Assembly (NCBI GenBank): GCA_944390405.1
Contig: CALXPS010000001.1
Coordinates: 18,300 to 82,299 of the forward strand
Source: an uncultured Clostridia bacterium
GTDB lineage: Bacteria > Bacillota > Clostridia > TANB77 > CAG-508
Direction of reading: 5' to 3'
Length of the DNA stretch: 64,000 nucleotides
Positions 1-64,000 of this stretch are shown here, in pieces; positions within the stretch are counted from its first letter, which is position 1; each line of letters starts with the position of its first letter. The notes below the pieces were generated by a model, which saw only the letters and a program-made list of their open reading frames with translations, did not search any database and was not told the origin of the DNA. A program made the translations under genes and the position numbers.

Positions 1-168
1 AGAGACTTTATTTATAGAAGACATTCCATATTATGAAAATAATCAATTATTACTAAAAGTTTATACTATAAATCATTCCAAAGTACCAGAAAAAACATAT
101 TATGAGTTTTATACTAATGATAATGGAAAAACGTGGATGCAAAAATAAATTATAAACTATAAATTACA

Positions 169-248
169 TAATTACAAAAAAATGAGTCTGTTTCCCATTT
201 TAAAGTGGATTAAATAACAGACTCAAAATTTTAATGCATTTTATCTAA
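169..248. repeat. 80-bp direct repeat copy 1 (hairpin GAGTCTGTT-N23-AACAGACTC plus A-run); identical to 3209-3288
   Basis: Read directly: identical string aaaaaaatgagtctgtttcccattttaaagtggattaaataacagactcaaaattttaatgcattttatcta at both places; only one mismatch in the ~80 bp. Confidence 0.85.
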
Positions 249-345
249 GGCAGCAAAGAGCAACCAAAAATTAATCAAATATCTTGTTTTTTGTCTAAAA
301 ATATGCAATAATATTGCCTGTGATAATAATAAAAGGAAGGAGAAA

Positions 346-1107
346 GTGATGATTACAGTAGAGCATATAACAAAGAAGTTTGTTAGAAATAAAAACAAAA
401 AAGAAAGAGAAGTTTTTTTAGCAGATGATGACATTACCTTTGAGGCAAATGACGGAGAAATAATTGGAATATTAGGTCCGAATGGAGCAGGAAAAACAAC
501 ACTATTACGAATGATAGCAGGAATATTAGAACCAACAGAAGGAAAAATAAGTTTTGATGGAATGAATTATAAAAAAAATGAAATTGAAATTAAGCAAAAC
601 ATAGCTTATTTATCTGGAAATACAAAAATTTATGATACACTATCAACCTATGAATTACTAAAAATGTGTTGTGATATATATGGTGTAGATAAAGAAAATA
701 GCGAAAAAAGAATAAAAGAAATTACAAAAGTATTAGGAATGGAACAATTTTTATATAATAAAATTGCAAATTTATCAACAGGACAAACTCAAAAAGTAAA
801 TTTAGCAAGATGTTTAGTTCATAACCCTAAATATTATATTTTAGATGAGGCAACAACAGGATTAGATATTATATCAAGTCAAATTATTTTGAATTTTATT
901 AAAGAAGAAAGAGATAAAGGGAAAACAATACTTTACTCAACACATTACATGGAAGAAGCAGAAAATATATGTAATAAAGTTATTATGATAAATAAGGGAA
1001 AAGTTATAAAAACTGGCACACCAGAAGAAATCAAAAAAGATACAAGTACTACAAATTTAAGAGACGCGTTTTTTACATTGATTGGAGGTGTTTCAGTTGA
1101 AGAATAA
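346..1107 (+). CDS. ABC transporter ATP-binding protein
   Basis: Walker A GPNGAGKTT, ABC signature LSTGQ, Walker B ILDEAT; RBS AGGAAGGAG upstream. Confidence 0.85.
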   Translation: MMITVEHITKKFVRNKNKKEREVFLADDDITFEANDGEIIGILGPNGAGKTTLLRMIAGILEPTEGKISFDGMNYKKNEIEIKQNIAYLSGNTKIYDTLSTYELLKMCCDIYGVDKENSEKRIKEITKVLGMEQFLYNKIANLSTGQTQKVNLARCLVHNPKYYILDEATTGLDIISSQIILNFIKEERDKGKTILYSTHYMEEAENICNKVIMINKGKVIKTGTPEEIKKDTSTTNLRDAFFTLIGGVSVEE

Positions 1108-2245
1108 TTTATGGAATATATTAAAAAAAGAACTTCGAGAATTATTTAGAGATAAAAAGTCTTTAGCAATGATGCTTATAATACCAATATTTATACCACT
1201 TTTAGTTATTGGAATGTCAGCCTTGTTTGAAGCACAAGTTAGCAAAGATATAAGCGAATATAACAAAATAGGGTTTGCTTATGAAATGACAGAAACAGAA
1301 AAAAGTATTGCTGAAGAAATGAATATTGAAATTATAAATGGAAACGAAGAAGAATTAAAAGAAAAATATGATAATGGTGAAATCAACCTTTATGTAACAA
1401 AACAAGATAGTAAATACATCATAAATACAGACGGCTCTGATAACAGTACATTTGCCAGTAATTTATTAGAAACATATTTTAATACATATAAACAATACTT
1501 ACAACAAAGCTATTTACAAGAAAATAATATAAGCCCAGATGAAGTACTAAATATCATTACAGTTGAAGAAAATGTTATAGAACAAGATAATTACTTTGCA
1601 AATTATATTAAAAATTATGCTTTTCTTTTCATAATGATGGCAATAACAGTATCAGCAACATATCCAGCAACAGATACAACAGCAGGTGAAAGAGAAAGAG
1701 GAACATTAGAAACATTACTTACATTTCCAATTAAAAGTAAAGATATAATTGTAGGAAAGTTTTTAGGAGTTACAGTATCATCAATAATTACAGGAATAAT
1801 AAGTTTAGCTTTAGCAATAGTATCATTAATGCTTACAAAGAATATGTTTAGTATTTATGAAGGAATAGATATAATGTATTCGCCACTTACAATACTATTT
1901 GCAGTAATTGTAATAATAGCATATTCATTCTTTATAAGTGGTTTATGTATTGCAATCGCAAGTACATCGAAAACATTTAAAGAAGCTCAAAGTGCATTAA
2001 CACCATTAACATTTATATCCTTCTTTCCAGGTATGATAGCATTTATGATGGGAATAACAACAACACCAATACTCTCAATAGTACCATTCCTAAACTTTAC
2101 ATTGATATTTACAGATATAAATAATGGAACAATAAATTTATTAAATATTGGTTTGATGACAATATCAACAATTATTTATATAAGTTTAGTATTTGCACAT
2201 ATTATAAAACAATATAAATCAGAAAAAGTGTTATTTGCAAAATAA
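1082..2245 (+). CDS. ABC-2 family transporter permease (start more likely TTG at 1097 after GGAGGTG)
   Basis: Six hydrophobic segments, translationally coupled to the ATPase; large extracytoplasmic loop after TM1 typical of ABC-2 permeases. Confidence 0.7.
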   Translation: MEVFQLKNNLWNILKKELRELFRDKKSLAMMLIIPIFIPLLVIGMSALFEAQVSKDISEYNKIGFAYEMTETEKSIAEEMNIEIINGNEEELKEKYDNGEINLYVTKQDSKYIINTDGSDNSTFASNLLETYFNTYKQYLQQSYLQENNISPDEVLNIITVEENVIEQDNYFANYIKNYAFLFIMMAITVSATYPATDTTAGERERGTLETLLTFPIKSKDIIVGKFLGVTVSSIITGIISLALAIVSLMLTKNMFSIYEGIDIMYSPLTILFAVIVIIAYSFFISGLCIAIASTSKTFKEAQSALTPLTFISFFPGMIAFMMGITTTPILSIVPFLNFTLIFTDINNGTINLLNIGLMTISTIIYISLVFAHIIKQYKSEKVLFAK

Positions 2246-2302
2246 GATGATATATAATATATATTAACATTGTTAATTTTATAAATTGTAAGGAGGATAA
2301 AT

Positions 2303-3055
2303 ATGAGCTTAATAGATTCTTATGATGAGAGTGAAGAAGTTGTTAAGGCTGAAATTTTAACTAGAGGACAAAAAAAACTTCCAAAGACTGCAATTGTTTG
2401 CTTTAAAAAAGAATTGATAGATGTTGTGAAGAATAAAGAAGAATTTGAGGAATATAGTGAGATTAATGTATGTGGCGAGGAAATTAAAATATATAAAACT
2501 CAAATTGGTAAAAAAAATGTTATTTTATATAGAACTTTAGTTGGAGGCCCCGCAACAACTTCAATGATGGAAGAAATTCATGCTAGAGGAGTTGAGAATT
2601 TTATATTTTTTGGATCTTGTGGAGAGCTTATCTCAGATATGAAAAAAGGAGCATTTATTATACCAACAGAAGCATATAGAGATGAGGGAACAAGTTACCA
2701 TTATATGCCAGTATCAGATTTTGTAAAAGTAAAAACAGCAACACGATTAGAAGAAATTTTTAAGAAGAAAAATATTAATTATGAGTTAACAAAGACATGG
2801 ACTACAGATGCTTTATATAAAGAAACTAGAAATAAAATAAAAAAAAGAATAGAAAGTGGTTGTAAGGTTGTAGAGATGGAATGTGCATCTATTATGGCTG
2901 TTGCAAATTCAAGAAATATTAATGCTTATCAGTTTTTATATTCAGATGATACACTTGCTGGAGAAACTTGGGATATAAGAACTTTAATAGAGGATAGAAG
3001 TTTTATATTAAAAGAGTGTTTGAAGATTGCCACTGAAATTGTTGAAGAAATATAA
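2303..3055 (+). CDS. PNP/MTAP-superfamily phosphorylase-like protein (nucleoside phosphorylase family 1)
   Basis: GGPATTSMMEE and VEMECAS motifs resemble phosphorylase family-1 active-site regions; RBS AAGGAGG. Confidence 0.45.
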   Translation: MSLIDSYDESEEVVKAEILTRGQKKLPKTAIVCFKKELIDVVKNKEEFEEYSEINVCGEEIKIYKTQIGKKNVILYRTLVGGPATTSMMEEIHARGVENFIFFGSCGELISDMKKGAFIIPTEAYRDEGTSYHYMPVSDFVKVKTATRLEEIFKKKNINYELTKTWTTDALYKETRNKIKKRIESGCKVVEMECASIMAVANSRNINAYQFLYSDDTLAGETWDIRTLIEDRSFILKECLKIATEIVEEI

Positions 3056-3208
3056 TAAATTAAAAAATTATTCAACAAGTAAAAAAAAATCAATTATCTT
3101 GGAATTATATTCATTGGAGTAGAGTTAATGAAAGTGTAGAAAATATGTATAAAGATAATTAATATCTTACAAGTGATTTAATAACAATGCAACAAAGGAA
3201 ATATACAT

Positions 3209-3288
3209 CAAATTATAAAAAAATGAGTCTGTTTCCCATTTTAAAGTGGATTAAATAACAGACTCAAAATTTTAATGCATTTTATCTA
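3209..3288. repeat. 80-bp direct repeat copy 2; on the minus strand it reads stem-loop plus TTTTTTT, a rho-independent terminator of cotJC
   Basis: Reverse complement gives GAGTCTGTT-loop-AACAGACTC followed by ATTTTTTT directly after the cotJC stop (3282-3284). Confidence 0.8.
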
Positions 3289-3887
3289 TTGAACATACAA
3301 TTATTATCATTCATATAAAACTTCTTTTCAGCTAATTTTTCTTGAACACCACGTAAAGCTTCACCAAATCTTTGGAAGTGAACTACTTCTCTTTCTCTTA
3401 AGAAACGAAGAGGGTCGATGACATCTGGTTCATCTTTACAAAGGTCAATTAATTTTTCATATGTTGCACGAGCTTTTTGTTCGGCAGCTAAATCTTCCTG
3501 TAAATCAGCGATAGGATCTCCTTTGACAGCAATATATGCAGCAGTAAATGGATTACCAGCAGCAGATTGTGGATATACACCTAGACCATGGTCAGTGTAA
3601 TAATCTCCTAATCCTTCTTTTTTTATAGTTTCTGCATCAACACCCTCTGTTAATTGATGGACAATAGTTCCAACCATTTCTAAGTGTGCTAATTCTTCTG
3701 TACCAATATCATTTAAAATAGCTTTAGCTTTTTGATCTGGCATACCAAATCTTTGTGATAAATATCTTAAAGAAGCAGCAAGTTCTCCATCAGGTCCACC
3801 ATATTGAGATATAATAAATTTTGCAAGTTTAGGATTTGGGCATTTAATATTTATAGGATATTCAAGAGTTTTATTATAAGTCCACAT
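3282..3887 (-). CDS. cotJC: Spore coat protein CotJC (manganese catalase family); the ORF track extends to 3914, but the canonical MW start is the ATG at 3885-3887
   Basis: MWTYNKTLEYPINIK start typical of CotJC; Mn-catalase-type EELAHLE / ELxxHE motifs; RBS GGGGGA 8 nt upstream. Confidence 0.85.
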   Translation of the reverse strand: MWTYNKTLEYPINIKCPNPKLAKFIISQYGGPDGELAASLRYLSQRFGMPDQKAKAILNDIGTEELAHLEMVGTIVHQLTEGVDAETIKKEGLGDYYTDHGLGVYPQSAAGNPFTAAYIAVKGDPIADLQEDLAAEQKARATYEKLIDLCKDEPDVIDPLRFLREREVVHFQRFGEALRGVQEKLAEKKFYMNDNNCMFNR

Positions 3888-3987
3888 TAATAATTCCCCC
3901 TTTCCCAAGGCCACCCTTGGTTAATGATAGGAGTATATTTTTATATTATAAATTTTATTGGAGCTGATGAGCATGTGAGATATTAAA

Positions 3988-4023
3988 AATGTGTTCGCTC
4001 TAGTTATAAAAGATGAGGGCAAA
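3988..4023 (+). pseudogene. Fragment homologous to an internal segment of the recombinase gene (zinc-ribbon region, encodes CVRSSYKR then stop)
   Basis: atgtgttcgctctagttataaaagatgagggcaaag matches recombinase 9213-9250 atgtgtttgctctagttataaaagaggaggagcaaag. Confidence 0.4.
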
Positions 4024-4161
4024 GAAAAAAATTATATAAAAAAGCTTTTACAGTCTGATACTCTGAATAAAATTGTTTACGGATAATGATAAGAAAGTGG
4101 AAAACTATTGAAGTAATTATATAAGGAATACATTAGTCATAAAGGATAAGATTTATGACTA

Positions 4162-4280
4162 TTTTTTTATTGTATAAGAAAAATCGAAGATTTTTACGTA
4201 TACAACAAGGTTAAGTTTCCTTGGGCTGTGCATATTTGCGAAGCAAAATGTACATGTGGTGAACCCACTTTTCTTATGAA
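4162..4280. repeat. 118-bp conserved noncoding block copy 1 (T-run, imperfect palindrome GTATAAGAAAAATC-GAA-GATTTTTACGTATAC, then a conserved 70 bp)
   Basis: About 90% identical to 48923-49040; both copies sit directly after a terminator hairpin. Confidence 0.7.
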
Positions 4281-4541
4281 CTGACTATAAAATTAGGTTA
4301 AATGAGAAGTAAGTATATAAATTTAAACAATTAATATAAAAAAATAAATAATAAAGAAAAAATATGTGACTTTATGCAATTTGAATCGTATAACATATGG
4401 AAAAAGTATAAATAACTTTTTATACTTAAGTTTTTAAAGCTATACAATAATTAATTTAAAGTACATAAAAGAAGGCATAAATTAAAATATATAATATAAA
4501 AGGGGGGAGTATGTAAAAATATATCATAAGAAAGAAGATTT

Positions 4542-5111
4542 ATGAAAATGAAAAAAATGTGGATTTTATCTATTTTATTATGTTGTTTATTACTATCAAC
4601 AAGTGTATTTGCTTATAATCCAATTGGAGGGAAATTTTCGAGAGGAGTTAGTAATACGTGTTATTATGTAGATTCTACCGCAAGTGCATATACAACAAGA
4701 ATAAACGCAGCAGCAAATAATTGGGTCAATACTGGTCATGGTTGGAATCCTATATATATGACACCAGTTTCTTCAAGCTATTTAACCCATATGGATTTTT
4801 ATGGAAAGACGACCTCTTTCTGGGGAGATTCTAACATAAGAGGAGAAACGAGAATGTTTACTAATTCTGGTCAAGATATTACAAGTAAAGCACATAACAC
4901 AAATTGGATGTATGCAGAAATATATGTAAATACAAGTGTGGTGTCAACTAACACAATTCAAACTCAAGGAACATTTGCGCATGAAATGGGGCATGCTTTT
5001 GGATTAGATCACGTATCAAATGTAAATGCTTTAATGCATAGATATTCAAATGAAAGATTAACACATGTTGTTTCATTAGATGAACATAATGGAATTAATG
5101 CATTATATTAA
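4542..5111 (+). CDS. Secreted zinc metalloprotease (metzincin, snapalysin/matrixin-like)
   Basis: N-terminal signal peptide; HEMGHAFGLDH = HExxHxxGxxH zinc-binding motif. Confidence 0.75.
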   Translation: MKMKKMWILSILLCCLLLSTSVFAYNPIGGKFSRGVSNTCYYVDSTASAYTTRINAAANNWVNTGHGWNPIYMTPVSSSYLTHMDFYGKTTSFWGDSNIRGETRMFTNSGQDITSKAHNTNWMYAEIYVNTSVVSTNTIQTQGTFAHEMGHAFGLDHVSNVNALMHRYSNERLTHVVSLDEHNGINALY

Positions 5112-5123
5112 GAGGAGGTTTAT

Positions 5124-5846
5124 ATGAGAAGTAAAAGATTGATAATTTTTATAATTATAGTTTCTACTATCATAGTTGTAAGTAGTATTGCTATTTTAGG
5201 TAAACAAAAATCTAAAAATGTAATCGCCAAAGATAATAAAGAACAGATTAATATAAACGATAATTCAAGTATTGAAAAAAATATAGAGGATAATGTCGTT
5301 TTAACATTAGGTTCAAATTATGATATATATAAAATGAGTGAAGAAGAAATTATGAACGACGACAAATATTATGTTGTAATAGGAAAAGTTACATCTATCG
5401 ATGGTGCAACAAATTACAGCGAAGCGACTAACAAATACACAACAATATTTACATTAGGCAAAATGGAAGTGCTGAAAGATATAAAAGGCAATATGCAGAA
5501 TAATTCAATAGACATAATGAAAAGAGGCGGACAGATTTCATTAGAACAATATGAAAAAAGTTTAAGTGAAAGTCAAAAGCAAAAAGAAGCATACCAAAAT
5601 TTATTAAATAAATATTCTAAACAAAAAGCAACTGTTAAGGTAGAAGCAAAAAGTTTAGATGAAGTTGATATCGAATTGAATAAAGAATATTTATTTGTAT
5701 TATCATATAATGAAGACTATAATAGATATTTAATTAATGCCTTCCCATATGCATTAAGAGAGGTAAAAATAGAAGGTTCAAAAATCTATTATAAAAATAA
5801 CGAGACAAAAACATTCGAAGAATTTTCTAATTTAAATGATATGTAA
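5124..5846 (+). CDS. Membrane-anchored hypothetical protein (N-terminal TM/signal anchor), translationally coupled to the metalloprotease
   Basis: AGGAGG RBS 7 nt upstream; hydrophobic N-terminus IIFIIIVSTIIVVSSIAIL; no recognisable domain. Confidence 0.5.
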   Translation: MRSKRLIIFIIIVSTIIVVSSIAILGKQKSKNVIAKDNKEQININDNSSIEKNIEDNVVLTLGSNYDIYKMSEEEIMNDDKYYVVIGKVTSIDGATNYSEATNKYTTIFTLGKMEVLKDIKGNMQNNSIDIMKRGGQISLEQYEKSLSESQKQKEAYQNLLNKYSKQKATVKVEAKSLDEVDIELNKEYLFVLSYNEDYNRYLINAFPYALREVKIEGSKIYYKNNETKTFEEFSNLNDM

Positions 5847-6015
5847 ATAAATAAAATTTTGACATTGTTTAGCTAGCATGCTAAAATGGAATAACAAGTA
5901 ATATTAAAGTGGTATTTAATTTTATAATGCCACTTTAATAAGAAAAGACTAATGTAGGTCTTTCTTATGTCACTTTTTTGTTGTACACAGAAAATTTTAT
6001 ATAGGGGCAATATAA

Positions 6016-7680
6016 TTGTCAAATTTTCCTATACAATGCAAAAGCAATCATGTTAAGATAAATGGAGATAAGATGGAAGAAGATAAATATTTATATAAGG
6101 AATTTATTAATGGAAATAATCAAGCTTTTGAACAATTAATTATGAAATATAAAACAAATATTATTTATTTTATAACCAGATATGTAAAAAGTATTGAAAT
6201 TGCAGAAGATATTTTTCAAGATGTTATTATATATATATTAGAAAAAAAAGAAAGATATAATTTTAAATATTCTTTGAAAACATATATGTATATGATAGCA
6301 AAATCAAAATCTCTCGACTATATAAAGAGTGAGAAACAAATTGGAAATATAGAGGATCAAGAATTCCATGAAGGAGAGTTATTAGAAGAAATAGTAATTA
6401 GTAAGTATAGAAAAAAAGAAATTCAAAAAGCAATAAATAAATTACCAACAGACTATCAAATAGCAATATATTTAACACAGATAGAAGAACTTTCGTATAA
6501 AGAGACTGCTAAAATTATGGAAAAAACGGAAAGACAAATAAAGACACTTGTATATAATGCTAAGAAGAAGTTGAAAAAAATATTTATAGAAGAAAAATTA
6601 GTTGAGGTAAATGGAACAAAAATTATAAAAGTTTTTATGATGTTTATTATAATGATAGTTATGTTTACAGGAATATGCTATGCTACGTTTAAAATATATA
6701 TGAAGATAACAGGGAAAGCTAGTATAGTACCTACATATACTGAAAAGATTGGAAATACCGATATGAATGTAATTTGGGGAGGAAACTTTCAAATAGCTTG
6801 GAATGAATTTATTGAAACTGTAATCGGAAGAGAGATTAAATTTACAGATAAAGATTCTGAAATAGTAAGAGAACTTAATAAAAAAACATTTACCAAAAAT
6901 ATGATATCTAATGATGGATATTATTTAAAAATAGGAAAAACATCGCCAAATTTAAAAAATGAGATAATACAAGAAATAAGCGAAAAGTTTGGATTGGAAA
7001 ACATAGAAAATTTAAATAAAGTAAATTTTGAAGAAAAAGATGGCAGTTATACTATTTATTCACTATTATTTAAAAAATTTGAATTTTTAACATCTTTTGA
7101 TAGATTATCAAATCAAAATTTTGGAAATAGTATGGAAGAAGTAAAATATTTTGGTATAAATAATGCCAGTGATGAAAACTTAAATAAAAACTTAACAATC
7201 TTATTTTATAATGGAAAAGAATATGCTGTAAAATTATTTACAAAGGGAAATGATGAGATAATTTTATATAGAACTGACTCTAATGAACCATTTGACAAAA
7301 TTTATAATAATATGTTAGATAATTCTAAAACATTTGCAGGAGACAAAGACTTTAAAAAATCAGATGAACTAAGAATTGCATATATAGAAGTTGATACATT
7401 AATAAATTATGATGAATTATGCGGACATTTTATAGAAGAAGAGGAAGGTGTTTATATAACAAATGCGTTACAAAATATTAAATTTTCTTTTAATGAAAGT
7501 GGGGTGAACTTGACAAGTACAGCAGACATTAAAGCATCACGTAATTTCGAACTTAGTGAAAGTAGGTATTTTGATTATAGTGATTCATTTGTAATTTTTA
7601 TCAAAGAAAGAGAAGAAAATATTCCGTATTTTGCATTAAAGGTAGATAATACAGATATATTAGTATCAGCAGAACAATAA
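6016..7680 (+). CDS. Membrane-tethered sigma-70-family protein: N-terminal sigma region 2 + region 4 (ECF/TcdR-like, ~190 aa), one TM helix, ~340-aa extracytoplasmic domain; likely start ATG 6073
   Basis: Region-2-like YLYKEF...IFQDVIIYILEK and region-4 HTH LSYKETAKIMEKTERQIKTLVYNAKKKL; TM FMMFIIMIVMFTGICYATF; GGAG 5 nt before ATG 6073. Confidence 0.6.
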   Translation: MSNFPIQCKSNHVKINGDKMEEDKYLYKEFINGNNQAFEQLIMKYKTNIIYFITRYVKSIEIAEDIFQDVIIYILEKKERYNFKYSLKTYMYMIAKSKSLDYIKSEKQIGNIEDQEFHEGELLEEIVISKYRKKEIQKAINKLPTDYQIAIYLTQIEELSYKETAKIMEKTERQIKTLVYNAKKKLKKIFIEEKLVEVNGTKIIKVFMMFIIMIVMFTGICYATFKIYMKITGKASIVPTYTEKIGNTDMNVIWGGNFQIAWNEFIETVIGREIKFTDKDSEIVRELNKKTFTKNMISNDGYYLKIGKTSPNLKNEIIQEISEKFGLENIENLNKVNFEEKDGSYTIYSLLFKKFEFLTSFDRLSNQNFGNSMEEVKYFGINNASDENLNKNLTILFYNGKEYAVKLFTKGNDEIILYRTDSNEPFDKIYNNMLDNSKTFAGDKDFKKSDELRIAYIEVDTLINYDELCGHFIEEEEGVYITNALQNIKFSFNESGVNLTSTADIKASRNFELSESRYFDYSDSFVIFIKEREENIPYFALKVDNTDILVSAEQ

Positions 7681-7749
7681 AATTTTCATTGTTTTTATTT
7701 GTTTTGAGCAATTTTTTTCTTAATATATTTATTTTAATACAGTTTATTA

Positions 7750-7800
7750 AAACACCAAAAGCAAACAGTAGAGCATGTTTGTTTTTGGTGTTTTTATTTT
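7750..7800 (+). terminator. Rho-independent terminator after the sigma-fusion gene
   Basis: AACACCAAAAGCAAACA...TGTTTGTTTTTGGTGTT stem followed by TTTATTTT. Confidence 0.6.
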
Positions 7801-7952
7801 ATCTAATTTTAAAACAAAGTAAAAAATACAATAAAAAAACAAAGTACATCTGATTTTCAAATCTTGAGAGTAATGCATGAACAAGAAATCAATAAAATGG
7901 AAAAATTAATAATAAAATTTTAAGGAGCATATAGTTAATTAGAGGTGATTTC

Positions 7953-8096
7953 ATGATTAATAAATACGAAGAAATATATGCAAAAGATAAATGTGATATA
8001 ACACAGTTAGTTCAAGATTGGATAGATGAAAATATAAGTGAATTTTATTGCAATAATTCAGAAACAGAGTTAAAATATAACCAAATAGATAGATAG
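7953..8096 (+). CDS. Small ORF (47 aa) immediately upstream of the recombinase; possible directionality factor
   Basis: RBS AGAGGTGA 5 nt upstream of the ATG; no detectable homology; position only. Confidence 0.25.
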   Translation: MINKYEEIYAKDKCDITQLVQDWIDENISEFYCNNSETELKYNQIDR

Positions 8097-8131
8097 TTAT
8101 TATAAATAATGCTTAGGAAAGGGGAAAATGA

Positions 8132-9736
8132 ATGTATGAGTTATATAATAACTATAATAATTACTTTATGAATAATACTGATAAAAATATTATATGGAAT
8201 GTAGGAATTTATACTAGATTATCAAGAGAAGATGAGAAGGAACCACAATTCAACAAACAATCAGAAAGTATTGAAAATCAGATAAAATTTTTAAATGGAT
8301 ATGTGAAATGTCAAGGCTGGAATATTGTTAAAACATATATAGATGATGGATTTAGCGGAACTAATTTTGATAGACCAGATTTTAAAAATATGATTTCAGA
8401 TATAGAAAACAAAGTAATCAACATGGTAATAACAAAGGATTTGTCAAGACTAGGTAGAGACTATATTGATACAGGCTATTATATAGAAAAATACTTTCCC
8501 TCTAAACATATAAGATATATAGCAGTTAATGATAATGTAGATACTTTTGATGCTAATAATAGCAATAATGATATGACTCCATTTAAAGCTGTTACAAATG
8601 ATATGTATGCCAAAGATACTTCAAAAAAAGTTAGAACAGCATTAATGACTAAAGCAGTAAATGGAGAGAGTATAAAGCCATTTCAACCATATGGTTACAA
8701 GAAGGATCCAAACAATAAAAATAGAGTGATTGTTGACAGAGTAGTTTCAGAAAATGTAGTAAGAATATTTGATATGTATAAAGCAGGCAAAACAAAGAAA
8801 GAAATATGCAATTATCTTAATGAAAACAATATAGTTACGCCATTAAAATATAAGGAAGAAACAACAAATTATAGAAACCCAAATAAAAGATTCTATATAT
8901 GGACAAATACGATGATAACTAAGATATTAAGGGACAGAATTTATACAGGAGATTTAGAACAACATAAACATACAAAGATAAATTATAAAGTAAAGAAATC
9001 GATAAAAGTAAATCCTCAACAGCATATTATTATTGAAAACAATCACGAACCAATAATCGATAAAAATACATTTTATACTGTACAGAAAATGCTGGACAAA
9101 CAAGCAAATGAATGGAATTATACATCTAGTAAACCACATTTACTTAAAGGTTTAGTTTTTTGCAGTTGTGGAGCAAGAGTCACATATAATAAAAATCATG
9201 GACAATATTTCAGATGTGTTTGCTCTAGTTATAAAAGAGGAGGAGCAAAGTTTTGTAATAATATCCAATATTTAAGAGAAGATGAACTGATTTCTAAAGT
9301 ATTAGAAAGTCTAAAAATCAATGTTAATAAATATCTAGATTACCAAAGACTAGACTGTAATAGAAGGAACAATAAAAAGAAAGATACTAAAACTGATGAA
9401 ATAAAAAAACAAATAGAAATATTAGATAGAAAAATAAAAACAATTTATGAGGACAAATTAAATAATATTATTTCAGTAGAAATGTTTGTAACTTTGTCAA
9501 GTAGTTATGAAAAACAAAAATCTGATTTAAAAAACATGCTAGAAAATATTAACACAAAAGTGGAAGACGAAAAACAGATACCATTTAAAAGTATGGAAGA
9601 TTACATAAAAGAAGTACTGCAGTTTAATAATCCAGACAAAGTGGATAGAAACTTATTATTAAAATTAATAGACAAAATTGTAATCGAAAATAAAGAAATA
9701 AAAAGTATTACTTATAATTTTAGCATTCCTAGTTAA
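8132..9736 (+). CDS. Large serine recombinase (SpoIVCA/CisA-like)
   Basis: Resolvase catalytic domain YTRLSREDE with Ser nucleophile and DLSRLGRD; recombinase domain; zinc ribbon CSCG...CVCS; C-terminal coiled coil. Confidence 0.9.
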   Translation: MYELYNNYNNYFMNNTDKNIIWNVGIYTRLSREDEKEPQFNKQSESIENQIKFLNGYVKCQGWNIVKTYIDDGFSGTNFDRPDFKNMISDIENKVINMVITKDLSRLGRDYIDTGYYIEKYFPSKHIRYIAVNDNVDTFDANNSNNDMTPFKAVTNDMYAKDTSKKVRTALMTKAVNGESIKPFQPYGYKKDPNNKNRVIVDRVVSENVVRIFDMYKAGKTKKEICNYLNENNIVTPLKYKEETTNYRNPNKRFYIWTNTMITKILRDRIYTGDLEQHKHTKINYKVKKSIKVNPQQHIIIENNHEPIIDKNTFYTVQKMLDKQANEWNYTSSKPHLLKGLVFCSCGARVTYNKNHGQYFRCVCSSYKRGGAKFCNNIQYLREDELISKVLESLKINVNKYLDYQRLDCNRRNNKKKDTKTDEIKKQIEILDRKIKTIYEDKLNNIISVEMFVTLSSSYEKQKSDLKNMLENINTKVEDEKQIPFKSMEDYIKEVLQFNNPDKVDRNLLLKLIDKIVIENKEIKSITYNFSIPS

Positions 9737-9740
9737 AATC
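9681..9740. repeat. ~60-bp direct repeat copy A (3' end of the recombinase gene); partner at 10545-10601
   Basis: gaaaataaagaaataaaaagtattacttataattttagcattcctagttaaaatc versus gaaaataaaaaataaaaagcattacttataattttagcattcctagtcaaaata. Confidence 0.75.
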
Positions 9741-9820
9741 TAATAAAATATTGGTAATTTTTAATAAAATATGTTATACTAATTATATATTATAAAAGGA
9801 ATAAAAAAGGAGGAGATAAT

Positions 9821-10171
9821 ATGTCTAATGTACCAGCCAATATTAGCAATATAATAGATGAATTTGTTAAAGGCGTAAATGCAATATTAGGAGATAGAGT
9901 TAAGAAGATAATACTTTATGGCTCTTATGCTCGAGGAGATTATGATAAAAGTTCAGATATAGATATTATGATTTTAACAGATTTAAACGATGATGAAATT
10001 CTTGAATATCGAGAAAAAATATTAGACTATGCTTATGATATTGAATGGAACAATAACTTTGATATTGTTGTATCTCCTTTAATAAAAAATATAGATAAGT
10101 ATAATAAGAGAATAGATGTAATACCATTTTATATGAATATTCAAAGAGAAGGAGTGGTTATAAATGGATGA
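9821..10171 (+). CDS. Minimal nucleotidyltransferase (MNT) domain protein, antitoxin-like
   Basis: GSYARGDYDKSSDIDIMIL = GS...DxD nucleotidyltransferase motif. Confidence 0.75.
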   Translation: MSNVPANISNIIDEFVKGVNAILGDRVKKIILYGSYARGDYDKSSDIDIMILTDLNDDEILEYREKILDYAYDIEWNNNFDIVVSPLIKNIDKYNKRIDVIPFYMNIQREGVVING

Positions 10172-10565
10172 TGAAGTTACACCATTAAGCTTTGCAAGAT
10201 ACAGATTAGAAAGAGCAAAAGAAGATTTAAAAGCAGCCGAGCTATTATACAAAAATGATAGTTTCTTAGCTGCAAATAATAGAGCATATTATGCAATCTT
10301 TCGTGCAATTAGAGCTGTATTGGCTTTAGAAAGAGTAGATTTTAAAAGGCATAAAGATGTGATTGGATATTTTAATCATCATTATGTAAAAACAGAGATT
10401 TTTCCAAAAATGATAAGTAAGAAAATAGGACAAGCAAGTAAAGTAAGAGAAGATAGTGATTACGATGATGAGTATATTCCAGATGCAGAAAAAACAAAAA
10501 TTCAAATTGATACAGCTAGCGAAGTAATAGAATTAGTAGAAAAATACATAGAAAATAAAAAATAA
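10164..10565 (+). CDS. HEPN domain protein, partner of the MNT protein (8-nt overlap)
   Basis: Overlapping start ATGGATGA; helical protein of HEPN size; R/H-rich stretch FKRHKDVIGYFNHH. Confidence 0.55.
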   Translation: MDDEVTPLSFARYRLERAKEDLKAAELLYKNDSFLAANNRAYYAIFRAIRAVLALERVDFKRHKDVIGYFNHHYVKTEIFPKMISKKIGQASKVREDSDYDDEYIPDAEKTKIQIDTASEVIELVEKYIENKK

Positions 10566-10601
10566 AAAGCATTACTTATAATTTTAGCATTCCTAGTCAA
10601 A
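10545..10601. repeat. ~60-bp direct repeat copy B at the right end of the element; overlaps the HEPN stop and the element-derived cotJB tail
   Basis: see 9681-9740. Confidence 0.75.
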
Positions 10602-10979
10602 ATAGGAATAATTTACTCCCAAATTGAACCAAGGCCATGGTTCTTCAAGCCATCTCCACTTATTGCAAGGGTAATGAATTGTAAGAGGACCATAAACTTT
10701 TTGATATTTATCCATAATTTCTCTTAATTGTTTTGAATAATGGTTATGCAAACATAGAGCTCTTCTATCATCTGGATGTGTATTTAAATATAGAGAAAGT
10801 TCAATAACAGCAAAATTCAATTCTTTAATTTTCATAATCATTTCTTCACGCTTGCAGTCTCTAGGACATTCTTGCATTTCAGGTAATTCCATAGTAGGTA
10901 GAGCTTCTTCAGGAGTACTATTCTTACCGCAATCGCACTTATAATTACAATTTCTTTTTTCATTACAAGACTCTAACAT
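10593..10979 (-). CDS. cotJB: Spore coat protein CotJB, 3' end interrupted; the last 11 codons (FNLGVNYSYFD) are supplied by element DNA
   Basis: CotJB family motif ELNFAVIELSLYLNTHPDDRRAL...YGPL; native C-terminus (PWPW-ERGNY-stop overlapping the cotJC ATG) lies 6.7 kb away at 3888-3913. Confidence 0.8.
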   Translation of the reverse strand: MLESCNEKRNCNYKCDCGKNSTPEEALPTMELPEMQECPRDCKREEMIMKIKELNFAVIELSLYLNTHPDDRRALCLHNHYSKQLREIMDKYQKVYGPLTIHYPCNKWRWLEEPWPWFNLGVNYSYFD

Positions 10980-11329
10980 TTATTACATCCCTCCCCAATA
11001 GAATTTCTTCTTCTTAAATATTCGTTTTCAGCCATGGATTGACCAGGCATATAAGGACTAACAAGTTCTGGGAATATAGTACCCATTTTTAGTCCTACAC
11101 AAGGTATAAAGGTTCTATCCATGGCTTGAATAGGTACATAACTTTGTGCTAAAACAGGATCTTCAGGAAATGCAATATATTCATCAAACCCACATTCACA
11201 GTCGTCATACATACCAAGAGTATTTTCAACATCACAACAAGTTTCTTCGAAACAATTTTCATAGTTCGAAGTTACATTATTATTATTCCAGTTGCTTTTA
11301 CATTTACAGCATTTTCTATACATTAACAA
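10973..11329 (-). CDS. cotJA: Spore coat-associated protein CotJA
   Basis: LAQSYVPIQ...GTIFPELVSPY matches the CotJA family core. Confidence 0.75.
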   Translation of the reverse strand: MLMYRKCCKCKSNWNNNNVTSNYENCFEETCCDVENTLGMYDDCECGFDEYIAFPEDPVLAQSYVPIQAMDRTFIPCVGLKMGTIFPELVSPYMPGQSMAENEYLRRRNSIGEGCNKC

Positions 11330-11490
11330 TTCCTCCTTTTTTTAATGTATACTACATAATATGTTAGAAAAATACAGAAAGTGACAAATCTTAGATATTC
11401 AATATTTCCTTCAAACTATTGATTTTTTCTAGCAAATTGATTATAATATTAAAGAAGTAATAATTTCCAAAAGAGAGGGGAATGTAAAAA

Positions 11491-13098
11491 ATGAATAAAG
11501 ATATACTTATAGGGGGAGCATGGCCATATGCTAATTATTTTATGCACATAGGACATTTAGCAGCACTTTTGCCAGGAGACGTATTAGCAAAATATTTTAG
11601 AGGAAATGGAGATAATGTAATATATGTATCAGGGACAGATTCACATGGTACACCAATTACACAAAGAGCTAGCAAAGAAAACGTTAGCCCAGAAGTAATA
11701 GCAACAAGATATCATGAAGCTTTTATAAAAAGTTTTGGTGCTATGAACTTTGAATATGATATGTACACAGCAACATTTACAGAAGAACATAAAAAAATGG
11801 TACAAGAGTATTTCTTAAAACTTATAGAAAATGGATATATTTATGAAAAAACAGTAGAACAAGACTATTGTGAAAACTGTGGTAAATTTTTGTCAGATCG
11901 AGAAATTATAGGGAAATGTCCAAAATGTGGTGGAGAAGCTACTGGTGAACAATGCGATAATTGTCTAACAACATTAAATGCGGATGAAGTTGAAGACAAG
12001 CATTGTAAAGAATGTGGAGAACAAACGGTACTTAAAGGTAACAAACATTTATACTTTAAATTATCAGCATTCCAAAAACAAATAGAAGATTTAATACAAG
12101 CAAGAGAAACTACATGGAGAAAACAGGCAGTAGGAGAATCAAAGAAATTTTTACACAATGGATTAATAGATAGAGCAGCAACAAGACAATTAGATTGGGG
12201 AATAGAAGTACCAGTAAAAGGATATGAAGATAAAAGAATATATGTGTGGATAGAAGCTGTATTAGGATATTTAACAACAGCTAGACGAGTAGCTAAAGAA
12301 AGAGGAATAGATTTTGAGAAATTCATGAGTAAAGACAATCCAAACTTATCAACATACTATGTTCACGGAAAAGATAATATTCCATTTCATACAATCATAT
12401 TTCCAGCATTAATGCTTGGTATAGGAAATGGATATCAATTACCAAAATATATAGTATCAAGTGGATATATTAATATGAATGACACAAAAATGTCAAAAAG
12501 TAAAGGAAATTTAGTAACAGTTGATGAGTTAGTAGAAAAATTCGATGTAGATAGTATAAGATATTATATGATTTCAAATGGACCAGAAAAGAAAGATACA
12601 AATTTTACAGAAGAGTTATTTGTTCAAGCACACAACAAATTCTTAGTTGGAATGTTAGGAAACTTTGTAAATAGAAATTTATCATTTATAAATAAAAAGT
12701 TTGATGGAATAATAAAAGAAGCAACAATAGATCCTGAAATAATAAAAATGACGGAACAATTATACAAAAAAACAGGAAACCTAATAGAACAAGCAGAATT
12801 AAAAGCTGCGTTAGATGAAGTTTTTGAGTATATTGGATATGCAAATAAATATTATGATGAAAAAGAACCATGGAAACAATGTAAAGAAAATATAGATGAA
12901 TTTAATAATATAACATATACATGTGCATATATAATTGCAAATATATCTAACTTAATAGCACCATTTATACCAAACACATCACGCAAAATAAAAGAAATGC
13001 TAAGTTTACCAGAATTTAAATGGGAACCAATTAATTTAAAGGGTGATATAAAAATTAATAATCTAGAGCTTCTATTTAATCGAATAGACTTAAAATAG
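11491..13098 (+). CDS. metG: Methionine--tRNA ligase (short form without C-terminal tRNA-binding domain)
   Basis: HIGH motif MHIGHL; KMSKS motif KMSKSKGN; MetRS zinc knuckles CENCGK...CPKCGG...CDNC...CKECGE. Confidence 0.8.
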   Translation: MNKDILIGGAWPYANYFMHIGHLAALLPGDVLAKYFRGNGDNVIYVSGTDSHGTPITQRASKENVSPEVIATRYHEAFIKSFGAMNFEYDMYTATFTEEHKKMVQEYFLKLIENGYIYEKTVEQDYCENCGKFLSDREIIGKCPKCGGEATGEQCDNCLTTLNADEVEDKHCKECGEQTVLKGNKHLYFKLSAFQKQIEDLIQARETTWRKQAVGESKKFLHNGLIDRAATRQLDWGIEVPVKGYEDKRIYVWIEAVLGYLTTARRVAKERGIDFEKFMSKDNPNLSTYYVHGKDNIPFHTIIFPALMLGIGNGYQLPKYIVSSGYINMNDTKMSKSKGNLVTVDELVEKFDVDSIRYYMISNGPEKKDTNFTEELFVQAHNKFLVGMLGNFVNRNLSFINKKFDGIIKEATIDPEIIKMTEQLYKKTGNLIEQAELKAALDEVFEYIGYANKYYDEKEPWKQCKENIDEFNNITYTCAYIIANISNLIAPFIPNTSRKIKEMLSLPEFKWEPINLKGDIKINNLELLFNRIDLK

Positions 13099-13215
13099 TA
13101 TAATTATTGGAACGGACGAGCAATGCTCGCCCCTACATGTTACATTTAGAATAGATTTAAAATAGCTTGATTAAAACTTGTTGTATTGTATTTTTGAAAG
13201 GAACATTACAAAGAA

Positions 13216-14439
13216 ATGGAAGAGAAAAAATTTATACAAAAACAATTAATAAAAAATATGATATATACATTTGCTGTTTTTACTATGTTAGTTTTAGTAT
13301 TTGACTTGCTTATATATAAACGAGCTGAACAATTATTATATAAAGAAATAGATACAGAATTACAAAATTTAGCAGAATTGAATTCAATGAGTAATAAAAT
13401 AATTTTACTAAACCCAAGAATAATGTATATAATACGAGATTCAGAAGGAAATATTATTAACAAAGAAACTATAGGAACAATTTATGAAGACTATGTTGGG
13501 GATATATATTTTGATATTACAAAATTAAATACAATATATTCACTAAAAGTGAATTCTGAATATAACTATAGGTGTATAACAGTTCCAGCACTTACAATTT
13601 CAAATCAGCTATGTTATGTTCAATTATTGGCTAATGTCGATGGAGAAAATGAAAGTCTAGAAAGTTTAAAAAGCAGATTATTTAGTATGAGTTCTATAAT
13701 AATAATAACTTCTATAGTAGCAAGCTATATTTTATCAAAGAAAACACTTAAACCTATAATTATTGCGTGGGAAAGACAAACAGAATTTGTGCAAAATGCA
13801 GCACATGAATTAAGAACACCATTAACAATAATTCAAGCAAAACAACAATTATTATTGAAAGAACCAGAAAGTAAAATAATAGATAAATCTGAAGATATAA
13901 GTTTAACAATAAATGAAACAAGAAGACTAACAAAATTAGTAAAGGAATTAATGGTTCTAGCAATGGCAGATTCAAATCAATTAGATATAAAAAAAGAAAA
14001 TAAAAATATAGATGAACTTATAAAAGATGTGGTTATACCATATGTTGAATATGCAAAAATGCAAAACAAGGAACTAAAAATAGAATTAAATTGCAATAAA
14101 GATATAAATATTGATGTAAATAAAATAACACAACTACTGGTAATTCTATTAGACAATGCAATAAAATACACAAAAGAAGGAGAAAAAATAGAAGTAAAAA
14201 CACATTGTAAAGATGGTAAATGTACTATTGAAGTATTAGATACAGGAATAGGAATAAATGATGAACAGAAAAAGCATATTTTTGAGAGATTTTACAGAGC
14301 AGAAAAAGCTAGAACAAGAGAAACTGGTGGAACAGGATTAGGTTTAGCAATTGCTCAGACAATAGTTAAAGCACATGGTGGAACAATTAAAGTATATAAT
14401 AATGAACCAAAAGGAACAAAATTTATAGTAAAAATTTAG
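13216..14439 (+). CDS. Sensor histidine kinase (orphan; no adjacent response regulator)
   Basis: Two TM helices; H-box AAHELRTPLT; G2 box GGTGLGLAIAQ. Confidence 0.8.
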   Translation: MEEKKFIQKQLIKNMIYTFAVFTMLVLVFDLLIYKRAEQLLYKEIDTELQNLAELNSMSNKIILLNPRIMYIIRDSEGNIINKETIGTIYEDYVGDIYFDITKLNTIYSLKVNSEYNYRCITVPALTISNQLCYVQLLANVDGENESLESLKSRLFSMSSIIIITSIVASYILSKKTLKPIIIAWERQTEFVQNAAHELRTPLTIIQAKQQLLLKEPESKIIDKSEDISLTINETRRLTKLVKELMVLAMADSNQLDIKKENKNIDELIKDVVIPYVEYAKMQNKELKIELNCNKDINIDVNKITQLLVILLDNAIKYTKEGEKIEVKTHCKDGKCTIEVLDTGIGINDEQKKHIFERFYRAEKARTRETGGTGLGLAIAQTIVKAHGGTIKVYNNEPKGTKFIVKI

Positions 14440-15883
14440 AGTGACACAAAAACAGTACAGACACAAGAACCATAAATTCTTGTGTCTGTATTGTTTCTAA
14501 TTTAATAATTTTCTTCCGAACTTCAAAAACTGTTCCAGCACCTATAGTTAATATAATATCATTAGGACAAGCATGACCCTTTAAATATTTAACAATATCA
14601 TCAAAACCAGATATGTAAATAGCATTTTTACCAAAATCAGATATTTTACTTACTAAATTTTTAGAAGAAATACCATATGTGTTTTGTTCTCTCGCAGCAT
14701 AGATATCTGTTATAATAATATTATCAAAATCTAATAGTGCTTCAGCAAAATCAGATAATAATTCTTTAGTTCTACTATATGTATGAGGCTGAAATACAAC
14801 CCAAGATTGACGATAAGACTTATTTTTCATTGCTTTAGCAGTAGCAGATATTTCACTAGGATGATGAGCATAATCATCATAAACATCAATATTGCCAAAA
14901 GAACCAACATATTCAAATCTACGACTTGCTCCAGTAAATTTTGCTAAAACAGTTTTTAATATTTGTTTAGATATTCCATAACTAGAACACATTGCAATAC
15001 ATGCTAATGCATTATAAACATTATGCAGACCAGGAACTGATAACTTAAACTCTCCAAAATAAGAACTATTACGATAAACATCAAATTTAGGAAAACCATT
15101 TTTATCATAAACAACATTTCTTCCAACAAAGTTAGCTCTATCATTTCGTATTCCAAAAGTTACAGCTTTTGCATGTGTATTTTTTCTTAAATCTATACAA
15201 TCTGGATCATCAGCATTAATAACTAAAAAACCGTCTTTAGGTAACAAATTTACATATTTAGCAAAAGCACTTTTAATATTGTCAAAAGTTTTAAAATAAT
15301 CTAAATGGTCATTATCTATGTTTGTTACAACAGCACTTTGAGGACTAAATTTTAAAAAACTTTCAACATATTCACAGGCTTCTAATATAAAGAAATCACT
15401 ATTACCAACTCTATAATTACCTCCAATATCTTTAAGTATGGCACCAACTTGAATACTTGGATCCAAACCCGCTTCCAAAAAGCATAAAGAAATCATTGAT
15501 GTAGTAGTTGTTTTTCCATGTGTTCCAGATACGCCAATAGTATTATCATAAATTCTTGTAAGAAATCCTAAAAAATCTGCTCTTTCAACAATTGGAATAT
15601 TATTAGTTTTAGCACAAATAAGTTCAGGATCATCTTGCTTAATAGCTGCAGAATATATAACAAAATCAGATTTTTCGACTAAATTTGTATTACTGCCAAT
15701 TGAAACAAAAATTCCATGACTTGCTAATCTATCTGTTATTTTACTTTTAGCACAGTCTGAGCCAGTAACAAATATTCCCCAATTATGTAACATTTCTGCT
15801 ATGCCACTCATACTAATACCACCAATGCCAATTAAATGTATATGCTTATATTGTTTTAAATTTTCTATATTACTTAAATTCAT
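14423..15883 (-). CDS. murC: UDP-N-acetylmuramate--L-alanine ligase
   Basis: IHLIGIGGISMSGIAEML, GSD...; ATP site GVSGTHGKTTTTSM. Confidence 0.85.
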   Translation of the reverse strand: MNLSNIENLKQYKHIHLIGIGGISMSGIAEMLHNWGIFVTGSDCAKSKITDRLASHGIFVSIGSNTNLVEKSDFVIYSAAIKQDDPELICAKTNNIPIVERADFLGFLTRIYDNTIGVSGTHGKTTTTSMISLCFLEAGLDPSIQVGAILKDIGGNYRVGNSDFFILEACEYVESFLKFSPQSAVVTNIDNDHLDYFKTFDNIKSAFAKYVNLLPKDGFLVINADDPDCIDLRKNTHAKAVTFGIRNDRANFVGRNVVYDKNGFPKFDVYRNSSYFGEFKLSVPGLHNVYNALACIAMCSSYGISKQILKTVLAKFTGASRRFEYVGSFGNIDVYDDYAHHPSEISATAKAMKNKSYRQSWVVFQPHTYSRTKELLSDFAEALLDFDNIIITDIYAAREQNTYGISSKNLVSKISDFGKNAIYISGFDDIVKYLKGHACPNDIILTIGAGTVFEVRKKIIKLETIQTQEFMVLVSVLFLCHSKFLL

Positions 15884-16013
15884 ATTATCATCGCCCTTTC
15901 TACGTGGTGTAATAAATTCACATAAATTATATACTGTAAATGTAAAAATTTCAAGATATTATGTAAAAATAATATATGTTTTGACTTGCAAATGAGTTAC
16001 AATAAATGATATA

Positions 16014-17597
16014 ATGATAAAAAAGAAACGGAGGAGATTATATATGATGAATCACCAAAGAATTATAGAAACGCTAGATACAATAGATACTTACCTAATA
16101 AGAAATGTAAATGCAGAAGGGAAAATAAAAGATGCCCAGAATATTTTTGCAAGGGCATATTTAATTCACATGCAAGAAATAAGAAAATATTTAGACGAAA
16201 ATGGAATTAAAGGAGCTATAAGAACTAGATTAGAACAAACAGAAAATGCACTTTCTTATGCGACTGATAGAGCTAACCTAAATCCAAATAATGACTATTT
16301 TAATTGGATAAATTCTAAAAAACAAGAAAGAGATTGCACAAAACCTAGTGATACACAAATATATTATGATATACGTACAGGGCATTTACCAATAGTTTTC
16401 ACTAATTATGCAAGAGAATATTTGCCTGATATTCTTGGAAAAGAAGAATTATTCTATAGTATGGATATGATAGAACAAGAATATCAAAAGTTTTTAAATC
16501 AAGATAAAACTTATGAAAAAACGCAAGAAACAGCATTAGTTGTAAGAAAGAGAAATCCAATACAACGATTTTTTGATAAACTCTTAAGAAGAGGAGAATA
16601 TAGCAAAAAACAAGAAAGAGCAGAAAGAAAACCAGTAGGAGAAAGCAAAACAAATAATAGACATAGTGAATATTGTCAAAAATTAAGCAACTATTCAAAT
16701 TATGATAGTAGAACTCAAAAAACAGAGTATTCACAAAGGCATAAACCAGAATGTATTATTGCAGTTAGTGATATACATGGAAACATTGAAAAATGGAATG
16801 CAATAAAAAGACTTGCTCAAGAAAATCCTAATGTGAAGTTGTTAATACTAGGAGATGCAATAGATAGAGGTGGATATGGAATAGAAATATTGTTACAAAT
16901 AAAAGAATTATGTGATCAAGGAAGAGCAGAGTATCTACCAGGGAATCATGATACTTTTTTATATAACTATGTAAAAGCAAGAGAGTTACTATCAAATCCA
17001 TTTGGAAAAAGTAAAAATCAGACTTCAAGTGCTACGTATATAGCAAAACGAGAACAGCTACAACTAGAAAGAAATGGTGGAGAAACAACATTAAATAGTT
17101 TGAGAAAATTTACACAAATTGTAGAAATGGAATTAAAAAAAGGAAATATATCACGTAATATTAAATCAGAAGAACTAATTGATTGGTTAGGCGAACAGCC
17201 AATACAAAAGAAAATGGATATTAATAATAGAAGATTTGCTATAGCACATGCATATTTTGATGATGAATTATATAATATAGATAAAAATTTTAATTTAAAA
17301 AAAGCATTACAATTAGAAATATGTGGGAAAGGACAAACTGCGTTAAATACATTTAGAACAATAATGTGGTACAGGGAAAATGATTCAAGAACACATTATG
17401 CACCTGTAACATTTCCAAAAGGGTGTGTAATGGTAGTAGGGCATACTCCACAGACACAAGGTATAAATGCTAGAAGATTTGCTAAAGGAGGAGAATATGA
17501 CCAAGTAATATATATAGATACAGGAAAGAAAATATCAGCATATGAGCTTTCAAGTAATCAAATTTTACAATTTGGGGAATATGATGTTGCAAGATAA
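16014..17597 (+). CDS. PPP-family metallophosphoesterase (Ser/Thr-phosphatase / ApaH-like) with ~230-aa N-terminal domain of unknown function; likely start 16044
   Basis: Calcineurin-like motifs VSDIHGN, GDAIDRG, GNHD; GGAGGAG RBS before ATG 16044. Confidence 0.65.
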   Translation: MIKKKRRRLYMMNHQRIIETLDTIDTYLIRNVNAEGKIKDAQNIFARAYLIHMQEIRKYLDENGIKGAIRTRLEQTENALSYATDRANLNPNNDYFNWINSKKQERDCTKPSDTQIYYDIRTGHLPIVFTNYAREYLPDILGKEELFYSMDMIEQEYQKFLNQDKTYEKTQETALVVRKRNPIQRFFDKLLRRGEYSKKQERAERKPVGESKTNNRHSEYCQKLSNYSNYDSRTQKTEYSQRHKPECIIAVSDIHGNIEKWNAIKRLAQENPNVKLLILGDAIDRGGYGIEILLQIKELCDQGRAEYLPGNHDTFLYNYVKARELLSNPFGKSKNQTSSATYIAKREQLQLERNGGETTLNSLRKFTQIVEMELKKGNISRNIKSEELIDWLGEQPIQKKMDINNRRFAIAHAYFDDELYNIDKNFNLKKALQLEICGKGQTALNTFRTIMWYRENDSRTHYAPVTFPKGCVMVVGHTPQTQGINARRFAKGGEYDQVIYIDTGKKISAYELSSNQILQFGEYDVAR

Positions 17598-17634
17598 AGT
17601 AATAGAAAGTTTACTTTAAAAAAAATAAAAAAAA

Positions 17635-17661
17635 TTAGCAATTGCTATTGACAATTGCTAA
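17635..17661 (+). promoter_or_regulatory. CIRCE-like inverted repeat TTAGCAATT-N9-AATTGCTAA overlapping the -35 of the hrcA promoter
   Basis: Perfect 9-N9-9 inverted repeat; TTGACA at 17648-17653 lies in the spacer. Confidence 0.55.
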
Positions 17662-17676
17662 AGAAGGGTGTATTAT
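17648..17676 (+). promoter_or_regulatory. SigA-type promoter of the hrcA operon (TTGACA-17-TATTAT)
   Basis: Consensus -35 and near-consensus -10 with 17-nt spacer. Confidence 0.6.
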
Positions 17677-17677
17677 A

Positions 17678-17704
17678 TTAGCAGTCCTACAAAAGGACTG
17701 CTAA
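17678..17704 (+). promoter_or_regulatory. Canonical CIRCE operator (HrcA binding site) TTAGCAGTC-N9-GACTGCTAA
   Basis: Matches CIRCE consensus TTAGCACTC-N9-GAGTGCTAA at 16 of 18 positions (same central substitution in both arms); directly upstream of hrcA. Confidence 0.85.
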
Positions 17705-17721
17705 TTTTGAGGTGAAAAAAC

Positions 17722-18741
17722 ATGTTAGATAAAAGACAAACACAGGTCTTACAAGCTATTATTGAAGAATATATCAACACGGCCGAACCAGTTAGCTCGG
17801 GAACAATTGTAGAAAATTATAATTTAGGATATAGTAGTGCTACAATAAGAAATGACATGGCAGAATTAGAAAAATTAGGATATCTGGAAAAACCTCATAC
17901 ATCATCTGGAAGAATTCCATCAGCAAAAGGCTATAGATTTTATGTAGATGAACTGCTAAATGATGAAAAAATAAGTTTAGAAGAAATACAATATATAAAA
18001 TCTAAATTAGAGGCAAAAGTAAATGAAATAGAAGATTTAACGAAAATAGCAACAGATACATTATCAGAAATTACACACTATACTACAGTAGCAATTGGAC
18101 CAGATGCAAGTAACAATATAATTTCAGATGTTAAATTTATTTCACTTGGAAATAGGATTTTAATGGCAGTAGTTCTTACAGAAAATGGAGCTATAAAAGA
18201 AACAATTATAAAATATGACGAAGATATATCAGATACTCAAATTGAAAGCCTAAACTTTTTATTTAGAAATAAATTAATAGGCAAACCATTAACTAAAATT
18301 GATAAGCCTATGGAAGAATATATCATATCTTCAATGGAAGACCAAGTTGATGTAATAAAACCAATTATTAACCAAATGAATAAATCCTTAGAACAATCAG
18401 AATATATTTATTTAGAAGGTGCCAATAATGTGTTTGATTTCCCAGAATTTAGAAAAATAGATACTGCACGAAACTTTTTAAGTATACTTGATACAAAAGA
18501 GCAAGTTATGGAGATTTTAAATTCAGGGATAGCAAAAGATATAAATATTTATATTGGTGAAGAAAATGAAAAAGAAGAACTGAAAGATTTAAGTATAGTA
18601 ACATTTAGACACAGTGTGGGGAATAGGGATTTTGGAACAATAGGAATTATAGGACCCAAAAGAATGGATTATTCAAAAGTAATTTCAGTAATGAAATATA
18701 TTAGTAAAAAACTTAATGAAAAATTTGAAGATGAAAGATAA
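17722..18741 (+). CDS. hrcA: Heat-inducible transcription repressor HrcA
   Basis: N-terminal winged helix QVLQAIIEEYINTAEPVSSGTI; followed by grpE-dnaK-dnaJ. Confidence 0.9.
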   Translation: MLDKRQTQVLQAIIEEYINTAEPVSSGTIVENYNLGYSSATIRNDMAELEKLGYLEKPHTSSGRIPSAKGYRFYVDELLNDEKISLEEIQYIKSKLEAKVNEIEDLTKIATDTLSEITHYTTVAIGPDASNNIISDVKFISLGNRILMAVVLTENGAIKETIIKYDEDISDTQIESLNFLFRNKLIGKPLTKIDKPMEEYIISSMEDQVDVIKPIINQMNKSLEQSEYIYLEGANNVFDFPEFRKIDTARNFLSILDTKEQVMEILNSGIAKDINIYIGEENEKEELKDLSIVTFRHSVGNRDFGTIGIIGPKRMDYSKVISVMKYISKKLNEKFEDER

Positions 18742-18765
18742 AAAATATGAGGGAGGAAAATTTAA

Positions 18766-19266
18766 ATGTCAGAAGAAAATTTAGAAAAAAAGCCAGATGA
18801 ACAAGCAGAAAATAAACAGGAAGAAAATGCTGAGCTTACAAAAACAGAGCAAGAGCTTGAAGAAACAGTAGATAGACTTAAAAGAGTAATGGCAGAGTTT
18901 GAAAACTATAAAAAAAGGAATACTAAAGAAAGAGAACAACTATATAATTCATTAGTAGCAGATATAGTGTCAAGCTTCTTACCAGTGTTAGACAACTTAG
19001 AAAAAGCAGCTAATACTAAAACAGAAGATGAAAATATGAAGCAAGGAATAGAATTAGTAGTTAAACAAATCCAAGACATATTTAAAAAATTTGGAGTTGA
19101 AACAATTGAAACAGTAGGAAAACCATTTGACCCAGAAATACATGAAGCAGTAAGCAGTGTGCAAGATGAAAATCTAGGCGAAAAAATAATAAAAGAAGAA
19201 TTTAGAAAAGGCTACAAAATAGGAATGAAAGTAATTAGACACGCAATGGTAATTGTAGCAAATTAA
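18766..19266 (+). CDS. grpE: Nucleotide exchange factor GrpE
   Basis: Operon position; GrpE C-terminal FDPEIHEAV and HAMV motifs. Confidence 0.85.
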   Translation: MSEENLEKKPDEQAENKQEENAELTKTEQELEETVDRLKRVMAEFENYKKRNTKEREQLYNSLVADIVSSFLPVLDNLEKAANTKTEDENMKQGIELVVKQIQDIFKKFGVETIETVGKPFDPEIHEAVSSVQDENLGEKIIKEEFRKGYKIGMKVIRHAMVIVAN

Positions 19267-19299
19267 TTAGTTATTAATTTTAAAAATATATAAATTTAA

Positions 19300-21165
<1,866 letters not shown>

Positions 21166-21317
21166 TACCAATAATTAACATCGTTCCAATACTTTAGAAA
21201 GCTACAAAGAGCCCCTTGAATAAGGGGGCTAATACGTAGCAAGATAAAAAATTGCAAATTATATGTGTATTAAACTTATAATATAGATATAATTTACAAA
21301 AAAGGAGAACGATTTTA

Positions 21318-22487
21318 ATGGCAAATAAAAGAGATTATTATGAAGTTTTAGGTGTAAGTAAAAACGTAACAGATGAAGAATTAAAAAAAGCATATAGAAG
21401 ATTAGCAAAAAAATATCATCCAGATGCTAATCCAGATAATAGAAAAGAGGCAGAGGAAAAATTTAAAGAAGTTTCTGAGGCATATGAAGTACTATCAGAC
21501 CCACAAAAAAGAAAAATGTATGACCAATTTGGACACGATGGACCACAAGGATTTGGCGGAGGTGCTGGAGGACCAGGTGGAGGATATTATTCATACACAA
21601 CTTCTGGATTTGATGGATTTGGAGACTTTGGAGATTTAGGCGATATATTCTCTAGCTTTTTTGGTGGAGGTGCTGGTTTTGGCTCAAGAGCAAGTAGTCG
21701 CCAGAAAGCATCAGGACCACGAAAAGGAAGAGACTTAAAATATAATTTAGATATAACATTTGAACAATCATATCTAGGAGTAAAAAAAGAAATAACTATA
21801 GTAAGAAATGAAGAATGCCCAACATGCCATGGAAGTAAAGCAAAACCAGGAACAAAAACAACAACTTGTCAAGCTTGTCATGGAACAGGAACAATTAAGC
21901 AAACTGTATCTACAATATTAGGACAAATGCAGACTACAAAGACTTGTCCAGAATGTAATGGTGAAGGAACAAAAATAGAAGAAAAATGTTCAGATTGTAA
22001 GGGGAAAGGAACTATACGTAAAAGCGTAAAAATTCAAGTCTCAGTGCCAGCAGGAATAGACCATGGTCAAACAATAGTATTAAAAGGCGAAGGCGAAAGT
22101 GGTATAAAAGGAGGACCAAGAGGAGACCTATATATAGTGGTATCAGTAAGGAATCATAGTTTATTTAAAAGACAAGGAAATAATATATTATGTGACATAC
22201 CAATAACATTTACACAAGCAACATTAGGTGCAAATTTAGAAATACCAATGGTAGATGGAAGTAAAGAAATATATAAAATCCCAGAAGGAACACAGGTAGG
22301 AGCAAGATTTGTAATAAGAGGAAAAGGATTTAAATCAGTGAATAGTAATTACCAAGGTGACTACATTTTTACTGTAAATGTACAAATACCAAAGAAACTA
22401 ACATCTGAACAAAGAGAACTACTAACAAAACTTGCAAAAACAATGAATGAACAACCACCAGTGAAAAAAAGAGGAATATTTGGATAA
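21318..22487 (+). CDS. dnaJ: Chaperone DnaJ
   Basis: J domain with HPD (KKYHPDAN), G/F-rich linker, four CxxCxGxG zinc-finger repeats. Confidence 0.95.
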
Positions 22488-22494
22488 AACAAAG

Positions 22495-22530
22495 AAAAAG
22501 AGCAAAAAAATAAGTTTTTTGCTCTTTTTT
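22495..22530 (+). terminator. Rho-independent terminator after dnaJ
   Basis: AAAAGAGCAAAAAA-TAAG-TTTTTTGCTCTTTTTT. Confidence 0.8.
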
Positions 22531-22591
22531 AGCTTCACAAAAATTGAAAAATATGTTACAATATCAATAGCAATATTTATGGAGGTATAAT

Positions 22592-24634
22592 ATGGAAAAA
22601 AATGAAACAAGCATGAAAAAAACTGCATTAGTATGGGATAATTATATTAATTATTTAATTGAAGCAATAGATGAAAGTAACTTTATGAAACGTTCAGAAA
22701 TAAAACCAATGGCAACACCAAAAGATGATTTAGAATCACATTTGACATCAAGGTCAACACATCAAAGAAATGCAGCCAATATTGCCAGAAGAATTGCAAG
22801 GGGATTAGGACTAAATGAAGAATATGTTTATGCTGGTATGCTTATGCATGATGCAGGTCATCCATTCAGTGCACATGAAGGAGAAGAAATGCTTACTAAC
22901 ATAGGGGAAATATACAATGTGCAATATTTCCATCATAATGCAAAAGGTGTTGAAGTTATAGAAAGAGAAAATCTTTGTGAGAGAGCAATTTCTAAAATAC
23001 CAAATATAAAAGATCAGCCAGAATTAAGCCAAATTTTAAGAGATGAATTCCCATATTTTTTAGATATTGTAGTTTCTCATGATGGAGAAGCAAGTGCAAA
23101 AGATATGCAGAAAAAAGAAACACAGTATCCAGACATAAAGACTGCTGTAAGAACTAAAGTACTTAATTCAGCAGCAAAAAACAATTATAAATGTATAGCC
23201 CAAACACCAGAAGGAAAAATTGCAAAATTCGCAGATGTTATTGCATATTTAGCTACAGATATTAGAGATGGATTTAGATTAGGAATATATAAAGATTTTC
23301 CTGAAAGTTCTTTAAAATTATTTGGAGAAATACTTGCACCAGATTTTGTTGGAACAGATGAAGAAAAAGTTAGAATTGCAAGAACAATTATTGACCAAAT
23401 AAAAGAAGAAAAATTAAGGGATTTAGTTCAAGATGCTAGAGAACCAGAAAACAGAGAAGCAATTAGAATAGCTAATGAAATAACATCAGAAATAACAGGA
23501 AAAGAAATAAATTTTGAAGTAGATACTGAAGGTACTAATGCAATAATAAGAAGACATTTAGCAGGATATAGAAAAAGTAAAGAAAAAGAAGGAATGACAG
23601 ATGAAGAAAAAGGATTTTTAGATTCAGACATACAAAAAATTAAAGAATTTGTTGGAAAAAAATTAAGAGTACGTTCAACAGTAGTTGCAGAAGTAACTAG
23701 CAGAATGCAAGAGTTTTTTATAAATGACTTATTAAAAAATTCAAGAACAACAGGAACTTTGCAATTTTCACCACTTGGAAATAGATTATTCTTTCAAGCA
23801 AAAGCTATTAACTATGATACATATGTACCAAAAGTAAAATGGGAATATCAAAAAAAAGCACAACCAAGAGCAGCATATGGATTAGTTGACCTTTGTGCAC
23901 GAAGTTTAATAAAATCTGGTGTAATTGCAAATAAGTTTTATGATAGATCAATAAGAAAATATATAACAGATGATGAAGCATTAAAATGTTTTAAAGCACC
24001 ATATAGAAACCCACAAGAATATGAAGAATATAAAAGGAAACAAGAAATTAGAGATATTAAAACTTCTACAAAACGTTATACAAGTGCATCTAAAAGAAGT
24101 AAAGTAAAAGCACAAAAAGAATTGTTCTCAAATGTTTATGAGTATGCACAAAATGAAGGAGAATTATTTGCTATAAAATATATGAATACATTTTTTGCAA
24201 TAGAAACGCAAATAAGAAATAAAGTAGATAAAGCATTAGATGCAAAATACCAAACAGATACAACCACTGTACCAATAACTGCAGAACAATTTTTTAGAAA
24301 TAAAATAGATTTTGATATAGAACAGATTAGAGCAAATATTCAAGGCACATATGGAACCATTGCTATATCACCAGAACAAAAAGAACTAGTTATAAAACAA
24401 TTATTAGAAAAAGAAAGACAAAAAATGGAAGAAAAAATGGCAGTACAATTATCAATAGATTATTTGGCTGGAATGACTGATAGAGGATTTAATGAATTAG
24501 CTATACAAACAGGGTATATGACAAAAGAAGATTTACAAACAGAAAGAGTAGACGGAAATACTGCATTACAACAAAATAAAAAAGTTGAAGAACTATCAAG
24601 AGCTATGAAAGAATCAATAGAAGAAGGTAGATAA
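22592..24634 (+). CDS. HD-domain phosphohydrolase, dGTPase-like, with long C-terminal extension
   Basis: HD motif LMHDAGHPFSAHEGE plus conserved His earlier (STHQRN). Confidence 0.7.
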   Translation: MEKNETSMKKTALVWDNYINYLIEAIDESNFMKRSEIKPMATPKDDLESHLTSRSTHQRNAANIARRIARGLGLNEEYVYAGMLMHDAGHPFSAHEGEEMLTNIGEIYNVQYFHHNAKGVEVIERENLCERAISKIPNIKDQPELSQILRDEFPYFLDIVVSHDGEASAKDMQKKETQYPDIKTAVRTKVLNSAAKNNYKCIAQTPEGKIAKFADVIAYLATDIRDGFRLGIYKDFPESSLKLFGEILAPDFVGTDEEKVRIARTIIDQIKEEKLRDLVQDAREPENREAIRIANEITSEITGKEINFEVDTEGTNAIIRRHLAGYRKSKEKEGMTDEEKGFLDSDIQKIKEFVGKKLRVRSTVVAEVTSRMQEFFINDLLKNSRTTGTLQFSPLGNRLFFQAKAINYDTYVPKVKWEYQKKAQPRAAYGLVDLCARSLIKSGVIANKFYDRSIRKYITDDEALKCFKAPYRNPQEYEEYKRKQEIRDIKTSTKRYTSASKRSKVKAQKELFSNVYEYAQNEGELFAIKYMNTFFAIETQIRNKVDKALDAKYQTDTTTVPITAEQFFRNKIDFDIEQIRANIQGTYGTIAISPEQKELVIKQLLEKERQKMEEKMAVQLSIDYLAGMTDRGFNELAIQTGYMTKEDLQTERVDGNTALQQNKKVEELSRAMKESIEEGR

Positions 24635-24667
24635 TATATAGAAATTTAGAGCAATGGTGGGGGAATA

Positions 24668-25408
24668 ATGCCAAAGTTTTTTATAACTAATAATCAAATA
24701 GAAAAAGATAAAATATATTTAACTGATGCTGATGTAAACCATATTGCAAATGTTTTAAGAAAACAAGTCGGAGACGAAATAAACATTTGCAATATGGAAA
24801 CATCTGATAATTTTTTGTGCAAAATAGAAGAAATTAATAAAGAAAATATTAAATGTAAAATTATAAAAACAGTAGAACCTGAAGCAGAATCAAATATAAA
24901 TATTACTATATTTCAGGGGATCCCAAAAGCTGAAAAAATGGAATTAATTATACAAAAATGTACAGAATTAGGGGTAAAACACTTTGTGCCAGTACAGATG
25001 GAAAGGTGTGTTGTAAAACTAGATAGCAAAACAGAAAAAAAGAAAATAGAAAGATGGCAAAAAATTGCAGAAACAGCCGCAAAACAAAGTGGAAGAGATA
25101 TAATACCTACTATAGAATATTCAATAAATTTAGCAAAACTATGTAATTTAATTCAAAAATATGATATAGTATTATTGGCATATGAAAATGAAAAAGAAAA
25201 TAAATTAAAAAATGAATTAAAAAAACTTAAAAATAATAGAAAGTTAAACATAGGAATAATAATTGGACCAGAAGGTGGATTAGAGAAGCAAGAAGTAGAA
25301 AAATTAAGATTAATAGGAGCTAAAACAATAACTTTAGGAAAAAGAATTCTAAGAACAGAAACAGTAGGAATATCTATAACAAGTATTATTATGTATGAAT
25401 TAGAATAG
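24668..25408 (+). CDS. rsmE: 16S rRNA (uracil1498-N3)-methyltransferase RsmE
   Basis: RsmE family length and C-terminal SPOUT motifs GPEGG...TLGKRILRTET; conserved position after dnaJ. Confidence 0.8.
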   Translation: MPKFFITNNQIEKDKIYLTDADVNHIANVLRKQVGDEINICNMETSDNFLCKIEEINKENIKCKIIKTVEPEAESNINITIFQGIPKAEKMELIIQKCTELGVKHFVPVQMERCVVKLDSKTEKKKIERWQKIAETAAKQSGRDIIPTIEYSINLAKLCNLIQKYDIVLLAYENEKENKLKNELKKLKNNRKLNIGIIIGPEGGLEKQEVEKLRLIGAKTITLGKRILRTETVGISITSIIMYELE

Positions 25409-25429
25409 TTAAAACATAAGAGAAGGAGA

Positions 25430-26149
25430 ATGAAAAATTTGAATAAAAATATTATGAAAAATATAGAAAAAATACAAGAGAAGAGAAAACTATCAGTAGA
25501 TACTAAAAAAAAGATAAGGGATAGAGCAATATCGAATTGGGCAATTTGTATATCAGCAATTATTTTAATTTTAGCTTTTACAGTAACAGCAAACCTTATT
25601 ACAAAACAAATAGCAATTTTAATTTACAATATCTGTGCAATGGGAATTCTTGTTTTCTCATTAATAGTTTTAGAAATTGCATATAAAAAAGATAGTGGAA
25701 AATGGGCAATATGCGGAATAGAAATATTAATACTCTCAGTATTTGCATTATTTTCACCATATATTTTTTATAGAACTAATAAATTGATTGTTTATATATT
25801 TATAACAATTGTAACTATTTATTATATTGCTAAAATAATAAAAATATATTTTTCTGAAAAGAAAAAATATTTAACCGAAATTAGTGATATAACAAATATA
25901 GTAAAAAAAGAAAGTCAAGATGAAATTGCAAAAAGAGAACAAGAAAAATTATTAAAAAAAATGGAGAAAAAAACAAAAAAGGGTACATCATCAACAGAAA
26001 AAGGTACTGCAAAGGAGAAACAAAAAAACACAGCAAAATCTACATCAAAGACTACAACCAAAAAAACAGCAAAACCTAAAACGAAAACACAAACAAAATC
26101 TAAAACAACTAAAAAAACAACAAAAACTACAAATAAGGAGAATAAATAA
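25430..26149 (+). CDS. Membrane protein with Lys/Thr-rich low-complexity C-terminal tail
   Basis: Four hydrophobic segments; tail TSKTTTKKTAKPKTKTQTKSKTTKKTTKTT. Confidence 0.5.
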   Translation: MKNLNKNIMKNIEKIQEKRKLSVDTKKKIRDRAISNWAICISAIILILAFTVTANLITKQIAILIYNICAMGILVFSLIVLEIAYKKDSGKWAICGIEILILSVFALFSPYIFYRTNKLIVYIFITIVTIYYIAKIIKIYFSEKKKYLTEISDITNIVKKESQDEIAKREQEKLLKKMEKKTKKGTSSTEKGTAKEKQKNTAKSTSKTTTKKTAKPKTKTQTKSKTTKKTTKTTNKENK

Positions 26150-27027
26150 TGTTAAAAAGTATGACAGGATATGGAAGAGCAAAATATGAAATCGATTCCA
26201 GAGAATATATAGTAGAAATAAAATCTGTAAATAATAGATATAGTGATATATCTGTTAAAATGCCTAGAAACATAAGCTTTCTAGAAGAAAATATAAAAAA
26301 ACTTATTGCTAATGCTATAACAAGAGGAAAAGTAGAAGTTTTTGTAACATTTAATAATAATAGTAATAAATGCAGAAGTATAGAAATAAATAAAGAATTA
26401 GCTAAAAAATATATAGAAGAAATGAAAAGCTTAGCAGAAGAAACGAAAATAAATGCAAATATAGAAGTAATAGATGTAATGAAAATGCCAGATGTATTAA
26501 ATATCACATTAGATAAAGAAGATGAAACTATAATAACACAAGAACTAACAAAATGTGCTAAAGAAGCTATAGATAGCTTTATAAAGATGAGAGAAATAGA
26601 AGGAGAAAAAATAAAAGAGGACTTGATACAAAGAATTAATTCAATTTCAGAAAAAGTTGAAAAAATAAATTTAATTTCTACTGGACTAGTTAATGAATAT
26701 ATAGTAAAATTAAAAAGAAGGGTAAATGAATTGTTGCAACCTAATATGGTAGATGAAGCAAGAATAGCGCAGGAAATAGTTATATATTCAGATAAAAGTT
26801 CTATTGAAGAAGAAATAACAAGAATGAAAAGCCACATTTCACAATTTTTAACTTTGCTAGACAAAAATAATAGTAATGGTAAGAAAATAGATTTCCTAAT
26901 TCAAGAAATGAATAGAGAAACAAATACAATAGGTTCAAAAGCAAATTGTTTAGATATAACAAAATATGTGGTAGAAGTAAAATCTGAATTAGAAAACATA
27001 CGTGAACAAATACAAAATATTGAATAA
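26149..27027 (+). CDS. yicC: YicC/YloC family stress-induced protein
   Basis: MLKSMTGYGRA N-terminus typical of the YicC family; conserved neighbourhood with remA/gmk/rpoZ. Confidence 0.8.
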   Translation: MLKSMTGYGRAKYEIDSREYIVEIKSVNNRYSDISVKMPRNISFLEENIKKLIANAITRGKVEVFVTFNNNSNKCRSIEINKELAKKYIEEMKSLAEETKINANIEVIDVMKMPDVLNITLDKEDETIITQELTKCAKEAIDSFIKMREIEGEKIKEDLIQRINSISEKVEKINLISTGLVNEYIVKLKRRVNELLQPNMVDEARIAQEIVIYSDKSSIEEEITRMKSHISQFLTLLDKNNSNGKKIDFLIQEMNRETNTIGSKANCLDITKYVVEVKSELENIREQIQNIE

Positions 27028-27045
27028 TAAAAGGAGGAATAATAT

Positions 27046-27309
27046 ATGCAACTAGTTAATATTGGTTTTGGTAATGTTGTTTCAGCAAATAGAATAATTT
27101 CAATAGTAAGTCCAGAAGCAGCACCAATAAAAAGAATTGTTCAAGAATCAAAAGATGCAAAAACAGCAATAGATGCAACTTGCGGAAGAAGAACAAGGGC
27201 AGTTTTGATAATGGATTCAGGGCATGTAATCTTATCAGCAGTACAACCAGAAACTATTGCAGCAAGATTAGATAAAGATATAGCTAAAGAGGAAAATTTG
27301 GAAGAGTAA
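27046..27309 (+). CDS. remA: RemA/YlzA (DUF370) regulatory protein
   Basis: [21 protein letters not shown]... matches the DUF370 family core. Confidence 0.8.
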
Positions 27310-27332
27310 TATTAATTAATTTTAGAAAGGAA

Positions 27333-27530
27333 ATGATAAAAATGATTATTAAACCAACAGTAACAGACTTATTAAAAGTAGTTGATAACAGATTTGAACT
27401 AGTAATATTAGTAGCTAAAAGAGCAAGACAAATATCAGCAGGTCAAACACCATTAACCAAAGTAAAAGAAAGGTCAGCGGTTACACTTGCAGCAAATGAA
27501 ATTGCTGAAGGCAAGGTGAAAGAATGTTAG
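27333..27530 (+). CDS. rpoZ: DNA-directed RNA polymerase subunit omega
   Basis: VDNRFELVILVAKRARQI omega signature. Confidence 0.8.
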   Translation: MIKMIIKPTVTDLLKVVDNRFELVILVAKRARQISAGQTPLTKVKERSAVTLAANEIAEGKVKEC

Positions 27531-28096
27531 TACTATTATCAGGTGTATCTGGAGCAGGAAAAGATACAATAAAAAAAGAATTAATTAAAAGAATGGATAA
27601 TGTTACATCAATGCCTTCATATACAGATAGACAACCCAGAGAAGGTGAAGTAGATGGACAAATATATAACTTTATAACTACAGAAGAATTTGAAAATAAA
27701 ATAAAAGAAAATGAATTTTATGAATATTCAGTACACCATGAGCACTATTATGGAACATCTAAGAAAATCTTAGATGAAAGTATAAATTCAGGAAAGATAA
27801 TAGTAAAAGATATAGAAGTTAATGGAACTGAAAACCTATTAAAATTGTTAAAAAACGATATAGACATAGTCACAATATTCCTAAGAGTTCCAAAAGAAGA
27901 AGTAAGAAAAAGATTAGAACATAGAGTGGAAAAAGCAAGTATAAAAGAAATAGAATTAAGAATGAATAGATTTGATTATGAAGAATCAAAAATAGGAATT
28001 TATGATTATGTAATAAAAAATGATGACCTAGAAAAAACAGTTCAAATAATAATGACGATTATACAAAATGAATACAAATTAAGAAAACATAGTTAG
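27524..28096 (+). CDS. gmk: Guanylate kinase-family protein (divergent Gmk)
   Basis: P-loop SGVSGAGKDT; guanylate-kinase-like SYTDRQPREGEVDGQIY and YGTSKK. Confidence 0.6.
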   Translation: MLVLLSGVSGAGKDTIKKELIKRMDNVTSMPSYTDRQPREGEVDGQIYNFITTEEFENKIKENEFYEYSVHHEHYYGTSKKILDESINSGKIIVKDIEVNGTENLLKLLKNDIDIVTIFLRVPKEEVRKRLEHRVEKASIKEIELRMNRFDYEESKIGIYDYVIKNDDLEKTVQIIMTIIQNEYKLRKHS

Positions 28097-28116
28097 AGGA
28101 AAGGAAGTGTATACAA

Positions 28117-28224
28117 ATGAATAAGAAAAATAAATTAATAGTTAGAATATTTGCTGGAATATTGGCATTACTAATGGTTTTAGGTGTAGCAGCATCACTA
28201 TTATATATGATATTTGTAAATTAA
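28117..28224 (+). CDS. Small hydrophobic peptide (35 aa, single TM), below the 60-aa ORF-track cut-off
   Basis: RBS GAGGAAAGGAAG; ORF MNKKNKLIVRIFAGILALLMVLGVAASLLYMIFVN. Confidence 0.3.
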   Translation: MNKKNKLIVRIFAGILALLMVLGVAASLLYMIFVN

Positions 28225-28239
28225 GAGGAGGCTTTTTGA

Positions 28240-29118
28240 ATGTTAAAAGGTTTAGAAATGCTATCTATAAAAGAAGGAGATATAACTAATTATATAAATA
28301 CGCTATTTAATAGCCCATATGACCTAGTAATGTTTATAATAGATATAACTCTTGTTATACTATTAGCAGTTAAGTTTTTACAATTTGTAAAAGGAACTAG
28401 AGCTTTGCAATTATTAAAAGGAATATTGTTTTTAATAATTGCAACAATGTTAACTTCGCTACTAGATCTAAAAATACTTAACTTTATACTAACATCATTT
28501 ATGACATATGGAGTAATATTGTTAATTGTAATGTTCCAACCAGAACTTAGAAGGGCTTTAGAACAATTAGGCTCTAACAAAATAAATAGATTTTTTGGAA
28601 TAGAACAGGATATTGCTGCAAAGGCAAAGGAAAATATATATAAAATAGCCATAGCAGCAGTAGAATTATCAAAAACAAAAACAGGAGCATTAATTGTTTT
28701 AGAAAGAGATATAAAACTAAAAGACATAATCGATACAGGAGTTTTAATTGGAGCAGAAATATCCCCACAATTATTAGTAAATATATTCCAACCTAATACA
28801 CCATTACATGATGGTGCAGTTGTAATAAGCGAAAGTAAAATAATGGCAGCAGCATGTATGTTACCATTAGCAAATGATAAAAACATATCAAAAAGCTTAG
28901 GAACAAGACATAGATCAGCATTAGGAATTTCAAAGGAATCAGACAGTATAGTAGTTGTTGTATCTGAAGAAACAGGTAAAATATCAGTTGCTAAAAACGG
29001 TACATTAATAGCAGATGTAAAAGAAGAAGCATTGAAACAAATTTTAATAAAAAATTTAGTACCTAAAGTAGAGGAAAAGAAAAAATGGGGCAAAAAGAAG
29101 AAAGAAAAAGAAATATAA
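28240..29118 (+). CDS. cdaA: Diadenylate cyclase CdaA (c-di-AMP synthase)
   Basis: Three N-terminal TM helices; DAC-domain motifs LHDGAVVI and GTRHRSALGIS. Confidence 0.8.
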   Translation: MLKGLEMLSIKEGDITNYINTLFNSPYDLVMFIIDITLVILLAVKFLQFVKGTRALQLLKGILFLIIATMLTSLLDLKILNFILTSFMTYGVILLIVMFQPELRRALEQLGSNKINRFFGIEQDIAAKAKENIYKIAIAAVELSKTKTGALIVLERDIKLKDIIDTGVLIGAEISPQLLVNIFQPNTPLHDGAVVISESKIMAAACMLPLANDKNISKSLGTRHRSALGISKESDSIVVVVSEETGKISVAKNGTLIADVKEEALKQILIKNLVPKVEEKKKWGKKKKEKEI

Positions 29119-29840
29119 AATTAACAATTGAATATGATGGTAAAAAATTTGGTGGATGGCAAAAGCAACCCACCAAATTGAATATACAAGGAGAAATAGA
29201 ACAAGCAATAAAAGCAATAACAGGTGAAGATATAGAACTAAACGCATCAGGCAGAACTGATAGCGGAGTTCACAGCTTGGGACAAGTGGCAAATTTTAAA
29301 ACAAATAGTAATATAGAGATAGAAAAATTCGCAATAGCAATAAACTCAAAACTGAAAAAAAGTATTGTAATAAAAAAGGCAGAAGAAGTAGGTAAGGATT
29401 TCCATGCAAGGTATAATTGTAAAGGAAAAAAATATAGATATATTATAAACAATTCATACCAGGGAACAGCTATATATCGTGACTTGGAATGTCATATCCC
29501 GCAAAAACTAGATGTACAAAAAATGAAAGAAGCAATAAAACATTTTGAAGGTGAGCATGATTTTAAAGCATTTAGAGCAAGTGGAACAAGTAGTAAAAAT
29601 TCAGTAAGAAACATATATAAAACAGAAATAAAACAAGAGGGAGAAAGAATAATAATAGAGCTAACAGGAAATGGATTTATGTATAACATGGTAAGAATAA
29701 TTGCAGGAACTATAGTAGATGTAGGAATGGGAAAAATCAAACCAGGAGATATACCAGAAATATTAAAATCGAAAGACAGAAATAAAGCTGGAAAAACATT
29801 ACCACCACATGGACTATATCTTGTAGAAGTATATTACTAA
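29085..29840 (+). CDS. truA: tRNA pseudouridine(38-40) synthase TruA
   Basis: Catalytic motif RTDSGVHSLGQV. Confidence 0.85.
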   Translation: MGQKEERKRNIKLTIEYDGKKFGGWQKQPTKLNIQGEIEQAIKAITGEDIELNASGRTDSGVHSLGQVANFKTNSNIEIEKFAIAINSKLKKSIVIKKAEEVGKDFHARYNCKGKKYRYIINNSYQGTAIYRDLECHIPQKLDVQKMKEAIKHFEGEHDFKAFRASGTSSKNSVRNIYKTEIKQEGERIIIELTGNGFMYNMVRIIAGTIVDVGMGKIKPGDIPEILKSKDRNKAGKTLPPHGLYLVEVYY

Positions 29841-29855
29841 AAAGGATGATAATGT

Positions 29856-30971
29856 ATGAAAGTATTAGTTTTATCTTGTGGAACTGGCGGAGGACATAAT
29901 TCAGCTGCGAGAGCAATAGTAGAAGAATTAAAAGAAAGAAATATAGAAGCAGATTTTAAAGAATTTTTAGAAATTGTAAATAAAAAAGTTAGTAAAGTTG
30001 TTAATAACCTATATATAAAAAGTACATCAGGAAAAGGTACTATATTTAAAAAAGTATATAGACTAGGAGAATTGTATGATAGGACTCACTTTAAATCTCC
30101 AGTCTATAAGTTTAATAGTTTAGCTAAACAAAGGTTATATAAATTTATAAAAAAACATAATTATGATTATGTAGCAACAACTCATCTTTTTGCTGCTGAA
30201 GCATTAACAGCCATAAAAAAAGAACATGATGATATACATTTTATAGAAATATGTACGGATTATGTTTGTATTCCTTTTTGGAAAGAAACTAATCCAGATT
30301 ATATAATCATACCAAATAAAGATTTATCAATACAATTTGAAAAAAAAGGATTTGATAGAACAAAGATTAAACCTATAGGCATTCCAGTTTCAAAAGAATT
30401 TTCTATAGAGATAAAAAAAGAGAATTGTTACAAAGAATTAGGATTAGATGAAAATAAAGAATATGCATTAATAATGACAGGAAGTATGGGATTTGGGAAT
30501 ATATTGGAAATAGTAGATTCAGTGTGCAAATATACTGACCAAACAAATATAGTAATTTGTGGTAATAATAAAAAATTACAAAAAGCATTAAAAGAAAAAT
30601 ATACGTTAGATAAAGTAATACCAGTAGGATTCACAAACCAAATAAGTAAATATATGAAAATAAGTGAATTAATTCTAACAAAACCAGGAGGACTTACAAC
30701 AACAGAAGCAGGCACTATAAATATCCCTATAATTCATACTTTCCCAATTCCAGGATGTGAAAACTATAATGCTAGTTTTTTTGAAGAAAGAGGTATGTCA
30801 AAAAACTGCACTACAATTGACGAAATATGTAAAGAAACAAAAAAATTAATTAATAATATGGACATAAGAAATGAGATGATAGAAAATCAAAAGAAATACA
30901 TAGATAAACAAGCATGTTCAAAGATATGCGATTTAATAATAGAAGAAACTAAAAGGACAAGAGCTGTATAA
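29856..30971 (+). CDS. MGDG-synthase-like glycosyltransferase (GT28, UgtP/YpfP-like diglucosyl-diacylglycerol synthase)
   Basis: N-terminal LSCGTGGGHNSAARAI typical of the MGDG synthase family. Confidence 0.65.
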   Translation: MKVLVLSCGTGGGHNSAARAIVEELKERNIEADFKEFLEIVNKKVSKVVNNLYIKSTSGKGTIFKKVYRLGELYDRTHFKSPVYKFNSLAKQRLYKFIKKHNYDYVATTHLFAAEALTAIKKEHDDIHFIEICTDYVCIPFWKETNPDYIIIPNKDLSIQFEKKGFDRTKIKPIGIPVSKEFSIEIKKENCYKELGLDENKEYALIMTGSMGFGNILEIVDSVCKYTDQTNIVICGNNKKLQKALKEKYTLDKVIPVGFTNQISKYMKISELILTKPGGLTTTEAGTINIPIIHTFPIPGCENYNASFFEERGMSKNCTTIDEICKETKKLINNMDIRNEMIENQKKYIDKQACSKICDLIIEETKRTRAV

Positions 30972-31047
30972 ACACAGAACCAATAGATATTTGAAAAATT
31001 AAATCGTTAAGTTTATCTTAATTTGAGTTAATATTTCTCATACGACG

Positions 31048-31755
31048 TTGTTGAATAGAAAAGAGGAGATATTTATGAGTATTTTAGAATTTATTTTGAA
31101 TAATAAAAATTATTTAGAAGATTTAATTACAAGAAGTACATATCATTCAAATGCTATTGAAGGAAGTACACTTACTTATGCTGAAACTTATGCTATTCTT
31201 TACAATGACAATAGTTTTAAAATTGAAGGGAAAGAACCAAGGGAAATATATGAAGCTATTAATCATAAAAAAGCATTAGAATTAGTTTTTAAAAATTTAC
31301 AAGACAATGAAAAATTTGATGAAAGATTTATAAAAAAATTAAATGAAATCATAAATAGAGATATTAAAGATACTGAAGGCTATAGAACGGTACAAGTATT
31401 TATTCAAGGTAGTGAACATATTCCACCTGAGCCTGAAAAAGTGCCAAATTTAATGATGTATTATATATATAATTACAATCACGATGAACAAAATACATTT
31501 GCTAAAATTGCTAAATATCATATTGATTTTGAAAAAATACATCCTTTCGAAGATGGAAATGGAAGAACAGGAAGATTGCTTATAAATTACGAATTACTAA
31601 AAAATGATATTCCACCTGTTGTTATACTAAAAGAAGATAGAGTAAAATACTTTGAATTTTTGAAAAACGATGATTGTAATGGTCTAGCTGAATGGCTAAA
31701 AGAATTAGTAAATAAAGAAAAAGAAAGAATAGAGAAGTTTGGGTATAAAACATAA
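31048..31755 (+). CDS. Fic family protein (AMPylator) with intrinsic inhibitory motif; likely start 31075
   Basis: Fic motif HPFEDGNGRTGRLL; inhibitory (S/T)xxxE(G/N) as SNAIEG; AGAGGAG RBS before ATG 31075. Confidence 0.8.
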   Translation: MLNRKEEIFMSILEFILNNKNYLEDLITRSTYHSNAIEGSTLTYAETYAILYNDNSFKIEGKEPREIYEAINHKKALELVFKNLQDNEKFDERFIKKLNEIINRDIKDTEGYRTVQVFIQGSEHIPPEPEKVPNLMMYYIYNYNHDEQNTFAKIAKYHIDFEKIHPFEDGNGRTGRLLINYELLKNDIPPVVILKEDRVKYFEFLKNDDCNGLAEWLKELVNKEKERIEKFGYKT

Positions 31756-31830
31756 AAAAATTCTTCTCAAACACTTGATTTCTTTGTAAATTTATGATAT
31801 AGTTAAATAGCAATTAAATAATAAGGCAAA

Positions 31831-31860
31831 AGAGTGGGAAAAACCCACTCTTAACTTTTG
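31831..31860 (+). promoter_or_regulatory. Leader hairpin upstream of rimP-nusA-infB, a possible NusA-dependent attenuator
   Basis: AGAGTGGG-AAAAA-CCCACTCT followed by TAACTTTTG. Confidence 0.3.
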
Positions 31861-31880
31861 AAAATAAGGAGAAATGTGAA

Positions 31881-32339
31881 TTGGCTAAAATTGAGGATAA
31901 GGTGGAGAACCTAATTAAAACTAAAGTGCAGGAACTAGGATATAATCTTTATGATGTAGAATATGTAAAAGAGGGAAAGGATTATTTCCTACGTGTATAC
32001 ATTGATAAAGACAATGGTATAACTTTAGATGATTGTGAAATTGTAAGTAATGGAATTACAGAAATTTTAGATAATGCAGACTATATTAAAGAACAATATT
32101 TTTTAGAAGTTTCATCACCTGGCGTAGAACGTATTTTAAAAAAAGACAAACATTTAAAGAGCAATATTGGAGCTAATGTTCAAGTTAAACTATTTAAACC
32201 ACTTGATGGAAAAAAGCAATATGAAGGAATATTAAAAGATTTTGATAGTGATAATATTAAAATTGAAACAAGTTCACAAATATTAGAAATAGAAAGACAA
32301 AATATTGGACAAATAAAAACCATATTTGATTGGAATTAA
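31881..32339 (+). CDS. rimP: Ribosome maturation factor RimP
   Basis: RimP family; TTG start with AAGGAG RBS; precedes nusA. Confidence 0.85.
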   Translation: MAKIEDKVENLIKTKVQELGYNLYDVEYVKEGKDYFLRVYIDKDNGITLDDCEIVSNGITEILDNADYIKEQYFLEVSSPGVERILKKDKHLKSNIGANVQVKLFKPLDGKKQYEGILKDFDSDNIKIETSSQILEIERQNIGQIKTIFDWN

Positions 32340-32355
32340 GGAGGAATTTTAAAAA

Positions 32356-33465
32356 ATGAAAAGTAATGAAAACAAAGAATTAATAATGGCAATTGAAGAA
32401 TTAGAAAAAGAAAGAGGGATTGATAAAAACTATCTATTAGAATCATTAGAAGTTGCACTTACATCAGCATATAAAAAGAATTTTGATTCAGCAGATAATG
32501 TGAAAATAGAAATGGATCCTGAGACAGGAGAAATTCACATATATGCACAAAAAGAAGTAGTAGAAAAAGTAGAAGATGATAAATTACAAATATCATTAGA
32601 AGATGCAAAGAAAATAGAAAAAAAAGCAGAACTTGGAGATATTATAAATATTGAAACACAACCAAAAAATTTTGGAAGAATAGCAGCAGGAGCAGCAAAA
32701 CAACATATAATACAAAAGGTAAGAGAGGCAGAAAGAAATTTAATATTTAATGAATATAATGATAGAAAAGGTGAAATTGTAACAGGAATAGTACAAAAAG
32801 CAGATAAAGGAACAGTTATAATAGACTTAGGAAAACTAGAAGGTATAATGCCATTAAAGGAGCAAATACCAACAGAACATTATAAAGTAAATGATAAAAT
32901 AAAAGCATATGTATTAAGTGTAGAAAAAGGAATAAAAGGTATACCACAAGTATTAGTTACAAGAAGCCATCCAGATGTTATAAAGAAATTATTCGAATTA
33001 GAAATACCAGAAATATATGAAGGACTAATAGAAGTAAAAGCTGTATCAAGAGATCCAGGGTATAGAAGTAAAGTTGCAGTTTATTCAAAAAATCCAGATA
33101 TCGACCCAGTAGGCTCTTGTGTAGGTTCAAAAGGAATAAGAATACAAAATATAATAAATGAAATGAATGGCGAAAAAATAGATGTTATAGAATGGAATGA
33201 AGATCCAGCAACATTCATATGTTCAGCTTTATTACCTTCACATGTAATGGCAATTGATATAAAAGAAGATGAAAAATTTGCACAAGTTATAGTTCCAGAT
33301 GAAGAACTATCATTAGCAATTGGAAAAGGCGGACAAAATGCTCGCTTAGCTGTAAGACTTACAAATTGGAAAATTGATATAAAAAGTGAAACACAATATA
33401 GAGAATTAATGGCATATGAAGAAAGCAAAAAGGAAGAAAAAAACCAAGAAGGAAATGAAGAATAA
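32356..33465 (+). CDS. nusA: Transcription termination/antitermination factor NusA
   Basis: N-terminal domain, S1 domain, two KH domains (GKGGQNARLA). Confidence 0.95.
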   Translation: MKSNENKELIMAIEELEKERGIDKNYLLESLEVALTSAYKKNFDSADNVKIEMDPETGEIHIYAQKEVVEKVEDDKLQISLEDAKKIEKKAELGDIINIETQPKNFGRIAAGAAKQHIIQKVREAERNLIFNEYNDRKGEIVTGIVQKADKGTVIIDLGKLEGIMPLKEQIPTEHYKVNDKIKAYVLSVEKGIKGIPQVLVTRSHPDVIKKLFELEIPEIYEGLIEVKAVSRDPGYRSKVAVYSKNPDIDPVGSCVGSKGIRIQNIINEMNGEKIDVIEWNEDPATFICSALLPSHVMAIDIKEDEKFAQVIVPDEELSLAIGKGGQNARLAVRLTNWKIDIKSETQYRELMAYEESKKEEKNQEGNEE

Positions 33466-33758
33466 TGAAAAAAGCCTTTCAAAGAAAATGCATGGCATGT
33501 AATACTAAAAAAGATAAATATGACTTAATTAGAATTGTGAGAAATCCGAATGGAGAAATTCTTATTGATAAATTAGGTAACTTAGATGGACGAGGAGCAT
33601 ATATATGTAACAATATAGATTGTTTAGAAAAAGTTATTAAAACAAATAGAATTGGAAGAGTTCTAAAAAGTAATATAGACAAAAAAATTTATGAAGATAT
33701 AAGGGGTGTAATTATTGATAACGGAGAAAAAAATCAAAACAGTAAGAAAAGCAAATAA
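33465..33758 (+). CDS. ylxR: YlxR (DUF448) RNA-binding protein
   Basis: RKCMACNTKKDKYDLIRIV motif; nusA-infB position. Confidence 0.75.
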   Translation: MKKAFQRKCMACNTKKDKYDLIRIVRNPNGEILIDKLGNLDGRGAYICNNIDCLEKVIKTNRIGRVLKSNIDKKIYEDIRGVIIDNGEKNQNSKKSK

Positions 33759-33766
33759 ATTAGGAG

Positions 33767-36664
33767 GTGAGATTATTGGGAAATAAAACAAAAATTCATG
33801 AAATAGCAAAAAAAATAGGAGTATCAAGTAAAGAAGTTCTAGAAAGAGCACATTCTTTGGGTATAGAAGCATCATCACATTTAAGTGGAGTTGAAGATGA
33901 TGAAGCAAAAAAAATAGAAGAAAGTTTTGGAAAAGTAGATAATACAGATGTGAAAAAAACTGAGGAAAAGCCAAAAAAACAAAAAGAAGTAAAAGCAAAA
34001 AAAGAGCCAAAAGAACAACCTGTAATAATTAGAAGACAGGTAATCTTAGAAGATAGCGAAGAAAAAAATAAAAAAGCAAAAAAACAAGAAAGTGCTAGAA
34101 ATAGAGGTATTGGTGTTGTAGAGCGTGATAGAAACAAAGATTACAATATAGTATATAGAAACAAACAAACAAAACCTCTTACTGTGAGTGAACTTTTTGG
34201 CAAAAAAGAAGAATCAAAACAAGAAGAACCAAAAGAATCTGACAATATGAAACCAGTGGAAACAGAAGTGGTAGAAACAACCCAAGAAAAATCCAAACCA
34301 GAAGAAAAAAATTATAATAAAGAAAATCAGAATAAAAATTATAATAATAGAAATTATAATAATAATTATAACAATAATAATTACAACAATCAAAGAAGAC
34401 CATTTAATTATAATAATCAAGATAATAGAAACTACAATAACAGAAATAATAATGGCTTCCATCAAAATAATTTCAACAATAGAAATAATAATTTCAATAA
34501 AGATAGACAAGGCAATAACAATAGACCATTTAATAATAGAAACAATGGAAACTACAACAGACTAAACAGATCTCTTGATGAAAGGGGTATTGAAAAAAAT
34601 ATTAAAAATATAATGGCATCTGATGTTGTTGAAAAAGAAAGTGTAAGAGAATATTCAAACAGAGCAATAGACAAACAAAAAAATAATAGCAGATATGATG
34701 ACAACAGAATGACTAAAAAGAATAAAAACAGAAGAAACAATTACGATGAAATAAGTAGTCATAAACTTAAAGATTTAAAACAAGAAAAGGGACTTTCAAA
34801 TATGTTTACAGAAGGTTCAATGTTAGATTATTATGACCTAACTACTGCTAGAGGAAAAAAGAGCAAAAAGAAAAACAACAATCAAGAAGAAAGAAACAAA
34901 CAAAAAATATTCCAATTAACAGAAATAACAATACCAGAAACAATTACAGTAAAAGACTTAAGTACAGAATTAAAGAAAACAAGCAGTGAAATTATAAAAA
35001 AACTATTAGGTTATGGAATAATGGCAACAATTAATAATGAGGTTGATTTTGATACAGCTTTCTTAATAGCACAAGAATTTGGAATAACTGCACATAAAAA
35101 AGAAGTTGTAACAGATGAAGACATCCTATTTGATGATAGTGAGGATAATCCAGAGGATTTAAAACCAAGACCACCAGTAATAGTAGTTATGGGACACGTA
35201 GATCATGGTAAAACATCATTATTAGATGCTGTAAGATCAACAAACGTAATTGAAGGTGAAGCTGGAGGAATTACACAACATATAGGTGCATACAAAGTAA
35301 AAATAAATGATAGAGAAATAACATTCCTAGACACCCCAGGACATGAAGCATTTACATCAATGCGTGCTAGAGGTGCACAAATAACAGATATAGCAATACT
35401 AGTAGTTGCAGCTAATGATGGAGTAATGCCACAAACAATAGAAGCAATAAATCATGCCAAAGCAGCAGGAATACCAATTATAGTAGCAATTAATAAAATA
35501 GATGTTGACGGTGCAAATATTGATAGAGTAAAACAAGAATTGATGGAATATGAATTAGTACCAGAAGAATGGGGAGGAGACACAATATTTGTTCCAATTT
35601 CAGCAAAGAAAAAACAAAACATAGAAACATTATTAGAAATGGTATTATTAGTTGCAGACATGCAAGAATTAAAAGCAAATCCTAAAAAACAAGCAAAAGG
35701 TGTTGTAATAGAAGCAAAATTAGATAAAACAAAAGGAGCAGTTGCAACAATGCTTGTACAACGTGGAACATTAGATGTTGGAGATACAATCTTAGTTGGT
35801 TCTACAATTGGTAGAATAAGAACTATGACAGATGAAAAAGGTAAGAAATTAAAAAAAGCCGGACCATCTACACCAGTTGAAATAACAGGATTTACAGAAG
35901 TACCAGAAGCAGGTGAAACATTCTATGAAGTAAAAGATGAAAAAACAGCAAAACACTTAATGGAAAAAAGAAAACGTCAAGCAAGAGATAAAGCATTAAA
36001 TGCTACTAAGAGAGTAACATTAGATGATTTATTTAATCAGATAGAAAAAGGAAATCTAAAACAGTTAAACATAATTGTAAAAGCAGACGTGCAAGGTTCT
36101 GTAGAAGCTGTAAAACAATCATTAGAAAAATTATCTAATGATGAGGTAAAAGTAAAAGTAATACATGCAAATGTTGGTGCTGTTACAGAAACAGATGTTA
36201 CACTTGCAAAAGTTTCAAATGCTATAATAATTGCATTTAATGTAAGACCAGAACCATTGGCAAAAGATATGGCAGAAAAAGACCAAGTAGAAATAAAACT
36301 ATATTCTGTAATTTATAATGCAATAGAAGATGTTGAAGCAGCTATGAAAGGAATGTTAGACCCAGTATATAAAGAAGCGATAATAGGAAATGCAGAAGTA
36401 AGACAAACATTTAAAATATCAAATGTTGGAACAATTGCAGGATGTTATGTAACAAATGGTAAAGTAGCAAGAAATGCTGGAGTAAGAGTATTAAGAAATA
36501 ATGTCGTAATACATGAAGGTAAATTAATTTCATTAAAAAGAATGAAAGATGATGTAAAAGAAGTAGCAGCAGGATACGAATGTGGTGTGCAACTTGAAAA
36601 CTTTAATGATATACAAGAAGGAGATGTTATTGAGGCTTTTGTTATGGAACAGATTAATAAGTAA
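33767..36664 (+). CDS. infB: Translation initiation factor IF-2 with a ~100-aa Asn/Tyr-rich low-complexity insertion; likely start TTG 33776
   Basis: G domain [26 protein letters not shown]; AGGAGGTG RBS 6 nt before TTG 33776. Confidence 0.95.
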
Positions 36665-36686
36665 AGTAATTACATTACTTTACTTA

Positions 36687-36734
36687 TTAATGAATAATGA
36701 ATAGTGAATAGTGAATAGTGAATAATTAATAATT
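36687..36734 (+). repeat. Stop-codon-dense AT repeat, copy A (TTAATGAATAATGAATAGTGAATAGTGAATAGTGAATAATTAATAATT)
   Basis: Heptamer TGAATAG periods give TAA/TGA/TAG in all three frames; immediately after the infB stop and hairpin. Confidence 0.8.
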
Positions 36735-36742
36735 TTGGTGAG

Positions 36743-37123
36743 GTGTGGAGAATGCAGAAGAGTACGGGTTCTAATCGTATGGGTAGAGTAAATGAGGAAT
36801 TAAAGAGAGAGTTGAGTAATATAATTAATTATGAGGTCAAGAACTCTAATGTGACGGGGATGATTAGTGTTACAAAGGTGAAAACATCGCCTGACTTAAA
36901 GTATGCTAGAGTAAGTGTGAGTATTTTGAATTCAAGAAATATAAAGCAAACTTTAGCAGGGTTAAAAGCCGCTTCTGGCTTTATAAGAAGCAGAATAGCT
37001 GAGACGATGAATTTAAGAGTAACACCAGAACTTGTTTTTGAATTAGATGAAAGTCTAGTATATGGAGAAAAAATAGATAAGATTTTAGAAGAAGTAATGA
37101 AAGATATAAAAACAGATGACTAA
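36743..37123 (+). CDS. rbfA: Ribosome-binding factor A
   Basis: RbfA family; conserved position after infB. Confidence 0.85.
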   Translation: MWRMQKSTGSNRMGRVNEELKRELSNIINYEVKNSNVTGMISVTKVKTSPDLKYARVSVSILNSRNIKQTLAGLKAASGFIRSRIAETMNLRVTPELVFELDESLVYGEKIDKILEEVMKDIKTDD

Positions 37124-37166
37124 ATAATTATCAAAAGCCAAATGATGGCAGAAATGAGAGGTAAAA

Positions 37167-38120
37167 ATGACTTTAGATAATATAAAGGAAGAAATACTAA
37201 ATAGTAAGAATATAGTTATATTAACGCATGAAGTGCCAGATGGAGATGCAATTGGCAGTAGTTTAGCAATGTATATTGGATTAAAACAATTAGAAAAAGA
37301 CGTAGATGTTGTTATACCAAAGTTTTCTAAAACATATAAATTCTTACCAGCAGTAGATGAAATAAAAGAGCAGGGAAGAATGGAAACTTATGATTTAGCA
37401 ATAGCATTAGATTGTGGAGATATAAAAAGACTTAATGGATTTTCAAGATACTTTGAATACGCAAATTGCAAAATATCAATAGACCATCATGAAGCTAATA
37501 CAATGTTTGCCGATTATAATTTCGTAAATCCTACAGCACCAGCATGTGCACAAATATTAATAACTGTTTTAAAAGCACTAGGCATAGAAATTACAAAAGA
37601 TATTGGAACATGTTTACTTACAGGAATTATCACAGACACAGGAGGATTTAGATATCAAAATGTAAAACCAGAAACATTTGAATTTGCTGCTGAACTTTTA
37701 ACAAGAGGTGTAAATGTATCAGAAATTTATAAAAAAGCATTGCAAACAATTCCAATAGAAAAATTTGAATTAAGAAAAATAGCAATGAATAGAGTAGAAA
37801 TATTAGAAGAAGGTAAAATAGCATTTACATATATAACAAAAAAAGATGAAGAAAAAACTAAATCAGAAGACCATGATGGAATTGTTGAAATAGGAAGAGA
37901 TATTGAAGGAGTAGAAGTTTCTATATTCTTAAGAGAAACAGGTGAAAATGAATACAAAATTTCATTACGATCTAATGAAAATGTAAATGTGTCAGATATA
38001 TGCCTTATGTTTAATGGAGGAGGACATATGAGAGCAGCTGGAGGAACAATAAATTTACCTTTCGAAAAGGCAAAAGAAAAAATTATAGCAGAATGTAAAA
38101 AACACTTATCTGAAAACTAA
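37167..38120 (+). CDS. nrnA: DHH-family phosphoesterase NrnA (oligoribonuclease / pAp phosphatase)
   Basis: DHH motifs HEVPDGDAIGS and IDHHEAN; DHHA1 GGGH. Confidence 0.8.
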   Translation: MTLDNIKEEILNSKNIVILTHEVPDGDAIGSSLAMYIGLKQLEKDVDVVIPKFSKTYKFLPAVDEIKEQGRMETYDLAIALDCGDIKRLNGFSRYFEYANCKISIDHHEANTMFADYNFVNPTAPACAQILITVLKALGIEITKDIGTCLLTGIITDTGGFRYQNVKPETFEFAAELLTRGVNVSEIYKKALQTIPIEKFELRKIAMNRVEILEEGKIAFTYITKKDEEKTKSEDHDGIVEIGRDIEGVEVSIFLRETGENEYKISLRSNENVNVSDICLMFNGGGHMRAAGGTINLPFEKAKEKIIAECKKHLSEN

Positions 38121-38158
38121 TTTAGCTTTATTCATATAAGTAAGAGGAAGTTATAAAA

Positions 38159-39004
38159 ATGGATGGAGTTTTAATAATAAACAAACCAAAGGGGTATACC
38201 TCACATGATATAGTAAATATAGTAAAAAAAGAGCTAAATATAACCAAGGTAGGTCATGCAGGAACTCTTGACCCAAATGCTACAGGAGTTTTACCAGTGT
38301 TGATAGGAAATGCAACTAAGATATCTAAATATTTGATTGAACATGATAAAGTATATATTGCAGAATTAAAACTAGGAGAAAAAAGTTCAACAGGGGATTT
38401 AGAAGGTGAAATTATAGAAAAAAAGAGTGTACCCAAACTAAATGAAGATCAAATAAAAGATACTCTAAAATTATTTCTAGGAAAACAACAACAAATACCT
38501 CCTATGTATTCTTCTATAAAAATAAATGGCAAGAAAGCATATGAGTATGCACGTAAAGGTTTAAAAGTAGAAATGGAACCAAGAGAGATTGAAATAATGA
38601 ATATATCTTTAATGAAATTTCAAGATAATATTATAACTTTTAAAGTAAAATGTTCGAAAGGGACATATATACGTGTATTATGTGAAGACATTGCTAAAAG
38701 TCTTGGAACAGTTGGATTAATGAAAGAATTATGTAGAATAAAAGTAAATGAGTTTGATATAAAAAATTCTGTTACTTTAGATGATATAAAAAATGGAAAT
38801 GTACAAGTTATAAATATAGAAGAAATATTTAAATTGCAATCTTGTATAAAACTAAATAATAGAGAAACTAAACTTTTTCTAAATGGAGTGAAACTTTCTA
38901 ATAATAAATTAGATGGATTATATCGAGTATATAATAATAACGTTTTCTTAGGATTAGGAATAGTAAGCAATAACTTACTAAAAAGAGATGTTATAATAAT
39001 ATAG
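38159..39004 (+). CDS. truB: tRNA pseudouridine(55) synthase TruB
   Basis: GVLIINKPKGYTSHD; catalytic GHAGTLDP. Confidence 0.9.
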   Translation: MDGVLIINKPKGYTSHDIVNIVKKELNITKVGHAGTLDPNATGVLPVLIGNATKISKYLIEHDKVYIAELKLGEKSSTGDLEGEIIEKKSVPKLNEDQIKDTLKLFLGKQQQIPPMYSSIKINGKKAYEYARKGLKVEMEPREIEIMNISLMKFQDNIITFKVKCSKGTYIRVLCEDIAKSLGTVGLMKELCRIKVNEFDIKNSVTLDDIKNGNVQVINIEEIFKLQSCIKLNNRETKLFLNGVKLSNNKLDGLYRVYNNNVFLGLGIVSNNLLKRDVIII

Positions 39005-39080
39005 AATGTTATAATTGAAAAAAGTATTGCAAAAAAATTGATTATATAATAAAATTAAAATATAAATTATTTAATTAATT

Positions 39081-39566
39081 TTGAAGGGAGGGAAACAAAA
39101 GATGTTTGGGTATTTTATTACAGCACTTGCAGGAATATTTTGGATATTTAGATTAATTGTTGCATTAATGTTTACTACAGATGCAAGCTTTCCAATAGTA
39201 CCAATAAATATGACATTTGAGATAATCGTATTATTTGTAACTTTTGTATGTATAATTTTTATAGCAAAAGAAAAAATGATAGGAGCCGTAATATATTTAA
39301 TTGCACAATGTGCATATTTTGGAGTAGATGCATATAAAGCACTAGAGGTTATAACATCTGGTCAAGCTGTGCAAACATCAAATTATATAACACTATTTAT
39401 ATCATTTATAGCTATAATAATACCAGTACTTGCAATTATGAACATTGGATTAAGTAGTGGTAAAAAAGGTAGTATGAAAAATAGAAAAACCGATTGGTTT
39501 TATGGGACAACAGACTATGACAGAAATCTTGATGATAGAGCAGATAAAAATCAATATAAATTTTAG
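39081..39566 (+). CDS. Hypothetical membrane protein (four TM segments)
   Basis: Hydrophobicity only. Confidence 0.4.
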   Translation: MKGGKQKMFGYFITALAGIFWIFRLIVALMFTTDASFPIVPINMTFEIIVLFVTFVCIIFIAKEKMIGAVIYLIAQCAYFGVDAYKALEVITSGQAVQTSNYITLFISFIAIIIPVLAIMNIGLSSGKKGSMKNRKTDWFYGTTDYDRNLDDRADKNQYKF

Positions 39567-39650
39567 TTATAACGTGTATGGGCGAGCAGTGTTCGTCCAT
39601 TTTTCAAAAAACTGATAACAAAATAACTATTTAAGGAGGCAGTAATAAAG

Positions 39651-40547
39651 ATGAATGATAATTGGCAAAATTCGACCAATATTAATTGGTATCCAGGGCA
39701 TATGCTAAAAACAAAGAAACAGATAATGGAGGACTTAAAGTTAATAGATGTAATTATTGAAATACTAGATGCACGTATACCACTTGCTAGTCAAAATCCT
39801 GATATAAAGCAAATAACAGCGAATAAAAAGAAAATAATTGTATTAAATAAAAGTGATTTAGCAAATGAAGCTGAAACAAAAAAATGGATAGAATTTTTTA
39901 AAAATCAAGGAATTATAGCAATTGCAACAGATTCAAACCTTGGAAAAGGTGTTAAAGAAACACTAAAATTAGTACAAGAAGTTATGCAAGAAAAATTAGA
40001 AAAAGCTAGTATGAAGGGAATAAAAAACAAAAACATTAGAATAATGATTTGTGGAATTCCAAATGTTGGTAAATCATCATTTATAAATAGAATGATAAAT
40101 AAGAAATCAGCAGAAGTGGGAAATAGACCAGGTGTTACAAAACAAAAACAATGGGTTAGAATATCAACAAATATAGAACTATTAGATACACCAGGTGTTT
40201 TATGGCCAAAATTCGAAAATCAAGATATATCTTTAAAATTAGCTTATACAGGAACAATTAAAGATGAGTTATTAGATAAAACAGAAATTGCATATAATTT
40301 GTTAAAATATTTAGAAAAAAACAATAAAAAAGAACTTTTTGAAAGATATAAATTGACAGACCAAGAAATTAATAGTATAATATCTGAAGATGATGATATA
40401 ATTAAGCTTATGTATTCAATTGCAAAAAAACGTGGTGCAATTATTTCAGGTGGAGAAATAGATTATGAGAGGACATCAGCTATAATATTAAACGATTTTA
40501 GAACTGGAAAAATAGGAAGAATAACATTGGAGAAGGTAGATGGATAA
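39651..40547 (+). CDS. rbgA: Ribosome biogenesis GTPase A (YlqF/RbgA)
   Basis: Circularly permuted GTPase: NKSDL precedes GIPNVGKSS; WYPGHM N-terminus. Confidence 0.85.
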   Translation: MNDNWQNSTNINWYPGHMLKTKKQIMEDLKLIDVIIEILDARIPLASQNPDIKQITANKKKIIVLNKSDLANEAETKKWIEFFKNQGIIAIATDSNLGKGVKETLKLVQEVMQEKLEKASMKGIKNKNIRIMICGIPNVGKSSFINRMINKKSAEVGNRPGVTKQKQWVRISTNIELLDTPGVLWPKFENQDISLKLAYTGTIKDELLDKTEIAYNLLKYLEKNNKKELFERYKLTDQEINSIISEDDDIIKLMYSIAKKRGAIISGGEIDYERTSAIILNDFRTGKIGRITLEKVDG

Positions 40548-40926
40548 TAGAGGAAAAGTAAATACAATGTCACCATTAACATGGGCATATATAGGAGATG
40601 CTGTATATGAATTATATATACGAAATCATCTAGTAGAAACAACAAATTTAAAGCCAAATAAATTGCATAAAGAATCTATAAATTTTGTGAAGGCAAAATC
40701 ACAAGCACAAATACTAAATGAATTAAATGAATATTTAACAGAAGAAGAAAAAGAAATAGTCCGTAGAAGTAGGAACACACAAAATCATCATCTACCTAAA
40801 AATGCAGATCCAACGGATTACATGTATTCAACAGCATTTGAAGGATTAATAGGATATTTATATTTATCAAAACAACAAGAAAGGTTAAATGAAATACTAA
40901 AAAAAGTACTAGAAATAAGAAAATGA
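40540..40926 (+). CDS. mrnC: Mini-ribonuclease 3 (MrnC)
   Basis: RNase III-like WAYIGDAVYELYIR motif in a ~130-aa protein. Confidence 0.75.
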   Translation: MDNRGKVNTMSPLTWAYIGDAVYELYIRNHLVETTNLKPNKLHKESINFVKAKSQAQILNELNEYLTEEEKEIVRRSRNTQNHHLPKNADPTDYMYSTAFEGLIGYLYLSKQQERLNEILKKVLEIRK

Positions 40927-40983
40927 TACTAAATAATAGCATGATGTTAGTACTGCTATGGTTTAACATCTGCATATAAACAT

Positions 40984-41058
40984 GGCCCGTTGGTCAAGCG
41001 GCTAAGACGCCACCCTCTCAAGGTGGAATCATGGGTTCGATTCCCGTACGGGTCACCA
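40984..41058 (+). tRNA. tRNA-Glu (anticodon CTC)
   Basis: GGCCCGTTGGTCAAGCGG... cloverleaf; anticodon loop CTCTCAA; 3' CCA encoded. Confidence 0.85.
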
Positions 41059-41070
41059 GAGGTTATTTTT

Positions 41071-41104
41071 TTAATGAATAGTGAATAATTAATAATTAAT
41101 AATT
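41071..41104 (+). repeat. Stop-codon-dense AT repeat, copy B
   Basis: TTAATGAATAGTGAATAATTAATAATTAATAATT directly after tRNA-Glu. Confidence 0.75.
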
Positions 41105-41158
41105 GAGGTGGCAAAAATGTTTTACATTTTTGCTGTTTAATTTATTAGGAGTAAAATT

Positions 41159-43495
41159 ATGAGTAATGTAGAGTTGTTGTCTCCAGTTGGAGAATGGGAT
41201 TCATTGGTTGCAGCGGTGCAGAATGGGGCAAATGCGGTATATTTTGGGGCAAATGAATTTAATGCAAGAATGAATAGCAAGAACTTCAATAGAGAAGAAT
41301 TGAAAAGAGCAATAGAATATGCCAAATTAAGAAATGTAAAAACTAATTTGACATTAAATATTTTAATAAAGGATAAAGAGTTTGTGCAAGCAATAGAATT
41401 GGTTAAGTATGCATATGAATGTGGAATTGATGCTATAATTGTACAGGATTTAGGATTAGCAAGAGAGATTATAAAATTGTTTCCAGATTTAGATGTACAT
41501 AGTAGTACACAAATGACAGTATATAATATAGATGGTGTAAAAGAGATAGAAAAACTCGGCTTCAAAAGGTGTGTACTAGCTAGGGAACTTTCATTAGATG
41601 AGATTAGAAATATATGTAGTAATACAAATATAGAAATAGAAGTTTTTATACATGGAGCACTTTGCATATGCTATTCAGGCCAATGTTTAATGAGCAGTAG
41701 TATTGGAGGAAGAAGCGGAAATAGAGGAAAATGTGCAGGTACATGTAGATTACCATATACATTATTAAAGAACGAACATATGGTTGAAAAAGGACATTTA
41801 TTAAGTTCAAAAGATGTGTGCACACTAGATATATTGCCAGAACTAATATCAGCAGGAATAAAATCATTTAAAATAGAAGGGAGAATGAAATCGCCAGAAT
41901 ATGTTGGATTAGTTACATCAATATATAGAAAATATATAGATTTAGCAAATAGTAATAAAGAATATATAGTAGATGAAAAAGATAGAGAAAAGTTAATGCA
42001 GATATTTAATAGAGGAGGTTTTAGTACAGGTTATCTAAAAGGAAAATTAGGTAAAGAAATGATGTATAAGGATAAACCAAATCACATGGGGATATATATA
42101 GGAAAAGTTTTAAACTATAATTATAATAAAGGATATGTTAAGTTTAAAACAGAAAAAGAAATATTATTAGGAGATAGTATTTCTATAAATGATGCATCAT
42201 GTAGGATATCAGAATTAATGATAAGTAATAACAATATAAAGGTTGCAAATTTAGGAGAAATTGTAACATGTGGTAGAATAAATGGAAAAATACATGTTGG
42301 AGATAAAATATATAGAACAGTCTCAACAGCTCTAAACAAAGAAATAGAACAAATATCTCAAAAGGAAAATATCAAAAGAGAAATAGATTGTACAATTAGA
42401 ATAAAAGAAAAAGAACCTATTGAACTTTGTATAAAAGATAGGAAAATAGGAATATTAGTGAAAAAGATTGGTGCAATTCCAGAAAAAGCAGAGAAACAAG
42501 GACTTACTGTAGAAAGGATAAAAGAACAATTGTCAAAACTTGGCAATACAGTATTTAAAATAGCAAGTATTGATATAGAATTAGGTGATAAAGTAATAAC
42601 ATCAATAAGTAATATAAATGAAATACGTAGGGAAGCGGTGCAAGAGTTAGAAAAAGCAATAACACAAACATTTATGCGTAAAGAAATAAAAATAAATATG
42701 CCTTCACACGCATTAACTAAGAAGTTACCTAAAATAGTACAAGTAAGTTTGTGCTTAAATAATATGAGCGAAACTTTAAATTATGAAAAGCTAAATGGAG
42801 CGGATAATATATACATCCCACTAAGATTTTTCATTAATCCGAAATTTAAAAGTCAAATTCAAGTTCTAATGGATAAGTTTAATGTATTTTTACTTATGCC
42901 AACAATTAGCAAAGGAAACTATGAAAAAATAGATTTACAAAAAGTTTTAAAGAATAATATAAAAGGTGTTGTTATATCTAATTTATCACAAATAGAATAT
43001 TTTAATGGAATGGCAAAGATAGGAAATTACACATTAAATATTAGTAACAATTATACAATTAATGAACTTCAATCTCTAGGCATAACAAAATATATAACAT
43101 CACCAGAATTTGATAAATATACTATACAAAATTTAAACAACGATATAGACAAAGAGGTTATAGTATATGGTAGAACCCTTATTATGACAACAGAATATTG
43201 TGCAATAGGAACATATAAAAATTGTTCTGGAATTTGTGAGAATGGCAGATACAAGTTAAAAGACAGAATGGGTTTTGAATTTCCTATAATAACCGATAGA
43301 ATAAATTGTAATAACCTTATATATAATTCAAAAATAACATCTATTGAATGGAACGATTTAAATGTAAACTCAATAAGAATAGATATTTTAGATGAAAATA
43401 TAGAAGAGATAAATGAAATTATCAAAATACATAAAACTGGAAAACGAATGGAAGGCAAAGATTATACAAATGGAAATATAAATAGAGAAATTTAA
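41159..43495 (+). CDS. Peptidase U32 family protein (collagenase-like, long form)
   Basis: U32 signature region EIEVFIHGALCICYSGQCLMSS; conserved Cys cluster. Confidence 0.8.
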   Translation: MSNVELLSPVGEWDSLVAAVQNGANAVYFGANEFNARMNSKNFNREELKRAIEYAKLRNVKTNLTLNILIKDKEFVQAIELVKYAYECGIDAIIVQDLGLAREIIKLFPDLDVHSSTQMTVYNIDGVKEIEKLGFKRCVLARELSLDEIRNICSNTNIEIEVFIHGALCICYSGQCLMSSSIGGRSGNRGKCAGTCRLPYTLLKNEHMVEKGHLLSSKDVCTLDILPELISAGIKSFKIEGRMKSPEYVGLVTSIYRKYIDLANSNKEYIVDEKDREKLMQIFNRGGFSTGYLKGKLGKEMMYKDKPNHMGIYIGKVLNYNYNKGYVKFKTEKEILLGDSISINDASCRISELMISNNNIKVANLGEIVTCGRINGKIHVGDKIYRTVSTALNKEIEQISQKENIKREIDCTIRIKEKEPIELCIKDRKIGILVKKIGAIPEKAEKQGLTVERIKEQLSKLGNTVFKIASIDIELGDKVITSISNINEIRREAVQELEKAITQTFMRKEIKINMPSHALTKKLPKIVQVSLCLNNMSETLNYEKLNGADNIYIPLRFFINPKFKSQIQVLMDKFNVFLLMPTISKGNYEKIDLQKVLKNNIKGVVISNLSQIEYFNGMAKIGNYTLNISNNYTINELQSLGITKYITSPEFDKYTIQNLNNDIDKEVIVYGRTLIMTTEYCAIGTYKNCSGICENGRYKLKDRMGFEFPIITDRINCNNLIYNSKITSIEWNDLNVNSIRIDILDENIEEINEIIKIHKTGKRMEGKDYTNGNINREI

Positions 43496-43621
43496 AACAA
43501 ATTACTGATATAGTTGTAAAATTACTTCAAAAATAAAAATTCAAAAAAACAATTGTCCTAGATATTAAATTATGATATAATATGTAACATAAAAGCAGAA
43601 AAAAGAGGAAGGAAAAGAATT

Positions 43622-46225
43622 ATGGCAGAATTTTCACCTATGATGCAGCAATATTTAAGCATAAAAGAGCAATACAAGGATGCAATACTTTTCTTTAGAC
43701 TAGGTGATTTCTATGAAATGTTCTTTGAAGATGCAATACTGGCTTCAAGGGAATTAGAAATAACACTTACTGGTAAAGAATGTGGACAAGAAGAAAGAGC
43801 ACCAATGTGTGGTGTACCATTTCATGCGGTAGATAACTATGTTTCTAAATTAATTGAGAAAGGATATAAGGTAGCTATATGTGAACAGCTAGAGGACCCT
43901 AAAGTAACGAAGGGTATGGTAAAACGAGATGTTATAAGAATAGTAACACCAGGAACTGTAATTGAAAGTAATATGCTAGATGAAAAGAAAAATAATTACA
44001 TAATGTCTGTTTACAAGAAAGGAATTTATTTTGGAATAGCTATATGCGACGTATCTACTGGAGATTTCTACTCAACAAAAATAGTAGAAAATAATAATTT
44101 CGCAACACTATTAGACGAACTTGCAAAATTTGGCCCAGCAGAAATTGTTGTAAATAGCTTTTTATATAGCTCAACAGAAGAGATAAATGAAATAAAGAAA
44201 AGGTTTAATGTATATATAAATAATTTTGATGATGAAAATTTCAAAGATGATAAAGAAACATTGTTAAAAAATTATAACATTGAATATGAAAATAAAAAAA
44301 TAGAAAATCTAGATGATTATCAATTAGAAACTGTTGCTATAAATGGTTTGCTTGCATATTTAAGACAAACGCAAAAAATGAAACTAGAACATATAAACCA
44401 TATAAAGTTTTATAACCTACAAAAATATATGGCATTAGATATAACAGCAAGACGAAACCTAGAATTATTAGAAAGACAACATGATAAAGGCAAAAAAGGA
44501 ACTTTACTTTGGGTGTTAGACAAAACTTCAACATCTATGGGTGGAAGAATGCTTAGAAAATGGATAGGCGAGCCATTATTAGATGTTGGTGAAATAAATA
44601 GTAGGTTAGAAGCGGTAAAAGAATTAAAAGATAACAGTATTTTAAGAGGAGAATTACAACAAGTTTTAAAAAAAGTATATGATATAGAAAGATTAGTAGG
44701 TAAAATATCATATGGTAATAGTAATGCTAGAGAAATGAATGCATTAAAAAATTCATTAATGCAACTACCTTCAATAAAAGAATTACTAAAAGAAGCTAAT
44801 TCAGAATTACTTAAAAAATTAGAAATAAATTTAGATACATGTGAAGATTTGGCCAAACTAATAGATAGTGCAATTATAGATGATCCACCAATAACCATAA
44901 AAGAAGGTGGACTAATAAAAGAAGGTTATAATTCAGACGTAGACGAATACAAAAAAGCTTCAACAGAAGGTAAACAATGGCTTTTAGAATTGGAACAAAG
45001 GGAAAAAGAAACAACAGGAATAAAAAATCTAAAAATAGGATTTAACAAAGTATTTGGATATTTTATAGAAGTAACAAAATCAAATTTAAGTTTAGTACCA
45101 GATAGATATATAAGAAAGCAAACATTAACAAATGGAGAAAGATATATAACAGAAGAATTAAACGAGCTAGAAAGCAAAATTTTAGGAGCAGAAGAAAAAC
45201 TAATAAATTTAGAGTACAAGTTATTCATAGAATTGAGAAATATTTTAGCACAAAATATAATACGTTTGCAAAATACCGCAAATATAGTTGCTACATTAGA
45301 TGTACTTATATCTTTTAGTACTGTAGCAGAAGACATGAACTATACTTGTCCAATAGTAAATAATGACGGAGAAATTGATATAAAGAATGGTCGCCATCCT
45401 GTAATAGAAAAAATGATAGATTCTGGCTCATTTGTGGCAAATGATACATATTTAAATAAAGATACAGACCGCCTTTCTATAATTACAGGGCCAAATATGG
45501 CAGGAAAATCTACATATATGAGACAAGTTGCATTAATAACATTAATGGCACAAATAGGAAGTTTCGTACCTGCTTCATATGCAAAAATAGGTATAGTAGA
45601 TAAAATATTTACAAGAGTTGGTGCATCAGATGATTTAAGCATGGGGCAAAGTACATTCATGGTAGAAATGATGGAAGTTGCAACAATATTGAAAGAAGCA
45701 ACTGAAAATAGTTTAATAATACTAGACGAGATAGGCAGAGGAACATCAACATATGATGGATTATCAATAGCATGGGCAGTAGTAGAACACATAACAGACA
45801 AAACAAAATGTGGAGCAAAAACTTTATTTGCAACACATTATCATGAATTAACAGAACTAGAAAATAAATTAGAAGGCGTAAAAAATTACTCGATAGCTGT
45901 AAAAGAAAAAGGAGAAGATATAATTTTCTTAAGAAAAATAGTAAAAGGTGGAACAGATGAAAGCTACGGAATACATGTTGCAAAATTAGCAGGAGTGCCA
46001 AAAACAGTTGTAAAAAGATCAAACGAAATACTAAGAAGCCTAGAAAGAAAAAACATGCTAGGACAGAAAAAACAAGAAAACAAAAAACAACCAGAAGGAC
46101 AACTGGACTTTTATAATTATAAACTAGCTGAAATAGCTCATGAAATAGATAAAATAAATTTAAATGAATTAACACCGATAGACGCTCTTAATACGCTGAT
46201 GAAAATAAAAGAAAAGATGCAATAA
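43622..46225 (+). CDS. mutS: DNA mismatch repair protein MutS
   Basis: Mismatch-binding N-terminus; Walker A GPNMAGKST; STFMVEM; DEIGRGTSTYDG. Confidence 0.95.
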   Translation: MAEFSPMMQQYLSIKEQYKDAILFFRLGDFYEMFFEDAILASRELEITLTGKECGQEERAPMCGVPFHAVDNYVSKLIEKGYKVAICEQLEDPKVTKGMVKRDVIRIVTPGTVIESNMLDEKKNNYIMSVYKKGIYFGIAICDVSTGDFYSTKIVENNNFATLLDELAKFGPAEIVVNSFLYSSTEEINEIKKRFNVYINNFDDENFKDDKETLLKNYNIEYENKKIENLDDYQLETVAINGLLAYLRQTQKMKLEHINHIKFYNLQKYMALDITARRNLELLERQHDKGKKGTLLWVLDKTSTSMGGRMLRKWIGEPLLDVGEINSRLEAVKELKDNSILRGELQQVLKKVYDIERLVGKISYGNSNAREMNALKNSLMQLPSIKELLKEANSELLKKLEINLDTCEDLAKLIDSAIIDDPPITIKEGGLIKEGYNSDVDEYKKASTEGKQWLLELEQREKETTGIKNLKIGFNKVFGYFIEVTKSNLSLVPDRYIRKQTLTNGERYITEELNELESKILGAEEKLINLEYKLFIELRNILAQNIIRLQNTANIVATLDVLISFSTVAEDMNYTCPIVNNDGEIDIKNGRHPVIEKMIDSGSFVANDTYLNKDTDRLSIITGPNMAGKSTYMRQVALITLMAQIGSFVPASYAKIGIVDKIFTRVGASDDLSMGQSTFMVEMMEVATILKEATENSLIILDEIGRGTSTYDGLSIAWAVVEHITDKTKCGAKTLFATHYHELTELENKLEGVKNYSIAVKEKGEDIIFLRKIVKGGTDESYGIHVAKLAGVPKTVVKRSNEILRSLERKNMLGQKKQENKKQPEGQLDFYNYKLAEIAHEIDKINLNELTPIDALNTLMKIKEKMQ

Positions 46226-46245
46226 ATTGGCATCTTTTCTTTGTG
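46208..46245 (+). terminator. Rho-independent terminator overlapping the mutS stop
   Basis: GAAAAGATGC-aataaattg-GCATCTTTTC then TTTGTGTTTT. Confidence 0.75.
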
Positions 46246-46257
46246 TTTTCATCAGCG

Positions 46258-46298
46258 TTAATGAATAATGAATAGTGAATAGTGAATGATGAATAATT
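46258..46298 (+). repeat. Stop-codon-dense AT repeat, copy C (left inverted partner of D)
   Basis: TTAATGAATAATGAATAGTGAATAGTGAATGATGAATAAT. Confidence 0.8.
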
Positions 46299-46319
46299 TT
46301 TTTTACTTCTTTTACTTTT

Positions 46320-46712
46320 TTAATTTTTTGTTTTTTTGGATTTTATTGTGTTTAGTGTTGATATTAGCATTTTTTTTATGGATAGACATTTATTGATTAA
46401 ATTGTTGTATAGATTTAAGGAAATATAATTGGATTTTAATAATAATTTTATCCAATATTCTGTTTCTGCACATTCTTTTAATGCGATGTGCATTTTAGAA
46501 ATAAAATCAGAAGAACTAATAGCATAATTAGCTTCATTAATATTAGCACCTATACTAGTTGCACTACGAATAATCTGTTTAGAAATAATAAACTCTTTTT
46601 TATTTTTAACTAAAAAAATCTGCAATCTAATAACATCAGCTGCAAACTCTAAAGACTGCTCCAACAACGGATTCTCCCTCACAACACCCCCCCTTCCTTC
46701 GAAGAAGCCCAC
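46320..46712 (-). CDS. Four-helix-bundle protein of the 23S-rRNA-IVS / DGR Avd family; true start probably GTG ~46682 after GAAGGGGGGG
   Basis: LLEQSLEFAADVIRL...RSATSIGANINEA core typical of TIGR02436 / PF05635. Confidence 0.65.
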   Translation of the reverse strand: MGFFEGRGGVVRENPLLEQSLEFAADVIRLQIFLVKNKKEFIISKQIIRSATSIGANINEANYAISSSDFISKMHIALKECAETEYWIKLLLKSNYISLNLYNNLINKCLSIKKMLISTLNTIKSKKTKN

Positions 46713-46720
46713 CCAAAAAA

Positions 46721-46760
46721 ATTATTCACCATTCATTATTCACTATTCATTATTAATTAG
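46721..46760 (-). repeat. Stop-codon-dense AT repeat, copy D (inverted orientation)
   Basis: Reverse complement CTAATTAATAATGAATAGTGAATAATGAATGGTGAATAAT matches copies A-C. Confidence 0.8.
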
Positions 46761-46787
46761 AAAAAACGCCTGTTAAGGCGTTTTTTC
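46761..46787. terminator. Bidirectional terminator hairpin (AAAAAACGCC-TGTTA-AGGCGTTTTTTC) ending the minus-strand tRNA operon
   Basis: Perfect stem with A-run on one side and T-run on the other. Confidence 0.7.
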
Positions 46788-46788
46788 T

Positions 46789-46864
46789 TGGCTGGGGTGG
46801 GAGGACTCGAACCGCCGAAATGCCAGAGTCAAAGTCTGGTGCCTTACCACTTGGCTACACCCCA
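46789..46864 (-). tRNA. tRNA-Gln (anticodon TTG)
   Basis: Reverse complement TGGGGTGTAGCCAAGTGG... cloverleaf; anticodon loop CTTTGAC; CCA encoded. Confidence 0.8.
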
Positions 46865-46891
46865 ATATATAAATATTTAATTTGTAACTCG

Positions 46892-46969
46892 TGGGGTGGA
46901 AGATGGGACTCGAACCCACGGCCTCTGGTGCCACAAACCAGCGCTCTAACCAACTGAGCTACATCCACC
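46892..46969 (-). tRNA. tRNA-His (anticodon GTG) with extra 5' G(-1)
   Basis: Reverse complement GGTGGATGTAGCTCAGTTGG...; anticodon loop TTGTGGC; discriminator C; CCA encoded. Confidence 0.8.
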
Positions 46970-47131
46970 AGAAATTTCATGCTATTAATATAAGCACATG
47001 TACTATTTTAAATAATTTTTTCGAGTTTGTCAACACTTTTTAGAAAAAAAGTAAAAATAGTTGACTTTTTTTCTTTGTAATGATATGATTTTATCAAATG
47101 ATACATAAAACAAAGGAGGACATATCGAAAA

Positions 47132-48695
47132 ATGAGAAAAAATAGTGGAATAACTTTAATAATGTTAATAATATATATAATTTTAACTTTATTAGTTCTA
47201 GGTATGCTAAGTGTATTAGGAATGAATTTTAGAAAAAATTTAAATAGTACAAATGAGCAAACCATTCGTGATATTGAATTTGATAAATTAAATTTACAAT
47301 TATTAAAAGAAACAAAAACAGAAGGAAATGTAATAAATGAAAGTGAATCAAATTCAACTAAAATAGTTTTTTCTAACGGAAATGTATATACTTATAATGA
47401 AGCGGAACAAACAGTTTATTTAAATGAAAATATAAAAATAGCAGAACATATTGAAGCTTGTACATTTAAAATAAAGTCAGTAGAAACAGATGCTTTTAAT
47501 GAAACTAGAAACTATACAGATAAAAACGGAGATGTAGCTGTAATTCCAGCAGGATTTATGGTTTCTGGATTAGAAGATGAACAAACAATAGATACAGGGT
47601 TAGTAATATATGAAGCTGTGCCAACAAAAAAACAAAGATTAAATGTAATAGTTAAAGTAAACGACATGCAAAGGGTAACAGAATATGTTTTAATAAGTGA
47701 AGCTAGTGCTATAAACTGGAATGATGGAGCAGAAGTAGCAACAGCACAAACAACATATGACCAATTTGTATGGATACCAATATCACATGAACAAATAAAT
47801 AATATGTATATTTGCCAAGCAAAAACAGGTTCAAATGGAAATTGTAACATAACAGTAGAAAACGGACAAGCAAAATGCACAACCCACAATTCAAACCTAA
47901 TGGCAGGAAGACTATATGCTACATCTACTGGAGAAAAATTTGAACAAGGCTATACCGAAGTTTATGACACAACAGGAGAAGGACTAAGAGAGCCAGATGT
48001 AGTATCAATTTATGACAACGATAGCACGTATTTAAGCCAACTATCAAGTATACTAGGCTCAGGATACGATACAATGGAAAACTTCAAACAAAGTCTACAA
48101 CAAGAATATAACGAAGTAGTAAAAAGCGTATATGAAAACCAAGGATTTTATATAGGTAGATATGAAACAAGTGGAATGGTAAATAGTAACACAAATGCAA
48201 CAGTAAAATCAGTAGCAGGAACAAACATAGGAATAGGCAGTGTAACATGGTATAGAAGGTATGCCCAACAAAAGAAATATGCAGAAAACAACCAATTAAC
48301 TAGTGTAAAAAGTACAATGATACAAGGGGCGGCATACGACCAAGTAATGAAATTTGTAGAAAATGGAGAAAGACCAGATGGACAACCTTACAATATAACA
48401 ACAGCAGGAAATGTAGGACATGGTTCAAGTCAAGGTATAACAGGAACATATCAAACAGGAGGATTGAATTATCCAAGTTCAGCAACAGTACCATACAATG
48501 ACAAAGTAAAAAACATATACGACCTAGAAGGAAACGTATTTACGTGGACTACAGAGGCCCACTCTAGCAACTACAGGGTTGTCAGAGGTCGGTGGTTACG
48601 TCGGCAGCAATTCAGCTAGTTGTCGCAGCTACTGCAATCCGATCGGCAGCGACACCATTTACGGTTCTAGCCTCCAGCTTTACGTAGTTCTGTAA
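47132..48695 (+). CDS. Pilin-like protein with C-terminal FGE-sulfatase / C-type-lectin-fold domain, a DGR-target-like variable-region (VR) protein. It is frameshifted near 48590: the annotated frame stops at 48619 and the domain continues in the +1 frame to 48695
   Basis: N-terminus KNSGITLIMLIIY prepilin-like; EGNVFTWT...YRVVRGRW matches the GNVWEW...RVLRGGSW family motif; +1 frame 48582-48695 reads GGYVGSNSASCRSYCNPIGSDTIYGSSLQLYVVL with 16 of 36 NNC codons. Confidence 0.55.
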
Positions 48696-48827
48696 GCTAA
48701 TAGCGATACACCAATTACTGCCACGGACTAGTGGCATGGTAAAAAGTTTGAGTTCAAATGAAAAAAATAAAAAAATACCTCTTGCATATATTACAAATTT
48801 GTGGTAATATTAAGAGGTATTTGAAAT

Positions 48828-48902
48828 AGGGGTATAGTGTTAATGGTAGCACATCGGTCTCCAAAACCGCTTGTGAGGGTTCGAATCCTTCTACCCCTGC
48901 CA
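48828..48902 (+). tRNA. tRNA-Trp (anticodon CCA)
   Basis: AGGGGTATAGTGTTAATGG... cloverleaf; anticodon loop CTCCAAA; CCA encoded; TTGCAT-17-TAATAT promoter upstream. Confidence 0.85.
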
Positions 48903-48906
48903 GAGG

Positions 48907-48929
48907 AAAAACGCCGTGGGCGTTTTTTT
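48907..48929 (+). terminator. Rho-independent terminator after tRNA-Trp
   Basis: AAAAACGCC-gtg-GGCGTTTTTTT. Confidence 0.85.
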
Positions 48930-49040
48930 ATTGTATAGGAAAAATCGAAGATTTTTCCTATACAACAAGGTTAAGCTTCCTTGGTCTGTGCATATTTGCG
49001 AAGCAAAATACACATATGGCGAAGCCACTTTTCTTATGAA
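48923..49040. repeat. 118-bp conserved noncoding block copy 2 (perfect palindrome GTATAGGAAAAATC-GAA-GATTTTTCCTATAC)
   Basis: About 90% identity with 4162-4280; the ORF-track ORF 48916-49107 over it is not conserved in copy 1 (stop in frame), so it is noncoding. Confidence 0.7.
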
Positions 49041-49165
49041 TAGTGAAATAATGTTTTGGAAATTTTTTAGAATATATTTACAATTTGGGCTTGTTATGAT
49101 ATATTAGTTTTACAAATAGACTTTTAATAAATTACTAAATATGGTATAATAGAAAAGAGGAAAAC

Positions 49166-49489
49166 ATGGAAGAATTGAATATAAATAATATTAGAAGATT
49201 AGTTAAAGAAAACAAATTACGATGGACTAGACATGTAATTGTAAGATTATTACAAAGAGATATATCTCAATCAGACATAAAAGAATGCTTACAAAAAGGA
49301 GAGATAATAGAAATGTATGAGAAAAGCTATCCATATCCAAGTTGTTTAGTATATGGTATAGTAAAAGGAGATAAAATATTGCATACAGTTGTAGGATATG
49401 ATGGAGATAATCTATGGATAATAACAGCATATTACCCAAATAATATGGAGTGGGAAAATAATTTTAAGAAAAGAAGGGAGATTAAATAA
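49166..49489 (+). CDS. DUF4258 domain protein (toxin-like)
   Basis: LRWTRHVIVRLLQRDISQSDIKE...PSCLVYG...ILHTVVG...WIITAYYPN matches the DUF4258 core. Confidence 0.7.
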   Translation: MEELNINNIRRLVKENKLRWTRHVIVRLLQRDISQSDIKECLQKGEIIEMYEKSYPYPSCLVYGIVKGDKILHTVVGYDGDNLWIITAYYPNNMEWENNFKKRREIK

Positions 49490-49722
49490 TGGAAAATTGT
49501 TTTATGTGTAAAGGCACAATGGAAAAGAAAAATACTACATTTATGGTAGAATTAAATAATACGATTATAATTATAAAAAATGTTCCTTCACTTGTATGCA
49601 AACAATGTGGTGAAGTAGCATATGAAGATAAAATTGCTAGTCATTTAGAAAAACTAGTAAATACAGTAAAAAATGCAATTACAGAAATTACTGTAATTAA
49701 TTATACTGAAAAAGTTGCATAA
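49489..49722 (+). CDS. YgiT-type zinc-finger protein (MqsA-like antitoxin N-domain), partner of DUF4258
   Basis: CFMCKG...CKQCGE zinc ribbon; 1-nt overlap TAATG with the upstream gene. Confidence 0.6.
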
Positions 49723-49766
49723 CTAGTGTTAAAATATTAAACCTAAACCCAAATGTATTATTATAT

Positions 49767-49949
49767 TTGGGTTTTTGTATAAATGAGGTGATTTTTATGA
49801 CTGAACTTGATAAGAAAAGTTTAGAAAATGCAAAAAAATTATTTTCAAGTAAGCAAATTGATAATATTGAAGTAGGAACGGTTAAAGGATTACAACAAAT
49901 TCATAAATACTTATTTGATAATTTATATGAGTTTAAAATCTTTTTTTAA
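49767..49949 (+). pseudogene. Truncated N-terminal fragment of a Fic/Doc-family gene
   Basis: 60-aa ORF resembling a Fic N-terminal helix region; no Fic motif; followed by degenerate GC-rich sequence. Confidence 0.3.
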
Positions 49950-50309
49950 GGGAATTGATGCTTCATATTATTATGAAACTGATGAATAAAATAAATGAAA
50001 TTACCATTCAGACTTACAACCATGAAGTCCGCCAAATCTCGTCGGAGTTTCTATTTATCTAAATTTGAGCCCACGCCAGATACGCCTGTCGATGCTTTTC
50101 GGGGGTTCTCAAATTTATCTAAATAGAAAGCTCCTGCGTTTGGCTAGTTTGTGCTATTATTTAATTTGATACTGAAAGGTAACTAAATAAGCATAAAAAT
50201 TTCAAAAATAACTTGTATAAATTCGATATATATGATATAAATTAATGTAGGCAAATTATTGAATTTGTTTTAAGAAACGTTTAATTTTTTTTGGGGAGGA
50301 AATGTCCTT

Positions 50310-51053
50310 ATGGAAAGTGTTGAAGCTAATAATCAAAGAACTATTTTAATAGTGGATGATGAACAGCCAATTGTAGATATTTTGGTATATAATCTAAAAA
50401 AAGAAGGATATAATACTTTAGAAGCAAATGATGGAGTAACAGCAGTAGATATGGCATTAAATAATAAACCAGATTTAATCTTACTAGACATTATGTTGCC
50501 TAAAATGGATGGATTAACAGTTTGCAAAAAGATTAGAAGTAAATATAATATACCTATTCTAATGTTAACAGCAAAAGATGAGGAAATTGATAAGATACTA
50601 GGACTTGAATTAGGAGCAGATGATTATATTACTAAACCATTTAGTGTTCGTGAATTAATGGCAAGAATTAAAGCAAATTTACGTAAGTATGAAATAAAAG
50701 CAGAACAATATAATACTCAAAAAAATAACTCTACAAATAAAATAATTGTTGCTGGAGATTTAACTTTAGATTTAGATAAAATTGAAGCTAGAGTGGATGG
50801 AAAAGTTATAGATTTAACATTAAGGGAATTTGAAGTGTTAAAATATTTAGCTTTGCAAAATGGACAAGTAGTAACAAGAGAAAAACTATTAGAAACAGTT
50901 TGGGGATATGAGTATTATGGCGATATAAGAACAGTAGATGTAACAGTAAGAAGAATAAGAGGGAAAATTGAAAAAGATACTTCAGCACCTAAAATACTTG
51001 CAACCAAGAGAGGAATTGGTTATTATATAAAAACAGAACAATCTGATGACTAA
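50310..51053 (+). CDS. OmpR-family response regulator (WalR/YycF-like)
   Basis: Receiver ILIVDDE...LILLDIMLPKMDG...LMLTAKDEEIDKILGLELGADDYITKPFS; winged-helix C-domain. Confidence 0.85.
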   Translation: MESVEANNQRTILIVDDEQPIVDILVYNLKKEGYNTLEANDGVTAVDMALNNKPDLILLDIMLPKMDGLTVCKKIRSKYNIPILMLTAKDEEIDKILGLELGADDYITKPFSVRELMARIKANLRKYEIKAEQYNTQKNNSTNKIIVAGDLTLDLDKIEARVDGKVIDLTLREFEVLKYLALQNGQVVTREKLLETVWGYEYYGDIRTVDVTVRRIRGKIEKDTSAPKILATKRGIGYYIKTEQSDD

Positions 51054-51073
51054 AAGAAAGGACATTTAAAAAA

Positions 51074-52489
51074 ATGTTTAGAAGTGTACAAATAAAAATA
51101 ATACTTATTATAATGGTATTAGCAATTATAATGCTATTAGGATATGGAATATTTTCAATAAAAGCAATTCAGCAAGCTTCTATATCAAGAGATTTGATAA
51201 AACAGAATATAGTTATTTTGATAATAACAACTATTTCTTTTATAATAATTTCAGTAATAATAATTTGGTTTACATCTAAGATGATTACTAGACCTATATA
51301 TAAATTAATTAAAAGTGCTGAAAAAATTACTGAAGGGGAGGAACTAAAAGCCCCAACACAATTTGAAAATACTAAAAGAAATACTGAAATAGATGAACTT
51401 ATAAATGCTTTTGAAACAATGACAAAAGGATTAAAAGAAAATTTAAATGAAGTTACAAGACAAAAAAAGCAAATAGAAACAATATTACAACATATGACAG
51501 ATGGAATTATTGCTTTTAATTTAGAGGGAGAAATAATACACATTAATCCAGCAGCTATAAAATTATTGAAAATAACAGAAAACAGGAAAAATTTTAATGA
51601 TATATTTAAAGATATTGATACAGATATAAATTTAGAAAAAATAATATATTTAGAAAATTGGACAACTTCTGAAAAGAAAATTAACATTCAAGATAAATAT
51701 TTAAAGGTCTTTTTTGCATCATTTAAAAACGAACTTGATAGACCAGCAGGGGTTATAGTACTAATACAAGATATAACTGAACATGTAAAGCTAGATAATA
51801 TGCGAAAAGAATTTATTGCAGATGTATCACATGAATTAAAAACACCACTAACGTCTATATTAGGATATGCAGAGACATTATCAAATTCAGCATATGATCC
51901 AGAAATGCAAGAAAAATTTTTAAAAGTTATAACTTCTGAATCTGTAAGAATGACAAAACTTGTAAATGATTTACTAACACTTTCAAAATATGATAATGAA
52001 GAAACAAAATGGGAAAAAGTTGAATTTAGTTTAGGTGATTTAGTAAAATCATGCCAGGAAAATTTACAAATTGAAATAGATAGAAAAAAACAAAAGGTAG
52101 AATGTTTTGTAACTGCTAATGTACCAACAATATATGCAGATAAAGACGGAATAGAAAGAGTAGTATTGAACATTTTAACAAACAGCATTAAATATACAGA
52201 AGAAGGAGGAACTATTAAAATATATGTAGGGTTTGTGTATAATGATGCATATATTAAAATAATTGATAATGGTATAGGAATACCAGAAAAAGATTTAGAA
52301 AGAATATTTGAAAGGTTTTATAGGGTAGATAAAGCTCGTACACGTAAAATGGGAGGAACAGGCTTAGGGTTATCAATAGCCAAAGAAATACTAGATAAAA
52401 ATAGTGGAAGAATTGATATAAAAAGTGAAGTAGGAAAAGGAACAGAAGTTGTTATTACAATACCTACTATTTTAAAAACAGAAACTTAG
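51074..52489 (+). CDS. Sensor histidine kinase (WalK-like, short form with PAS)
   Basis: TM helices; PAS; H-box SHELKTPLTSI; G boxes GGTGLGLSIAKE. Confidence 0.85.
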   Translation: MFRSVQIKIILIIMVLAIIMLLGYGIFSIKAIQQASISRDLIKQNIVILIITTISFIIISVIIIWFTSKMITRPIYKLIKSAEKITEGEELKAPTQFENTKRNTEIDELINAFETMTKGLKENLNEVTRQKKQIETILQHMTDGIIAFNLEGEIIHINPAAIKLLKITENRKNFNDIFKDIDTDINLEKIIYLENWTTSEKKINIQDKYLKVFFASFKNELDRPAGVIVLIQDITEHVKLDNMRKEFIADVSHELKTPLTSILGYAETLSNSAYDPEMQEKFLKVITSESVRMTKLVNDLLTLSKYDNEETKWEKVEFSLGDLVKSCQENLQIEIDRKKQKVECFVTANVPTIYADKDGIERVVLNILTNSIKYTEEGGTIKIYVGFVYNDAYIKIIDNGIGIPEKDLERIFERFYRVDKARTRKMGGTGLGLSIAKEILDKNSGRIDIKSEVGKGTEVVITIPTILKTET

Positions 52490-52506
52490 AGAAAGAAGGA
52501 ATATAA

Positions 52507-53139
52507 ATGAATCCAAAGCTAAAAAATGCATTAGAATGGACATATTGTATAGTTATTGCTATAATTATTGCATTAGCAGTAAAATATTTTATAGGAACAC
52601 CTACTGTAGTTAGACAAACTTCAATGAATAATACTTTACAAGAAGGTGAAAGATTGTGGCTAAACAGATGGCATAGAACTGTTAATGGGGAATATGAAGT
52701 TGGAGATATAATCACTTTTGAAGCTCCAAGTGAAATATATCCATCACTTATGGAAATTAATTTTGATTATCCTGTTGCAAAATATGAATACGAACCAAAA
52801 GGATTATTAAAAAAATTTGCATATTATATTTTAGAAACAACTAAAACTAGCTATATTAAACGAGTTATAGGAGTAGAAGGAGATTATATAAAAATTGAAA
52901 ATGGTAAGGTGTATAGAAACGGAGAAGAATTACAAGAAAACTATTTAGCAGAAGGGGTTATTACTAAAAGTAAAACATATTCAGATATTACAGTTCCAGA
53001 AGATTGTGTATTTGTTATGGGCGACAACAGAGAGCATAGTATAGATAGTAGAGACTTTGGTTGTATACCAATAAGCAAAGTAGAAAGTAAAGTTGCTTTT
53101 AGATTTTGGCCATTAAATAAATTTGGAAAGATAGAGTAA
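52507..53139 (+). CDS. lepB: Signal peptidase I
   Basis: S26 boxes: catalytic Ser in SMNNTL..; RVIGVEGD; FVMGDNREHSIDSR. Confidence 0.85.
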   Translation: MNPKLKNALEWTYCIVIAIIIALAVKYFIGTPTVVRQTSMNNTLQEGERLWLNRWHRTVNGEYEVGDIITFEAPSEIYPSLMEINFDYPVAKYEYEPKGLLKKFAYYILETTKTSYIKRVIGVEGDYIKIENGKVYRNGEELQENYLAEGVITKSKTYSDITVPEDCVFVMGDNREHSIDSRDFGCIPISKVESKVAFRFWPLNKFGKIE

Positions 53140-53143
53140 ACAT

Positions 53144-54052
53144 ATGTTTAATAATATAATTGGGAATGAACTTAATAAACAAGTATTAAAAAATATTGTA
53201 AAAAATAATAATATTTCTCATAGTTATATATTTGCTGGCATATCTGGAATTGGAAAATTTATGTTTGCAAAAGAATTTGCAAAAGCAATTTTATGTAGAG
53301 AAAATGTAGAAAAACCTTGCAATAACTGTAAATCATGTGAAAGTTTTAATAATTTGAATAATCCAGATGTTATAATTATTGATGAAAAAGAAAATAGCAT
53401 TAAAACTGAACAAATTAAGGACTTAACTAATAATGTTTTAGAAAAACCTATTCAAGGCAATAAAAAAATATATATTATAAATAATAGTGAAAATATGACA
53501 AAAGAAGCTCAAAATACTCTACTAAAGACTTTAGAAGAGCCTCCAGAATACATAATAATAATTCTAATAGCCAATAATGAAAATTTATTGTTAAACACTA
53601 TAAAATCAAGATGTGTAACAATTACATTTAATAAATTATCTAACGATGAGATAAAACAATATTTCAAACATACTTTAGAAGTAGTAGATGATAACATGCT
53701 TAATGCTTTTGGAGGAAGTATAGAAACAGCATTAATACTTAAGAATAAAAAAGAAATATTTGCACAAATAGATGAAATATTTAAAAATATAGAAAACATG
53801 AATGAATTACAGATATTAAATATTAAAGATACAATTTTTAAAGATAAAGATGATGTATTTTATATTTTAGATTACATAAATACAATATTTTACGACAAAA
53901 TAATAAAAAACATATATAATGCAGAAAAATATGTAGCTTGTATAAAAATAATTGAAAATACAAAATTAAGGTTAAAGAAAAATAATAATTATGATATGGC
54001 GATAGATAATTGTTTATTTACAATTGAGAGGAGTTTAGAAACAAATGGCTAA
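53144..54052 (+). CDS. holB: DNA polymerase III subunit delta'
   Basis: SHSYIFAGISGIGK P-loop-like; zinc module CNNCKSCE. Confidence 0.8.
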   Translation: MFNNIIGNELNKQVLKNIVKNNNISHSYIFAGISGIGKFMFAKEFAKAILCRENVEKPCNNCKSCESFNNLNNPDVIIIDEKENSIKTEQIKDLTNNVLEKPIQGNKKIYIINNSENMTKEAQNTLLKTLEEPPEYIIIILIANNENLLLNTIKSRCVTITFNKLSNDEIKQYFKHTLEVVDDNMLNAFGGSIETALILKNKKEIFAQIDEIFKNIENMNELQILNIKDTIFKDKDDVFYILDYINTIFYDKIIKNIYNAEKYVACIKIIENTKLRLKKNNNYDMAIDNCLFTIERSLETNG

Positions 54053-54953
54053 TATAATAGGAGTTCGATTTAAAAAAGCAGGCAAAATATATTTCTTTGA
54101 TCCAGATGGAAAACAAGTTGAAGCTGGAGAACATGTAATAGTAGAAACTTCAATGGGGATGGAATATGGGGAAGTAGTTATAGCAAATAGACAACTGCCA
54201 CAAGAAAAAATTGTGGCACCATTAAAGAAAATAATAAGAGTAGCAACAAAACAAGATGCCAAACAAAATACAGAAAATAAAAAACAAGAAAAGGAAGCTT
54301 TTAAATTATGCGAGAAAAAAATAAAAGAGCATAATTTACCAATGAAGCTAATGGATGTAGAATTTAAATTTGATAAAAGCAAAATACTATTTTTCTTTAC
54401 AGCAGATAACAGAATAGACTTCAGAGAACTAGTAAGAGATTTAGCAGCTATTTATAAAACAAGAATAGAGTTAAGGCAGATAGGTGTAAGAGATGAAGTA
54501 AGACGTTTAGGAGGAAATGGAGTTTGTGGTAGAGAGTTATGTTGTTGTTCTTTCTTGGGAAATTTCGCAACAGTTTCAATAAAAATGGCAAAAGAACAAA
54601 ACGTATCTTTAAATCCTTCTAAAGTATCTGGCAATTGTGGTAGACTAATGTGTTGTTTGCAATATGAGCAAAATGCATATGAGGACAAACTAAAAAGACT
54701 TCCAAAGATTGGGGCAATAGTAAAAACTGCTGATGGAGAAGGAGAAGTTTGTGGGCTAGAAACATTAAAGGAAATAGTAAAAGTAAAGTTGAAAGATGGA
54801 GATGAAACTTTCTTTAGAAAATATAATGCAAAAGACATAAAAATAATAAAAAATATAGAAAAAGAACAAGATCAAGAAGTAATAGATGAAGAAGACTTAA
54901 AAGAATTAAAGAAAATGGAAGAATTAGACAAAAATGAAAATAAGAATTCTTAA
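54045..54953 (+). CDS. PSP1-domain protein YaaT/RicT
   Basis: PSP1 C-terminal domain; conserved holB-yaaT adjacency. Confidence 0.75.
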   Translation: MANIIGVRFKKAGKIYFFDPDGKQVEAGEHVIVETSMGMEYGEVVIANRQLPQEKIVAPLKKIIRVATKQDAKQNTENKKQEKEAFKLCEKKIKEHNLPMKLMDVEFKFDKSKILFFFTADNRIDFRELVRDLAAIYKTRIELRQIGVRDEVRRLGGNGVCGRELCCCSFLGNFATVSIKMAKEQNVSLNPSKVSGNCGRLMCCLQYEQNAYEDKLKRLPKIGAIVKTADGEGEVCGLETLKEIVKVKLKDGDETFFRKYNAKDIKIIKNIEKEQDQEVIDEEDLKELKKMEELDKNENKNS

Positions 54954-55020
54954 TATATGTTATTAATATTAACAGGGACAAAACCTTGTAAAAATATATA
55001 TTGTAAAGGAGGGAATGAAA

Positions 55021-55191
55021 ATGGCATATAGAATAACTGATAAATGTATAAGTTGTGGAGCTTGTGCTGCAGAATGTCCAGTATCTTGCATATCACAAGG
55101 AGAATCTACTTATGTTATAGATAAAAATGCATGCATAGGATGTGGTACATGTGCCGGTGTATGCCCAGTAAGTGCTCCAGAAGAAGAATAA
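55021..55191 (+). CDS. 2x[4Fe-4S] ferredoxin (56 aa)
   Basis: Two CxxCxxCxxxCP motifs: CISCGACAAECP and CIGCGTCAGVCP; RBS AAGGAGGG. Confidence 0.8.
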   Translation: MAYRITDKCISCGACAAECPVSCISQGESTYVIDKNACIGCGTCAGVCPVSAPEEE

Positions 55192-55437
55192 TAAAAGTAC
55201 TTAACTAAGAAATTATTAAAAACATATTGGCAGATATTAAATATCTGCCAAAAATAATATGAAGTTTTTACAAAATATTTTTTATTTTAATATTTTTTTA
55301 AGAATTAAACTATATAATATGTAACATAAACAACAAGTAAATACCCAAAATATCACCCCAAATATTTGGAATAAAAGATTATAGTTTAATCTTTTATTCT
55401 ATTTTTTTGCTTTAATGATGAAAGGAATGATGATTTT

Positions 55438-56544
55438 ATGAGATATTATTTTACATCAGAAAGTGTAACAGAGGGCCATCCAGATAAATTGTGTGACTAT
55501 ATTTCAGACAGTATTTTAGATGAATGTTTAAAACAAGATAAAAATTCCAGAGTTGCAGTAGAAACATTTGCTTCTAAAGACAATATAACAATTGCAGGGC
55601 AAATAACTTCAAATTCGGAATTTAACATAGAAAAATTAACAAGAGAAATAATAAAAAAAATAGGATATGATAATGCTAAAACAGATATAGATTATAGAAC
55701 TTGTAATATTTATACAAATATTACAAAACAAAGTTCCGATATAGCTTTAGGTGTAGATACAGGTGGAGCAGGAGACCAAGGAATGATGTTTGGCTATGCT
55801 TCAAATGAAACCGAAAATTACATGCCATATGCAATAAGCGTGGCACATAGATTATCTCAAAGATTAACTGAGGTGCGCAGAAATGGAGAACTTTCATATT
55901 TAAGACCAGACGGCAAAACTCAAGTAACAGTAGAATATGAAGATGATAAACCAATAAGAATAGAAACAATATTAATATCTACGCAACATACAGAAAATGC
56001 CGATATTACACAACTAAAAAAAGACGTTATAGAAAAAGTTATAAACAAAATAGTGGACCACAATATGATAGATGAAAATACTAAAATATACATTAATCCA
56101 ACAGGAAGATTTGTAATAGGAGGACCTTTAGGAGATACAGGATTAACAGGAAGAAAAATAATAGTAGATACTTATGGAGGATATAGTCGCCATGGAGGAG
56201 GAGCATTTTCAGGTAAAGACCCTAGTAAAGTGGATAGGTCAGCAGCATATATGCTACGACACATAGCAAAAAATATAGTTGCAAATGGATATGCAGATAA
56301 GTGTGAAATACAAATTTCATATGCAATAGGTTTGAAAGAACCAATTTCAATAAATGTTAATACATTTGGAACAAGTAAAAGAACAGATAATGATTTAGTG
56401 CAACTTATTAGAGAAAAATTTGATTTGACTCCAGAGGGAATAATTAACTATTTAGACTTAAAGAACATAAAATATACTGAAACAACAAACTATGGACATT
56501 TTGGAAAAGATAAATTAACTTGGGAAAAAATAATTACATTATAA
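55438..56544 (+). CDS. metK: S-adenosylmethionine synthetase
   Basis: [16 protein letters not shown] and [19 protein letters not shown] signatures. Confidence 0.9.
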
Positions 56545-56706
56545 TGGCTAGTTACAAATGGTAACAAAATTTCCTATACAACGACAAAAAAATTAAAAAT
56601 TTTTCCAAAATGTATTGCAATTTATATATAAATAAATATATAATATATTTATAAACAGAAAATAAAGTGATAACTAATCACGTGCAAGAAAGGAAAGTCA
56701 ATTACC

Positions 56707-58071
56707 ATGAGAAAATATTTCGGGACAGATGGAATTAGAAGAATAGCTAATACAGAGCTTACACCAGAATTGGTATATAAAGTAGCAAAAGCAGGTGCAT
56801 ATGTTTTATCTAAACATGCAGAACATACACCTACAATTTTAATAGGAAGAGATACAAGAATCTCAGGAACATTAATAGAAAGTGCAATGACAGCTGGATT
56901 TTTAAGTTATGGTGCAAATGTAAAATTATTAGGAGTTATTCCAACACCAGGAGTAGCATATTTAACAAAAAAATTAAAAGCAGATGCAGGAGTTGTAATT
57001 TCAGCATCACATAATACATATGAATTTAATGGAATCAAATATTTTAGCAATAAGGGTATGAAAATACCAGATGAAATAGAAGAAGAAATAGAAGAAATTT
57101 TAGAGTCTGGAGATTTTGAAAAATTAACAGCACATCCAAGTAAAATAGGTTGTTCAGAATATAGGGAAGATTTAACAGATGAATACATATATTTATTAAG
57201 AAAAACTTTTGAAGAAAACATAGAGAAAAATTTAAAGCCAGATTTTTGTGTGGCACTAGACGTTGCTAATGGTGCAACATATAAAGTAGCAGAAAAAGTA
57301 TTTACAAAATTAGGTATAAATTATAAAATAATTAATAATTCACCAGATGGAATTAATATAAATAATAATTGTGGTTCAACACATTTAGAAGGACTTAAAA
57401 AATTCGTTATAGATAATAATATGAGCCTAGGAATTGCTTATGATGGTGATGGCGATAGATGCTTAGCTATCGACGAAAAAGGTAATGAAATAGATGGAGA
57501 TGTATTATTAGCAATATTTGGTGACTATCTAAAAGAAAAAGGGAAATTAAAAAATAATACCATCGTTGCAACAATAATGAGTAATTTAGGATTAAATAAA
57601 TTTGCAGAAAACCATAGTATAGAGCTAAAACAAACAAAAGTAGGAGATAGATATGTACTAGAAGAAATGCTAAAAAATGAGTATAACTTAGGTGGAGAAC
57701 AATCTGGGCATATAATAATGTTAGACTATAATCCTACAGGTGATGGAATATTAACATCATTAATGCTAATTCAGATATTATTAGAAAAAAATATTAAAGC
57801 ATCTGAATTATGCAAAACATTAAAAAAATATCCGCAATTATTAGCAAATATAAAAGTCGAAAATAGTAAAAAAATGTTGTATCTTGAAGATGACGAAATA
57901 CAAAAAGAAGTGGAAAGAATAAAAGCAGAACTTAAAGAAAATGGTAGAGTTATAATAAGACCATCTGGAACAGAACCACTTATTAGAGTGATGTTAGAAG
58001 GCCCTGAACAAAATAAACTTGAAGAATTATCTAAAAAGTTAATAAGTTTAATTAATATAAAATTAAATTAA
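56707..58071 (+). CDS. glmM: Phosphoglucosamine mutase
   Basis: Active-site SASHNTYEFNGIKYF; GDGDR metal loop. Confidence 0.9.
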   Translation: MRKYFGTDGIRRIANTELTPELVYKVAKAGAYVLSKHAEHTPTILIGRDTRISGTLIESAMTAGFLSYGANVKLLGVIPTPGVAYLTKKLKADAGVVISASHNTYEFNGIKYFSNKGMKIPDEIEEEIEEILESGDFEKLTAHPSKIGCSEYREDLTDEYIYLLRKTFEENIEKNLKPDFCVALDVANGATYKVAEKVFTKLGINYKIINNSPDGININNNCGSTHLEGLKKFVIDNNMSLGIAYDGDGDRCLAIDEKGNEIDGDVLLAIFGDYLKEKGKLKNNTIVATIMSNLGLNKFAENHSIELKQTKVGDRYVLEEMLKNEYNLGGEQSGHIIMLDYNPTGDGILTSLMLIQILLEKNIKASELCKTLKKYPQLLANIKVENSKKMLYLEDDEIQKEVERIKAELKENGRVIIRPSGTEPLIRVMLEGPEQNKLEELSKKLISLINIKLN

Positions 58072-58112
58072 TTTAGGGTGATAATCCCACAAAAGAAAAG
58101 GAGGAGAAAGAG

Positions 58113-58454
58113 ATGTTTGTTGTTAATATATCTGAACCTATTACACTACTATTACTTACAGTTGCTACAGTATTATTAATATTTTTAGGTAAAGAGCTTA
58201 AGAAAAGTTATATACCAGCATTTGCACTAGTTGCATATTTAATACTTGTAGTAGTTCATAGTGTACAATTAGCTAACTTAACAGAAGAATTCCATGAATT
58301 GTATTATCATTTACTAATAAGATGTATAGCAATTGACTGTATAATGATATTTATATCATTCTTTGCATATCTATGGGTAGATGACATAACAAGCAAATTC
58401 TACAAAAAGAAAAGCATTGATAACAGCTTAGATTGGTTTTGGAATAAAATTTAA
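58113..58454 (+). CDS. Hypothetical membrane protein (three TM segments)
   Basis: Hydrophobicity; AGGAGGAG RBS. Confidence 0.4.
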   Translation: MFVVNISEPITLLLLTVATVLLIFLGKELKKSYIPAFALVAYLILVVVHSVQLANLTEEFHELYYHLLIRCIAIDCIMIFISFFAYLWVDDITSKFYKKKSIDNSLDWFWNKI

Positions 58455-58525
58455 AACATATGAGTGGGACAAGGTTATAGTTGTTCCACTTTAATTTTAA
58501 AATAAGAAAGGAACATTTAAGTACA

Positions 58526-59014
58526 ATGAATAAACAAGTTATAATAATTAATGGAACAGGTGGATCAGGTAAAGACACATTTGTAAGATTTTGCTCAGAA
58601 TTTGCAAAAGTTACAAATATTTCTTCAGTAGATAAGGTAAAAGAAGCAGCTAAAATTTTAGTAGGTTGGAATGGAGAAAAAAATGAAAAAGCAAGAAAAT
58701 TACTTGTAGATTTAAAACAACTAAGTATAAAATATAATGACTATCCAACTAAATATATACAAGAACAGTACAAAATTTTTGAAAAAAGTGATTCACAATA
58801 TTTATTTATACATATAAGAGAAATAGAAGAAATAGAAAAAATAAAAAAACTTTTAAATGCAAAAACATTATTAGTGTTAAATTCAAGAGTAGCTTTAATT
58901 ACAAGTAATAGCTCAGATGCAAATGTATATAAATATGAGTATGACTATAAAATAGAAAACTCTGGAAGTTTAGAAGATTTAAAACAGAAAGCAAAGGAAT
59001 TTATATATGGATAA
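58526..59014 (+). CDS. P-loop nucleotide kinase-like protein; the ORF track starts at 58481 (TTG), the ATG at 58526 is more plausible
   Basis: Walker A INGTGGSGKDT; small kinase size; overlaps downstream nadD-like start. Confidence 0.5.
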   Translation: MNKQVIIINGTGGSGKDTFVRFCSEFAKVTNISSVDKVKEAAKILVGWNGEKNEKARKLLVDLKQLSIKYNDYPTKYIQEQYKIFEKSDSQYLFIHIREIEEIEKIKKLLNAKTLLVLNSRVALITSNSSDANVYKYEYDYKIENSGSLEDLKQKAKEFIYG

Positions 59015-59585
59015 AGAAAAAATAGGTTTTTTTGGTGGATGCTTCAATCCTCCAATAAATACACATATAGACATAGCAAATAAATTAGTACAAAATAGTG
59101 TTATAGATAAAGTAATATTTGTACCAGTAGGAGACTACTATAAAAAACAAAATTTGGTACCTGCAATACATAGATATAATATGCTACAACTTTCATGCGA
59201 AAATTATAAAAATTTAGAAGTTGAAGATATTGCAAGTACCCATAAAGGGATGTTATATGCAACAGATACTTTTGAACTTATACAAAAGAAATATAGTAAT
59301 ACTGCAGATATATACTTTATAATGGGTTCAGATAATTTTCAAAAAATGCCATTATGGAAAAATTATGAGGAAATAATTAAAAAATATAAGTTTATAGTAA
59401 TAGAAAGATTAAAACATGAAATCCCATGTAATTTATCAAATGTGATATACTTTCATAATAAACATGTGGAAGATATTTCATCTACAAGTATAAGGCACAA
59501 ATTGCAAAATAGAGAAGATGTAACAGATTGGGTAAATGAAAAAGTATTTTTATATATACAAAAAAATAAGTTGTATATAAGGTAA
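59007..59585 (+). CDS. NadD-like nucleotidyltransferase (nicotinate/nicotinamide mononucleotide adenylyltransferase family, divergent)
   Basis: GFFGGCFNPPINTH resembles the GGTFDPxHxGH cytidylyltransferase motif; SDNF-type C-motif; ISSTSIRH. Confidence 0.6.
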   Translation: MDKEKIGFFGGCFNPPINTHIDIANKLVQNSVIDKVIFVPVGDYYKKQNLVPAIHRYNMLQLSCENYKNLEVEDIASTHKGMLYATDTFELIQKKYSNTADIYFIMGSDNFQKMPLWKNYEEIIKKYKFIVIERLKHEIPCNLSNVIYFHNKHVEDISSTSIRHKLQNREDVTDWVNEKVFLYIQKNKLYIR

Positions 59586-59683
59586 CTATAAATCAAGATA
59601 TTTTGAAAAATATCTTGATTTTTGTATATAAAAGAATATATAATATATATGTAAAAAATTGACAAGAAAGGATTTTAATACAA

Positions 59684-60925
59684 TTGGAAAATTTAGATGA
59701 TGTTTTAAATAAAGCAAGTAAATGTTTAAATTGTAAAAACCCAATGTGCAGAAAAGGTTGCCCTATTGCAACTAATATTCCAGCATTCATATCTAAAATT
59801 AAAGAAAATAATTACTTAGAGGCATATAATATATTACAAGAAAATAATTTAATGAGTGAAATTTGTAGTACAGTATGTCCTGTAGAAAGACAATGTATGG
59901 GTAGTTGTGTAAGGGGAATAAAAGGTGAACCTGTTCAAATAAATTACTTAGAAAGATTCATAAATGATTGGGCAAAAGAAAATAATATAAAATATGAGAT
60001 AAAATGCAAAAAAAGTTTAAATAAAAAAGTGGCTGTCATAGGAGCTGGTCCCGCTGGACTTGCATGTAGTATAGAACTTAAGAAAGCAGGAGCAGATGTT
60101 ACAATATTTGAAAAAGAAGATAAATGTGGTGGCATTTTAGAATATGGTATACCAGACTTTAGATTGTCTAAAGATACTATCAAAAATTTAATTGATAAAG
60201 TACAAGCTTTAGGAGTAAAAATTAAAACTGGTGTTGAGTTTGGAAAAGATATAGATATAAAAAGCTTACGAAAAGAAGGCTATGAATATATATTTTTAGG
60301 AATGGGTGCAGAGAATCAAACTACATATTCTTTAACAAAGGAACAAGCCCATGGGGTATTCAAGTCAGATGAATTCTTGAAGAAATATAATATAGGAAAA
60401 CATATAGAAAACTTAGGAGTTACAGTTGTAATTGGTGGAGGAAATGTTGCTTTTGATTCTGCAAGAACGGCTTTAAGAATGGGGGCCAAAGAAGTATATA
60501 TACTATATAGAAGAAATGAAGAACTAATGCCAGCTAGAAAGATAGAATTAAAAGAAGCTATTGAAGATGGTGTTAAAATGGTATTTCAAACAAAAGTAAT
60601 TGGTGCTAATGTAGTTAATGGAAATATAAACGAAATAGAATGTATTAAAACTAAGATAGAGAATGAAAAGGCAGTAGATATAGAAGGCTCTAACTATATG
60701 ATGAAAGTTGATACTGTTATTTTTGCAATAGGTTCTAAAGCAAATGAGCAATTATTAAATAACTCGGGCATAAAAACAGAAAACGGCTTAGTATGTGTAG
60801 ATGAAAATTATATGACAAATATAGACAAAGTATATGCTGGCGGAGATTTAGTAGAAAGCAAATCATCTGTTTGCAGAGCAATTGCAACAGGGAAAAAGGC
60901 TGCAAAATCAATAGTTGGGGAATAG
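59684..60925 (+). CDS. Glutamate synthase small-subunit-like FAD/NAD(P)-dependent oxidoreductase (GltD / SudA family); TTG start
   Basis: N-terminal Cys cluster CLNCKNPMCRKGCP, CSTVCPVERQC; dinucleotide fold VAVIGAGPAGLACS and IGGGNVAFD. Confidence 0.7.
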   Translation: MENLDDVLNKASKCLNCKNPMCRKGCPIATNIPAFISKIKENNYLEAYNILQENNLMSEICSTVCPVERQCMGSCVRGIKGEPVQINYLERFINDWAKENNIKYEIKCKKSLNKKVAVIGAGPAGLACSIELKKAGADVTIFEKEDKCGGILEYGIPDFRLSKDTIKNLIDKVQALGVKIKTGVEFGKDIDIKSLRKEGYEYIFLGMGAENQTTYSLTKEQAHGVFKSDEFLKKYNIGKHIENLGVTVVIGGGNVAFDSARTALRMGAKEVYILYRRNEELMPARKIELKEAIEDGVKMVFQTKVIGANVVNGNINEIECIKTKIENEKAVDIEGSNYMMKVDTVIFAIGSKANEQLLNNSGIKTENGLVCVDENYMTNIDKVYAGGDLVESKSSVCRAIATGKKAAKSIVGE

Positions 60926-60945
60926 TAGAAAGAAGGTGATATATA

Positions 60946-62274
60946 ATGCCAAAACCAATGGTAGCAATAATAGGAAAACCAAACGTAGGTAAATCTACTT
61001 TTTTCAATTATATAGTAGGACAAAGGCTATCAATAGTTGAAGATATACCAGGTGTTACTAGAGATAGAATTTATGCAGATACGAATTGGCGTGGTAGAGA
61101 TTTTACATTAATTGATACAGGTGGAATAGAACCAAAATCAGAAGATATAATTCAAGTAGGAATGAGAGAACAAGCTAATATTGCAATAAATATTGCAGAT
61201 GTTATAATATTTATAACCGATATAAAGCAAGGAGTAACCGCTTCTGACCAAGAAATAGCTACAATGCTTAGAAAGTCTAAAAAACCAATAGTTTTAGTTT
61301 GTAATAAAGCAGATAATTTTGGACAACCAGATCCTGCATTATACGAATTTTATAATTTAGGAATAGGAGACCCATACCCAGTTTCTTCAACAAATGCTTT
61401 AGGAATAGGAGATGTTTTAGATGCAGTATATGACCATCTTCCACCTAAAGAAGAAAATGATAATGATAAAGAAATTATAAATGTAGCAATAATAGGAAAA
61501 CCAAATGTTGGTAAATCTTCTTTAGTAAATAAAATTTTAGGCGAAAATAGAGTAATTGTAAGCGATGTAGCAGGAACTACTAGAGATGCAATAGATTCAT
61601 ATTTCGAAAATGAAGCAGGAAAATATAATTTTATAGATACTGCTGGAATAAGAAGAAAAAGTAAAGTAAATGAGAATATAGAAAAATACAGCGTTATGCG
61701 TTCTTTACTTGCAATAGAAAGAGCAGATGTATGTTTACTTTTGATTGATGCCATAGAGGGTGTAACAGAACAAGACACTAAAATAGCAGGTGAAGCTCAT
61801 GAATCTGGAAAAGGTGTTATAATTGTTGTAAATAAATGGGATGAATATGAAAAAGAAACAGGAACATTAGAGAAATACAAAAAAGAGGTATATAATAGGT
61901 TAAGTTATTTACAATATGCACCAATTATCTTCATTTCTGCAAAAACAGGTCAGAGAGTAGACAAATTGTTTAACTTAATAAATAAAGTAGCTAATAATAA
62001 TGCAATGAGAGTATCAACAGCTACATTAAATCAAGTGATAAATGAAGCAATTGCAATAGTGCAACCACCAACAGATAAAGGAAGAAGATTAAAAATATTG
62101 TATGCAACACAAGCACAAACAAAACCACCAACTTTTGTAATTTTTGTAAATAATAAAGAATTATTTCATTTTTCTTACGAAAGATATTTAATAAATCAAT
62201 TAAGAAGTAATTTCGATTTGGAAGGAACACCAGTTAGAATAATTTCTAGAGAAAAAGGGGAAAAAGAAATATAA
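60946..62274 (+). CDS. der: GTPase Der (EngA), tandem GTP-binding domains
   Basis: GKPNVGKST twice, DTGG/DTAG, NKAD/NKWD, C-terminal KH-like. Confidence 0.95.
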   Translation: MPKPMVAIIGKPNVGKSTFFNYIVGQRLSIVEDIPGVTRDRIYADTNWRGRDFTLIDTGGIEPKSEDIIQVGMREQANIAINIADVIIFITDIKQGVTASDQEIATMLRKSKKPIVLVCNKADNFGQPDPALYEFYNLGIGDPYPVSSTNALGIGDVLDAVYDHLPPKEENDNDKEIINVAIIGKPNVGKSSLVNKILGENRVIVSDVAGTTRDAIDSYFENEAGKYNFIDTAGIRRKSKVNENIEKYSVMRSLLAIERADVCLLLIDAIEGVTEQDTKIAGEAHESGKGVIIVVNKWDEYEKETGTLEKYKKEVYNRLSYLQYAPIIFISAKTGQRVDKLFNLINKVANNNAMRVSTATLNQVINEAIAIVQPPTDKGRRLKILYATQAQTKPPTFVIFVNNKELFHFSYERYLINQLRSNFDLEGTPVRIISREKGEKEI

Positions 62275-62295
62275 ATTTTAAAGGAGGAGAAGTAT

Positions 62296-62910
62296 ATGTC
62301 AGCAGCATACGTATTAGTAGGATTAGTAGCATACTTAATAGGAAGTATTAGTTTTGCAATAATTTTTAGTAAAAAATTTGCAGGTTTTGATGTAAGAGAA
62401 AAAGGAAGTAATAATGCAGGAACAACAAATGTATTAAGAACTGTAGGTAAAAGAGCTGCAGCCTTGACATTAATTTGTGATATATTAAAAGGAGTTGTTT
62501 CTGTATTACTAGCAATGCTTGCAGCAAATATTTGGAAAGAAACAGATGCAGAACTTATAAAATATCTTGCAGGTTTAATGGCAATAATTGGCCATACATT
62601 TCCTGTATATTATGGATTTAAAGGTGGCAAAGGTGTAGCAACATCACTAGGTGTATTATTAGTTGTACACCCTCAAATTGGCATAATTTGCTTAGTATTT
62701 GCATTAATTATAATGATTGCAACAAGATTGGTTTCTTTAGGTTCTGTTTTAGCAGCAACTTTATTTCCTATATTAACTGTATTTATGGTAGATAGTTTTG
62801 GTGCTAAAATAATTAGTATATTAATTGCATTACTTGTAATATTTAACCATAGATCTAATATTAAAAGACTAAAAAATGGTACAGAAAACAAATTATCTTT
62901 TAAAAAATAA
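62296..62910 (+). CDS. plsY: Glycerol-3-phosphate acyltransferase PlsY
   Basis: GSNNAGTTNVLR and HTFPVYYGFKGGKGVAT PlsY motifs. Confidence 0.9.
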   Translation: MSAAYVLVGLVAYLIGSISFAIIFSKKFAGFDVREKGSNNAGTTNVLRTVGKRAAALTLICDILKGVVSVLLAMLAANIWKETDAELIKYLAGLMAIIGHTFPVYYGFKGGKGVATSLGVLLVVHPQIGIICLVFALIIMIATRLVSLGSVLAATLFPILTVFMVDSFGAKIISILIALLVIFNHRSNIKRLKNGTENKLSFKK

Positions 62911-62930
62911 ATATATAGAAAGGAGAAGTA

Positions 62931-63918
62931 ATGAAAAATATTGCAATTATTGGAAGTGGTAGTTGGGGAGTAGCTCTAGGAATTCACCTAGCCAATTTAG
63001 GCAACAATGTTAAACTTTGGTCCTTCACGCAAGAAGAAACAGATTTAATTAATAAAGAAAAAAAATGTAAATTTATTCCTCAAGCTACAATTCCAGAAAA
63101 TTTATTTTGTACAACAGATTTTAAAACAGCTATTGATGGAACAGAAATAATCTTAATAGTAACACCATCTAAATTTGTTAGAGACACTATTAAAAAATTT
63201 GAGCAATATGTAACAAATCAATACATAGTTATATGTTCAAAAGGTTTTGAAGAATCAACTTTGTATACTTTAAATGAAGTGGTTGAAGAAGAACTACCAA
63301 ACTCTAAAATAGGAGGGCTATCAGGCCCAAGCCATGCAGAAGAAGTTTCAATTGGAATTCCAACAGCACTTGTCATAGCTTCTAAGCATGATGACCTTTT
63401 ACAAACAGTTCAACAAACTTTTATGAGTGAAACTCTTCGAATTTACACATCTTATGATTTACAAGGAGCAGAACTCGGAGGAGCATTAAAGAATATAATT
63501 GCGTTCTGTGCTGGAGCAATTACTGGACTAAAATTAGGTGATAACACATTTGCAGCACTACTTACCAGAGGATTATCAGAAATGTCTAAACTAATTACAA
63601 AAATGGGTGGTGAGCCAAAAACAGTATATGGGCTTACAGGCCTTCGGAGATTTAATTGTAACTTGTATGAGCAATCATAGTAGAAATAGGAGAGCAGGAA
63701 TATTAATTGGTCAGGGTAAAACTATAGAAGAAGCAAGAGAAGAAATTGGAATGACAATTGAAAGTATTGATAATATAAAAACTGCCTATAAACTTTCAAA
63801 AAAATATAATGTCGAAATGCCAATTGTAAATACAGTATATAAAGTTTTGTTTGAAGGTTTAGAGCCAAAGGTTGCAATTTCAGACTTGATGACAAGAAAT
63901 CCAAAATTCGAGGATTAG
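62931..63918 (+). pseudogene. gpsA: NAD(P)H-dependent glycerol-3-phosphate dehydrogenase GpsA, split by a +1 frameshift (extra C near 63645) into ORFs 62931-63680 and 63607-63918
   Basis: N-terminal IAIIGSGSWGVALG; expected ...GLTGLGDLIVTCMSNHSRNRR is only obtained by removing one base from GGCCTTCGGAGAT. Confidence 0.8.
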
Positions 63919-64000
63919 AATATTTACAAATCAGTCTGGATAGAATATAATAATAATAAATATATGAAAGGAAGGAATAGAAATGGGATTTTTTAGTGAT

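Follow-up and report, generated by a model that had tools for sequence, protein, structure and literature searches.

A small non-phage recombinase element in cotJB, probably a skin-like intervening element of the cotJ operon in gut Clostridia

The split cotJ operon and the boundaries of the insert

The window, the whole 64-kb stretch of DNA that was analysed, contains a cotJ operon divided in two. cotJA (10973-11329, minus strand; Pfam CotJA, E 3e-12) overlaps the start of cotJB' (10593-10979, minus strand; Pfam CotJB, E 3e-26), the split form of cotJB, whose product has 128 aa. A 6,724-bp insert parts this pair (10593-11329) from cotJC (3282-3887, minus strand), which encodes a protein of the Mn-catalase family (Pfam Mn_catalase, E 2e-55). 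Coordinates and Pfam matches agreed with the initial annotation, which had placed cotJA-cotJB and cotJC in the same orientation and 6.7 kb apart. A candidate sigma-E-type cotJA promoter, TCACTTT-14 nt-CATATTAT, lies at 11356-11384 on the minus strand and was recognised by its conservation across loci, the box being kept in most of 56 related species loci. Its assignment to sigma-E is suggested by analogy with the cotJ operon of Bacillus subtilis, for which mother-cell (sigma-E) expression is attributed to Henriques 1995 as cited in PMC5025042.

The element has inserted into the conserved PWPW motif at its first Trp codon, five codons ahead of the cotJB stop. On the minus strand cotJB' ends ...LEEPWPW-FNLGVNYSYFD*, where residues 1-117 are native and the final 11 (FNLGVNYSYFD) come from translation into the P' arm of the element. 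The last five cotJB codons and the stop stay with cotJC (3884-3901). The frame 5' of cotJC encodes QGWPWERGNY*, and its TAA overlaps the cotJC ATG (TAATG). Both tails and the overlap were read at the junctions as previously described. cotJC retains its own ribosome-binding site but is severed from the cotJA promoter.

The attL core CCAAGGCCA was located at 10629-10637 and the identical attR core at 3905-3913, neither with an assigned strand, from the repeat count, the reading of the junctions and a joined contig. The core and the second position had been given correctly, while the first had been placed at 10628-10636, off by one. There are exactly two copies of the core in the window, where 0.15 are expected, and two matches were reached in 1 of 100 shuffles. 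Crossover is proposed to take place at the dinucleotide TG (minus strand), corresponding on the plus strand to CA at 10636-10637 in attL and CA at 3912-3913 in attR. The P half-site of attP (ctcctatcattaaccaaggg; 3914-3933, minus strand) was read from the junction sequence, and the P' half-site (gccttggttcaatttgggag; 10616-10635, minus strand) was recognised by its symmetry with P. Joining the inner ends of the insert gave the imperfect attP palindrome that had been proposed, with the 20-nt half-sites agreeing at 14 of 20 positions around the central TG.

Gene content of the element

The element contains seven ORFs, all on the plus strand. An intrinsic terminator (7749-7794, plus strand; a 19-pair stem followed by a T run) divides the cargo genes from the recombination unit. 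One gene of this unit encodes a large serine recombinase of 534 aa (8132-9736) with Resolvase, Recombinase and Zn_ribbon_recom domains. PF00239, PF07508 and PF13408 all matched above their cut-offs, the translation contains the motifs YTRLS and SRLGRD, and the protein matched a PHROG integrase with E 6e-93. Its nearest solved relatives were the catalytic domains of TnpX (2mhc, E 3e-27) and TP901-1, and its best NCBIfam match, XisF, was far below the cut-off. As judged from these matches the protein is best described as a generic large serine recombinase; the earlier label stands in this respect, while its assignment to the SpoIVCA class was too specific. Anatomy, domains and att sites together confirmed that a large serine recombinase element is integrated in the 3' end of cotJB.

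Upstream of the recombinase gene lies an ORF of 47 aa (ORF47; 7953-8096, plus strand), which had no match to a known family in Pfam, NCBIfam or PHROGs and is a candidate recombination directionality factor because of its conserved placement. Homologues of ORF47 form 57 clusters, and in nine of the nine places examined they lie about 30-45 bp upstream of a serine recombinase of 516-536 aa, between cotJB and cotJC. Just upstream of the ORF47 ribosome-binding site there is a candidate mother-cell promoter, TAATAAT-14 nt-CATATAGT (7907-7935, plus strand). The regions upstream of the related recombination units cannot otherwise be aligned, yet all keep a CATA[TAG]A[N][CT]T box, for which the chance rate is about 0.5% per placement; the -35 region is not conserved across these units. 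This CATA-type -10 box is of the same type as the footprinted cotJA promoter box, rather than TATAAT.

Between the recombinase gene and attP lie a putative antitoxin of the MNT nucleotidyltransferase type (9821-10171, plus strand; Pfam NTP_transf_2, E 8e-13; NCBIfam MntA match below cut-off) and a HEPN-domain protein, the putative toxin (10164-10565, plus strand; Pfam HEPN, E 3e-20). With PF05168, PF01909 and an 8-nt overlap of the genes, the two have the make-up of a HEPN/MNT toxin-antitoxin pair. A 52-nt copy of the 3' end of the recombinase gene (direct repeat D2; 10552-10603, plus strand) is 90% identical to 9688-9739. Because the D2 copies border the MNT-HEPN cassette on both sides, the pair was probably a later insertion into the stretch that separates the recombinase gene from attP.

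Beyond the terminator, the cargo genes encode a metzincin-type (M10-like) metallopeptidase (4542-5111, plus strand; Pfam Peptidase_M10, E 3e-8, with an HExxH region), a 240-aa protein (5124-5846, plus strand; ORF translation) and a 554-aa ECF-type sigma factor with a long extension fused to its C-terminus (6016-7680, plus strand; Sigma70_r2 and r4_2, TIGR02937). Judged by eye, the N-terminus of the metallopeptidase resembles a signal peptide. The 240-aa protein has a hydrophobic N-terminal stretch, also by eye, and no family match in Pfam, NCBIfam or PHROGs.

PHROGs matches within the element were limited to the integrase and the sigma factor, with no capsid, tail, terminase or lysis family, and no phage-like domains were found in Pfam or NCBIfam. 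A prophage or degenerate prophage was ruled out, there being no phage structural, packaging, lysis or replication genes. A search of the seven ORFs against Pfam, NCBIfam and PHROGs likewise found no transfer or mobilisation genes. With no relaxase or mobilisation domain and a crossover at TG rather than GA, a mobilisable transposon like Tn4451 was also ruled out.

Joined alleles and related elements

When the insert was removed in silico, CotJB ended in PWPWERGNY and was coupled to cotJC through TAATG. Of the 120 best CotJB homologues, about 110 have this type of C-terminus, PWPWE(R/G)xx, and the join also matched intact loci, which bears out the earlier prediction for precise excision. Among related genes, ends such as FNLGVNYSYFD, which the initial annotation had considered as a possible natural terminus, occurred only together with a related element. 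The joined form also exists in nature. A public contig, L081, corresponds to the window with a clean 6,724-bp deletion and is 100% identical over 1,039 bp; in it 11084-10629 is followed directly by 3913-3322, without a single mismatch. Public data also contain the exact 122-aa joined CotJB, and three CotJB alleles are each known in split and joined form (P0122/P0121, P0125/P0124 and P0131/P0134), with the first 117 residues identical within each pair. A search for joined and split forms in one sample, made across the source samples, found none. The attP circle junction was looked for in two collections and not found, but the element itself was absent from both. The joined alleles could come from strains without the element.

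Between strains, and in one other species too, the element has diverged less than the DNA flanking it, and it has spread horizontally. In contig L102 the interior of the element is 100% identical while cotJB is 93.9% identical; in L007, from a different species, the attL side is 100% and HEPN 98% identical, against 88.7% for metRS. Related elements have the same TG and homologous palindromic attP arms, with the homologous P' arm (TTTGGGAG) in L044, L052, L111 and L114, and share only TGG at the position of the core. The cargo of this family is small, variable and non-phage, comprising peptidase and sigma factor genes, toxin-antitoxin pairs and reverse-transcriptase genes, the last found in L111.

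Among 56 related species genomes, cotJB is interrupted in 7 and cotJC in 17, and some genomes carry two elements. The insertions fall at four sites, one at the cotJB 3' end and three in mid-cotJC, near codon 65, 100 or 136, and belong to four recombinase lineages with 21-40% identity between lineages. At the cotJ loci the fragments of the interrupted genes are intact and rejoin perfectly. Since four lineages at four sites have left the fragments intact and exactly rejoinable, regulated excision is favoured over neutral landing. We give an even chance to the wider proposal that the cotJ operon is a multi-site hotspot of programmed rearrangement in this gut Clostridia clade. At least four orthogonal recombinase lineages, each with its own small partner ORF, sigma-E-like promoter and site, would then act on it; about 40% of species would carry at least one element, with two excisions per mother cell in some of them and movement between species without transfer genes.

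Proposed excision in the mother cell and comparison with known systems

Our preferred explanation, with a probability of about 0.7, is that a 6.7-kb non-phage large serine recombinase element resides in cotJB and is excised in the mother cell with sigma-E-type timing, rebuilding cotJA-cotJB-cotJC. As would be expected of an intervening element, it has a fitting target (cotJB-cotJC by Pfam, with a conserved sigma-E-like cotJA promoter), its own site-specific recombinase (534 aa), att sites with a short common core and inverted repeats, and precise excision restoring the gene, as seen in the in-silico join and in natural contig L081. In the integrated state, the one present in the window, CotJB carries the foreign 11-residue tail, and cotJC lies 6.7 kb off, behind seven element genes of opposite orientation; cotJC is thereby deprived of the cotJA promoter and no longer coupled in translation to cotJB. 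The recombinase (8132-9736), probably aided by ORF47 as a directionality factor, would recombine attL and attR at the central TG, yielding a circle that carries attP and an exactly restored operon. During sporulation, ORF47 and the recombinase would most likely be transcribed in the mother cell from the sigma-E-type promoter, roughly when the cotJ promoter becomes active. Rebuilding of the operon would then be confined to the terminal cell, and the forespore chromosome would retain the element. Sigma-E control and mother-cell-specific excision are suggested by the sequence data, namely the conserved sigma-E-like promoter box and the insertion pattern across the cotJ operon.

An unlikely alternative is an ordinary integrative element for which the conserved 3' end of cotJB is simply an integration site, which has no developmental role and excises only sporadically or on other signals. 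It would be tolerated if CotJB' works and cotJC is dispensable or otherwise promoted. With insertion five codons from the stop CotJB is nearly intact, and CotJB' with 117 of 122 native residues might still work. The horizontal spread, the transposon recombinase TnpX as nearest solved relative, and the origin of joined and split alleles from different samples, which fits strains that never had or have lost the element, agree with it as well. However, cotJC is promoterless, with a strong terminator and 6.7 kb of genes in the opposite orientation before it, and genes for transfer or mobilisation are absent from the element. In the recombination unit the conserved box is of the CATA type, as in the cotJA promoter, and not TATAAT. 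Moreover, unrelated lineages strike mid-cotJC in the same clade, and the fragments stay intact and rejoin exactly, a sign that the rejoined gene is under selection.

A dead, fixed insertion, with the operon permanently split and the recombinase a relic, had been held in reserve as an explanation and is very improbable. One related element, L009, does have a recombinase gene broken into two reading frames, but the recombinase described here is full length with its catalytic motifs and 100% identical in several independent contigs. Precise empty sites are present in three allelic backgrounds, and the element, which also occurs in a second species, shows less divergence than the DNA on either side. 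A chimeric contig placing unrelated DNA between cotJB and cotJC, conceivable since the source is probably a metagenome assembly, can practically be dismissed, as at least 22 contigs, produced by several independent projects and assemblers, show the split form with identical structure and junctions, and other species have related elements whose att arms are homologous.

Excision in the mother cell would place the cotJB element beside skin in sigK, which is excised by SpoIVCA in B. subtilis and by CD1231 with the directionality factor CD1234 in Clostridioides difficile (PMC5025042). In skin, and by inference in cotJB, excision by a large serine recombinase rebuilds a mother-cell gene; in skin a small directionality factor confers cell-type specificity, and different recombinases use different sites of one gene depending on the lineage, the same pattern as in the cotJ operon (PMC5025042). 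The skin elements, 14-48 kb long, are prophages in decay and interrupt a regulatory gene needed for sporulation (PMC5025042), whereas the cotJ element is without phage genes in a coat operon that is probably non-essential. The gerE-intervening element gin of Bacillus cereus ATCC 10987, with recombinase GirC and the 42-aa GirX, has several features in common with the cotJB element: it is non-phage, lies in a mother-cell sporulation gene, has a 9-bp core with inverted repeats and restores the reading frame (PMC5595907). Both elements combine a large serine recombinase with a very small protein, the directionality factor GirX in gin and the candidate ORF47, likened by description, in cotJB. gin is 28.6 kb long, has three recombinase genes and lies mid-gene in a 74-codon regulator, in contrast to 6.7 kb and one recombinase here, and its sporulation-specific excision and GirX function were demonstrated experimentally (PMC5595907), while both are inferred for cotJB.

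Prophages of the SPbeta/phi3T type in spsM and kamA and the yin element in yabG have, much as proposed for cotJB, a directionality factor-integrase recombination unit adjoining an att site, and such units are exchangeable modules with varying cargo; in phi3T the directionality factor is turned on by a sporulation promoter (PMC4191935, PMC6957869, PMC10747680). Unlike the cotJB family with its small non-phage cargo, these are complete or almost complete prophages, and they leave the chromosome for the lytic cycle as well. In the fdxN element of Anabaena heterocysts, too, a large serine recombinase (XisF) restores an operon within a cell type that is terminally differentiated, but in another phylum and developmental programme and with a need for XisH and XisI, so the resemblance is of kind only. 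Tn4451 and Tn4453 are, like the cotJB element, small clostridial elements that leave as circles (proposed for cotJB), and the TnpX catalytic domain is its closest solved relative. TnpX-like recombinases can excise without a directionality factor or developmental signal, a point against our preferred explanation. TnpX itself works without such a factor, crosses over at GA and inserts at many similar sites, and Tn4451 and Tn4453 carry a mobilisation gene. The cotJB element differs in its TG crossover at a single conserved site and in having no mobilisation gene.

The cotJB element is probably a new case of a skin-like element, with cotJB as a target gene not described for this known group. Our literature search gave no report of cotJB as an integration target, in keeping with the initial annotation; cotJC is cited as a known target. 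The cotJB-cotJC junction joins the short list of sporulation genes split by excisable elements, namely sigK, spsM, spoVFB, spoVR, gerE, kamA and yabG. Unlike in gin, the main effect of an insertion five codons from the gene end is the uncoupling of the translationally coupled downstream gene cotJC, not protein destruction. The several well-defined sets of recombinase, small ORF and att site are candidate orthogonal tools for genome engineering, and if the operon is a hotspot they would form a natural set of orthogonal recombinase, partner and att-site triples. Developmental genome editing of the coat operon would then be routine in these bacteria and no curiosity. Four sites and four lineages in about two-fifths of the related gut species support the view of mother-cell genes as safe harbours for selfish DNA, and the cotJB element offers a concrete, testable case in organisms that are hardly cultured.

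Structure of the split cotJ locus

In the window, cotJA (10973-11329, minus strand) overlaps the split form of cotJB (cotJB'; 10593-10979, minus strand), whose product ends in LEEPWPW-FNLGVNYSYFD, and cotJC (3282-3887, minus strand) lies in the same orientation 6.7 kb further on. Directly 5' of cotJC, in a frame differing from that of cotJB', the peptide QGWPW-ERGNY is encoded, and its TAA overlaps the cotJC ATG. Seven ORFs were found between the two copies of a shared 9-mer, all on the plus strand and antisense to cotJ. They encode an M10-like metallopeptidase (4542-5111), a protein of 240 aa that matches no family (5124-5846), a sigma factor of ECF type with a long fused extension (6016-7680), behind whose gene lies a strong terminator (7749-7794), a 47-aa protein (ORF47; 7953-8096), a large serine recombinase of 534 aa (LSR; 8132-9736) with Resolvase, Recombinase and zinc-ribbon domains, and an MNT/HEPN pair of overlapping genes (9821-10565). 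These gene coordinates and domains confirm the arrangement described in the initial annotation, with cotJA-cotJB and cotJC co-oriented and a recombinase in the insert. Its assignment of the enzyme to the SpoIVCA class held as far as the large serine recombinase is concerned, given the three domains. The SpoIVCA label itself was not sustained: NCBIfam matches to XisF and CcrB were far below the cut-offs and the closest solved relatives are TnpX and TP901-1. The enzyme is a large serine recombinase of generic type.

PHROGs matched nothing in the element apart from the integrase and the sigma factor, and no phage genes were found, so a prophage was rejected. No structured RNA was found with Rfam between 3000 and 11600. 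The 52 nt ending the recombinase gene are duplicated (9688-9739 and 10552-10603, 90% identical), and the copies flank the MNT-HEPN pair; this duplication suggests that the toxin-antitoxin cassette entered the element later, between the recombinase gene and attP. In sister elements the position is occupied by a RelE-like pair. The left end of the element is non-coding and includes a 39-nt stretch (3980-4018) with 87% identity to the interior of the recombinase gene (9205-9243), possibly what is left of an earlier recombinase copy. Outside the element, a 78-bp direct repeat (170-247 and 3211-3288, 98.7% identical) holds the cotJC stop codon and, just downstream of it, a hairpin that is likely the cotJC terminator. 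The 3-kb cassette between the repeats encodes an ABC transporter ATPase, a permease and a PNP_UDP_1 phosphorylase, and is missing from the element-free strains L092 and L093.

Attachment sites, joined forms and mobility

The 9-mer CCAAGGCCA occurs only twice in the 64 kb, at 3905-3913 and 10629-10637, while its expected count was 0.15 and two matches were reached in 1 of 100 shuffles. The shared core had thus been recognized correctly, and only its second copy had been placed one position off, at 10628-10636. The junctions attL (cotJB side), attR (cotJC side), attB (joined site) and attP (circle junction) read GAACCATGGCCTTGGTTCAATTTGG, AACCAAGGGTGGCCTTGGGAAAGG, GAACCATGGCCTTGGGAAAGG and AACCAAGGGTGGCCTTGGTTCAATTTGG, respectively. 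The imperfect palindrome expected from joining the element ends was recovered as ctcctatcattaaccaaggg-TG-gccttggttcaatttgggag, in which 14 of the 20 half-site positions are symmetric around TG. Related elements use the same insertion place on eight other contigs (L044, L045, L052, L046, L040, L042, L111 and L114). The recombinase was identified in five of these eight (L044, L046, L052, L111 and L114), and these enzymes are 53-71% identical to that of the window and up to 96% to one another. The sequence common to attL and attR is reduced to TGG in L044 and L052. Since the centre of the palindrome falls on the TG of the first PWPW Trp codon in every same-site element, TG is taken as the putative crossover dinucleotide. 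The longer 9-bp core of the window reflects similarity of the P' and B' arms, and the foreign CotJB tails (FNLGV, FGLGV, ILGV) are the conserved P' arm translated in frame.

The reconstituted 122-aa CotJB was used as query, and its best 120 homologues were compared. About 110 of the 120 end in PWPWE(R/G)xx, mostly in exactly PWPWERGNY, and in uninterrupted relatives the cotJB stop codon either overlaps the cotJC start or lies next to it (0-4 nt), as had been anticipated for related genes coupled to cotJC. The few deviant tails (PWASFKMRVK, PWPSFNLG..., PWVSFGLGEI) belong to further interrupted cotJB genes. No naturally uncoupled cotJB with an FNLGVNYSYFD-like end therefore emerged, and the confinement of such tails to interrupted genes favours an insertion. 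The exact joined CotJB (P0122) was present in a public protein collection. Its sole contig, L081 (run SRR17071103), consists of window positions 11084-10629 joined to 3913-3322. The match is perfect across 1,039 bp and the 9-bp core is common to both pieces, which amounts to a clean 6,724-bp deletion. The homologue ends and this natural joined contig agree with the proposal that precise excision would restore both the PWPWERGNY end and the coupling to cotJC.

Three CotJB alleles, including that of the window (P0122/P0121), occur in both joined and split forms identical over residues 1-117 (also P0125/P0124 and P0131/P0134; one 90% cluster). At least 22 contigs, some longer than 100 kb and stemming from several projects, have the split form with unchanged junctions; samples containing it include those behind ERZ28614028 and ERR4158210. 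On contig L102 the element interior is 100% identical to the window, while cotJB and cotJC are 93.9% and 95.7% identical, respectively. Contig L007 comes from a different species (metRS 88.7% and cotJB 83% identical to the window), in which identity is 100% over the 63 bp inside attL and 98% for HEPN. Precise empty sites, together with an element conserved beyond its flanks, indicate that the element was gained or lost precisely several times and recently crossed a species boundary. It is a real, active and precisely excisable element and not a relic. Transfer or mobilisation genes were not recognised in the element (3914-10628), yet it is near-identical where the flanks diverge by 4-17% (L007, L102).

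All 14 joined-form contigs (L081, L092-L100, L120-L122) are shorter than 2 kb, and split-form contigs reach 115 kb. The joined contigs could have been assembled cotJABC transcripts of rearranged mother cells, but this was rejected, as L092 to L094 reach past the operon. A split-form contig sharing the "k87" name prefix, possibly from the same pipeline, is equally short, so the short length probably stems from the assemblies. Joined and split forms did not share a sample among the public samples compared. The circular attP junction had no match in IMG/VR or the JGI metagenomes; the pattern common to attL and attP had none there either, so these collections lack the element and the attP result is uninformative.

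The recombination unit and its promoter

Homologues of ORF47 lie 5' of the recombinase in L044, L052 and L046 and share the motif LxxLxQ(D/E)W(I/L)(D/N)EN. A profile search yielded 57 clusters of proteins of 43-58 aa. In 9 of 9 places examined, on at least three unrelated chromosomal backgrounds, such an ORF lies about 30-45 bp directly upstream of a 516-536-aa serine recombinase, and the pair sits between cotJB and cotJC. The cargo differs wholly among elements (RelE-like versus MNT/HEPN pairs, phosphatases, surface proteins, reverse transcriptase/Avd in L111). In L111 (2399-6645) it comprises a reverse transcriptase, an Avd-like gene and MutS_I-domain genes, which possibly form a diversity-generating retroelement, together with an IS element. 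The ORF47-LSR unit resembles the rdf-int "SSR unit" of phi3T, SPbeta and gin, in which the directionality factors are very small and show no sequence relationship (PMC6957869, PMC5595907), and we infer that ORF47 is a candidate directionality factor. The unit adjoins attL and reads toward cotJB in the window (7953-10637), and adjoins attR and reads toward cotJC in L046 (17244-18900) and L111 (9001-10900). As the P and P' arms are unmoved, the gene module is flipped relative to attP in these sister elements.

The regions upstream of the small ORF could not be aligned between subfamilies, save for the ribosome-binding site and a CATA[TAG]A[N][CT]T box 6-8 nt 5' of it (21 nt in the cotJC-type unit of L117). 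The chance of this box in such a position is about 0.5%. The window, L046 and L111 have CATATAGT as the box, L044, L052, L114 and L117 have CATAAACT or CATAAATT, and two elements of the cotJC type have CATAGATT or CATAAACC. In the window, TAATAAT lies 14 nt ahead of the box, and the two together, as a candidate promoter at 7907-7935, fit the B. subtilis sigma-E consensus. Upstream of cotJA, most of the 56 related species share the footprinted promoter TCAC(A/T)TT-14-CATA(T/A)(T/A)AT, and its -10 box is CATATAGT or CATATATT in two species. In B. subtilis, cotJ is under sigma-E control (Henriques 1995, as cited in PMC5025042). The similar -10 boxes suggest that the recombination unit has a promoter of the type found at the interrupted operon itself; the -35 region of the candidate small-ORF promoter is not conserved.

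The cotJ operon as an integration target

Intervening elements have been studied experimentally in sigK, spsM, spoVFB, spoVR, gerE, kamA and yabG (PMC4191935, PMC5595907, PMC6957869, PMC10747680, PMC5025042), and a preprint, citing Abe et al. 2013 (Mol Microbiol), names cotJC, gerE, yaaH and yhbH as frequent integration targets. A full-text literature search found no report of an element in cotJB, in line with the initial impression of novelty. The closest analogue is gin, likewise a non-phage element with a 9-bp core, a serine recombinase and a tiny ORF (its factor has 42 aa). In contrast to gin, the present element is small, carries a toxin-antitoxin pair, belongs to uncultured gut Clostridia and lies five codons before the cotJB stop, so that its main consequence is to deprive cotJC of promoter and coupling. 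The interruption between cotJB and cotJC is confirmed, and its interpretation as an excisable element is supported.

In the 56 nearest species-representative loci, cotJB was interrupted in 7 cases and cotJC in a further 17. The cotJC breaks lie near codon 65 (DIGTEE|LAHLEM), codon 100 (YYTDHG|V) or codon 136 (QEDLAA|EQKARA). Another four contigs terminate at one of these three sites, and at least one element was present in 23 of the 56 loci (41%). Serine-recombinase elements split cotJC in L002, L003 (10366-17599), L009, L019, L021, L025, L027, L034 and others, and each cotJC site has its own recombinase lineage. The recombinase of the cotJC-inserted element in L009 (16849-18376) lies in two reading frames, as would result from decay of this copy or from a sequencing error. 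Recombinases cluster by target site: identities are 53-96% among cotJB-type enzymes and 57-91% among those of the codon-65 type, against 21-40% across types.

The cotJB site could be merely a convenient landing pad. However, mid-gene insertions in the conserved metal-binding helix of cotJC cannot be neutral, and the cotJC fragments are free of internal stops and gave the canonical protein on rejoining in 5 of 5 cases checked. Their preservation speaks for continued selection on the rejoined gene, and it is the strongest, though indirect, argument for regulated excision and against the landing-pad view. Mother-cell-specific excision is the best-supported of the candidate mechanisms, with a probability of roughly 0.7. 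L044 (1000-9300) has an element in each of cotJB and cotJC, and L114 (1000-12100) and L117 (3300-10800) each contain two recombinases and a fragmented cotJC. In such genomes the cotJ operon, which is a recurrent, multi-site target in this clade, would be restored only after two independent excisions.

Follow-up and report, generated by a model that had tools for sequence, protein, structure and literature searches.

ECF sigma factors represent the third major mode of bacterial signaling, and the sensed signal is known for few of their groups. In the Bacillus subtilis pairs RsiV/SigV and RsiW/SigW, an extracytoplasmic event leads to site-1 and then site-2 cleavage and thereby to an active ECF sigma factor; the site-1 cut in RsiV is made by signal peptidase. 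These pairs keep sigma and anti-sigma apart as two proteins, and their sensor domains have no relationship to serpins. In Pseudomonas putida, the sigma/anti-sigma hybrid IutY (ECF243) is activated by regulated intramembrane proteolysis involving Prc and RseP (PMC8999054). In IutY, a FecR-type anti-sigma domain separates the sigma factor from the membrane, and the protein belongs to TonB-dependent cell-surface signaling in Proteobacteria. ECF52 (SCO4117 of Streptomyces coelicolor; also ECF48 and ECF53) joins an ECF sigma factor to a long, membrane-crossing C-terminal extension with an extracytoplasmic end, and ECF52 is autoregulated (PMC5826349, PMC8999054). Regulated intramembrane proteolysis has been documented to release IutY and has been proposed to release ECF52 (PMC8999054).

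Here we describe three adjacent genes, g1, g2, and g3, in a 64-kb window, by which we mean the whole stretch of 64,000 nucleotides that was analyzed. At about even chances, we read g3 as a membrane-tethered, one-chain ECF sigma factor with a serpin-fold sensor, carried as cargo of an element in cotJB, which would control g1 and g2 and be released upon an event at a bait loop. Like IutY, g3 unites an N-terminal ECF sigma factor, a transmembrane (TM) segment, and a sensing part outside the cytoplasm in one chain, with no separate anti-sigma gene. Unlike IutY, it has only ~15 residues between region 4 and the TM segment, its sensor has a predicted serpin fold, and its hosts are Clostridia; in addition, IutY is activated by proteolytic release (PMC8999054), whereas for g3 release is only proposed. 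The zinc-finger (ZAS-like) and carbohydrate-binding domains and the proline-rich region of ECF52, a group exclusive to Actinobacteria, have no counterpart in g3. Joining a sigma factor to a TM segment and an extracellular part has precedent in the sigma/anti-sigma hybrids IutY and ECF52 (PMC8999054), the nearest known systems, so that the one-component membrane-tethered design put forward in the preliminary description holds as an architecture and not as an unprecedented one. With the serpin superfamily (alpha-1-antitrypsin, antithrombin, siropins, and miropin), g3 shares the fold, the spacing from s5A to E-x-G, a variable exposed loop, and strands s1C, s4B, and s5B; it differs in its attachment to a TM helix and a sigma factor and in scoring under the Pfam Serpin threshold, its serpin fold being predicted. 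Our literature search on serpins with ECF sigma factors, sigma factors, or anti-sigma factors, and on membrane-tethered sigma factors, found no description of this architecture.

The cotJB element and its matrixin cassette

The three genes lie in the same direction on the + strand, as previously proposed, within an integrated element of 6,715 bp (positions 3914 to 10628) that sits in the 3' end of cotJB. The 9-bp core of the attachment-site crossover region, CCAAGGCCA, can be read at both ends, on the left at 3905 to 3913 and on the right at 10629 to 10637, within the cotJB codons ...PWPW. The predicted empty-site junction is present in 76 metagenome contigs, in which the two flanks of the window are contiguous with a 9-bp overlap: alignments stop at 3913 and begin again at 10629, and element DNA occurs in none of the 76. 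The two cores and the empty junction establish that the cotJB element is real. Insertion costs cotJB only its last 5 codons and parts it from cotJC. Besides g1-g2-g3, the cargo comprises a large serine recombinase of 534 aa (8132 to 9736, + strand; Resolvase, Recombinase, and Zn_ribbon_recom domains) and an NTase/HEPN pair. Skin-like intervening elements are similar in being large serine recombinase elements at a precise site in a spore-coat operon, with intact sites in relatives; we found no description in the literature of regulatory cargo of the g1-g2-g3 kind in such elements. Judged from the insertion in cotJB, wiring to sporulation via putative mother-cell excision is plausible. An Rfam scan of the element gave no match at E up to 1, and matches in a PHROGs search were limited to the sigma part of g3.

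The first gene, g1 (4542 to 5111, + strand), encodes a secreted minimal matrixin-family (M10) zinc metalloprotease of 189 aa, ~165 aa when mature. Its N terminus is a hydrophobic signal-like segment, which we took as a signal peptide; its zinc site, HEMGHAFGLDH, is followed by ALM (the Met-turn); and it matches Pfam Peptidase_M10 (PF00413) with 34.2 bits (gathering score 24; E = 2.8e-8), all in keeping with its earlier description as a signal-peptide metzincin. The best solved relatives are catalytic domains of MMPs (MMP-3, MMP-8, and MMP-10), aligned through to the C-terminal ...NGINALY. A pro-domain with a cysteine switch (PRCGxPD) was looked for and no PRCG motif was found; only ~115 residues extend from the signal peptide to the zinc site. 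Homologues of g1, about 190 aa long, form 42 clusters in Clostridia.

The second gene, g2 (5124 to 5846, + strand), encodes a beta-rich protein of 240 aa with one N-terminal TM segment (residues 1 to 29). The membrane anchor claimed for it earlier is thus borne out; as for translational coupling, a GAGGAGG ribosome-binding site precedes g2, whose start lies 12 nt past the stop codon of g1, so the genes are close without overlapping. No family was found for g2 in Pfam, NCBIfam, or PHROG, and its close homologues number only 11. Distant homologues were seen only directly 3' of matrixin genes, in two other loci (L173 and L175), and an HMM built on the g2 family matches only matrixin-adjacent proteins; from these neighborhoods, g2 appears to be an obligate neighbor of mini-matrixins. 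AF2 modeled g2 poorly (pLDDT 55), and Foldseek gave weak, nonsignificant OB-fold-like matches (best E = 0.028), so that no fold was assigned. To see g2 as TIMP-like or as an inhibitor would be speculation. Two sets of candidate relatives were rejected: the small anchored proteins encoded ahead of sigma-serpin genes on chromosomes (196 aa in L005 and 225 aa in L008) lack BLASTP similarity to g2, and a 270-aa protein after a stand-alone sigma gene (L171) reaches an hhalign probability of 1% for the g2 domain.

The g3 fusion and its predicted serpin-fold ectodomain

The third gene, g3, was previously given as 554 aa, which is the mechanical maximum of its frame, read from TTG 6016. All 120 homologues among the matches listed begin at the equivalent of ATG 6073 (MEEDK..., with GGAG 8 nt upstream), and we therefore revise g3 to 535 aa (6073 to 7680, + strand), a start that leaves the sigma region whole. 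The fusion itself is backed by domain searches, AF2, and Foldseek. More than 120 protein clusters of gut Clostridia share it, 120 of them among the matches listed (44 to 79% identity, at least 95% coverage), and none of these clusters is annotated as anything past "sigma-70 family." Its retention in more than 120 independent clusters argues against an assembly or frameshift artifact.

The cytoplasmic ECF sigma domain spans residues 1 to 170 (6073 to 6582, + strand). Both sigma-70 regions expected in it gave significant HMM matches, Sigma70_r2 (PF04542) with E = 5.7e-9 and Sigma70_r4_2 (PF08281) with E = 1.3e-13, joined by a linker of ~25 low-confidence residues in the AF2 model (89 to 113); the same Pfam search gave no match to Sigma70_r3 or r1. 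The NCBIfam model TIGR02937 (sigma70-ECF) matches with 83.1 bits (cutoff 42.9), and no NCBIfam equivalog reached its cutoff. A profile search also gave SigW and RpoE structures as matches (E = 3.6e-23). Of the earlier label "ECF/TcdR-like," ECF (group 4) is retained and TcdR-like is dropped. A single TM helix follows at residues ~183 to 207 (6619 to 6693, + strand; hydropathy scan, with an AF2 helix at 182 to 213), and its outer end bears the conserved motif [ST]G[IV][IV]YA[ST]xKIY, with A204 in at least 90% of sequences. Hydropathy and AF2 thus agree with the proposed single polypeptide of cytoplasmic ECF sigma factor, one TM helix, and large extracytoplasmic domain. We found no zinc-finger or FecR match that would mark an anti-sigma domain in g3, and no anti-sigma gene adjoins it. 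Indeed, the tether from the end of region 4 (~residue 167) to the start of the TM helix (~183) is ~15 residues and leaves no room for one, in line with the earlier view that the design does without a separate anti-sigma factor.

The extracytoplasmic domain had been described as ~340 aa with no recognizable motifs. We place it at residues ~230 to 535 (6760 to 7677, + strand; ~305 aa), and structural comparison assigns it a divergent serpin fold, as predicted from the model. Serpins make up every one of the best 50 Foldseek matches of the g3 model in the PDB (E = 2.6e-9, probability 1.00, ~370 aligned columns); the ectodomain has pLDDT values mostly of 80 to 93 in AF2, and the order of its secondary structure fits a serpin. 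In a PDB profile search of the family, the sole nonsigma matches are antithrombin (E = 0.05) and PAI-1, aligned at the hinge region. The g3 ectodomain has no match to Pfam Serpin (PF00079), and stand-alone relatives reach 18 to 23 bits, under the gathering score of 27 (model positions 300 to 363 of 370; E = 4.5e-5). Identity to canonical serpins is 10 to 13%, and ~305 aa compares with their 370 to 400. The wider serpin-like domain family comprises 1,345 clusters at 50% identity, in which the stand-alone form, secreted or anchored, predominates.

Residues 474 to 498 (7492 to 7566, + strand) form a hinge and a reactive-center-like loop, as judged from hinge spacing, conservation, entropy, and pLDDT. 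The spacing Q467...E475-x-G477 equals that of H334...E342-K-G344 in alpha-1-antitrypsin, as we take its numbering to be, and the distance from this glycine to s1C is 24 residues in g3 versus 23 in alpha-1-antitrypsin, on the same assumed numbering. E475 and G477 stand at hinge positions P17 and P15, and G477 and S482 are invariant in the family. The distal loop is hypervariable (2.81 bits of entropy versus 1.25 to 1.35 in the flanks), its commonest length in the family alignment is 24, a canonical length for a reactive-center loop, and residues 478 to 495 have pLDDT values under 50. The inhibitory hinge consensus (Thr/Ser at P14, Ala-rich P12 to P9) is replaced by Gly/Val at P14, Leu/Val/Ile at P12, Ser at P10, and Glu at P9, the g3 hinge reading G-G-N-L-x-S-E-A versus the canonical G-T-E-A-A-A. 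This departure makes loop insertion uncertain.

Promoters and candidate output genes

An ECF-type promoter motif, GACTTT-N13-CGTATAA, lies upstream of g1 (4368 to 4393, + strand) and conforms to a consensus common to sigma-serpin gene promoters elsewhere. The motif occurs ~30 nt upstream of sigma-serpin starts in seven distinct loci (L003, L005, L008, L012, L021, L091, and L093), the spacing or -10 element being a little looser in L012 and L091, and also ahead of g1 in L003, a 59%-identity relative, and L004. It has the AAC in the -35 element and the CGT in the -10 element that are features of ECF-type autoregulatory promoters and are shared with the promoter type of SigV and SigW. In the 64-kb window, RACTTT-N13-YGTATWA has 2 matches versus 0.08 expected; the second (55710 to 55735, minus strand) is antisense inside metK and was treated as chance, not as a regulon member. 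Since the motif precedes g1 and not g3, the metzincin and g2 are most likely the regulon of the sigma factor, as far as a promoter motif can tell, and not the source of a releasing protease.

No ECF motif was found directly upstream of g3 in the window, so that g3 could regulate its own expression here only by read-through from P(g1). A sigma-70-type promoter-like site between g2 and g3 (5859 to 5887, + strand; TTGACA-17-TAAAAT with TG before the second hexamer) agrees with 11 of 12 consensus positions and may be a constitutive promoter of g3; it is a consensus match only, of a kind no more frequent than chance would give in a region this rich in AT. An intrinsic terminator with a 19-bp stem and a T-run lies 3' of g3 (7749 to 7794, + strand).

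Proposed activation and competing explanations

We propose that in the resting state the sigma domain would be kept at the membrane with little or no activity. The trigger would act on the bait loop from outside the cell, most plausibly as a protease that cuts or captures it; the ectodomain would thereby be altered or destabilized, and this change could expose a membrane-proximal site-1 cleavage site. The ...VYA at the TM exit of the g3 family resembles a signal-peptidase site, and the motif ...[IV][IV]YA would suit the -3/-1 rule of signal peptidase I, as for RsiV, from which we infer a possible shared route. A site-2 protease would then liberate the sigma domain, and the free sigma factor would drive P(g1) to yield secreted metzincin and g2, plus more g3 by read-through. 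Cleavage, conformational change, and release of g3 are all proposed steps. The most specific version, in which bait-loop cleavage by a host, competitor, or self protease would trigger serpin-type insertion or destabilization, site-1/site-2 proteolysis, and a free sigma factor, is one that we put forward tentatively. A membrane-tethered sigma factor could also be active without release, which counts against the release model.

Matrix metalloproteases cut serpin reactive-center loops and escape trapping, and secreted g1 could likewise be the input, cleaving the g3 ectodomain (for example, at the reactive-center-like loop) to release the sigma factor with g2 as an accessory. The joint presence of g1, g2, and g3 in two different mobile elements would fit, and a g1 that is also an output would give a positive-feedback switch. 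We nevertheless consider this unlikely, and the preliminary description of the metzincin as the sigma-releasing protease does not hold up well: g1-g2 bear the sigma family's own promoter motif, as outputs would, and none of the chromosomal sigma-serpin genes examined at identities of at most 54% has a matrixin or g2 neighbor (five genomic contexts; L005, L008, L091, and L093, with L011 to L014 scanned). Moreover, cassettes of a matrixin and a g2-like gene also adjoin separate pairs of ECF sigma and putative anti-sigma genes, or no sigma gene, and the loop sequence has no special conservation in the g1-linked clade.

Another account dispenses with proteolysis: the sigma factor would act while tethered, in the style of ToxR or CadC, and the serpin-like domain would be a noninhibitory binding module that tunes it by allostery or oligomerization. 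Some serpins are indeed noninhibitory and bind ligands, the g3 hinge deviates from the inhibitory consensus, no anti-sigma domain keeps the sigma factor inactive, and the conserved juxtamembrane and TM-exit residues fit signal transmission. This too we judge improbable, as a tether of ~15 residues from region 4 to the bilayer would be cramped for a holoenzyme-promoter complex, and a hypervariable loop flanked by a conserved hinge and strand s1C is a typical protease-bait signature. In addition, IutY, the sole TM-containing sigma fusion to have been characterized, is freed by regulated proteolysis, as is proposed for ECF52 (PMC8999054). It is very unlikely that the domain is simply a surface protease inhibitor guarding the cell, with the sigma factor separately regulated or the fusion devoid of signaling meaning, even though most members of the domain family stand alone and host proteases are known to be inhibited by some serpins of gut bacteria (PMC5127057). 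In 129 of the collected sequences the domain is joined to an intact ECF sigma factor, with conserved tether and TM helix, which is hard to account for without functional coupling. Furthermore, metalloproteases are, to our knowledge, not inhibited by the usual serpin mechanism.

As a serpin is a protease bait, the sensor domain of g3 itself hints at the signal, suggesting that bacteria may use such bait to sense outside proteases; the family offers a direct route to how gut Clostridia sense extracellular proteases of host, competitor, or self origin. If the proposed release model is true, g3 would act as a bacterial "protease-activated receptor," converting proteolysis outside the cell straight into transcription, and would be the first prokaryotic signaling use of the serpin conformational spring. 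It would also bring a new sensor fold, absent among known ECF regulatory extensions, and an anti-sigma-free design based on tethering alone, and the hypervariable loops would fit different family members to different gut proteases. The protein is compact and single chain, and its input loop might be reprogrammable for synthetic biology. Its sensor belongs to a large, divergent bacterial serpin-like family (~1,300 clusters at 50% identity) that lacks annotation in Pfam or in the source records. Skin-like elements in sporulation genes can bear self-contained regulatory cassettes of sensor, sigma factor, and protease output, and the recombinase of the cotJB element is 39% identical to that of the L173 element, whose cargo is a matrixin and an ECF sigma factor.

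A sigma factor fused to a divergent serpin

The preliminary description of g3, the third gene of the cargo, gave a 554-aa protein with a sigma factor, a transmembrane (TM) helix, and an ectodomain. The domain plan stands, but the length does not. The mechanical start of the open reading frame is TTG 6016, whereas all of the best 120 of 548 homologues have a start equivalent to ATG 6073 (MEEDK..., with GGAG upstream), for a length of 535 aa. Residues 1 to 170 are an ECF sigma factor, with significant HMM matches to both regions that had been read by eye (Sigma70_r2, E = 5.7e-9; Sigma70_r4_2, E = 1.3e-13) and a TIGR02937 score of 83 bits (cutoff, 42.9). The profile of the whole family, here termed sigma-serpins, matches SigW and RpoE structures with E values down to 3.6e-23. 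As predicted, exactly one TM helix follows, at approximately residues 183 to 207. Only about 15 residues separate region 4 from the membrane, too few to accommodate an anti-sigma domain. The outer half and exit of the TM helix are strongly conserved ([ST]G[IV][IV]YA[ST]xKIY, A204 being kept in ≥90% of sequences), and the exit motif contains a helix-destabilizing Ser/Thr-Gly.

The ectodomain had been said to lack recognizable motifs; it is instead a serpin, as three independent and concordant tests indicate (structure, profile searches against PDB sequences, and Pfam searches with relatives). Within the g3 sequence itself, ...NALQNIKFSFNESGVNLTST... and ...FVIFIKEREENIPYFALKV recall the serpin signatures of s5A/hinge and s4B/s5B. 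In an AF2 model based on 30 family members, pLDDT is mostly 80 to 93 over residues 230 to 535, with one low-confidence loop (residues 478 to 495). The top 50 Foldseek matches in the PDB are serpins only (best E = 2.6e-9, probability 1.00), among them Serpina3n, alpha-1-antitrypsin, antithrombin, PAI-2, and C1-inhibitor, aligned over approximately 370 columns at 10 to 13% identity. Beyond sigma-factor-type proteins, the family profile matches only antithrombin and PAI-1 among PDB sequences; the antithrombin match (E = 0.05) aligns profile positions 455 to 515 in register with residues 355 to 415, the hinge-to-s4B region. Stand-alone relatives match Pfam Serpin (PF00079) below threshold at profile positions 300 to 363 of 370 (E = 4.5e-5 for P0148 and ~1e-3 for P0156 and P0190).

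Full-length fusions (525 to 680 aa, at least 95% coverage, 44 to 79% identity) make up all of the best 120 of the 548 significant matches to g3. The few with a source name are called just "sigma-70 family RNA polymerase sigma factor," and a variant inside the protein's own 90%-identity cluster occurs on 203 contigs. One subgroup (P0043, P0047 to P0057, P0061, and others) is about 100 residues longer, at 629 to 646 aa. Searching the whole library with just the ectodomain gave 1,345 clusters at 50% identity (E ≤ 1e-3); the best 149 comprise approximately 130 stand-alone secreted or anchored proteins of ~335 to 400 aa and about 10 sigma fusions. Because the stand-alone form dominates these best clusters and is common in gut Melainabacteria/Gastranaerophilales, the fusion, found here in Clostridia, looks like a derived architecture. 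The gene for the stand-alone secreted form in gut Melainabacteria/Gastranaerophilales repeatedly has two genes 5' of it and a ~455-aa gene, radA-like by eye, 3' of it (L018 5244-7047; L027 5283-7047; also L019, L020, L025, L028, L029, and L049). The first 5' neighbor (~114 aa) resembles a BlaI/MecI-type winged-helix repressor by eye and the second has 120 to 130 aa, a gene set that may reflect a different regulatory coupling of the serpin-like domain.

Hinge, putative bait loop, and proposed release of the sigma domain

The spacing from s5A to the hinge in sigma-serpins (Q467...E475-x-G477) equals that of alpha-1-antitrypsin (H334...E342-K-G344). The hinge Gly lies 24 residues from the s1C Phe, the commonest value among fused members, compared with 23 in alpha-1-antitrypsin. 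The sigma-serpin hinge, G-[GV]-x-[LVI]-x-S-E-A, does not keep the Ala-rich consensus of canonical inhibitory serpins. All 129 fused sequences have G477 and S482, and 89% have E483. The distal loop is hypervariable, with an entropy of 2.81 bits against 1.25 to 1.35 in its flanks and a whole-domain mean of 1.65. Such a variable loop, with conserved hinge and s1C strand on either side, is what would be expected of a protease bait. Small or hydrophobic residues occupy the buried (even-numbered) positions of the hinge, which makes loop insertion conceivable.

The analysis shows the architecture and the fold, how the hinge, loop, tether, and TM exit are conserved, and a promoter motif common to the family; beyond these, we infer a route of activation. 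The tether to the membrane would hold the sigma factor inactive, and a protease acting on the bait loop would change the ectodomain. A membrane-proximal site-1 cut and then a site-2 intramembrane cut would free the sigma factor. Alternatively, the sigma factor might work while still membrane-tethered, as ToxR does. The conserved outer half and exit of the TM helix, with its Ser/Thr-Gly, appear in keeping with release. So does the conserved ...V-Y-A at the exit, which satisfies the -3/-1 rule of signal peptidase I, the enzyme that makes the site-1 cut in RsiV.

The sigma/anti-sigma hybrid IutY is known to be released by regulated proteolysis, and the same has been proposed for ECF48, ECF52, and ECF53 (PMC8999054; PMC5826349); these proteins carry a cytoplasmic anti-sigma domain, whereas g3 does not. 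C-terminal regulatory extensions of ECF sigma factors are already known, and the 2021 classification lists 19 groups that have them; the extensions include SnoaL-like, TPR, Cys-rich, DUF1835, and multi-TM types, and serpin is not among them (PMC7826278). Full-text literature searches (serpin with sigma or anti-sigma; membrane-tethered sigma) found no description of a sigma-TM-serpin architecture. We classify g3 as a hybrid ECF sigma factor without an anti-sigma domain and with a divergent serpin as its sensor, a variant on known C-terminally extended ECFs.

Promoter motif and the metzincin cassette

The two genes preceding g3 agree with their preliminary description as a signal-peptide metzincin and a membrane-anchored partner of unassigned fold. 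The first, g1 (4542-5111, 189 aa), has a signal-peptide-like N terminus, HEMGHAFGLDH as its zinc site, and ALM as its Met-turn, and scores above the Pfam matrixin threshold. It has no pro-domain and aligns with the catalytic domains of MMP-3, MMP-8, and MMP-10 up to their C-terminal ...GIQxLY motif; its relatives form 42 clusters of ~190-aa "matrixin family metalloproteases" from Clostridia. The second, g2 (5124-5846, 240 aa), starts 12 nt past g1 behind a GAGGAGG ribosome-binding site and has a single, N-terminal TM segment. Only 11 close homologues were found, with no family match in Pfam, NCBIfam, or PHROG, and a fold search with its poor AF2 model (pLDDT 55) gave no significant match.

Aligned upstream regions of sigma-serpin genes from unrelated loci share an ECF-type promoter, nnAACTTTTTT-N10-TYGTATAAT, whose -35 element contains AAC and whose -10 element contains CGT/TGT, ending ~30 nt before the start codon. 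The strict form, RACTTT-N13-YGTATWA, lies just 5' of the sigma-serpin gene in L003/4, L005 to L007, L008 to L010, L021, and L093/4, with few stray matches elsewhere in the 94 loci examined. The window holds two matches (0.08 expected), one upstream of g1 (4368-4393) and one antisense inside metK, which was taken as chance. The motif is not present upstream of g3 in the window; in L003/L004, where a 59%-identity relative is encoded, it precedes both g1 and the sigma gene. The gap between g2 and g3 contains a sigma-70-like site (TTGACA-17-TAAAAT, 5859-5887); the terminator scan found no canonical terminator there, and a strong one (7749-7794) lies 3' of g3. The simplest reading of this sequence layout would be ECF-type promoter, g1, g2, (sigma-70-type promoter), g3, terminator; on that reading, the metzincin and g2 would be outputs of the sigma factor. 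The ~185 nt from the sigma-70-like site to the g3 start (5888-6072) contain two AT-rich hairpins, AAAGTGGTAT...ATGCCACTTT and AAGAAAAGAC...GGTCTTTCTT, uncalled by the terminator scan, that might attenuate g2 read-through or structure the g3 leader.

The metzincin had also been suggested to release the sigma domain, but genomic context argues against it as a general input. A sigma-serpin gene has g1 and g2 beside it only within the closest clade (identity of at least ~56%), where the pair occurs in two distinct mobile elements, the cotJB element and a tyrosine-integrase/Mob element in L003. Both genes are absent from the chromosomal sigma-serpin loci L005, L008, L091, and L093, and tblastn of all loci examined (including L011 to L014) places them in L001, L003, and L004 only. 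Further, a matrixin and g2-like cassette recurs in other settings: beside an ordinary 173-aa ECF sigma factor and a 270-aa TM protein (L171), as two pairs in tandem ahead of a separate 169-aa ECF sigma factor and a 249-aa TM protein (L173 466-7911), and in a conjugative element with no sigma factor nearby (L175). The matrixin/g2 pair is therefore a portable output module driven by different ECF systems, and their sensors come in at least two designs, the serpin fusion being one. L173 is another serine-recombinase element, with a recombinase 39% identical to that of the cotJB element; together they point to a family of elements with "ECF system plus matrixin" cargo and interchangeable sensors. 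It is possible that g1 also cleaves the g3 loop as feedback.

Other sigma-serpin loci have neighbors of their own. In L091 (7686-9253), the 54%-identity sigma-serpin gene is followed by genes for an anchored 305-aa protein, with weak PepSY/YcdB-repeat (peptidase-propeptide-like) matches, and a secreted protein of 215 aa, in which the pattern ...AHGADG...NSCE... resembles a His/Cys peptidase dyad. Neither had a significant match in any family search run; the pair may be another "protease plus partner" output. In L005 (3738-7611), a common chromosomal context, the sigma-serpin lies two genes 3' of a Peptidase_M23/Peptidase_M50 pair resembling SpoIVFA/SpoIVFB and also near spoIIGA-sigE-sigG. The neighboring site-2 protease could be a coincidence or a functional link.

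The cotJB element

The window is low-GC, Clostridium-like DNA (25 to 30% G+C) in which a 6.7-kb run of plus-strand genes splits cotJC (3282-3914, minus strand) from cotJB (10593-10979, minus) and cotJA (10973-11329, minus). The run comprises g1, g2, g3, a 47-aa open reading frame, a large serine recombinase of 534 aa with Resolvase, Recombinase, and Zn_ribbon_recom domains, and a nucleotidyltransferase/HEPN pair. The 9-bp sequence CCAAGGCCA is present twice, at 3905-3913 and 10629-10637. Fusing the flanks at this sequence yields a predicted intact cotJB that ends in ...EEPWPWERGNY*, with its stop overlapping the cotJC ATG. The window does not contain the predicted empty junction, CCCAAGGCCATGGTTCTTCAAGCC, as one contiguous sequence; 76 metagenome contigs do, and 73 of these align to part of the window by blastn. 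Where both flanks can be aligned (e.g., L159, L146, L160, L141, and L102), the flank ending at 3913 joins the one beginning at 10629 with 9 bp of overlap, and blastn against the window found element DNA in none of the empty-junction contigs. The proposed cotJB element is thus real, spanning 3914-10628 (6,715 bp).

Insertion replaces just the last five cotJB codons (ERGNY* to FNLGVNYSYFD*), leaves the CotJB Pfam domain intact, and parts cotJC from cotJB, ending its overlapping, operon-coupled position. Therefore, any spore-coat effect would act mainly via cotJC expression. The insertion site is compatible with mother-cell excision and a sporulation link, as had been proposed.

At the left end, the ~450 bp from the attachment site up to the ECF-type promoter (3914-4367) contain no open reading frame longer than 38 aa and have no Rfam match. 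Directly 5' of the recombinase, the 47-aa open reading frame (7953-8096, plus strand) has no PHROG match, is likewise predicted as a gene in L001 and L002, which carry identical copies of the element, and might encode a recombination directionality factor. At the right end (9821-10565, plus strand), the nucleotidyltransferase (116 aa; NTP_transf_2) and HEPN (133 aa) genes have overlapping ends and are arranged like an MNT/HepT-type toxin-antitoxin module; such a module could stabilize the element.

Follow-up and report, generated by a model that had tools for sequence, protein, structure and literature searches.

The closest described counterparts of the locus analyzed here are the ORF-bearing intervening sequences (IVS) of 23S rRNA genes, which are inserted in helix 25 or 45 and occur, for example, in Coxiella burnetii (helix 45) and Leptospira. 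The Coxiella IVS has a 28-bp terminal-repeat stem that is cut by RNase III, and carries 2-3 tandem heptamers (GACAGAT) before the start of the S23p ORF, with the number of heptamers varying between strains (PMC4990558). The S23p family (PF05635) has had no assigned function since it was found in these elements, and its members are annotated only as 'four helix bundle protein'; our first search returned more than 2,600 homologues. The same Pfam family includes Avd, the accessory protein of diversity-generating retroelements, a small, basic, pentameric four-helix bundle.

A second, separately described phenomenon is the abundance of heptameric tandem repeats, which are reported to be over-represented in bacterial intergenic DNA and for which polymerase slippage has been proposed as the cause (Rehm et al. 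2015, PMC4692102). In Xanthomonas, 186 GGGAATC arrays are reported, of which 70 sit in 'convergent' (purine-first) inverted pairs; these arrays are typically 4-6 units long, vary in length between relatives and, being G-rich, were interpreted as G-quadruplex formers. That paper makes no link to S23p (the terms 'S23', 'four-helix' and 'xcc0516' do not occur in it). The TAACTGA direct repeats (MacGregor 2015, PMC4679880) and the cyanobacterial STRR heptamers are likewise dispersed in intergenic regions with a patchy cross-phylum distribution, have stop codons on the forward strand and none on the reverse strand, often lie just upstream of start codons and in ribosomal-protein operons, and have no known function. 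Almost all of these are solo direct repeats (one 'indirect' set among 170), and no associated gene family has been reported. In the searchable literature, we found only a single-organism remark, on Coxiella, that links heptamers with the S23p family.

Here we examined a 64-kb stretch of DNA from an uncultured Clostridia bacterium (hereafter, the window), for which a preliminary description had reported four copies of an AT-rich repeat, two of them in inverted orientation around an Avd-like ORF. This observation is confirmed: the window contains four tandem arrays of the heptamer TGAATAR, three on the plus strand (A, B and C) and one inverted (D), and none elsewhere (Table 1). The repeat period determined with TRF is exactly 7, rather than 7-8 as initially described. 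The possibility that the motif is simply a frequent AT-rich word had been put forward in advance as grounds for rejecting the observation. In a search allowing up to 1 mismatch, the pattern TGAATARTGAATA had 16 matches compared to 1.64 expected; the largest number among 100 shuffled sequences was 7, none reached 16, and 15 of the 16 matches lie in the four blocks. All four arrays lie between genes and within 10 kb of each other; their number over the rest of the genome was not counted.

Table 1. Features of the heptamer arrays and the S23p cassette (window coordinates)
Position	Strand	Feature	Supporting observations
36653..36691	+	Perfect 18-bp hairpin overlapping the last codons and the stop of infB; array A begins at its 3' foot	36653-36670 / 36674-36691, 100% complementary; no U-tract follows
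36687..36734	+	Array A: solo array (TGAATAA/TGAATAG/TTAATAA) in the infB-rbfA intercistronic spacer, 22 nt after the infB stop and 17 nt before the rbfA ATG (36752); contains no C	TRF 36688-36733, 6.6 copies; unit number and composition differ between strains
41071..41104	+	Array B: solo array, 12 nt after tRNA-Glu(CTC) and 54 nt before the U32 peptidase start	TRF 41072-41104, 4.7 copies
41110..41134	+	Terminator-like hairpin (GCAAAAATG-TTTTA-CATTTTTGC, then a T-rich tail) downstream of array B	Read from the sequence; not scored by the terminator scan
46193..46258	+	mutS 3'-end hairpin: the coding 3' end pairs with the sequence just after the stop; host feature, left insertion boundary of the cassette	Equivalent hairpin in relatives without the cassette
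46258..46304	+	Array C plus T-run; on the gene (minus) strand, the pyrimidine-rich 3' arm of the cassette	TRF 46259-46297, 5.6 copies; identical in 10 related contigs
46320..46682	-	PF05635 / TIGR02436 four-helix-bundle gene (S23p / 23S rRNA IVS protein family, Avd-like), 120 aa, GTG start, pI 9.6	SD-like GGAAGGGGGGG at 46697-46687; PF05635 E 2e-26; TIGR02436 E 2e-28; a profile of the family matches PDB 2RLD at E 2e-38
46715..46760	-	Array D plus A-run; on the gene strand, the purine-rich 5' arm of the cassette, 32 nt upstream of the start codon	TRF 46721-46759, 5.6 copies (inverted); pairs with C in the MFE and centroid RNA folds
46761..46786	.	Bidirectional terminator-like hairpin (AAAAAACGCCTGTTAAGGCGTTTTTT) between the cassette and tRNA-Gln; right insertion boundary	Read from the sequence and paired in the fold; not called by the consensus terminator scan; relatives have one shared terminator between mutS and tRNA-Gln
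46789..46968	-	tRNA-Gln(TTG) and tRNA-His(GTG); operon upstream of the cassette on the same strand	Promoter-like site at 47033-47005

Several details of the initial description required correction. The start codon of the enclosed gene is most likely the GTG at 46682, not 46712: the 120-aa product is the one on record, and it aligns with its homologues from M1. Three of the arrays were also described as lying directly after a plus-strand gene and its terminator, which is only partly right. The hairpins before A and C overlap the 3' ends of infB and mutS and have no U-tract, and at B the terminator-like hairpin follows the array rather than preceding it. Arrays A, B and D are described equally well as lying 17-55 nt upstream of a start codon.

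The interpretation offered with that description is partly supported, in that the comparison with a discrete unit and with the IVS architecture holds, whereas the proposed translational stop cassette does not find support. Arrays C and D are the arms of a 45-nt inverted repeat (46259-46303 / 46715-46759), 93% complementary and 411 nt apart, which delimits a unit of ~500 bp with the S23p gene in its loop. Folding of this unit as RNA had been named as a test of a long RNase III-type stem. When the gene strand was folded, the two arms paired in both predicted structures, with a free energy of -133 kcal/mol compared to -92 +/- 5 for shuffled sequences (z = -7.8). Thus, as in ORF-bearing IVSs, terminal inverted repeats pair into a predicted long stem that encloses a PF05635 ORF, tandem heptamers lie upstream of the ORF, and the element is about 430-500 nt long. 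In contrast to the rRNA elements, however, the unit is not located in a 23S rRNA gene: an Rfam search found only tRNAs in the 64 kb, and the flanking genes are mutS and tRNA-Gln. Furthermore, the repeat unit differs (TGAATAR as opposed to GACAGAT in Coxiella, or CAGAGGA in an Azospirillum IVS considered below), the stem is longer (45 compared to 28 bp), solo arrays of the same unit lie nearby and, unlike in Coxiella, no variation in the number of heptamers was seen at C and D in 10 strains. Excision by RNase III has not been demonstrated here; only the duplex substrate is predicted. With respect to diversity-generating retroelements, Pfam-annotated gene lists spanning +/-10 kb around the identical gene in 10 contigs showed no reverse transcriptase, and a repeat search over positions 36000-47500 found no direct repeat longer than 41 nt other than the heptamer arrays, and hence no template/variable repeat pair (~100 bp, near-identical); the gene is instead embedded in heptamer arrays.

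Sites lacking the unit in related genomes had likewise been proposed as a check, and such sites were found. Loci from related species with MutS 83-90% identical (L211 and L214-L217) have the mutS-tRNA-Gln junction with neither the cassette nor the arrays, and one of the related species carries only a degenerate forward+reverse mini-hairpin at the same spot (L212 and L213). The solo arrays behave differently from the arms. Among 10 contigs from related strains, A has 5-6 units and B has 4-6, whereas C and D do not vary. Across lineages, site B has 0 units in L211 and L214, 2 in L217, 4 in the window and in several strains, and 6 in L001, L005 and L008, and at site A a relative with 87% identical MutS (L231) has only a 9-nt spacer (GGAGGCAAA) with no array.

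The association between the gene family and the arrays extends well beyond this locus. Of 66 distinct homologues (50-73% identity, chosen by protein only), 59 have a period-7 array within 200 nt, with a density of 4.9 arrays per kb at 0-100 nt compared to 0.07-0.28 per kb beyond 200 nt. Nine of the 59 are bracketed as in the window, whereas in most (about 50 of 59) the array hairpin lies entirely upstream of the gene, so that enclosing the ORF is not obligatory. Distant PF05635 genes are also bracketed by inverted arrays with lineage-specific units. These include the genes between accB and accC in Xanthomonas, Dyella, Lysobacter and Dokdonella (GGGAATC type), genes in Mesorhizobium (GTGAATA/GTGAATG), ten cyanobacterial plasmid loci, Gemmatirosa, and a genuine 23S rRNA IVS in Azospirillum (A. 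lipoferum plasmid AZO_p2, locus L243) with the same 7-nt periodic arms. The XCC0516-type gene (PDB 2GSC) between accB and accC is bracketed by exactly the GGGAATC arrays described in Xanthomonas, although its protein clade is very distant from that of the window (E 0.25 to the profile A1). In 17 of these 18 loci, including the window, the arm score exceeded every one of 50 shuffles, in some cases only narrowly. The upstream arm is 58-88% purine in the 16 inverted-bracketed loci, and the best period is 7 in 13 loci and 8 in 4.

Taken together, these observations suggest that C and D are the two arms of a free-standing IVS-type hairpin cassette, situated between the mutS terminator and the terminator of a tRNA-His/tRNA-Gln operon and behaving as one insertion/deletion unit, whereas A and B are orphan arrays of the same repeat family, unstable in unit number and lineage-specific. 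All four arrays belong to the known but unexplained class of intergenic heptameric repeats. Under this model, on any transcript that spans the cassette, the purine-rich 5' arm would pair with the pyrimidine-rich 3' arm into a ~45-bp duplex which, by analogy with rRNA IVSs, RNase III is expected to cut. Such cleavage would release the ORF-bearing loop and separate it from the flanking host RNA, which would explain why such cassettes are tolerated inside operons; the arms would be built from, and resized by, 7-nt slippage. Our analysis shows the anatomy, the predicted stem, the presence/absence and unit-number polymorphism, and the cross-phylum association of PF05635 genes with purine-first inverted arrays, mostly of 7-nt period. 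RNase III excision at the stem and heptamers upstream of the S23p ORF have been shown in the literature for rRNA IVSs, whereas co-transcription of both arms and RNase III cleavage at this locus, as well as the origin of the solo arrays, are inferences. We consider this explanation somewhat more likely than not. There are no expression data, the cassette lies downstream of a terminator-like hairpin, and the only promoter-like match (TTAACA-16-AATAAT) would start transcription inside arm D, so that co-transcription of two full arms is unproven. In addition, the arms in Xanthomonas mismatch at every seventh position, suggesting that perfect pairing is not what is conserved, and no target-site duplication or other insertion signature could be defined because the intergenic flanks are not alignable between species. 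The model assigns no role to the protein, the function of which is still unknown, and does not explain why the period is 7.

These findings bring together two old puzzles, the S23p family and the excess of heptameric repeats, which co-occur systematically. Genes of this family in Clostridia-type metagenome contigs, alpha- and gamma-Proteobacteria, Cyanobacteria, Gemmatimonadota and a true rRNA IVS are embedded in inverted arrays that share a polarity and, mostly, a 7-nt period, but not a sequence, and these genes often sit inside operons (accB-accC, cas6-cas4, cas10-cmr3, 23S rRNA). For genome annotation, this means that IVS-type cassettes exist outside rRNA genes and can be recognized by their arms. 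A broader and distinctly tentative possibility is that PF05635 cassettes are one widespread class of operon-dwelling elements whose arms are self-made, purine-first arrays of 7-nt period. The unexplained excess of heptameric repeats in bacterial genomes (STRR, GGGAATC, TAACTGA and the TGAATAR arrays) would then be functionally or genetically tied to this protein family, as its binding sites, its products or its footprints. In that case, A and B would be satellites of the cassette 5-10 kb away, and rRNA IVSs would be only the best-known special case.

Among the alternatives, the one that survives best, although we consider it unlikely, is that the arrays, as RNA or single-stranded DNA, are recognition sites for the PF05635 pentamer itself, with autoregulatory arrays at its own gene and A, B and the hundreds of arrays in other genomes serving as further cis-sites. 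In accord with this possibility, the physical linkage is tight and spans phyla, 58 of the 66 homologues have an array within 200 nt upstream of the gene, and the Coxiella heptamers sit just before the start codon. The protein is basic, both matched PDB entries hold five chains, a homopentameric toroid has been described (Lin et al. 2006, as cited in PMC4990558), and arrays typically have about 5 units (median 4.9, mode 5). The homologue bAvd binds nucleic acid and the reverse transcriptase of diversity-generating retroelements; such binding was not tested here. However, the unit is not conserved between lineages (TGAATAR, GGGAATC, GGGTGTA, AGGTGAC, AAGGGAA, GACAGAT and others) and drifts even between proteins more than 85% identical, so that sequence-specific recognition would require rapid co-evolution. 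Moreover, most TGAATAR arrays sampled across phyla have no PF05635 gene nearby; no binding data exist.

It also appears unlikely that the arrays are neutral slippage products, that is, ordinary AT-rich microsatellites that flank the gene by coincidence. The unit-number polymorphism, the proposed role of slippage in generating bacterial heptamers (PMC4692102) and the absent or minimal arrays in relatives are compatible with this view. However, the same TGAATAR unit occurs in at least 120 loci from genomes of 26-64% GC, so it is not a by-product of composition, and arrays are 30- to 50-fold enriched next to PF05635 genes. Furthermore, a rare unit variant (TGAATG-) sits at the same position in both C and D, the arms in other loci (L168, L171) extend into unique sequence, and paired arrays are 24:2 in the purine-first configuration. 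This explanation is already disfavored for C and D.

Similarly doubtful is a MITE-like or transposon-like element whose terminal inverted repeats would be recognized by a transposase or recombinase supplied in trans, with A and B as solo ends left by excision. The inverted repeats themselves, the presence/absence between related species, the possible footprint in L212 and L213, the report of four-helix-bundle genes among strain-unique genes in Arthrospira (PMC8700078) and the proposed transposition origin of IVSs (PMC4990558) are consistent with mobility. However, there is no transposase within +/-10 kb and only one full copy of the element in the 64 kb, the rest of the genome not having been searched. 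No direct repeat is visible at the boundaries and, because the diverged flanks of relatives do not define the empty site to the base, this leaves the matter of a target-site duplication undecided. In addition, the arm sequences are simple repeats that differ between lineages, and the accB-accC copy is at the same site in four genera of Xanthomonadales, so it appears to be vertically stable.

Still less likely, the arrays could be phase-variable repeats in 5' leaders or promoters whose unit number tunes expression of rbfA, the U32 peptidase gene or the PF05635 gene. The forward orientation of A, B and D upstream of start codons, the variation of A and B between strains and the location of TAACTGA repeats just upstream of start codons in Beggiatoaceae (PMC4679880) could suggest such a role. 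However, rbfA is a housekeeping gene inside the nusA-infB operon and an unlikely target of phase variation, the arrays are short, C has no downstream gene on its strand, and arrays in other genomes show no orientation preference relative to flanking genes.

Finally, the suggestion that the arrays are all-frame translational stop cassettes placed after genes, although A and C lie 22 and 33 nt after stop codons and the forward units carry TGA plus TAG or TAA, is already contradicted: any heptamer with one stop triplet presents it in all three frames because 7 is coprime to 3, B follows a tRNA rather than a coding gene, relatives lack the arrays altogether, 4 of 13 unit types in equivalent positions (GGGAATC in Xanthomonadales, AAGGGAA in Geminocystis, AGTCAGG in Aulosira and CAGAGGA in Azospirillum) contain no forward-strand stop, and of 55 TGAATAR arrays between co-directional ORFs in other genomes, 30 are forward and 25 are reverse, the reverse strand having no stops.

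We confirmed the four blocks of the preliminary description, all of which lie where that description placed them (see table), so the observation itself holds. Tandem Repeats Finder reports a period of exactly 7 for each block. The preliminary description had stated that its case would fail if the motif were merely a frequent AT-rich low-complexity word with a random genomic distribution and no positional bias to gene 3' ends; within the window, the motif is not such a frequent word. The pattern TGAATARTGAATA with up to one mismatch matches 16 times, against 1.64 expected from shuffles (the largest shuffle value was 7, and none of 100 shuffles reached 16), and 15 of the 16 matches lie in the four blocks, so the rest of the 64 kb has none. 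A count over the whole source genome, which had also been proposed as a check, was not made. Although the window is about 28% G+C, the arrays are not generic AT-rich noise, and they contain no C on the forward strand. Arrays C and D form a 45-nt inverted repeat that is 93% complementary, with the two arms 411 nt apart.

Coordinates of the heptamer arrays, the cassette and additional features in the window and in related loci
Sequence	Coordinates	Strand	Feature	Properties
Window	26020-26136	+	Tandem repeat	Period 12/24 (ACAACAAAAACT), about 9 copies, 62-68% matches
Window	33969-34394	+	Cluster of low-complexity tandem repeats inside infB	Periods 15, 18 and 27
Window	36688-36733		Array A	6.6 copies
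Window	36752		ATG of rbfA	
Window	40540-40926	+	Gene for a protein resembling Mini-RNase III	128 aa
Window	41072-41104		Array B	4.7 copies
Window	46259-46297		Array C	5.6 copies
Window	46259-46303 / 46715-46759		Inverted repeat formed by C and D	
Window	46682	-	Likely GTG start of the PF05635 gene	Product 120 aa
Window	46721-46759	opposite strand	Array D	5.6 copies
Window	46761-46786		Bidirectional terminator-like hairpin	Next to tRNA-Gln
Window	47132-48619	+	ORF without a Pfam hit	495 aa
Window	49166-49722	+	Two small adjacent ORFs	107 and 77 aa
L001	7718-7757		Fifth TGAATAR array	5.7 units
L230	8553-8879 and 9380-9407		Heptamer arrays in the rpsL-rpsG and rpsG-fusA spacers	

The gene calls surrounding the arrays were confirmed as infB, rbfA, U32 peptidase and mutS, together with tRNA-Glu and, on the minus strand, tRNA-Gln and tRNA-His. 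Array A lies in the infB-rbfA spacer, 22 nt after the infB stop and 17 nt before the rbfA ATG. Array B lies 12 nt after tRNA-Glu and is followed by a terminator-like hairpin, with the U32 peptidase start 54 nt downstream of the array. Directly upstream of tRNA-Glu and array B is a gene whose product has only the Ribonuclease_3 catalytic domain (PF00636) and so looks like a Mini-RNase III, although its position near dsRNA-forming arrays may be coincidental. Array C starts at the foot of a long hairpin that involves the last codons of mutS; this hairpin is a host feature, because relatives without any array have an equivalent one. Array D lies between the bidirectional terminator-like hairpin and the four-helix-bundle gene. 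A consensus terminator scan called nothing in 46100-47100, and the hairpins were read by eye and from the folds. No Rfam family covers the arrays or the cassette.

The ORF between C and D, on the minus strand, belongs to PF05635 (E 2e-26) and to TIGR02436, "four helix bundle protein" (E 2e-28), and a profile built from it and its homologues matches PDB 2RLD at E 2e-38. Because this profile match settles the fold, no structure prediction was run. The longest reading of the ORF, 130 aa, was rejected because an exact look-up of it found nothing, whereas the 120-aa product, which starts at the GTG behind GGAAGGGGGGG, is on record on 22 contigs that were read (82 index blocks) and, in the 10 places examined, lies next to mutS. 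The protein is basic, with a pI of 9.6. Folding of the interval from C to D as RNA, which the preliminary description had proposed as a test for a long stem, supports the presence of such a stem: the gene-strand RNA 46790-46240 is predicted to fold with the two arrays paired into one long terminal stem in both the MFE and the centroid structures, at -133 kcal/mol against -92 +/- 5 for shuffles (z = -7.8). There is no reverse transcriptase within +/-10 kb and no template/variable repeat pair, and therefore this is not a diversity-generating retroelement.

Empty sites in related strains, likewise suggested beforehand as a test, were found. We examined contigs from relatives whose MutS is 83-90% identical, all of which have the same mutS-tRNA-Gln-tRNA-His arrangement. 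In the relatives L211, L214/L215 and L216/L217, the spacer holds only terminator hairpins, with no gene and no arrays. Two further relatives, L212 and L213, carry TTAATGAATAATAAATAATTTTTCATTATCCAATATTTAATAA at exactly the cassette position, a short, degenerate forward+reverse heptamer mini-hairpin without an ORF. The whole block, arms plus gene, therefore behaves as an insertion/deletion unit, and the site has changed more than once, because the closest relative has no trace of it while a more distant one has a remnant or a seed.

Among 10 contigs that carry the identical protein, C and D are invariant, whereas A has 5 or 6 units of varying composition and B has 4 or 6. Site B has 0 units in L211 and L214 and 2 in L217, and site A is a 9-nt spacer (GGAGGCAAA) in another relative, L231, against 87 nt in the window. 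Thus, A and B are young, unstable solo arrays. One strain (L001, one of the loci around the identical gene) has a fifth array, which lies next to a strain-specific Fic-domain gene and a terminator and is absent from the window and from the other strains. In some strains (loci L005, L007 and L008), an island with a tyrosine integrase, an HTH protein and small ORFs replaces the usual neighbors on the tRNA side of the cassette, and in L005 two serine recombinases lie beyond the Mini-RNase III and GTPase genes, so that the tRNA cluster appears to be an integration hotspot. In L230, a relative with 90% identical MutS, the rpsL-rpsG spacer is about 350 nt long and is bounded by inverted heptamer arrays of a different unit (TAGAAGT / ACTTCTA) that enclose an ORF-less AT-rich loop of about 280 nt, and the rpsG-fusA spacer holds a TGAATAA-type array just before the fusA ribosome-binding site. 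Hence, ORF-less hairpin inserts and solo arrays also occur in ribosomal-protein operons.

To determine how widely the unit is distributed, we scanned one genome per GTDB species for exact occurrences of TGAATARTGAATARTKAAT and obtained at least 120 stretches, from Bacteroidota, Clostridia, Acidobacteriota, Chloroflexota, Planctomycetota, Cyanobacteriota, Campylobacterota, alpha- and gamma-Proteobacteria and candidate phyla. These loci range from 26 to 64% G+C, so the unit is not a product of local composition. We first supposed that every TGAATAR array in other genomes flanks a PF05635 gene, but this was rejected. An iterated HMM built from close homologues found such genes in 4 of the 120 loci; a Pfam search of 139 neighboring ORFs found 2, although that list excluded ORFs overlapping the arrays and so missed one locus (L022); and a second-clade HMM raised the total to 6 loci, in 3 of which the gene is adjacent to an array. 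Most of these arrays are solo and lie beside ordinary genes. A register-bound regular expression for paired arrays recovered only 10 pairs and was too strict, whereas an alignment-based search found that 26 of the 120 have an inverted partner within 800 nt. Of these 26, 24 are in the configuration with the purine-rich arm first, which reads the same on both DNA strands and is therefore independent of gene orientation. The loops range from 11 to 763 nt, and 13 of them are below 55 nt, that is, they are ORF-less hairpins. Among arrays between co-directional ORFs, as defined by simple long-ORF calls, 30 are forward and 25 reverse, so no orientation bias relative to the flanking genes was detected.

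In the reverse direction, we selected 80 metagenomic loci only by similarity to the protein; these comprise 66 distinct genes at 50-73% identity. Of the 66, 59 have a period-7 array within 200 nt (58 upstream, 12 downstream). The array density is 4.9 per kb at 0-100 nt, 3.1 per kb at 100-200 nt and 0.07-0.28 per kb farther away. The units are mostly TGAATAA or TGAATAG, but TGAACAA, AGATAAT, AATAAAG and others also occur, and proteins more than 85% identical can carry different dominant units, so that there is no evidence of specific recognition. Nine of the 59 genes are bracketed by inverted arms as in the window, and the rest have a complete array hairpin upstream. Upstream of the PF05635 gene, many Clostridia-type loci among these metagenomic homologues (L133-L183) share a conserved motif, approximately GACAGGATTTTCTAAATG, in the loop of the array hairpin, as well as a GAAGTCGCTTCGCTGA insert between two forward arrays, and several loci have direct repeats of "reverse array + spacer" flanking the gene; none of this is explained. 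In viral contigs, only one homologous locus was found, and it was not pursued.

We then turned to a very distant member of the family, XCC0516 (PDB 2GSC, E 0.25 to our profile). [quoted passage not shown] In Dyella, Lysobacter and Dokdonella, the annotated start codon lies inside the upstream array. The second-clade HMM further showed that one of the array loci, from Mesorhizobium hawassense (64% G+C), holds a PF05635 ORF exactly between inverted GTGAATA/GTGAATG arrays (fold z = -4.3).

A tblastn search of plasmids gave 23 records, 20 of them cyanobacterial, so that this sample is dominated by cyanobacteria. Of the 12 loci retrieved, nearly all are bracketed by inverted short-period arrays with lineage-specific units: GGGTGTA in Calothrix, GGGTGTG in Nostoc punctiforme, AGGTGAC in Anabaena sp. 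90, AAGGGAA in Geminocystis, GGAGATA in Picosynechococcus, AGTCAGG in Aulosira and an 8-mer, AGGGCAGG, in Gemmatirosa. One locus, on an Azospirillum lipoferum plasmid, is a genuine 23S rRNA IVS whose arms are CAGAGGA/CGGATGA repeats. In three cyanobacterial plasmids (L235, L238, L241), the PF05635 cassettes sit in sense orientation inside CRISPR-cas operons, between cas6 and cas4 in Anabaena sp. 90 and Pseudanabaena galeata and between cas10 and cmr3 in Picosynechococcus. Over 18 loci including the window, the arm complementarity exceeds every one of 50 shuffles in 17, in some cases only narrowly (Xanthomonas 18 against 15; Stanieria 15 against 12.5). The upstream arm is 58-88% purine in the 16 inverted-bracketed loci, and the best period is 7 in 13 loci and 8 in 4. 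The exceptions are Nostoc 7120, which has no clear pairing, and Pseudanabaena, where direct arrays dominate: on plasmid pPg_01 of P. galeata (L238), about 15 units of AAAGCTA lie upstream of the PF05635 gene and about 9 units of AAAGCCA downstream, in direct rather than inverted orientation, and a further inverted arm lies 158 nt upstream.

Published data bear on both components of the cassette. The Coxiella burnetii IVS is 428 nt long and carries an S23p ORF, with a 28-bp terminal-inverted-repeat stem that RNase III cuts in vitro, the ends being mapped inside the stem, and with two or three tandem heptamers (GACAGAT) just before the ORF, the number of which differs between strains (PMC4990558). 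Heptameric repeats are reported as over-represented in bacterial intergenic DNA, and Xanthomonas has 186 GGGAATC arrays, of which 70 sit in "convergent" pairs, "always" one on each strand (PMC4692102). TAACTGA repeats occur in Beggiatoaceae, Cyanobacteria and Bacteroidetes with no known function (PMC4679880). Neither of the latter two papers mentions S23p or four-helix-bundle proteins, and our literature searches for a link between these proteins and heptamers returned nothing except the Coxiella paper and no paper that generalizes the link.

Taking these lines of evidence together, we interpret C-ORF-D as a free-standing copy of the IVS-type cassette, that is, a PF05635 gene in the loop of a hairpin whose arms are inverted heptamer arrays. 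On a transcript that spans it, the arms would form a ~45-bp duplex. A duplex of two or more helical turns is a substrate of RNase III, and the Coxiella experiments show cutting at such a stem. RNase III is therefore expected to cut here and to detach the ORF-bearing loop from the neighboring RNA, a logic that would explain why such cassettes are tolerated inside rRNA, accBC and cas operons. In this view, the arms are assembled and resized by 7-nt slippage; a rare unit variant (TGAATG-) sits at the same position in both arms, which indicates common descent or conversion between the arms, and A and B are orphan arrays of the same family. Our analysis demonstrates the anatomy, the predicted pairing, the indel and repeat-number behavior, and the cross-phylum association and polarity, whereas co-transcription of both arms at this locus, cleavage at this locus and the origin of the solo arrays are inferred, and all statements on structure are predictions. 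Several features fit this interpretation less well: the cassette lies behind a terminator-like hairpin, the only promoter-like match would start inside arm D, most homologues carry the hairpin upstream of the gene rather than around it, and the Xanthomonas arms mismatch at every seventh base. The interpretation assigns no role to the protein, whose function is unknown, and offers no reason why the period is 7, which is likewise unknown. One possible reason for the 24:2 polarity is that a C-rich, G-poor 5' arm would be an exposed Rho-loading site while the loop is being transcribed, but this is an inference for which no test was performed. The interpretation offered in the preliminary description is thus only partly supported, in that its comparison with the long-stem structure of 23S rRNA intervening sequences holds up, whereas its proposal that the arrays act as all-frame stop cassettes does not.

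Among the alternatives, the one that survives best, although we consider it unlikely, is that the arrays are binding sites for the PF05635 pentamer. This would fit the tight linkage, the position of arrays upstream of the start, the basic protein and the typical array length of about 5 units, but it is weakened by the fast drift of the unit sequence. Neutral slippage, which we regard as less likely still, fits the polymorphism but not the enrichment next to the gene family, the shared rare variant in both arms or the polarity. A MITE-like mobile DNA element appears similarly improbable: the terminal inverted repeats and the empty sites fit, but there is no transposase within +/-10 kb and no second full copy in the 64 kb, and no target duplication is visible at the boundaries, although the intergenic flanks of the relatives are too diverged to define the empty site to the base. 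Phase-variable leader repeats are a remote possibility. The stop-cassette reading is the least likely, being contradicted by the lack of orientation bias, by the 9-nt array-free spacer at site A in L231 and by equivalent array units in other lineages that contain no forward-strand stop.

In our interpretation, the cassette works like an rRNA IVS but, because it fails the defining criterion of location, we do not classify it as one. It fits the class of intergenic heptameric simple-sequence repeats in its tandem 7-nt units between genes and, at A and B, in the varying unit number, whereas dispersal of many copies over the genome was not examined. PF05635 genes outside rRNA are common, and heptamer repeats are known; what we did not find described is that the two form one architecture with conserved period and polarity across phyla, with rRNA IVSs as a special case. 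A more far-reaching possibility, which is compatible with the data but which we consider doubtful, is that this protein family is causally tied to the heptamer repeats of bacterial genomes.

The window holds some additional features that are not part of the arrays. Just beyond the tRNA pair lies the ORF without a Pfam hit, the length of which varies between strains and relatives (487-513 aa); the N-termini in the relatives (MKQDKGITLITLIMYIILT...) look like a pilin-type hydrophobic leader, as judged by eye only. The two small adjacent ORFs correspond to DUF4258 and YokU-like products in related contigs and so may be a toxin-antitoxin-type pair. The dense cluster of low-complexity repeats inside infB is A/K/N-rich coding sequence in the N-terminal part of IF2, and the tandem repeat of period 12/24 lies in an unknown context.

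Follow-up and report, generated by a model that had tools for sequence, protein, structure and literature searches.

A +1 frame break shared by template and variable region in a gut-bacterial diversity-generating retroelement family: a possible recoding site in a pilin-like target gene

The target gene and its interrupted reading frame

The locus lies in the window (the whole 64-kb stretch of DNA that was analysed) and is built around a 495-aa ORF at 47132-48619 on the forward strand, present where the earlier note had placed it. A ribosome-binding site rated good, AAGGAGG, serves it from 47113-47119, and two tRNA genes (Gln, His) separate it from a four-helix-bundle gene on the reverse strand. 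The frame-0 part of the target gene (47132-48589, forward strand, 486 codons) encodes a hydrophobic pilin-like N-terminal segment, a beta domain and an FGE/C-type-lectin (CLec)-like C-terminal domain ending ...RVVRG. In frame 0 the ORF ends in ...YRVVRGRWLRRQQFS and a stop codon. A frameshift had been suspected near 48590, and the frame indeed breaks at the single base C48590. If this base is skipped, RVVRG joins GGYVG and the +1 frame continues on the forward strand for 34 codons (48591-48692, GGYVGSNSASCRSYCNPIGSDTIYGSSLQLYVVL) to a TAA stop at 48693-48695. The +1 frame holds the real C-terminus. The frame-0 tail RWLRRQQFS with its stop (48590-48619, forward strand) is the variable region read out of frame and is probably not the functional C-terminus.

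The break falls in a locally GC-balanced patch, as had been observed before (GC 0.55 at 48550-48649 vs 0.28 for the whole window). An Rfam search of 46000-49200 returned tRNAs only, which shows that the patch of raised GC does not match any known RNA family. Third codon positions in the +1 tail were C17 T12 A3 G3, and 56% of those in the gene body were A; the NNC codons noted earlier number 17/35 and not 16/36. We considered TTG 48579 as an independent start of the +1 ORF and rejected it because it is not conserved (the related locus L002 has GTC TAC).

Homologues of the ORF number more than 4000, and Pfam assigned no domain to any of them; the gut-bacterial protein family of the target comprises more than 2000 clusters. 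The target gene bodies are under purifying selection, with a dN/dS of about 0.25. For the gene body in the window, dN/dS was 0.22-0.29 against other lineages that carry the same extra C (+C lineages), at dS 0.25-0.40. Comparisons with an in-frame relative gave 0.26-0.33, and the +C lineages were no more relaxed.

The prepilin-like N-terminus described in the earlier note was only partly borne out. The hydrophobic helix and the G at position -1 (KNSG/ITLIM) are present, but position +5 is M and not the E that the prepilin motif needs. Pfam gave no match of the window protein to PF07963 (prepilin motif) at E<=1, and relatives scored 16-18 bits, below the cut-off of 21.2. The AF2 model has a long N-terminal helix and a beta sheet, and is confident only for helix 9-38 and the beta domain at about residues 60-120. 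The type IV pilin likeness of the window protein is a resemblance only.

A similar qualification applies to the FGE-sulfatase/CLec domain. The C-terminal domain resembles this type, but Pfam did not find FGE-sulfatase (PF03781) in the full-length protein, whether frame-corrected or not. The isolated corrected tail of the window gene matched PF03781 weakly (E 0.075, 13.1 bits vs a gathering threshold of 23.3), and its frame-0 tail did not match. The corrected tail of the sister target L150 scored 25.0 bits, above the threshold of 23.3. When a profile of the corrected and in-frame domains was compared with PDB, only FGE-fold chains were matched, the best being SUMF2 (E 0.0015); TvpA, the target of a diversity-generating retroelement (DGR), was among the matches at a non-significant E of 1. 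The AF2 pLDDT was 49 for the corrected full protein and 36 for the C-terminal domain run, with the C-terminal domain below 50 in both, and Foldseek with this low-confidence domain model was uninformative.

The variable region and service in trans

No other natural system that hypermutates chosen proteins is known in prokaryotes besides DGRs, which are now being re-engineered as tools for directed evolution. Neither a reverse transcriptase (RT) nor a template repeat (TR) was found on searching the 64-kb window, in agreement with the earlier reading, and this indicates that the target is served in trans by an RT and TR outside the 64 kb. A TR of the cognate type lies beside an RT in a related gut-metagenome contig, L138, and aligns without gaps to 48551-48681. 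Over the core at 48556-48679, 21/47 A sites and 0/77 non-A sites differ from the L138 TR (Fisher p = 4e-11), a template that comes from a related metagenome contig and not from the window's own genome. The variable region (VR) at 48556-48681 on the forward strand is thus homologous to the TR of the L138-type DGR cassette. By blastn, the VR was the sole match of the TR region in the window (82.8% over 128 nt). A TR of this type expected in the window's own genome would read GGCCAACTCTAGCAACAACAGGGTTAACAGAGGTCGGTAATTACAACAACAGCAATTCAGCTAGTTATCGCAACAACAACAATCCGAACAACAGCAACACCAATAACGGTTCTAGCCTCCAGCTC, and GGTTCTAGCCTCCAGCT is the GC-rich end of the VR homology.

Comparing the VR across strains, as had been proposed, revealed five distinct tails among orthologues 92-100% identical over 485 aa: RGRWLRRQQFS, RGRLLRLQQFS, RGRHLRQQLFS, RGRFLRRQLFS and RGR followed by a stop. 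Frame-0 columns derived from AAY codons held almost only residues that a fixed C or T plus NN permits. In the DNA of three paralogues, variation was confined to codon positions 1-2 or to four-fold sites. The ORF at 47132-48619 is thus a genuine target of a DGR, and the 3' end of the gene holds a true VR.

Paralogous targets are dispersed among housekeeping genes. In related contigs the cassettes follow the order target - (MutS-like ORF) - bAvd - RT - TR, with a bAvd gene (PF22296) and an MSL-like ORF. The RTs of the L126, L138, L145 and L150 cassettes match RVT_1 (E 1e-19 to 1e-20) and contain IGNYTSQ and YMDD. SQ is the signature of DGR RTs (PMC3521204), and the QGxxxSP motif recommended earlier for finding the RT is the non-DGR form. 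Between subclades, the RTs of +C cassettes are 80-83% identical. Viral contigs (IMG/VR) had no match to the inferred TR, the constant part of the VR, the TR-downstream element, or the +C or in-frame TR cores, and phage records (INPHARED) had none by blastn. The family therefore appears to be cellular.

Downstream of the VR, the hairpin TGCCAC-GGACTA-GTGGCA lies on the forward strand, 24 nt 3' of the stop codon. It exists as described, but at 48719-48736, about 8 nt to the left of its previous placement. A hairpin was present at equal distance in all loci, with a different sequence in type-B targets. A downstream hairpin is known to act in target recognition in the BPP-1 DGR, and the hairpin at 48719-48736 is a candidate for the same role.

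In the classification of Wu et al. 2018 (PMC5758913), the element comes closest to cellular DGRs that have an MSL gene and whose targets are remote or multiple, such as those of Legionella pneumophila and Treponema denticola (TvpA). The shared features are the SQ motif of the RT, bAvd, a MutS-like accessory ORF, an AAC/AAT-rich TR, adenine-only mismatches, a 3' VR in a C-type-lectin/FGE-like domain and several targets per genome. It differs from those systems in its order, target-MSL-bAvd-RT-TR, in which the TR follows the RT; in addition, the targets stand singly among housekeeping genes and have a pilin-like N-terminus, and the TR carries a frame break. With the Bordetella phage BPP-1 DGR (Mtd/Avd/TR/Brt) the family shares mutagenic retrohoming, AAY codons, the GC-rich homology end and the hairpin downstream of the VR, whereas the present element is chromosomal, its target is in trans and the VR would be read in two frames. 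The DGRs by which Bacteroides vary the tip adhesins of type V pili also combine a gut bacterium with a hypermutated, pilus-associated adhesive domain, according to the abstract (bioRxiv 10.1101/2024.11.15.621889), which mentions no frameshift. The N-terminus here is instead weakly type IV-pilin-like, and the host seems to belong to another phylum (low-GC, Firmicutes-like). Our literature search found no paper that connects the variable regions of DGRs to ribosomal frameshifting or to targets of the prepilin type.

The extra base, the +1 frame and a possible recoding step

The putative recoding site, GGT C GGT GGT, occupies 48587-48596 on the forward strand. The extra base C48590 opens the frame-0 codon CGG (48590-48592), and the +1 codon GGT (48591-48593) restores RGG. 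The same C was found in the VRs of the window, L002, L003, L126, L138, L145, L146 and L150/151, and in the TRs of L126, L138, L145-149 and L150-152, which amounts to four or more diverged lineages of TR together with all the VRs that were copied from them. The TR/VR pairs of L126, L138, L145/146 and L150/151 mismatch at A only, suggesting that these elements are active. Among the closest homologue clusters, 113 of 120 representatives were shifted, as were about 29 of 105 (~28%) of the diverse representatives of the family at 50% identity. The constant residues of six in-frame close homologues differ, which indicates that these genes stem from other, in-frame TRs.

The earlier note had offered two accounts of the break: an intact gene masked by a sequencing or assembly error, or an orphan target that lacks a TR and RT and has decayed. 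Nothing beyond the frame break itself favours this explanation, which we find scarcely credible. Sequencing error is excluded because the identical C recurs in independent assemblies from many samples (SPAdes NODE_, k141_/k87_ and scaffold names) and in the non-variable TR. Decay is excluded because a cognate TR exists from which the VR differs at adenines only (0/77 non-A mismatches), because the VRs of near-identical orthologues differ between samples, and because the gene body is under purifying selection.

The +1 frame bears the marks of a coding frame. The TR adenines at codon positions 1/2/3 number 18/16/1 in the +1 frame vs 1/18/16 in frame 0. In seven distinct VRs the +1 frame runs without a stop for 34-37 codons and reaches the conserved C-terminus, and every short-read-style (NODE_/k141_/k87_) +C VR examined had an open +1 frame ending GSSLQLYV[DV]L and a stop. 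The +1 continuation also matches in-frame homologues. Scaffold-codon changes between +C TRs were all synonymous third-position changes in the +1 frame (GGT/GGC, AGC/AGT (twice), TCA/TCT, GCT/GCA, ACC/ACA). The shift site is conserved among homologues, and the +1 frame downstream is under coding constraint. As to the age of these changes, L139 is in frame although its RT is 90% identical to that of L126. The C consequently has no clean single origin in the RT tree, and the silent TR substitutions could predate it. The low mutation of scaffold adenines was rejected as evidence of selection on the +1 frame: the A of TCA, whose change would be silent in +1, is hardly ever mutated either, making site-wise conservation unusable for this purpose.

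The frame-0 tails of the 113 shifted homologues stop at random, 0 to about 60 codons on, and many end at once as RGR, at an AAT codon left unmutated. Their great diversity would suit a functional truncated frame-0 product to which the frameshift adds a C-terminal tail of random length and sequence as a source of diversity. We consider this very improbable, given the immediate stop in many homologues, the loss of ~35 residues from the end of the FGE/CLec fold, a stretch that every in-frame relative conserves, and a frame-0 adenine phase (1/18/16) that is opposite to DGR design and creates stops.

The same early frame-0 ends fit a template-borne loss of function, in which a 1-nt insertion in the TR was copied to all targets and made the proteins useless while the RT stayed active, the +1 signature being a fossil. 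Further indels point the same way: the L126 lineage has a second extra base in both TR and VR, L138's own VR has a 1-nt insertion (an extra T), and 4/113 shifted homologues have another indel, with third-frame endings ...SVLASSFT. These indels suggest that the system tolerates broken frames. Recently inactivated DGRs whose VR/TR still show A-mutations only are on record (PMC3521204). However, the C is kept across RT lineages just 80% identical and in ~28% of the diverse representatives, the gene bodies stay at dN/dS ~0.25 with dS up to 0.4-0.8, more than 100 intact ORFs of 430-545 aa occur, and the scaffold-codon changes of the +C TRs are all silent in the +1 frame. We therefore regard loss of function as unlikely.

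DGR-coupled phase variation would give such indels another meaning. The shifted consensus would be OFF, and rare ON variants, switching expression and specificity, would arise when the RT slips during retrohoming on the AAC repeats just past the site and leaves a -1 or +2 indel. About 7% of DGRs are known to have TR/VR indels adjoining AAC repeats (PMC5758913), and the insertions in the VRs of L126 (3 nt) and L138 (1 nt) and the third-frame endings would be of this kind. On the other hand, 0/113 shifted homologues carried a compensating indel that restores the canonical C-terminus, in assemblies that represent the majority allele only, and the six in-frame close homologues come from other templates. 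This possibility appears quite improbable. The length differences and frameshifts of Wu et al. 2018 are likewise indels tied to DGR repeats, but they separate a TR from its own VR. In the present family the two repeats match in length, and it is relative to the reading frame that a base is in excess, consistently from lineage to lineage.

The best explanation, to which we give a little better than an even chance, is a target served by a DGR elsewhere, with template-encoded +1 recoding at GGY-CGG. The 495-aa ORF is one of several dispersed chromosomal targets, and the DGR cassette would lie elsewhere in the genome. Copying of the TR by the RT, error-prone at adenines, would yield a cDNA that overwrites 48556-48681, diversifying the ligand-binding face of the FGE/C-type-lectin-like domain on a pilin-like, probably surface-exposed protein that may act as an adhesin. 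In the TR a single additional C separates the Gly codons of the R-G-G motif (AGR GGY C GGY AAT TAC), with the result that each homing event would install the +1 frame break in the VR. Since neither the extra C nor the adjacent bases include an adenine, mutagenesis would never destroy the site.

Since the extra C is written in the template and conserved across many gut bacteria, ribosomal frameshifting is the probable means by which the cell gets past it. We propose a decoding step at GGY-CGG, in which the ribosome would stall while tRNA-Gly occupies GGY in the P site and the A site presents CGG, a very rare codon. CGG is the rarest Arg codon, with 3 occurrences in ~16,360 codons outside the target gene (~0.2 per 1000). 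Translation would then continue from the GGY that overlaps in the +1 frame, reached through a +1 shift or a short GGY-to-GGY hop, to give a 520-aa full protein ending GSSLQLYVVL. The expected junction peptide of a +1 shift is ...VVR/GGGYVGSNSASCR.

Known +1 shifts and hops include prfB (CUU-UGA-C), yeast Ty3 (GCG-AGU-U), hungry-codon sliding and the GGA-to-GGA bypass of T4 gene 60. The present site shares with them its conservation, a poorly decoded 0-frame codon (CGG) after Gly and an abundant Gly codon in the +1 frame; the proposed hop would, like the T4 gene 60 bypass, both leave from and land on a Gly codon. Unlike the known sites, the present one lacks a slippery P-site codon and an SD-like stimulator at the right spacing, and it leaves no room for a conserved downstream structure. 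Re-pairing of tRNA-Gly on GYC would be mismatched at the middle base, the SD-like AGAGG/AGGGG overlaps the P-site codon and is not 3 nt upstream as in prfB, and no conserved structure is possible within a hypervariable region. A Ty3-like shift or a GGY-to-GGY hop needs neither P-site re-pairing nor an SD-like stimulator. The site also differs in being maintained by a retroelement template and not by the gene itself, and recoding here is a deduction from sequence. Covariation of the Gly codons (GGT-C-GGT, GGC-C-GGC, GGA-C-GGA) was considered as evidence for hopping and rejected: L150 has GGT-C-GGC, from which a single transition yields an identical pair, and the covariation is therefore no evidence for hopping.

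The wider claim, that a retroelement template encodes a programmed +1 recoding site re-installed in all targets and that the hypermutated lectin output depends on frameshifting, is in our judgement evenly balanced. A conserved, template-written frame break would be a new layer of control that couples recoding to hypermutation, and a natural +1 site of an unusual kind, with a hungry CGG and no slippery codon. Adhesin output could then be tied to translation or to tRNA-Arg status, or most copies could be kept silent. Automatic annotation would truncate a large family of gut-bacterial surface proteins, and because of this truncation catalogues of DGR targets would misplace VRs 'outside' ORFs.

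The neighbouring four-helix-bundle gene

The gene at 46320-46712 on the reverse strand encodes a 130-aa four-helix-bundle / 23S-rRNA-IVP protein (PF05635, E 2e-26; TIGR02436, E 1.6e-28). It had been taken for an Avd-family partner of the target, a view that the searches contradict. Its product had no match to PF22296 (bAvd) or NF033474 and no similarity to the cassette bAvd by BLASTP (E 0.45), and no four-helix-bundle gene lies beside the paralogous targets. The gene is probably not part of the DGR. It is bracketed by a 45-nt inverted repeat with GAATAGT heptamers (46259-46303 / 46715-46759), the two arms of which are 93% complementary.

The target gene and its variable region

The target ORF (47132-48619, + strand; 495 aa) has a strong RBS and its frame-0 end reads ...YRVVRGRWLRRQQFS*. 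From 48591 the +1 frame on the same strand continues as GGYVGSNSASCRSYCNPIGSDTIYGSSLQLYVVL to a TAA stop at 48693-48695. When C48590 alone was left out, translation joined RVVRG to GGYVG and gave a 520-aa protein. The GC content was 0.55 at 48550-48649 compared with 0.28 for the window (genome GC, 28%), and the third codon positions of the tail were C17, T12, A3 and G3, compared with 56% A in the gene body. A hairpin, TGCCAC-N6-GTGGCA, lies at 48719-48736 (+). The earlier note had described the sequence of this locus in much the same terms, with small corrections made here, and had rightly reported that the window holds no reverse transcriptase (RT) and no template repeat (TR); within the 64 kb we also found no bAvd and no second target copy. 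The only Rfam matches in 46000-49200 were three tRNA genes: tRNA-Gln and tRNA-His separate the target from a four-helix-bundle gene, and tRNA-Trp comes after the target.

The target has more than 4000 homologues, none of them with a Pfam domain. Their C-termini vary at fixed positions only (EGNV-xx-WTTEA-xxxxx-RV-x-RG...), which resembles the pattern of a diversity-generating retroelement (DGR). The window gene comes after mutS. One of two same-sample paralogues lies by fatty-acid-synthesis and rplU genes and the other by an ABC ATPase and a YebC-family gene, so that the contexts of the window gene and its paralogues are housekeeping throughout, and no RT was found within 10 kb of the target loci examined. 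The DNA of three copies aligned without gaps, and the differences were confined to positions 1-2 of NNC/NNT codons or to four-fold sites.

Metagenomes were scanned with the inferred TR core, and genuine DGR TRs, low-GC relatives among them, were recovered. The TR of the metagenome contig L138 was compared with window positions 48556-48679. The two differed at 21 of 47 TR adenines and at none of the 77 other bases, with no gaps (Fisher p = 4e-11), which marks it as the template type of the window variable region (VR). The earlier claim of a DGR target therefore stands on these adenine-only mismatches, and the 3' end of the target is, by this comparison, a true DGR VR and, with no RT or TR in the window, one served in trans. 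A comparison of the VR among strains had also been proposed, and near-identical orthologues did differ: five tails occurred among orthologues 92-100% identical over 485 aa, so the window locus is undergoing diversification in nature. IMG/VR and phage records gave no match to the element, which thus looks chromosomal.

Two codons after EGNV (48538-48543; ~4766-4768 in L139-L144) were hypervariable among paralogues, even in near-identical strains (GGG/TTG/TGG). They lie 12-18 nt ahead of the point where TR/VR homology begins; every variant is compatible with an AAA-like template, and no TR segment spans them. Separately, L002 and L003, contigs of one sample (ERZ15235275), had bodies identical over 262 codons (dS 0.006), different N-termini, and VRs from two TR types (GGC-C-GGC and GGT-C-GGT). 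This points to gene conversion between paralogues together with two cassettes or strains.

The extra C in the template

The extra C was present in all VRs of the window's type (window, L002, L003, L126, L138, L145, L146 and L150/151) and in the TRs themselves. The TR core is AGA GGT C GGT AAT TAC in L138, AGA GGC C GGC AAT TAC in L145-149, AGG GGC C GGC AAT TAC in L126 and AGG GGT C GGC AAT TAC in L150-152. These contigs come from independent assemblies with names of SPAdes, k141_/k87_ and scaffold style, and this recurrence excludes the sequencing error that had been offered as one explanation. Related TR cores are in frame: CGT GGT GGC AAT (L128, L133), AGG GGC GGT AAT (L139-144) and AGG GGT GGC AAT (L153-162).

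The RTs of the C-bearing cassettes form two subclades with 80-83% identity between them; L139, an in-frame lineage, branches within this group, and the outgroups, too, are in frame. These relationships would fit one gain and one loss of the C, or several gains. Among the 120 closest homologue clusters, 113 have R..RGR with a tail out of frame; 6 stay in frame. Of 105 diverse 50%-identity representatives, all with the C-terminal anchor, about 29 look shifted; about 70 others are in frame and end in ...GSR.TLYIK.

The system belongs to the DGR class, and MSL and bAvd accessories of DGRs have already been described (PMC5758913). In published TR/VR indels a TR and its own VR differ from each other, whereas here the TR itself carries the frame break. 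In the literature searched, we found no TR-encoded frame break conserved across lineages.

Several variants were noted. L126 has one more inserted base (AAA C GGT), shared by TR and VR (3700-3712 and 1447-1459), and it too brings CGG into the incoming frame, two codons ahead of a stop. The diverse protein homologues P0280, P0302, P0306, P0311, P0381 and others have, in place of RGR, R..RRR with a short tail at their ends, suggesting an insertion one codon earlier and possibly tandem CGG. L163 (P0090; 1630-1975) is a syntenic orthologue with 53% identity, the same tRNA-Trp downstream and AGA GGA C GGA. Its canonical end is reached in no single frame; the copy may be decaying, or its assembly may rest on low coverage.

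The frame after the C and its possible decoding

Several signals point to +1 as the frame read after the C. The TR adenines fall at codon positions 1/2/3 as 18/16/1 in +1 versus 1/18/16 in frame 0, so the DGR 'AAY' design runs on in +1. Seven different VRs, all on contigs with short-read-style names (NODE_/k141_/k87_), have a +1 frame of 34-37 open codons that finishes in a conserved GSSLQLYV[DV]L* or IGFRPALYVKL*, and a stop in frame 0 after 8-26 arbitrary codons. Frame 0 stops at once in many homologues because unmutated GGY AAT reads CGG TAA. The non-AAY 'scaffold' codons of the C-bearing TRs differ only at +1-synonymous third positions (GGT/GGC, AGC/AGT twice, TCA/TCT, GCT/GCA, ACC/ACA), each change being non-synonymous in frame 0. 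Target bodies in the C-bearing lineages gave dN/dS of 0.22-0.29 at dS 0.25-0.40, which resembles the 0.26-0.33 obtained against an in-frame relative.

Domain searches of the tail also favour +1 and bear on the FGE/CLec domain claimed earlier. Pfam matched nothing in the whole target, frame-corrected or not; the corrected tail taken by itself gave weak FGE-sulfatase similarity (E 0.075), and the frame-0 tail no match. The sister target in L150 scored 25.0 bits with its corrected tail (threshold, 23.3), in a match that crosses the junction, versus a sub-threshold 16.9 bits with its frame-0 tail. A profile built from the corrected domains together with in-frame ones retrieved only FGE-fold chains from PDB, with SUMF2 best (E 0.0015) and PorK/GldK, TvpA and FGE next (each E >0.05).

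The insertion makes the frame-0 codon CGG, found 3 times in ~16,360 window codons outside the target gene. GGY (Gly) is both the overlapping +1 codon and the codon before. The site is free of adenine, so mutagenic homing is unable to change it. We lean, with some reserve, towards recoding into +1 at the C. In the simplest model the ribosome would stall at CGG while the P site holds peptidyl-tRNA-Gly, and a Gly-tRNA would then be taken on the +1 codon, a Ty3-like mechanism; alternatively, the peptidyl-tRNA would re-pair with the next GGY in a 4-nt hop. Either route would yield ...RVVRG(G)GYVG....

Against recoding, the P-site codon is not slippery, the spacing of the SD-like AGAGG is unlike that of prfB, and VR hypervariability leaves no room for a conserved downstream structure. 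The second extra base shared by the L126 TR and VR also counts against it, as does a further indel in the L138 VR and in 4 of 113 homologues. A further weakness is that the +1-silent adenine of TCA was almost never mutated; mutation rates are therefore uneven among sites and unusable as a sign of selection. Of the main rivals, a loss of function carried by the template seems unlikely, and phase variation by indels more improbable still.

Protein role, related cassettes and neighbouring genes

The target has an N-terminal hydrophobic helix with KNSG/ITLI ahead of it, a confident helix-plus-sheet model over residues 9-120, and a variable, FGE/CLec-like C-terminal domain. Relatives gave sub-threshold N_methyl matches, and in one relative the paralogues cluster among other pilin-like genes. 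From these features the target is probably a lectin-type adhesin, on the surface or pilus-associated, with a diversified binding site. Pilin membership is not established, since position +5 lacks E and Pfam gave no match.

L126 is a complete cassette with a target of pilin-like N-terminus, bAvd (PF22296), RT (RVT_1, IGNYTSQ...YMDD) and a TR that differs from the VR at adenines; the L126 RT, used as a query, recovered further cassettes. L138 (9249-9668) and L145 (2640-3059) contain a small ORF for MutS domain I, an accessory of MSL type; in L133 MutS domain I is fused to the RT N-terminus (PF01624, E 5e-6). About 150 nt 3' of every TR is a conserved 81-aa ORF (L138 11332-11577, L139 7320-7565, L145 4714-4959, L150 5326-5571) with faint OB-fold/SSB similarity and, ahead of it, a conserved non-coding element (...CTCTAATACAAATTTGAGATTATGTATTTTAAGGAATGCATACAGTAAAAGTATTAGTA...). 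The ORF is possibly another accessory gene, and the element could be the RNA needed for priming. The L150 record is named as human gut metagenome, which is the source of at least some contigs related to the window.

The gene at 46320-46712 (- strand), previously taken for an Avd component, did not hold up as a DGR part. Its 130-aa protein matched PF05635 (E 2e-26) and TIGR02436 'four helix bundle protein' (E 1.6e-28), did not match bAvd or NF033474 and had no similarity to cassette bAvd; the gene is absent beside paralogous targets and beside a relative's syntenic gene. We treated it as a probably unrelated neighbour. This 23S-IVP-family gene is flanked by a 45-nt GAATAGT inverted repeat (46259-46303/46715-46759; 93% complementary), which resembles an rRNA intervening-sequence stem or a small mobile cassette. 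GAATAGT matches numbered 8 versus 0.09 expected, with other intergenic arrays after infB (36699-36732) and after tRNA-Glu (41076-41095). The infB (IF-2) ORF itself (33767-36664) has a long Asn/Tyr-rich low-complexity insert in its N-terminal region. At 49166-49722, directly 3' of tRNA-Trp, two small adjacent genes overlap by 1 nt; one encodes a 107-aa DUF4258 protein and the other a 77-aa YokU-like zinc-ribbon protein, and the pair looks like a toxin-antitoxin module.
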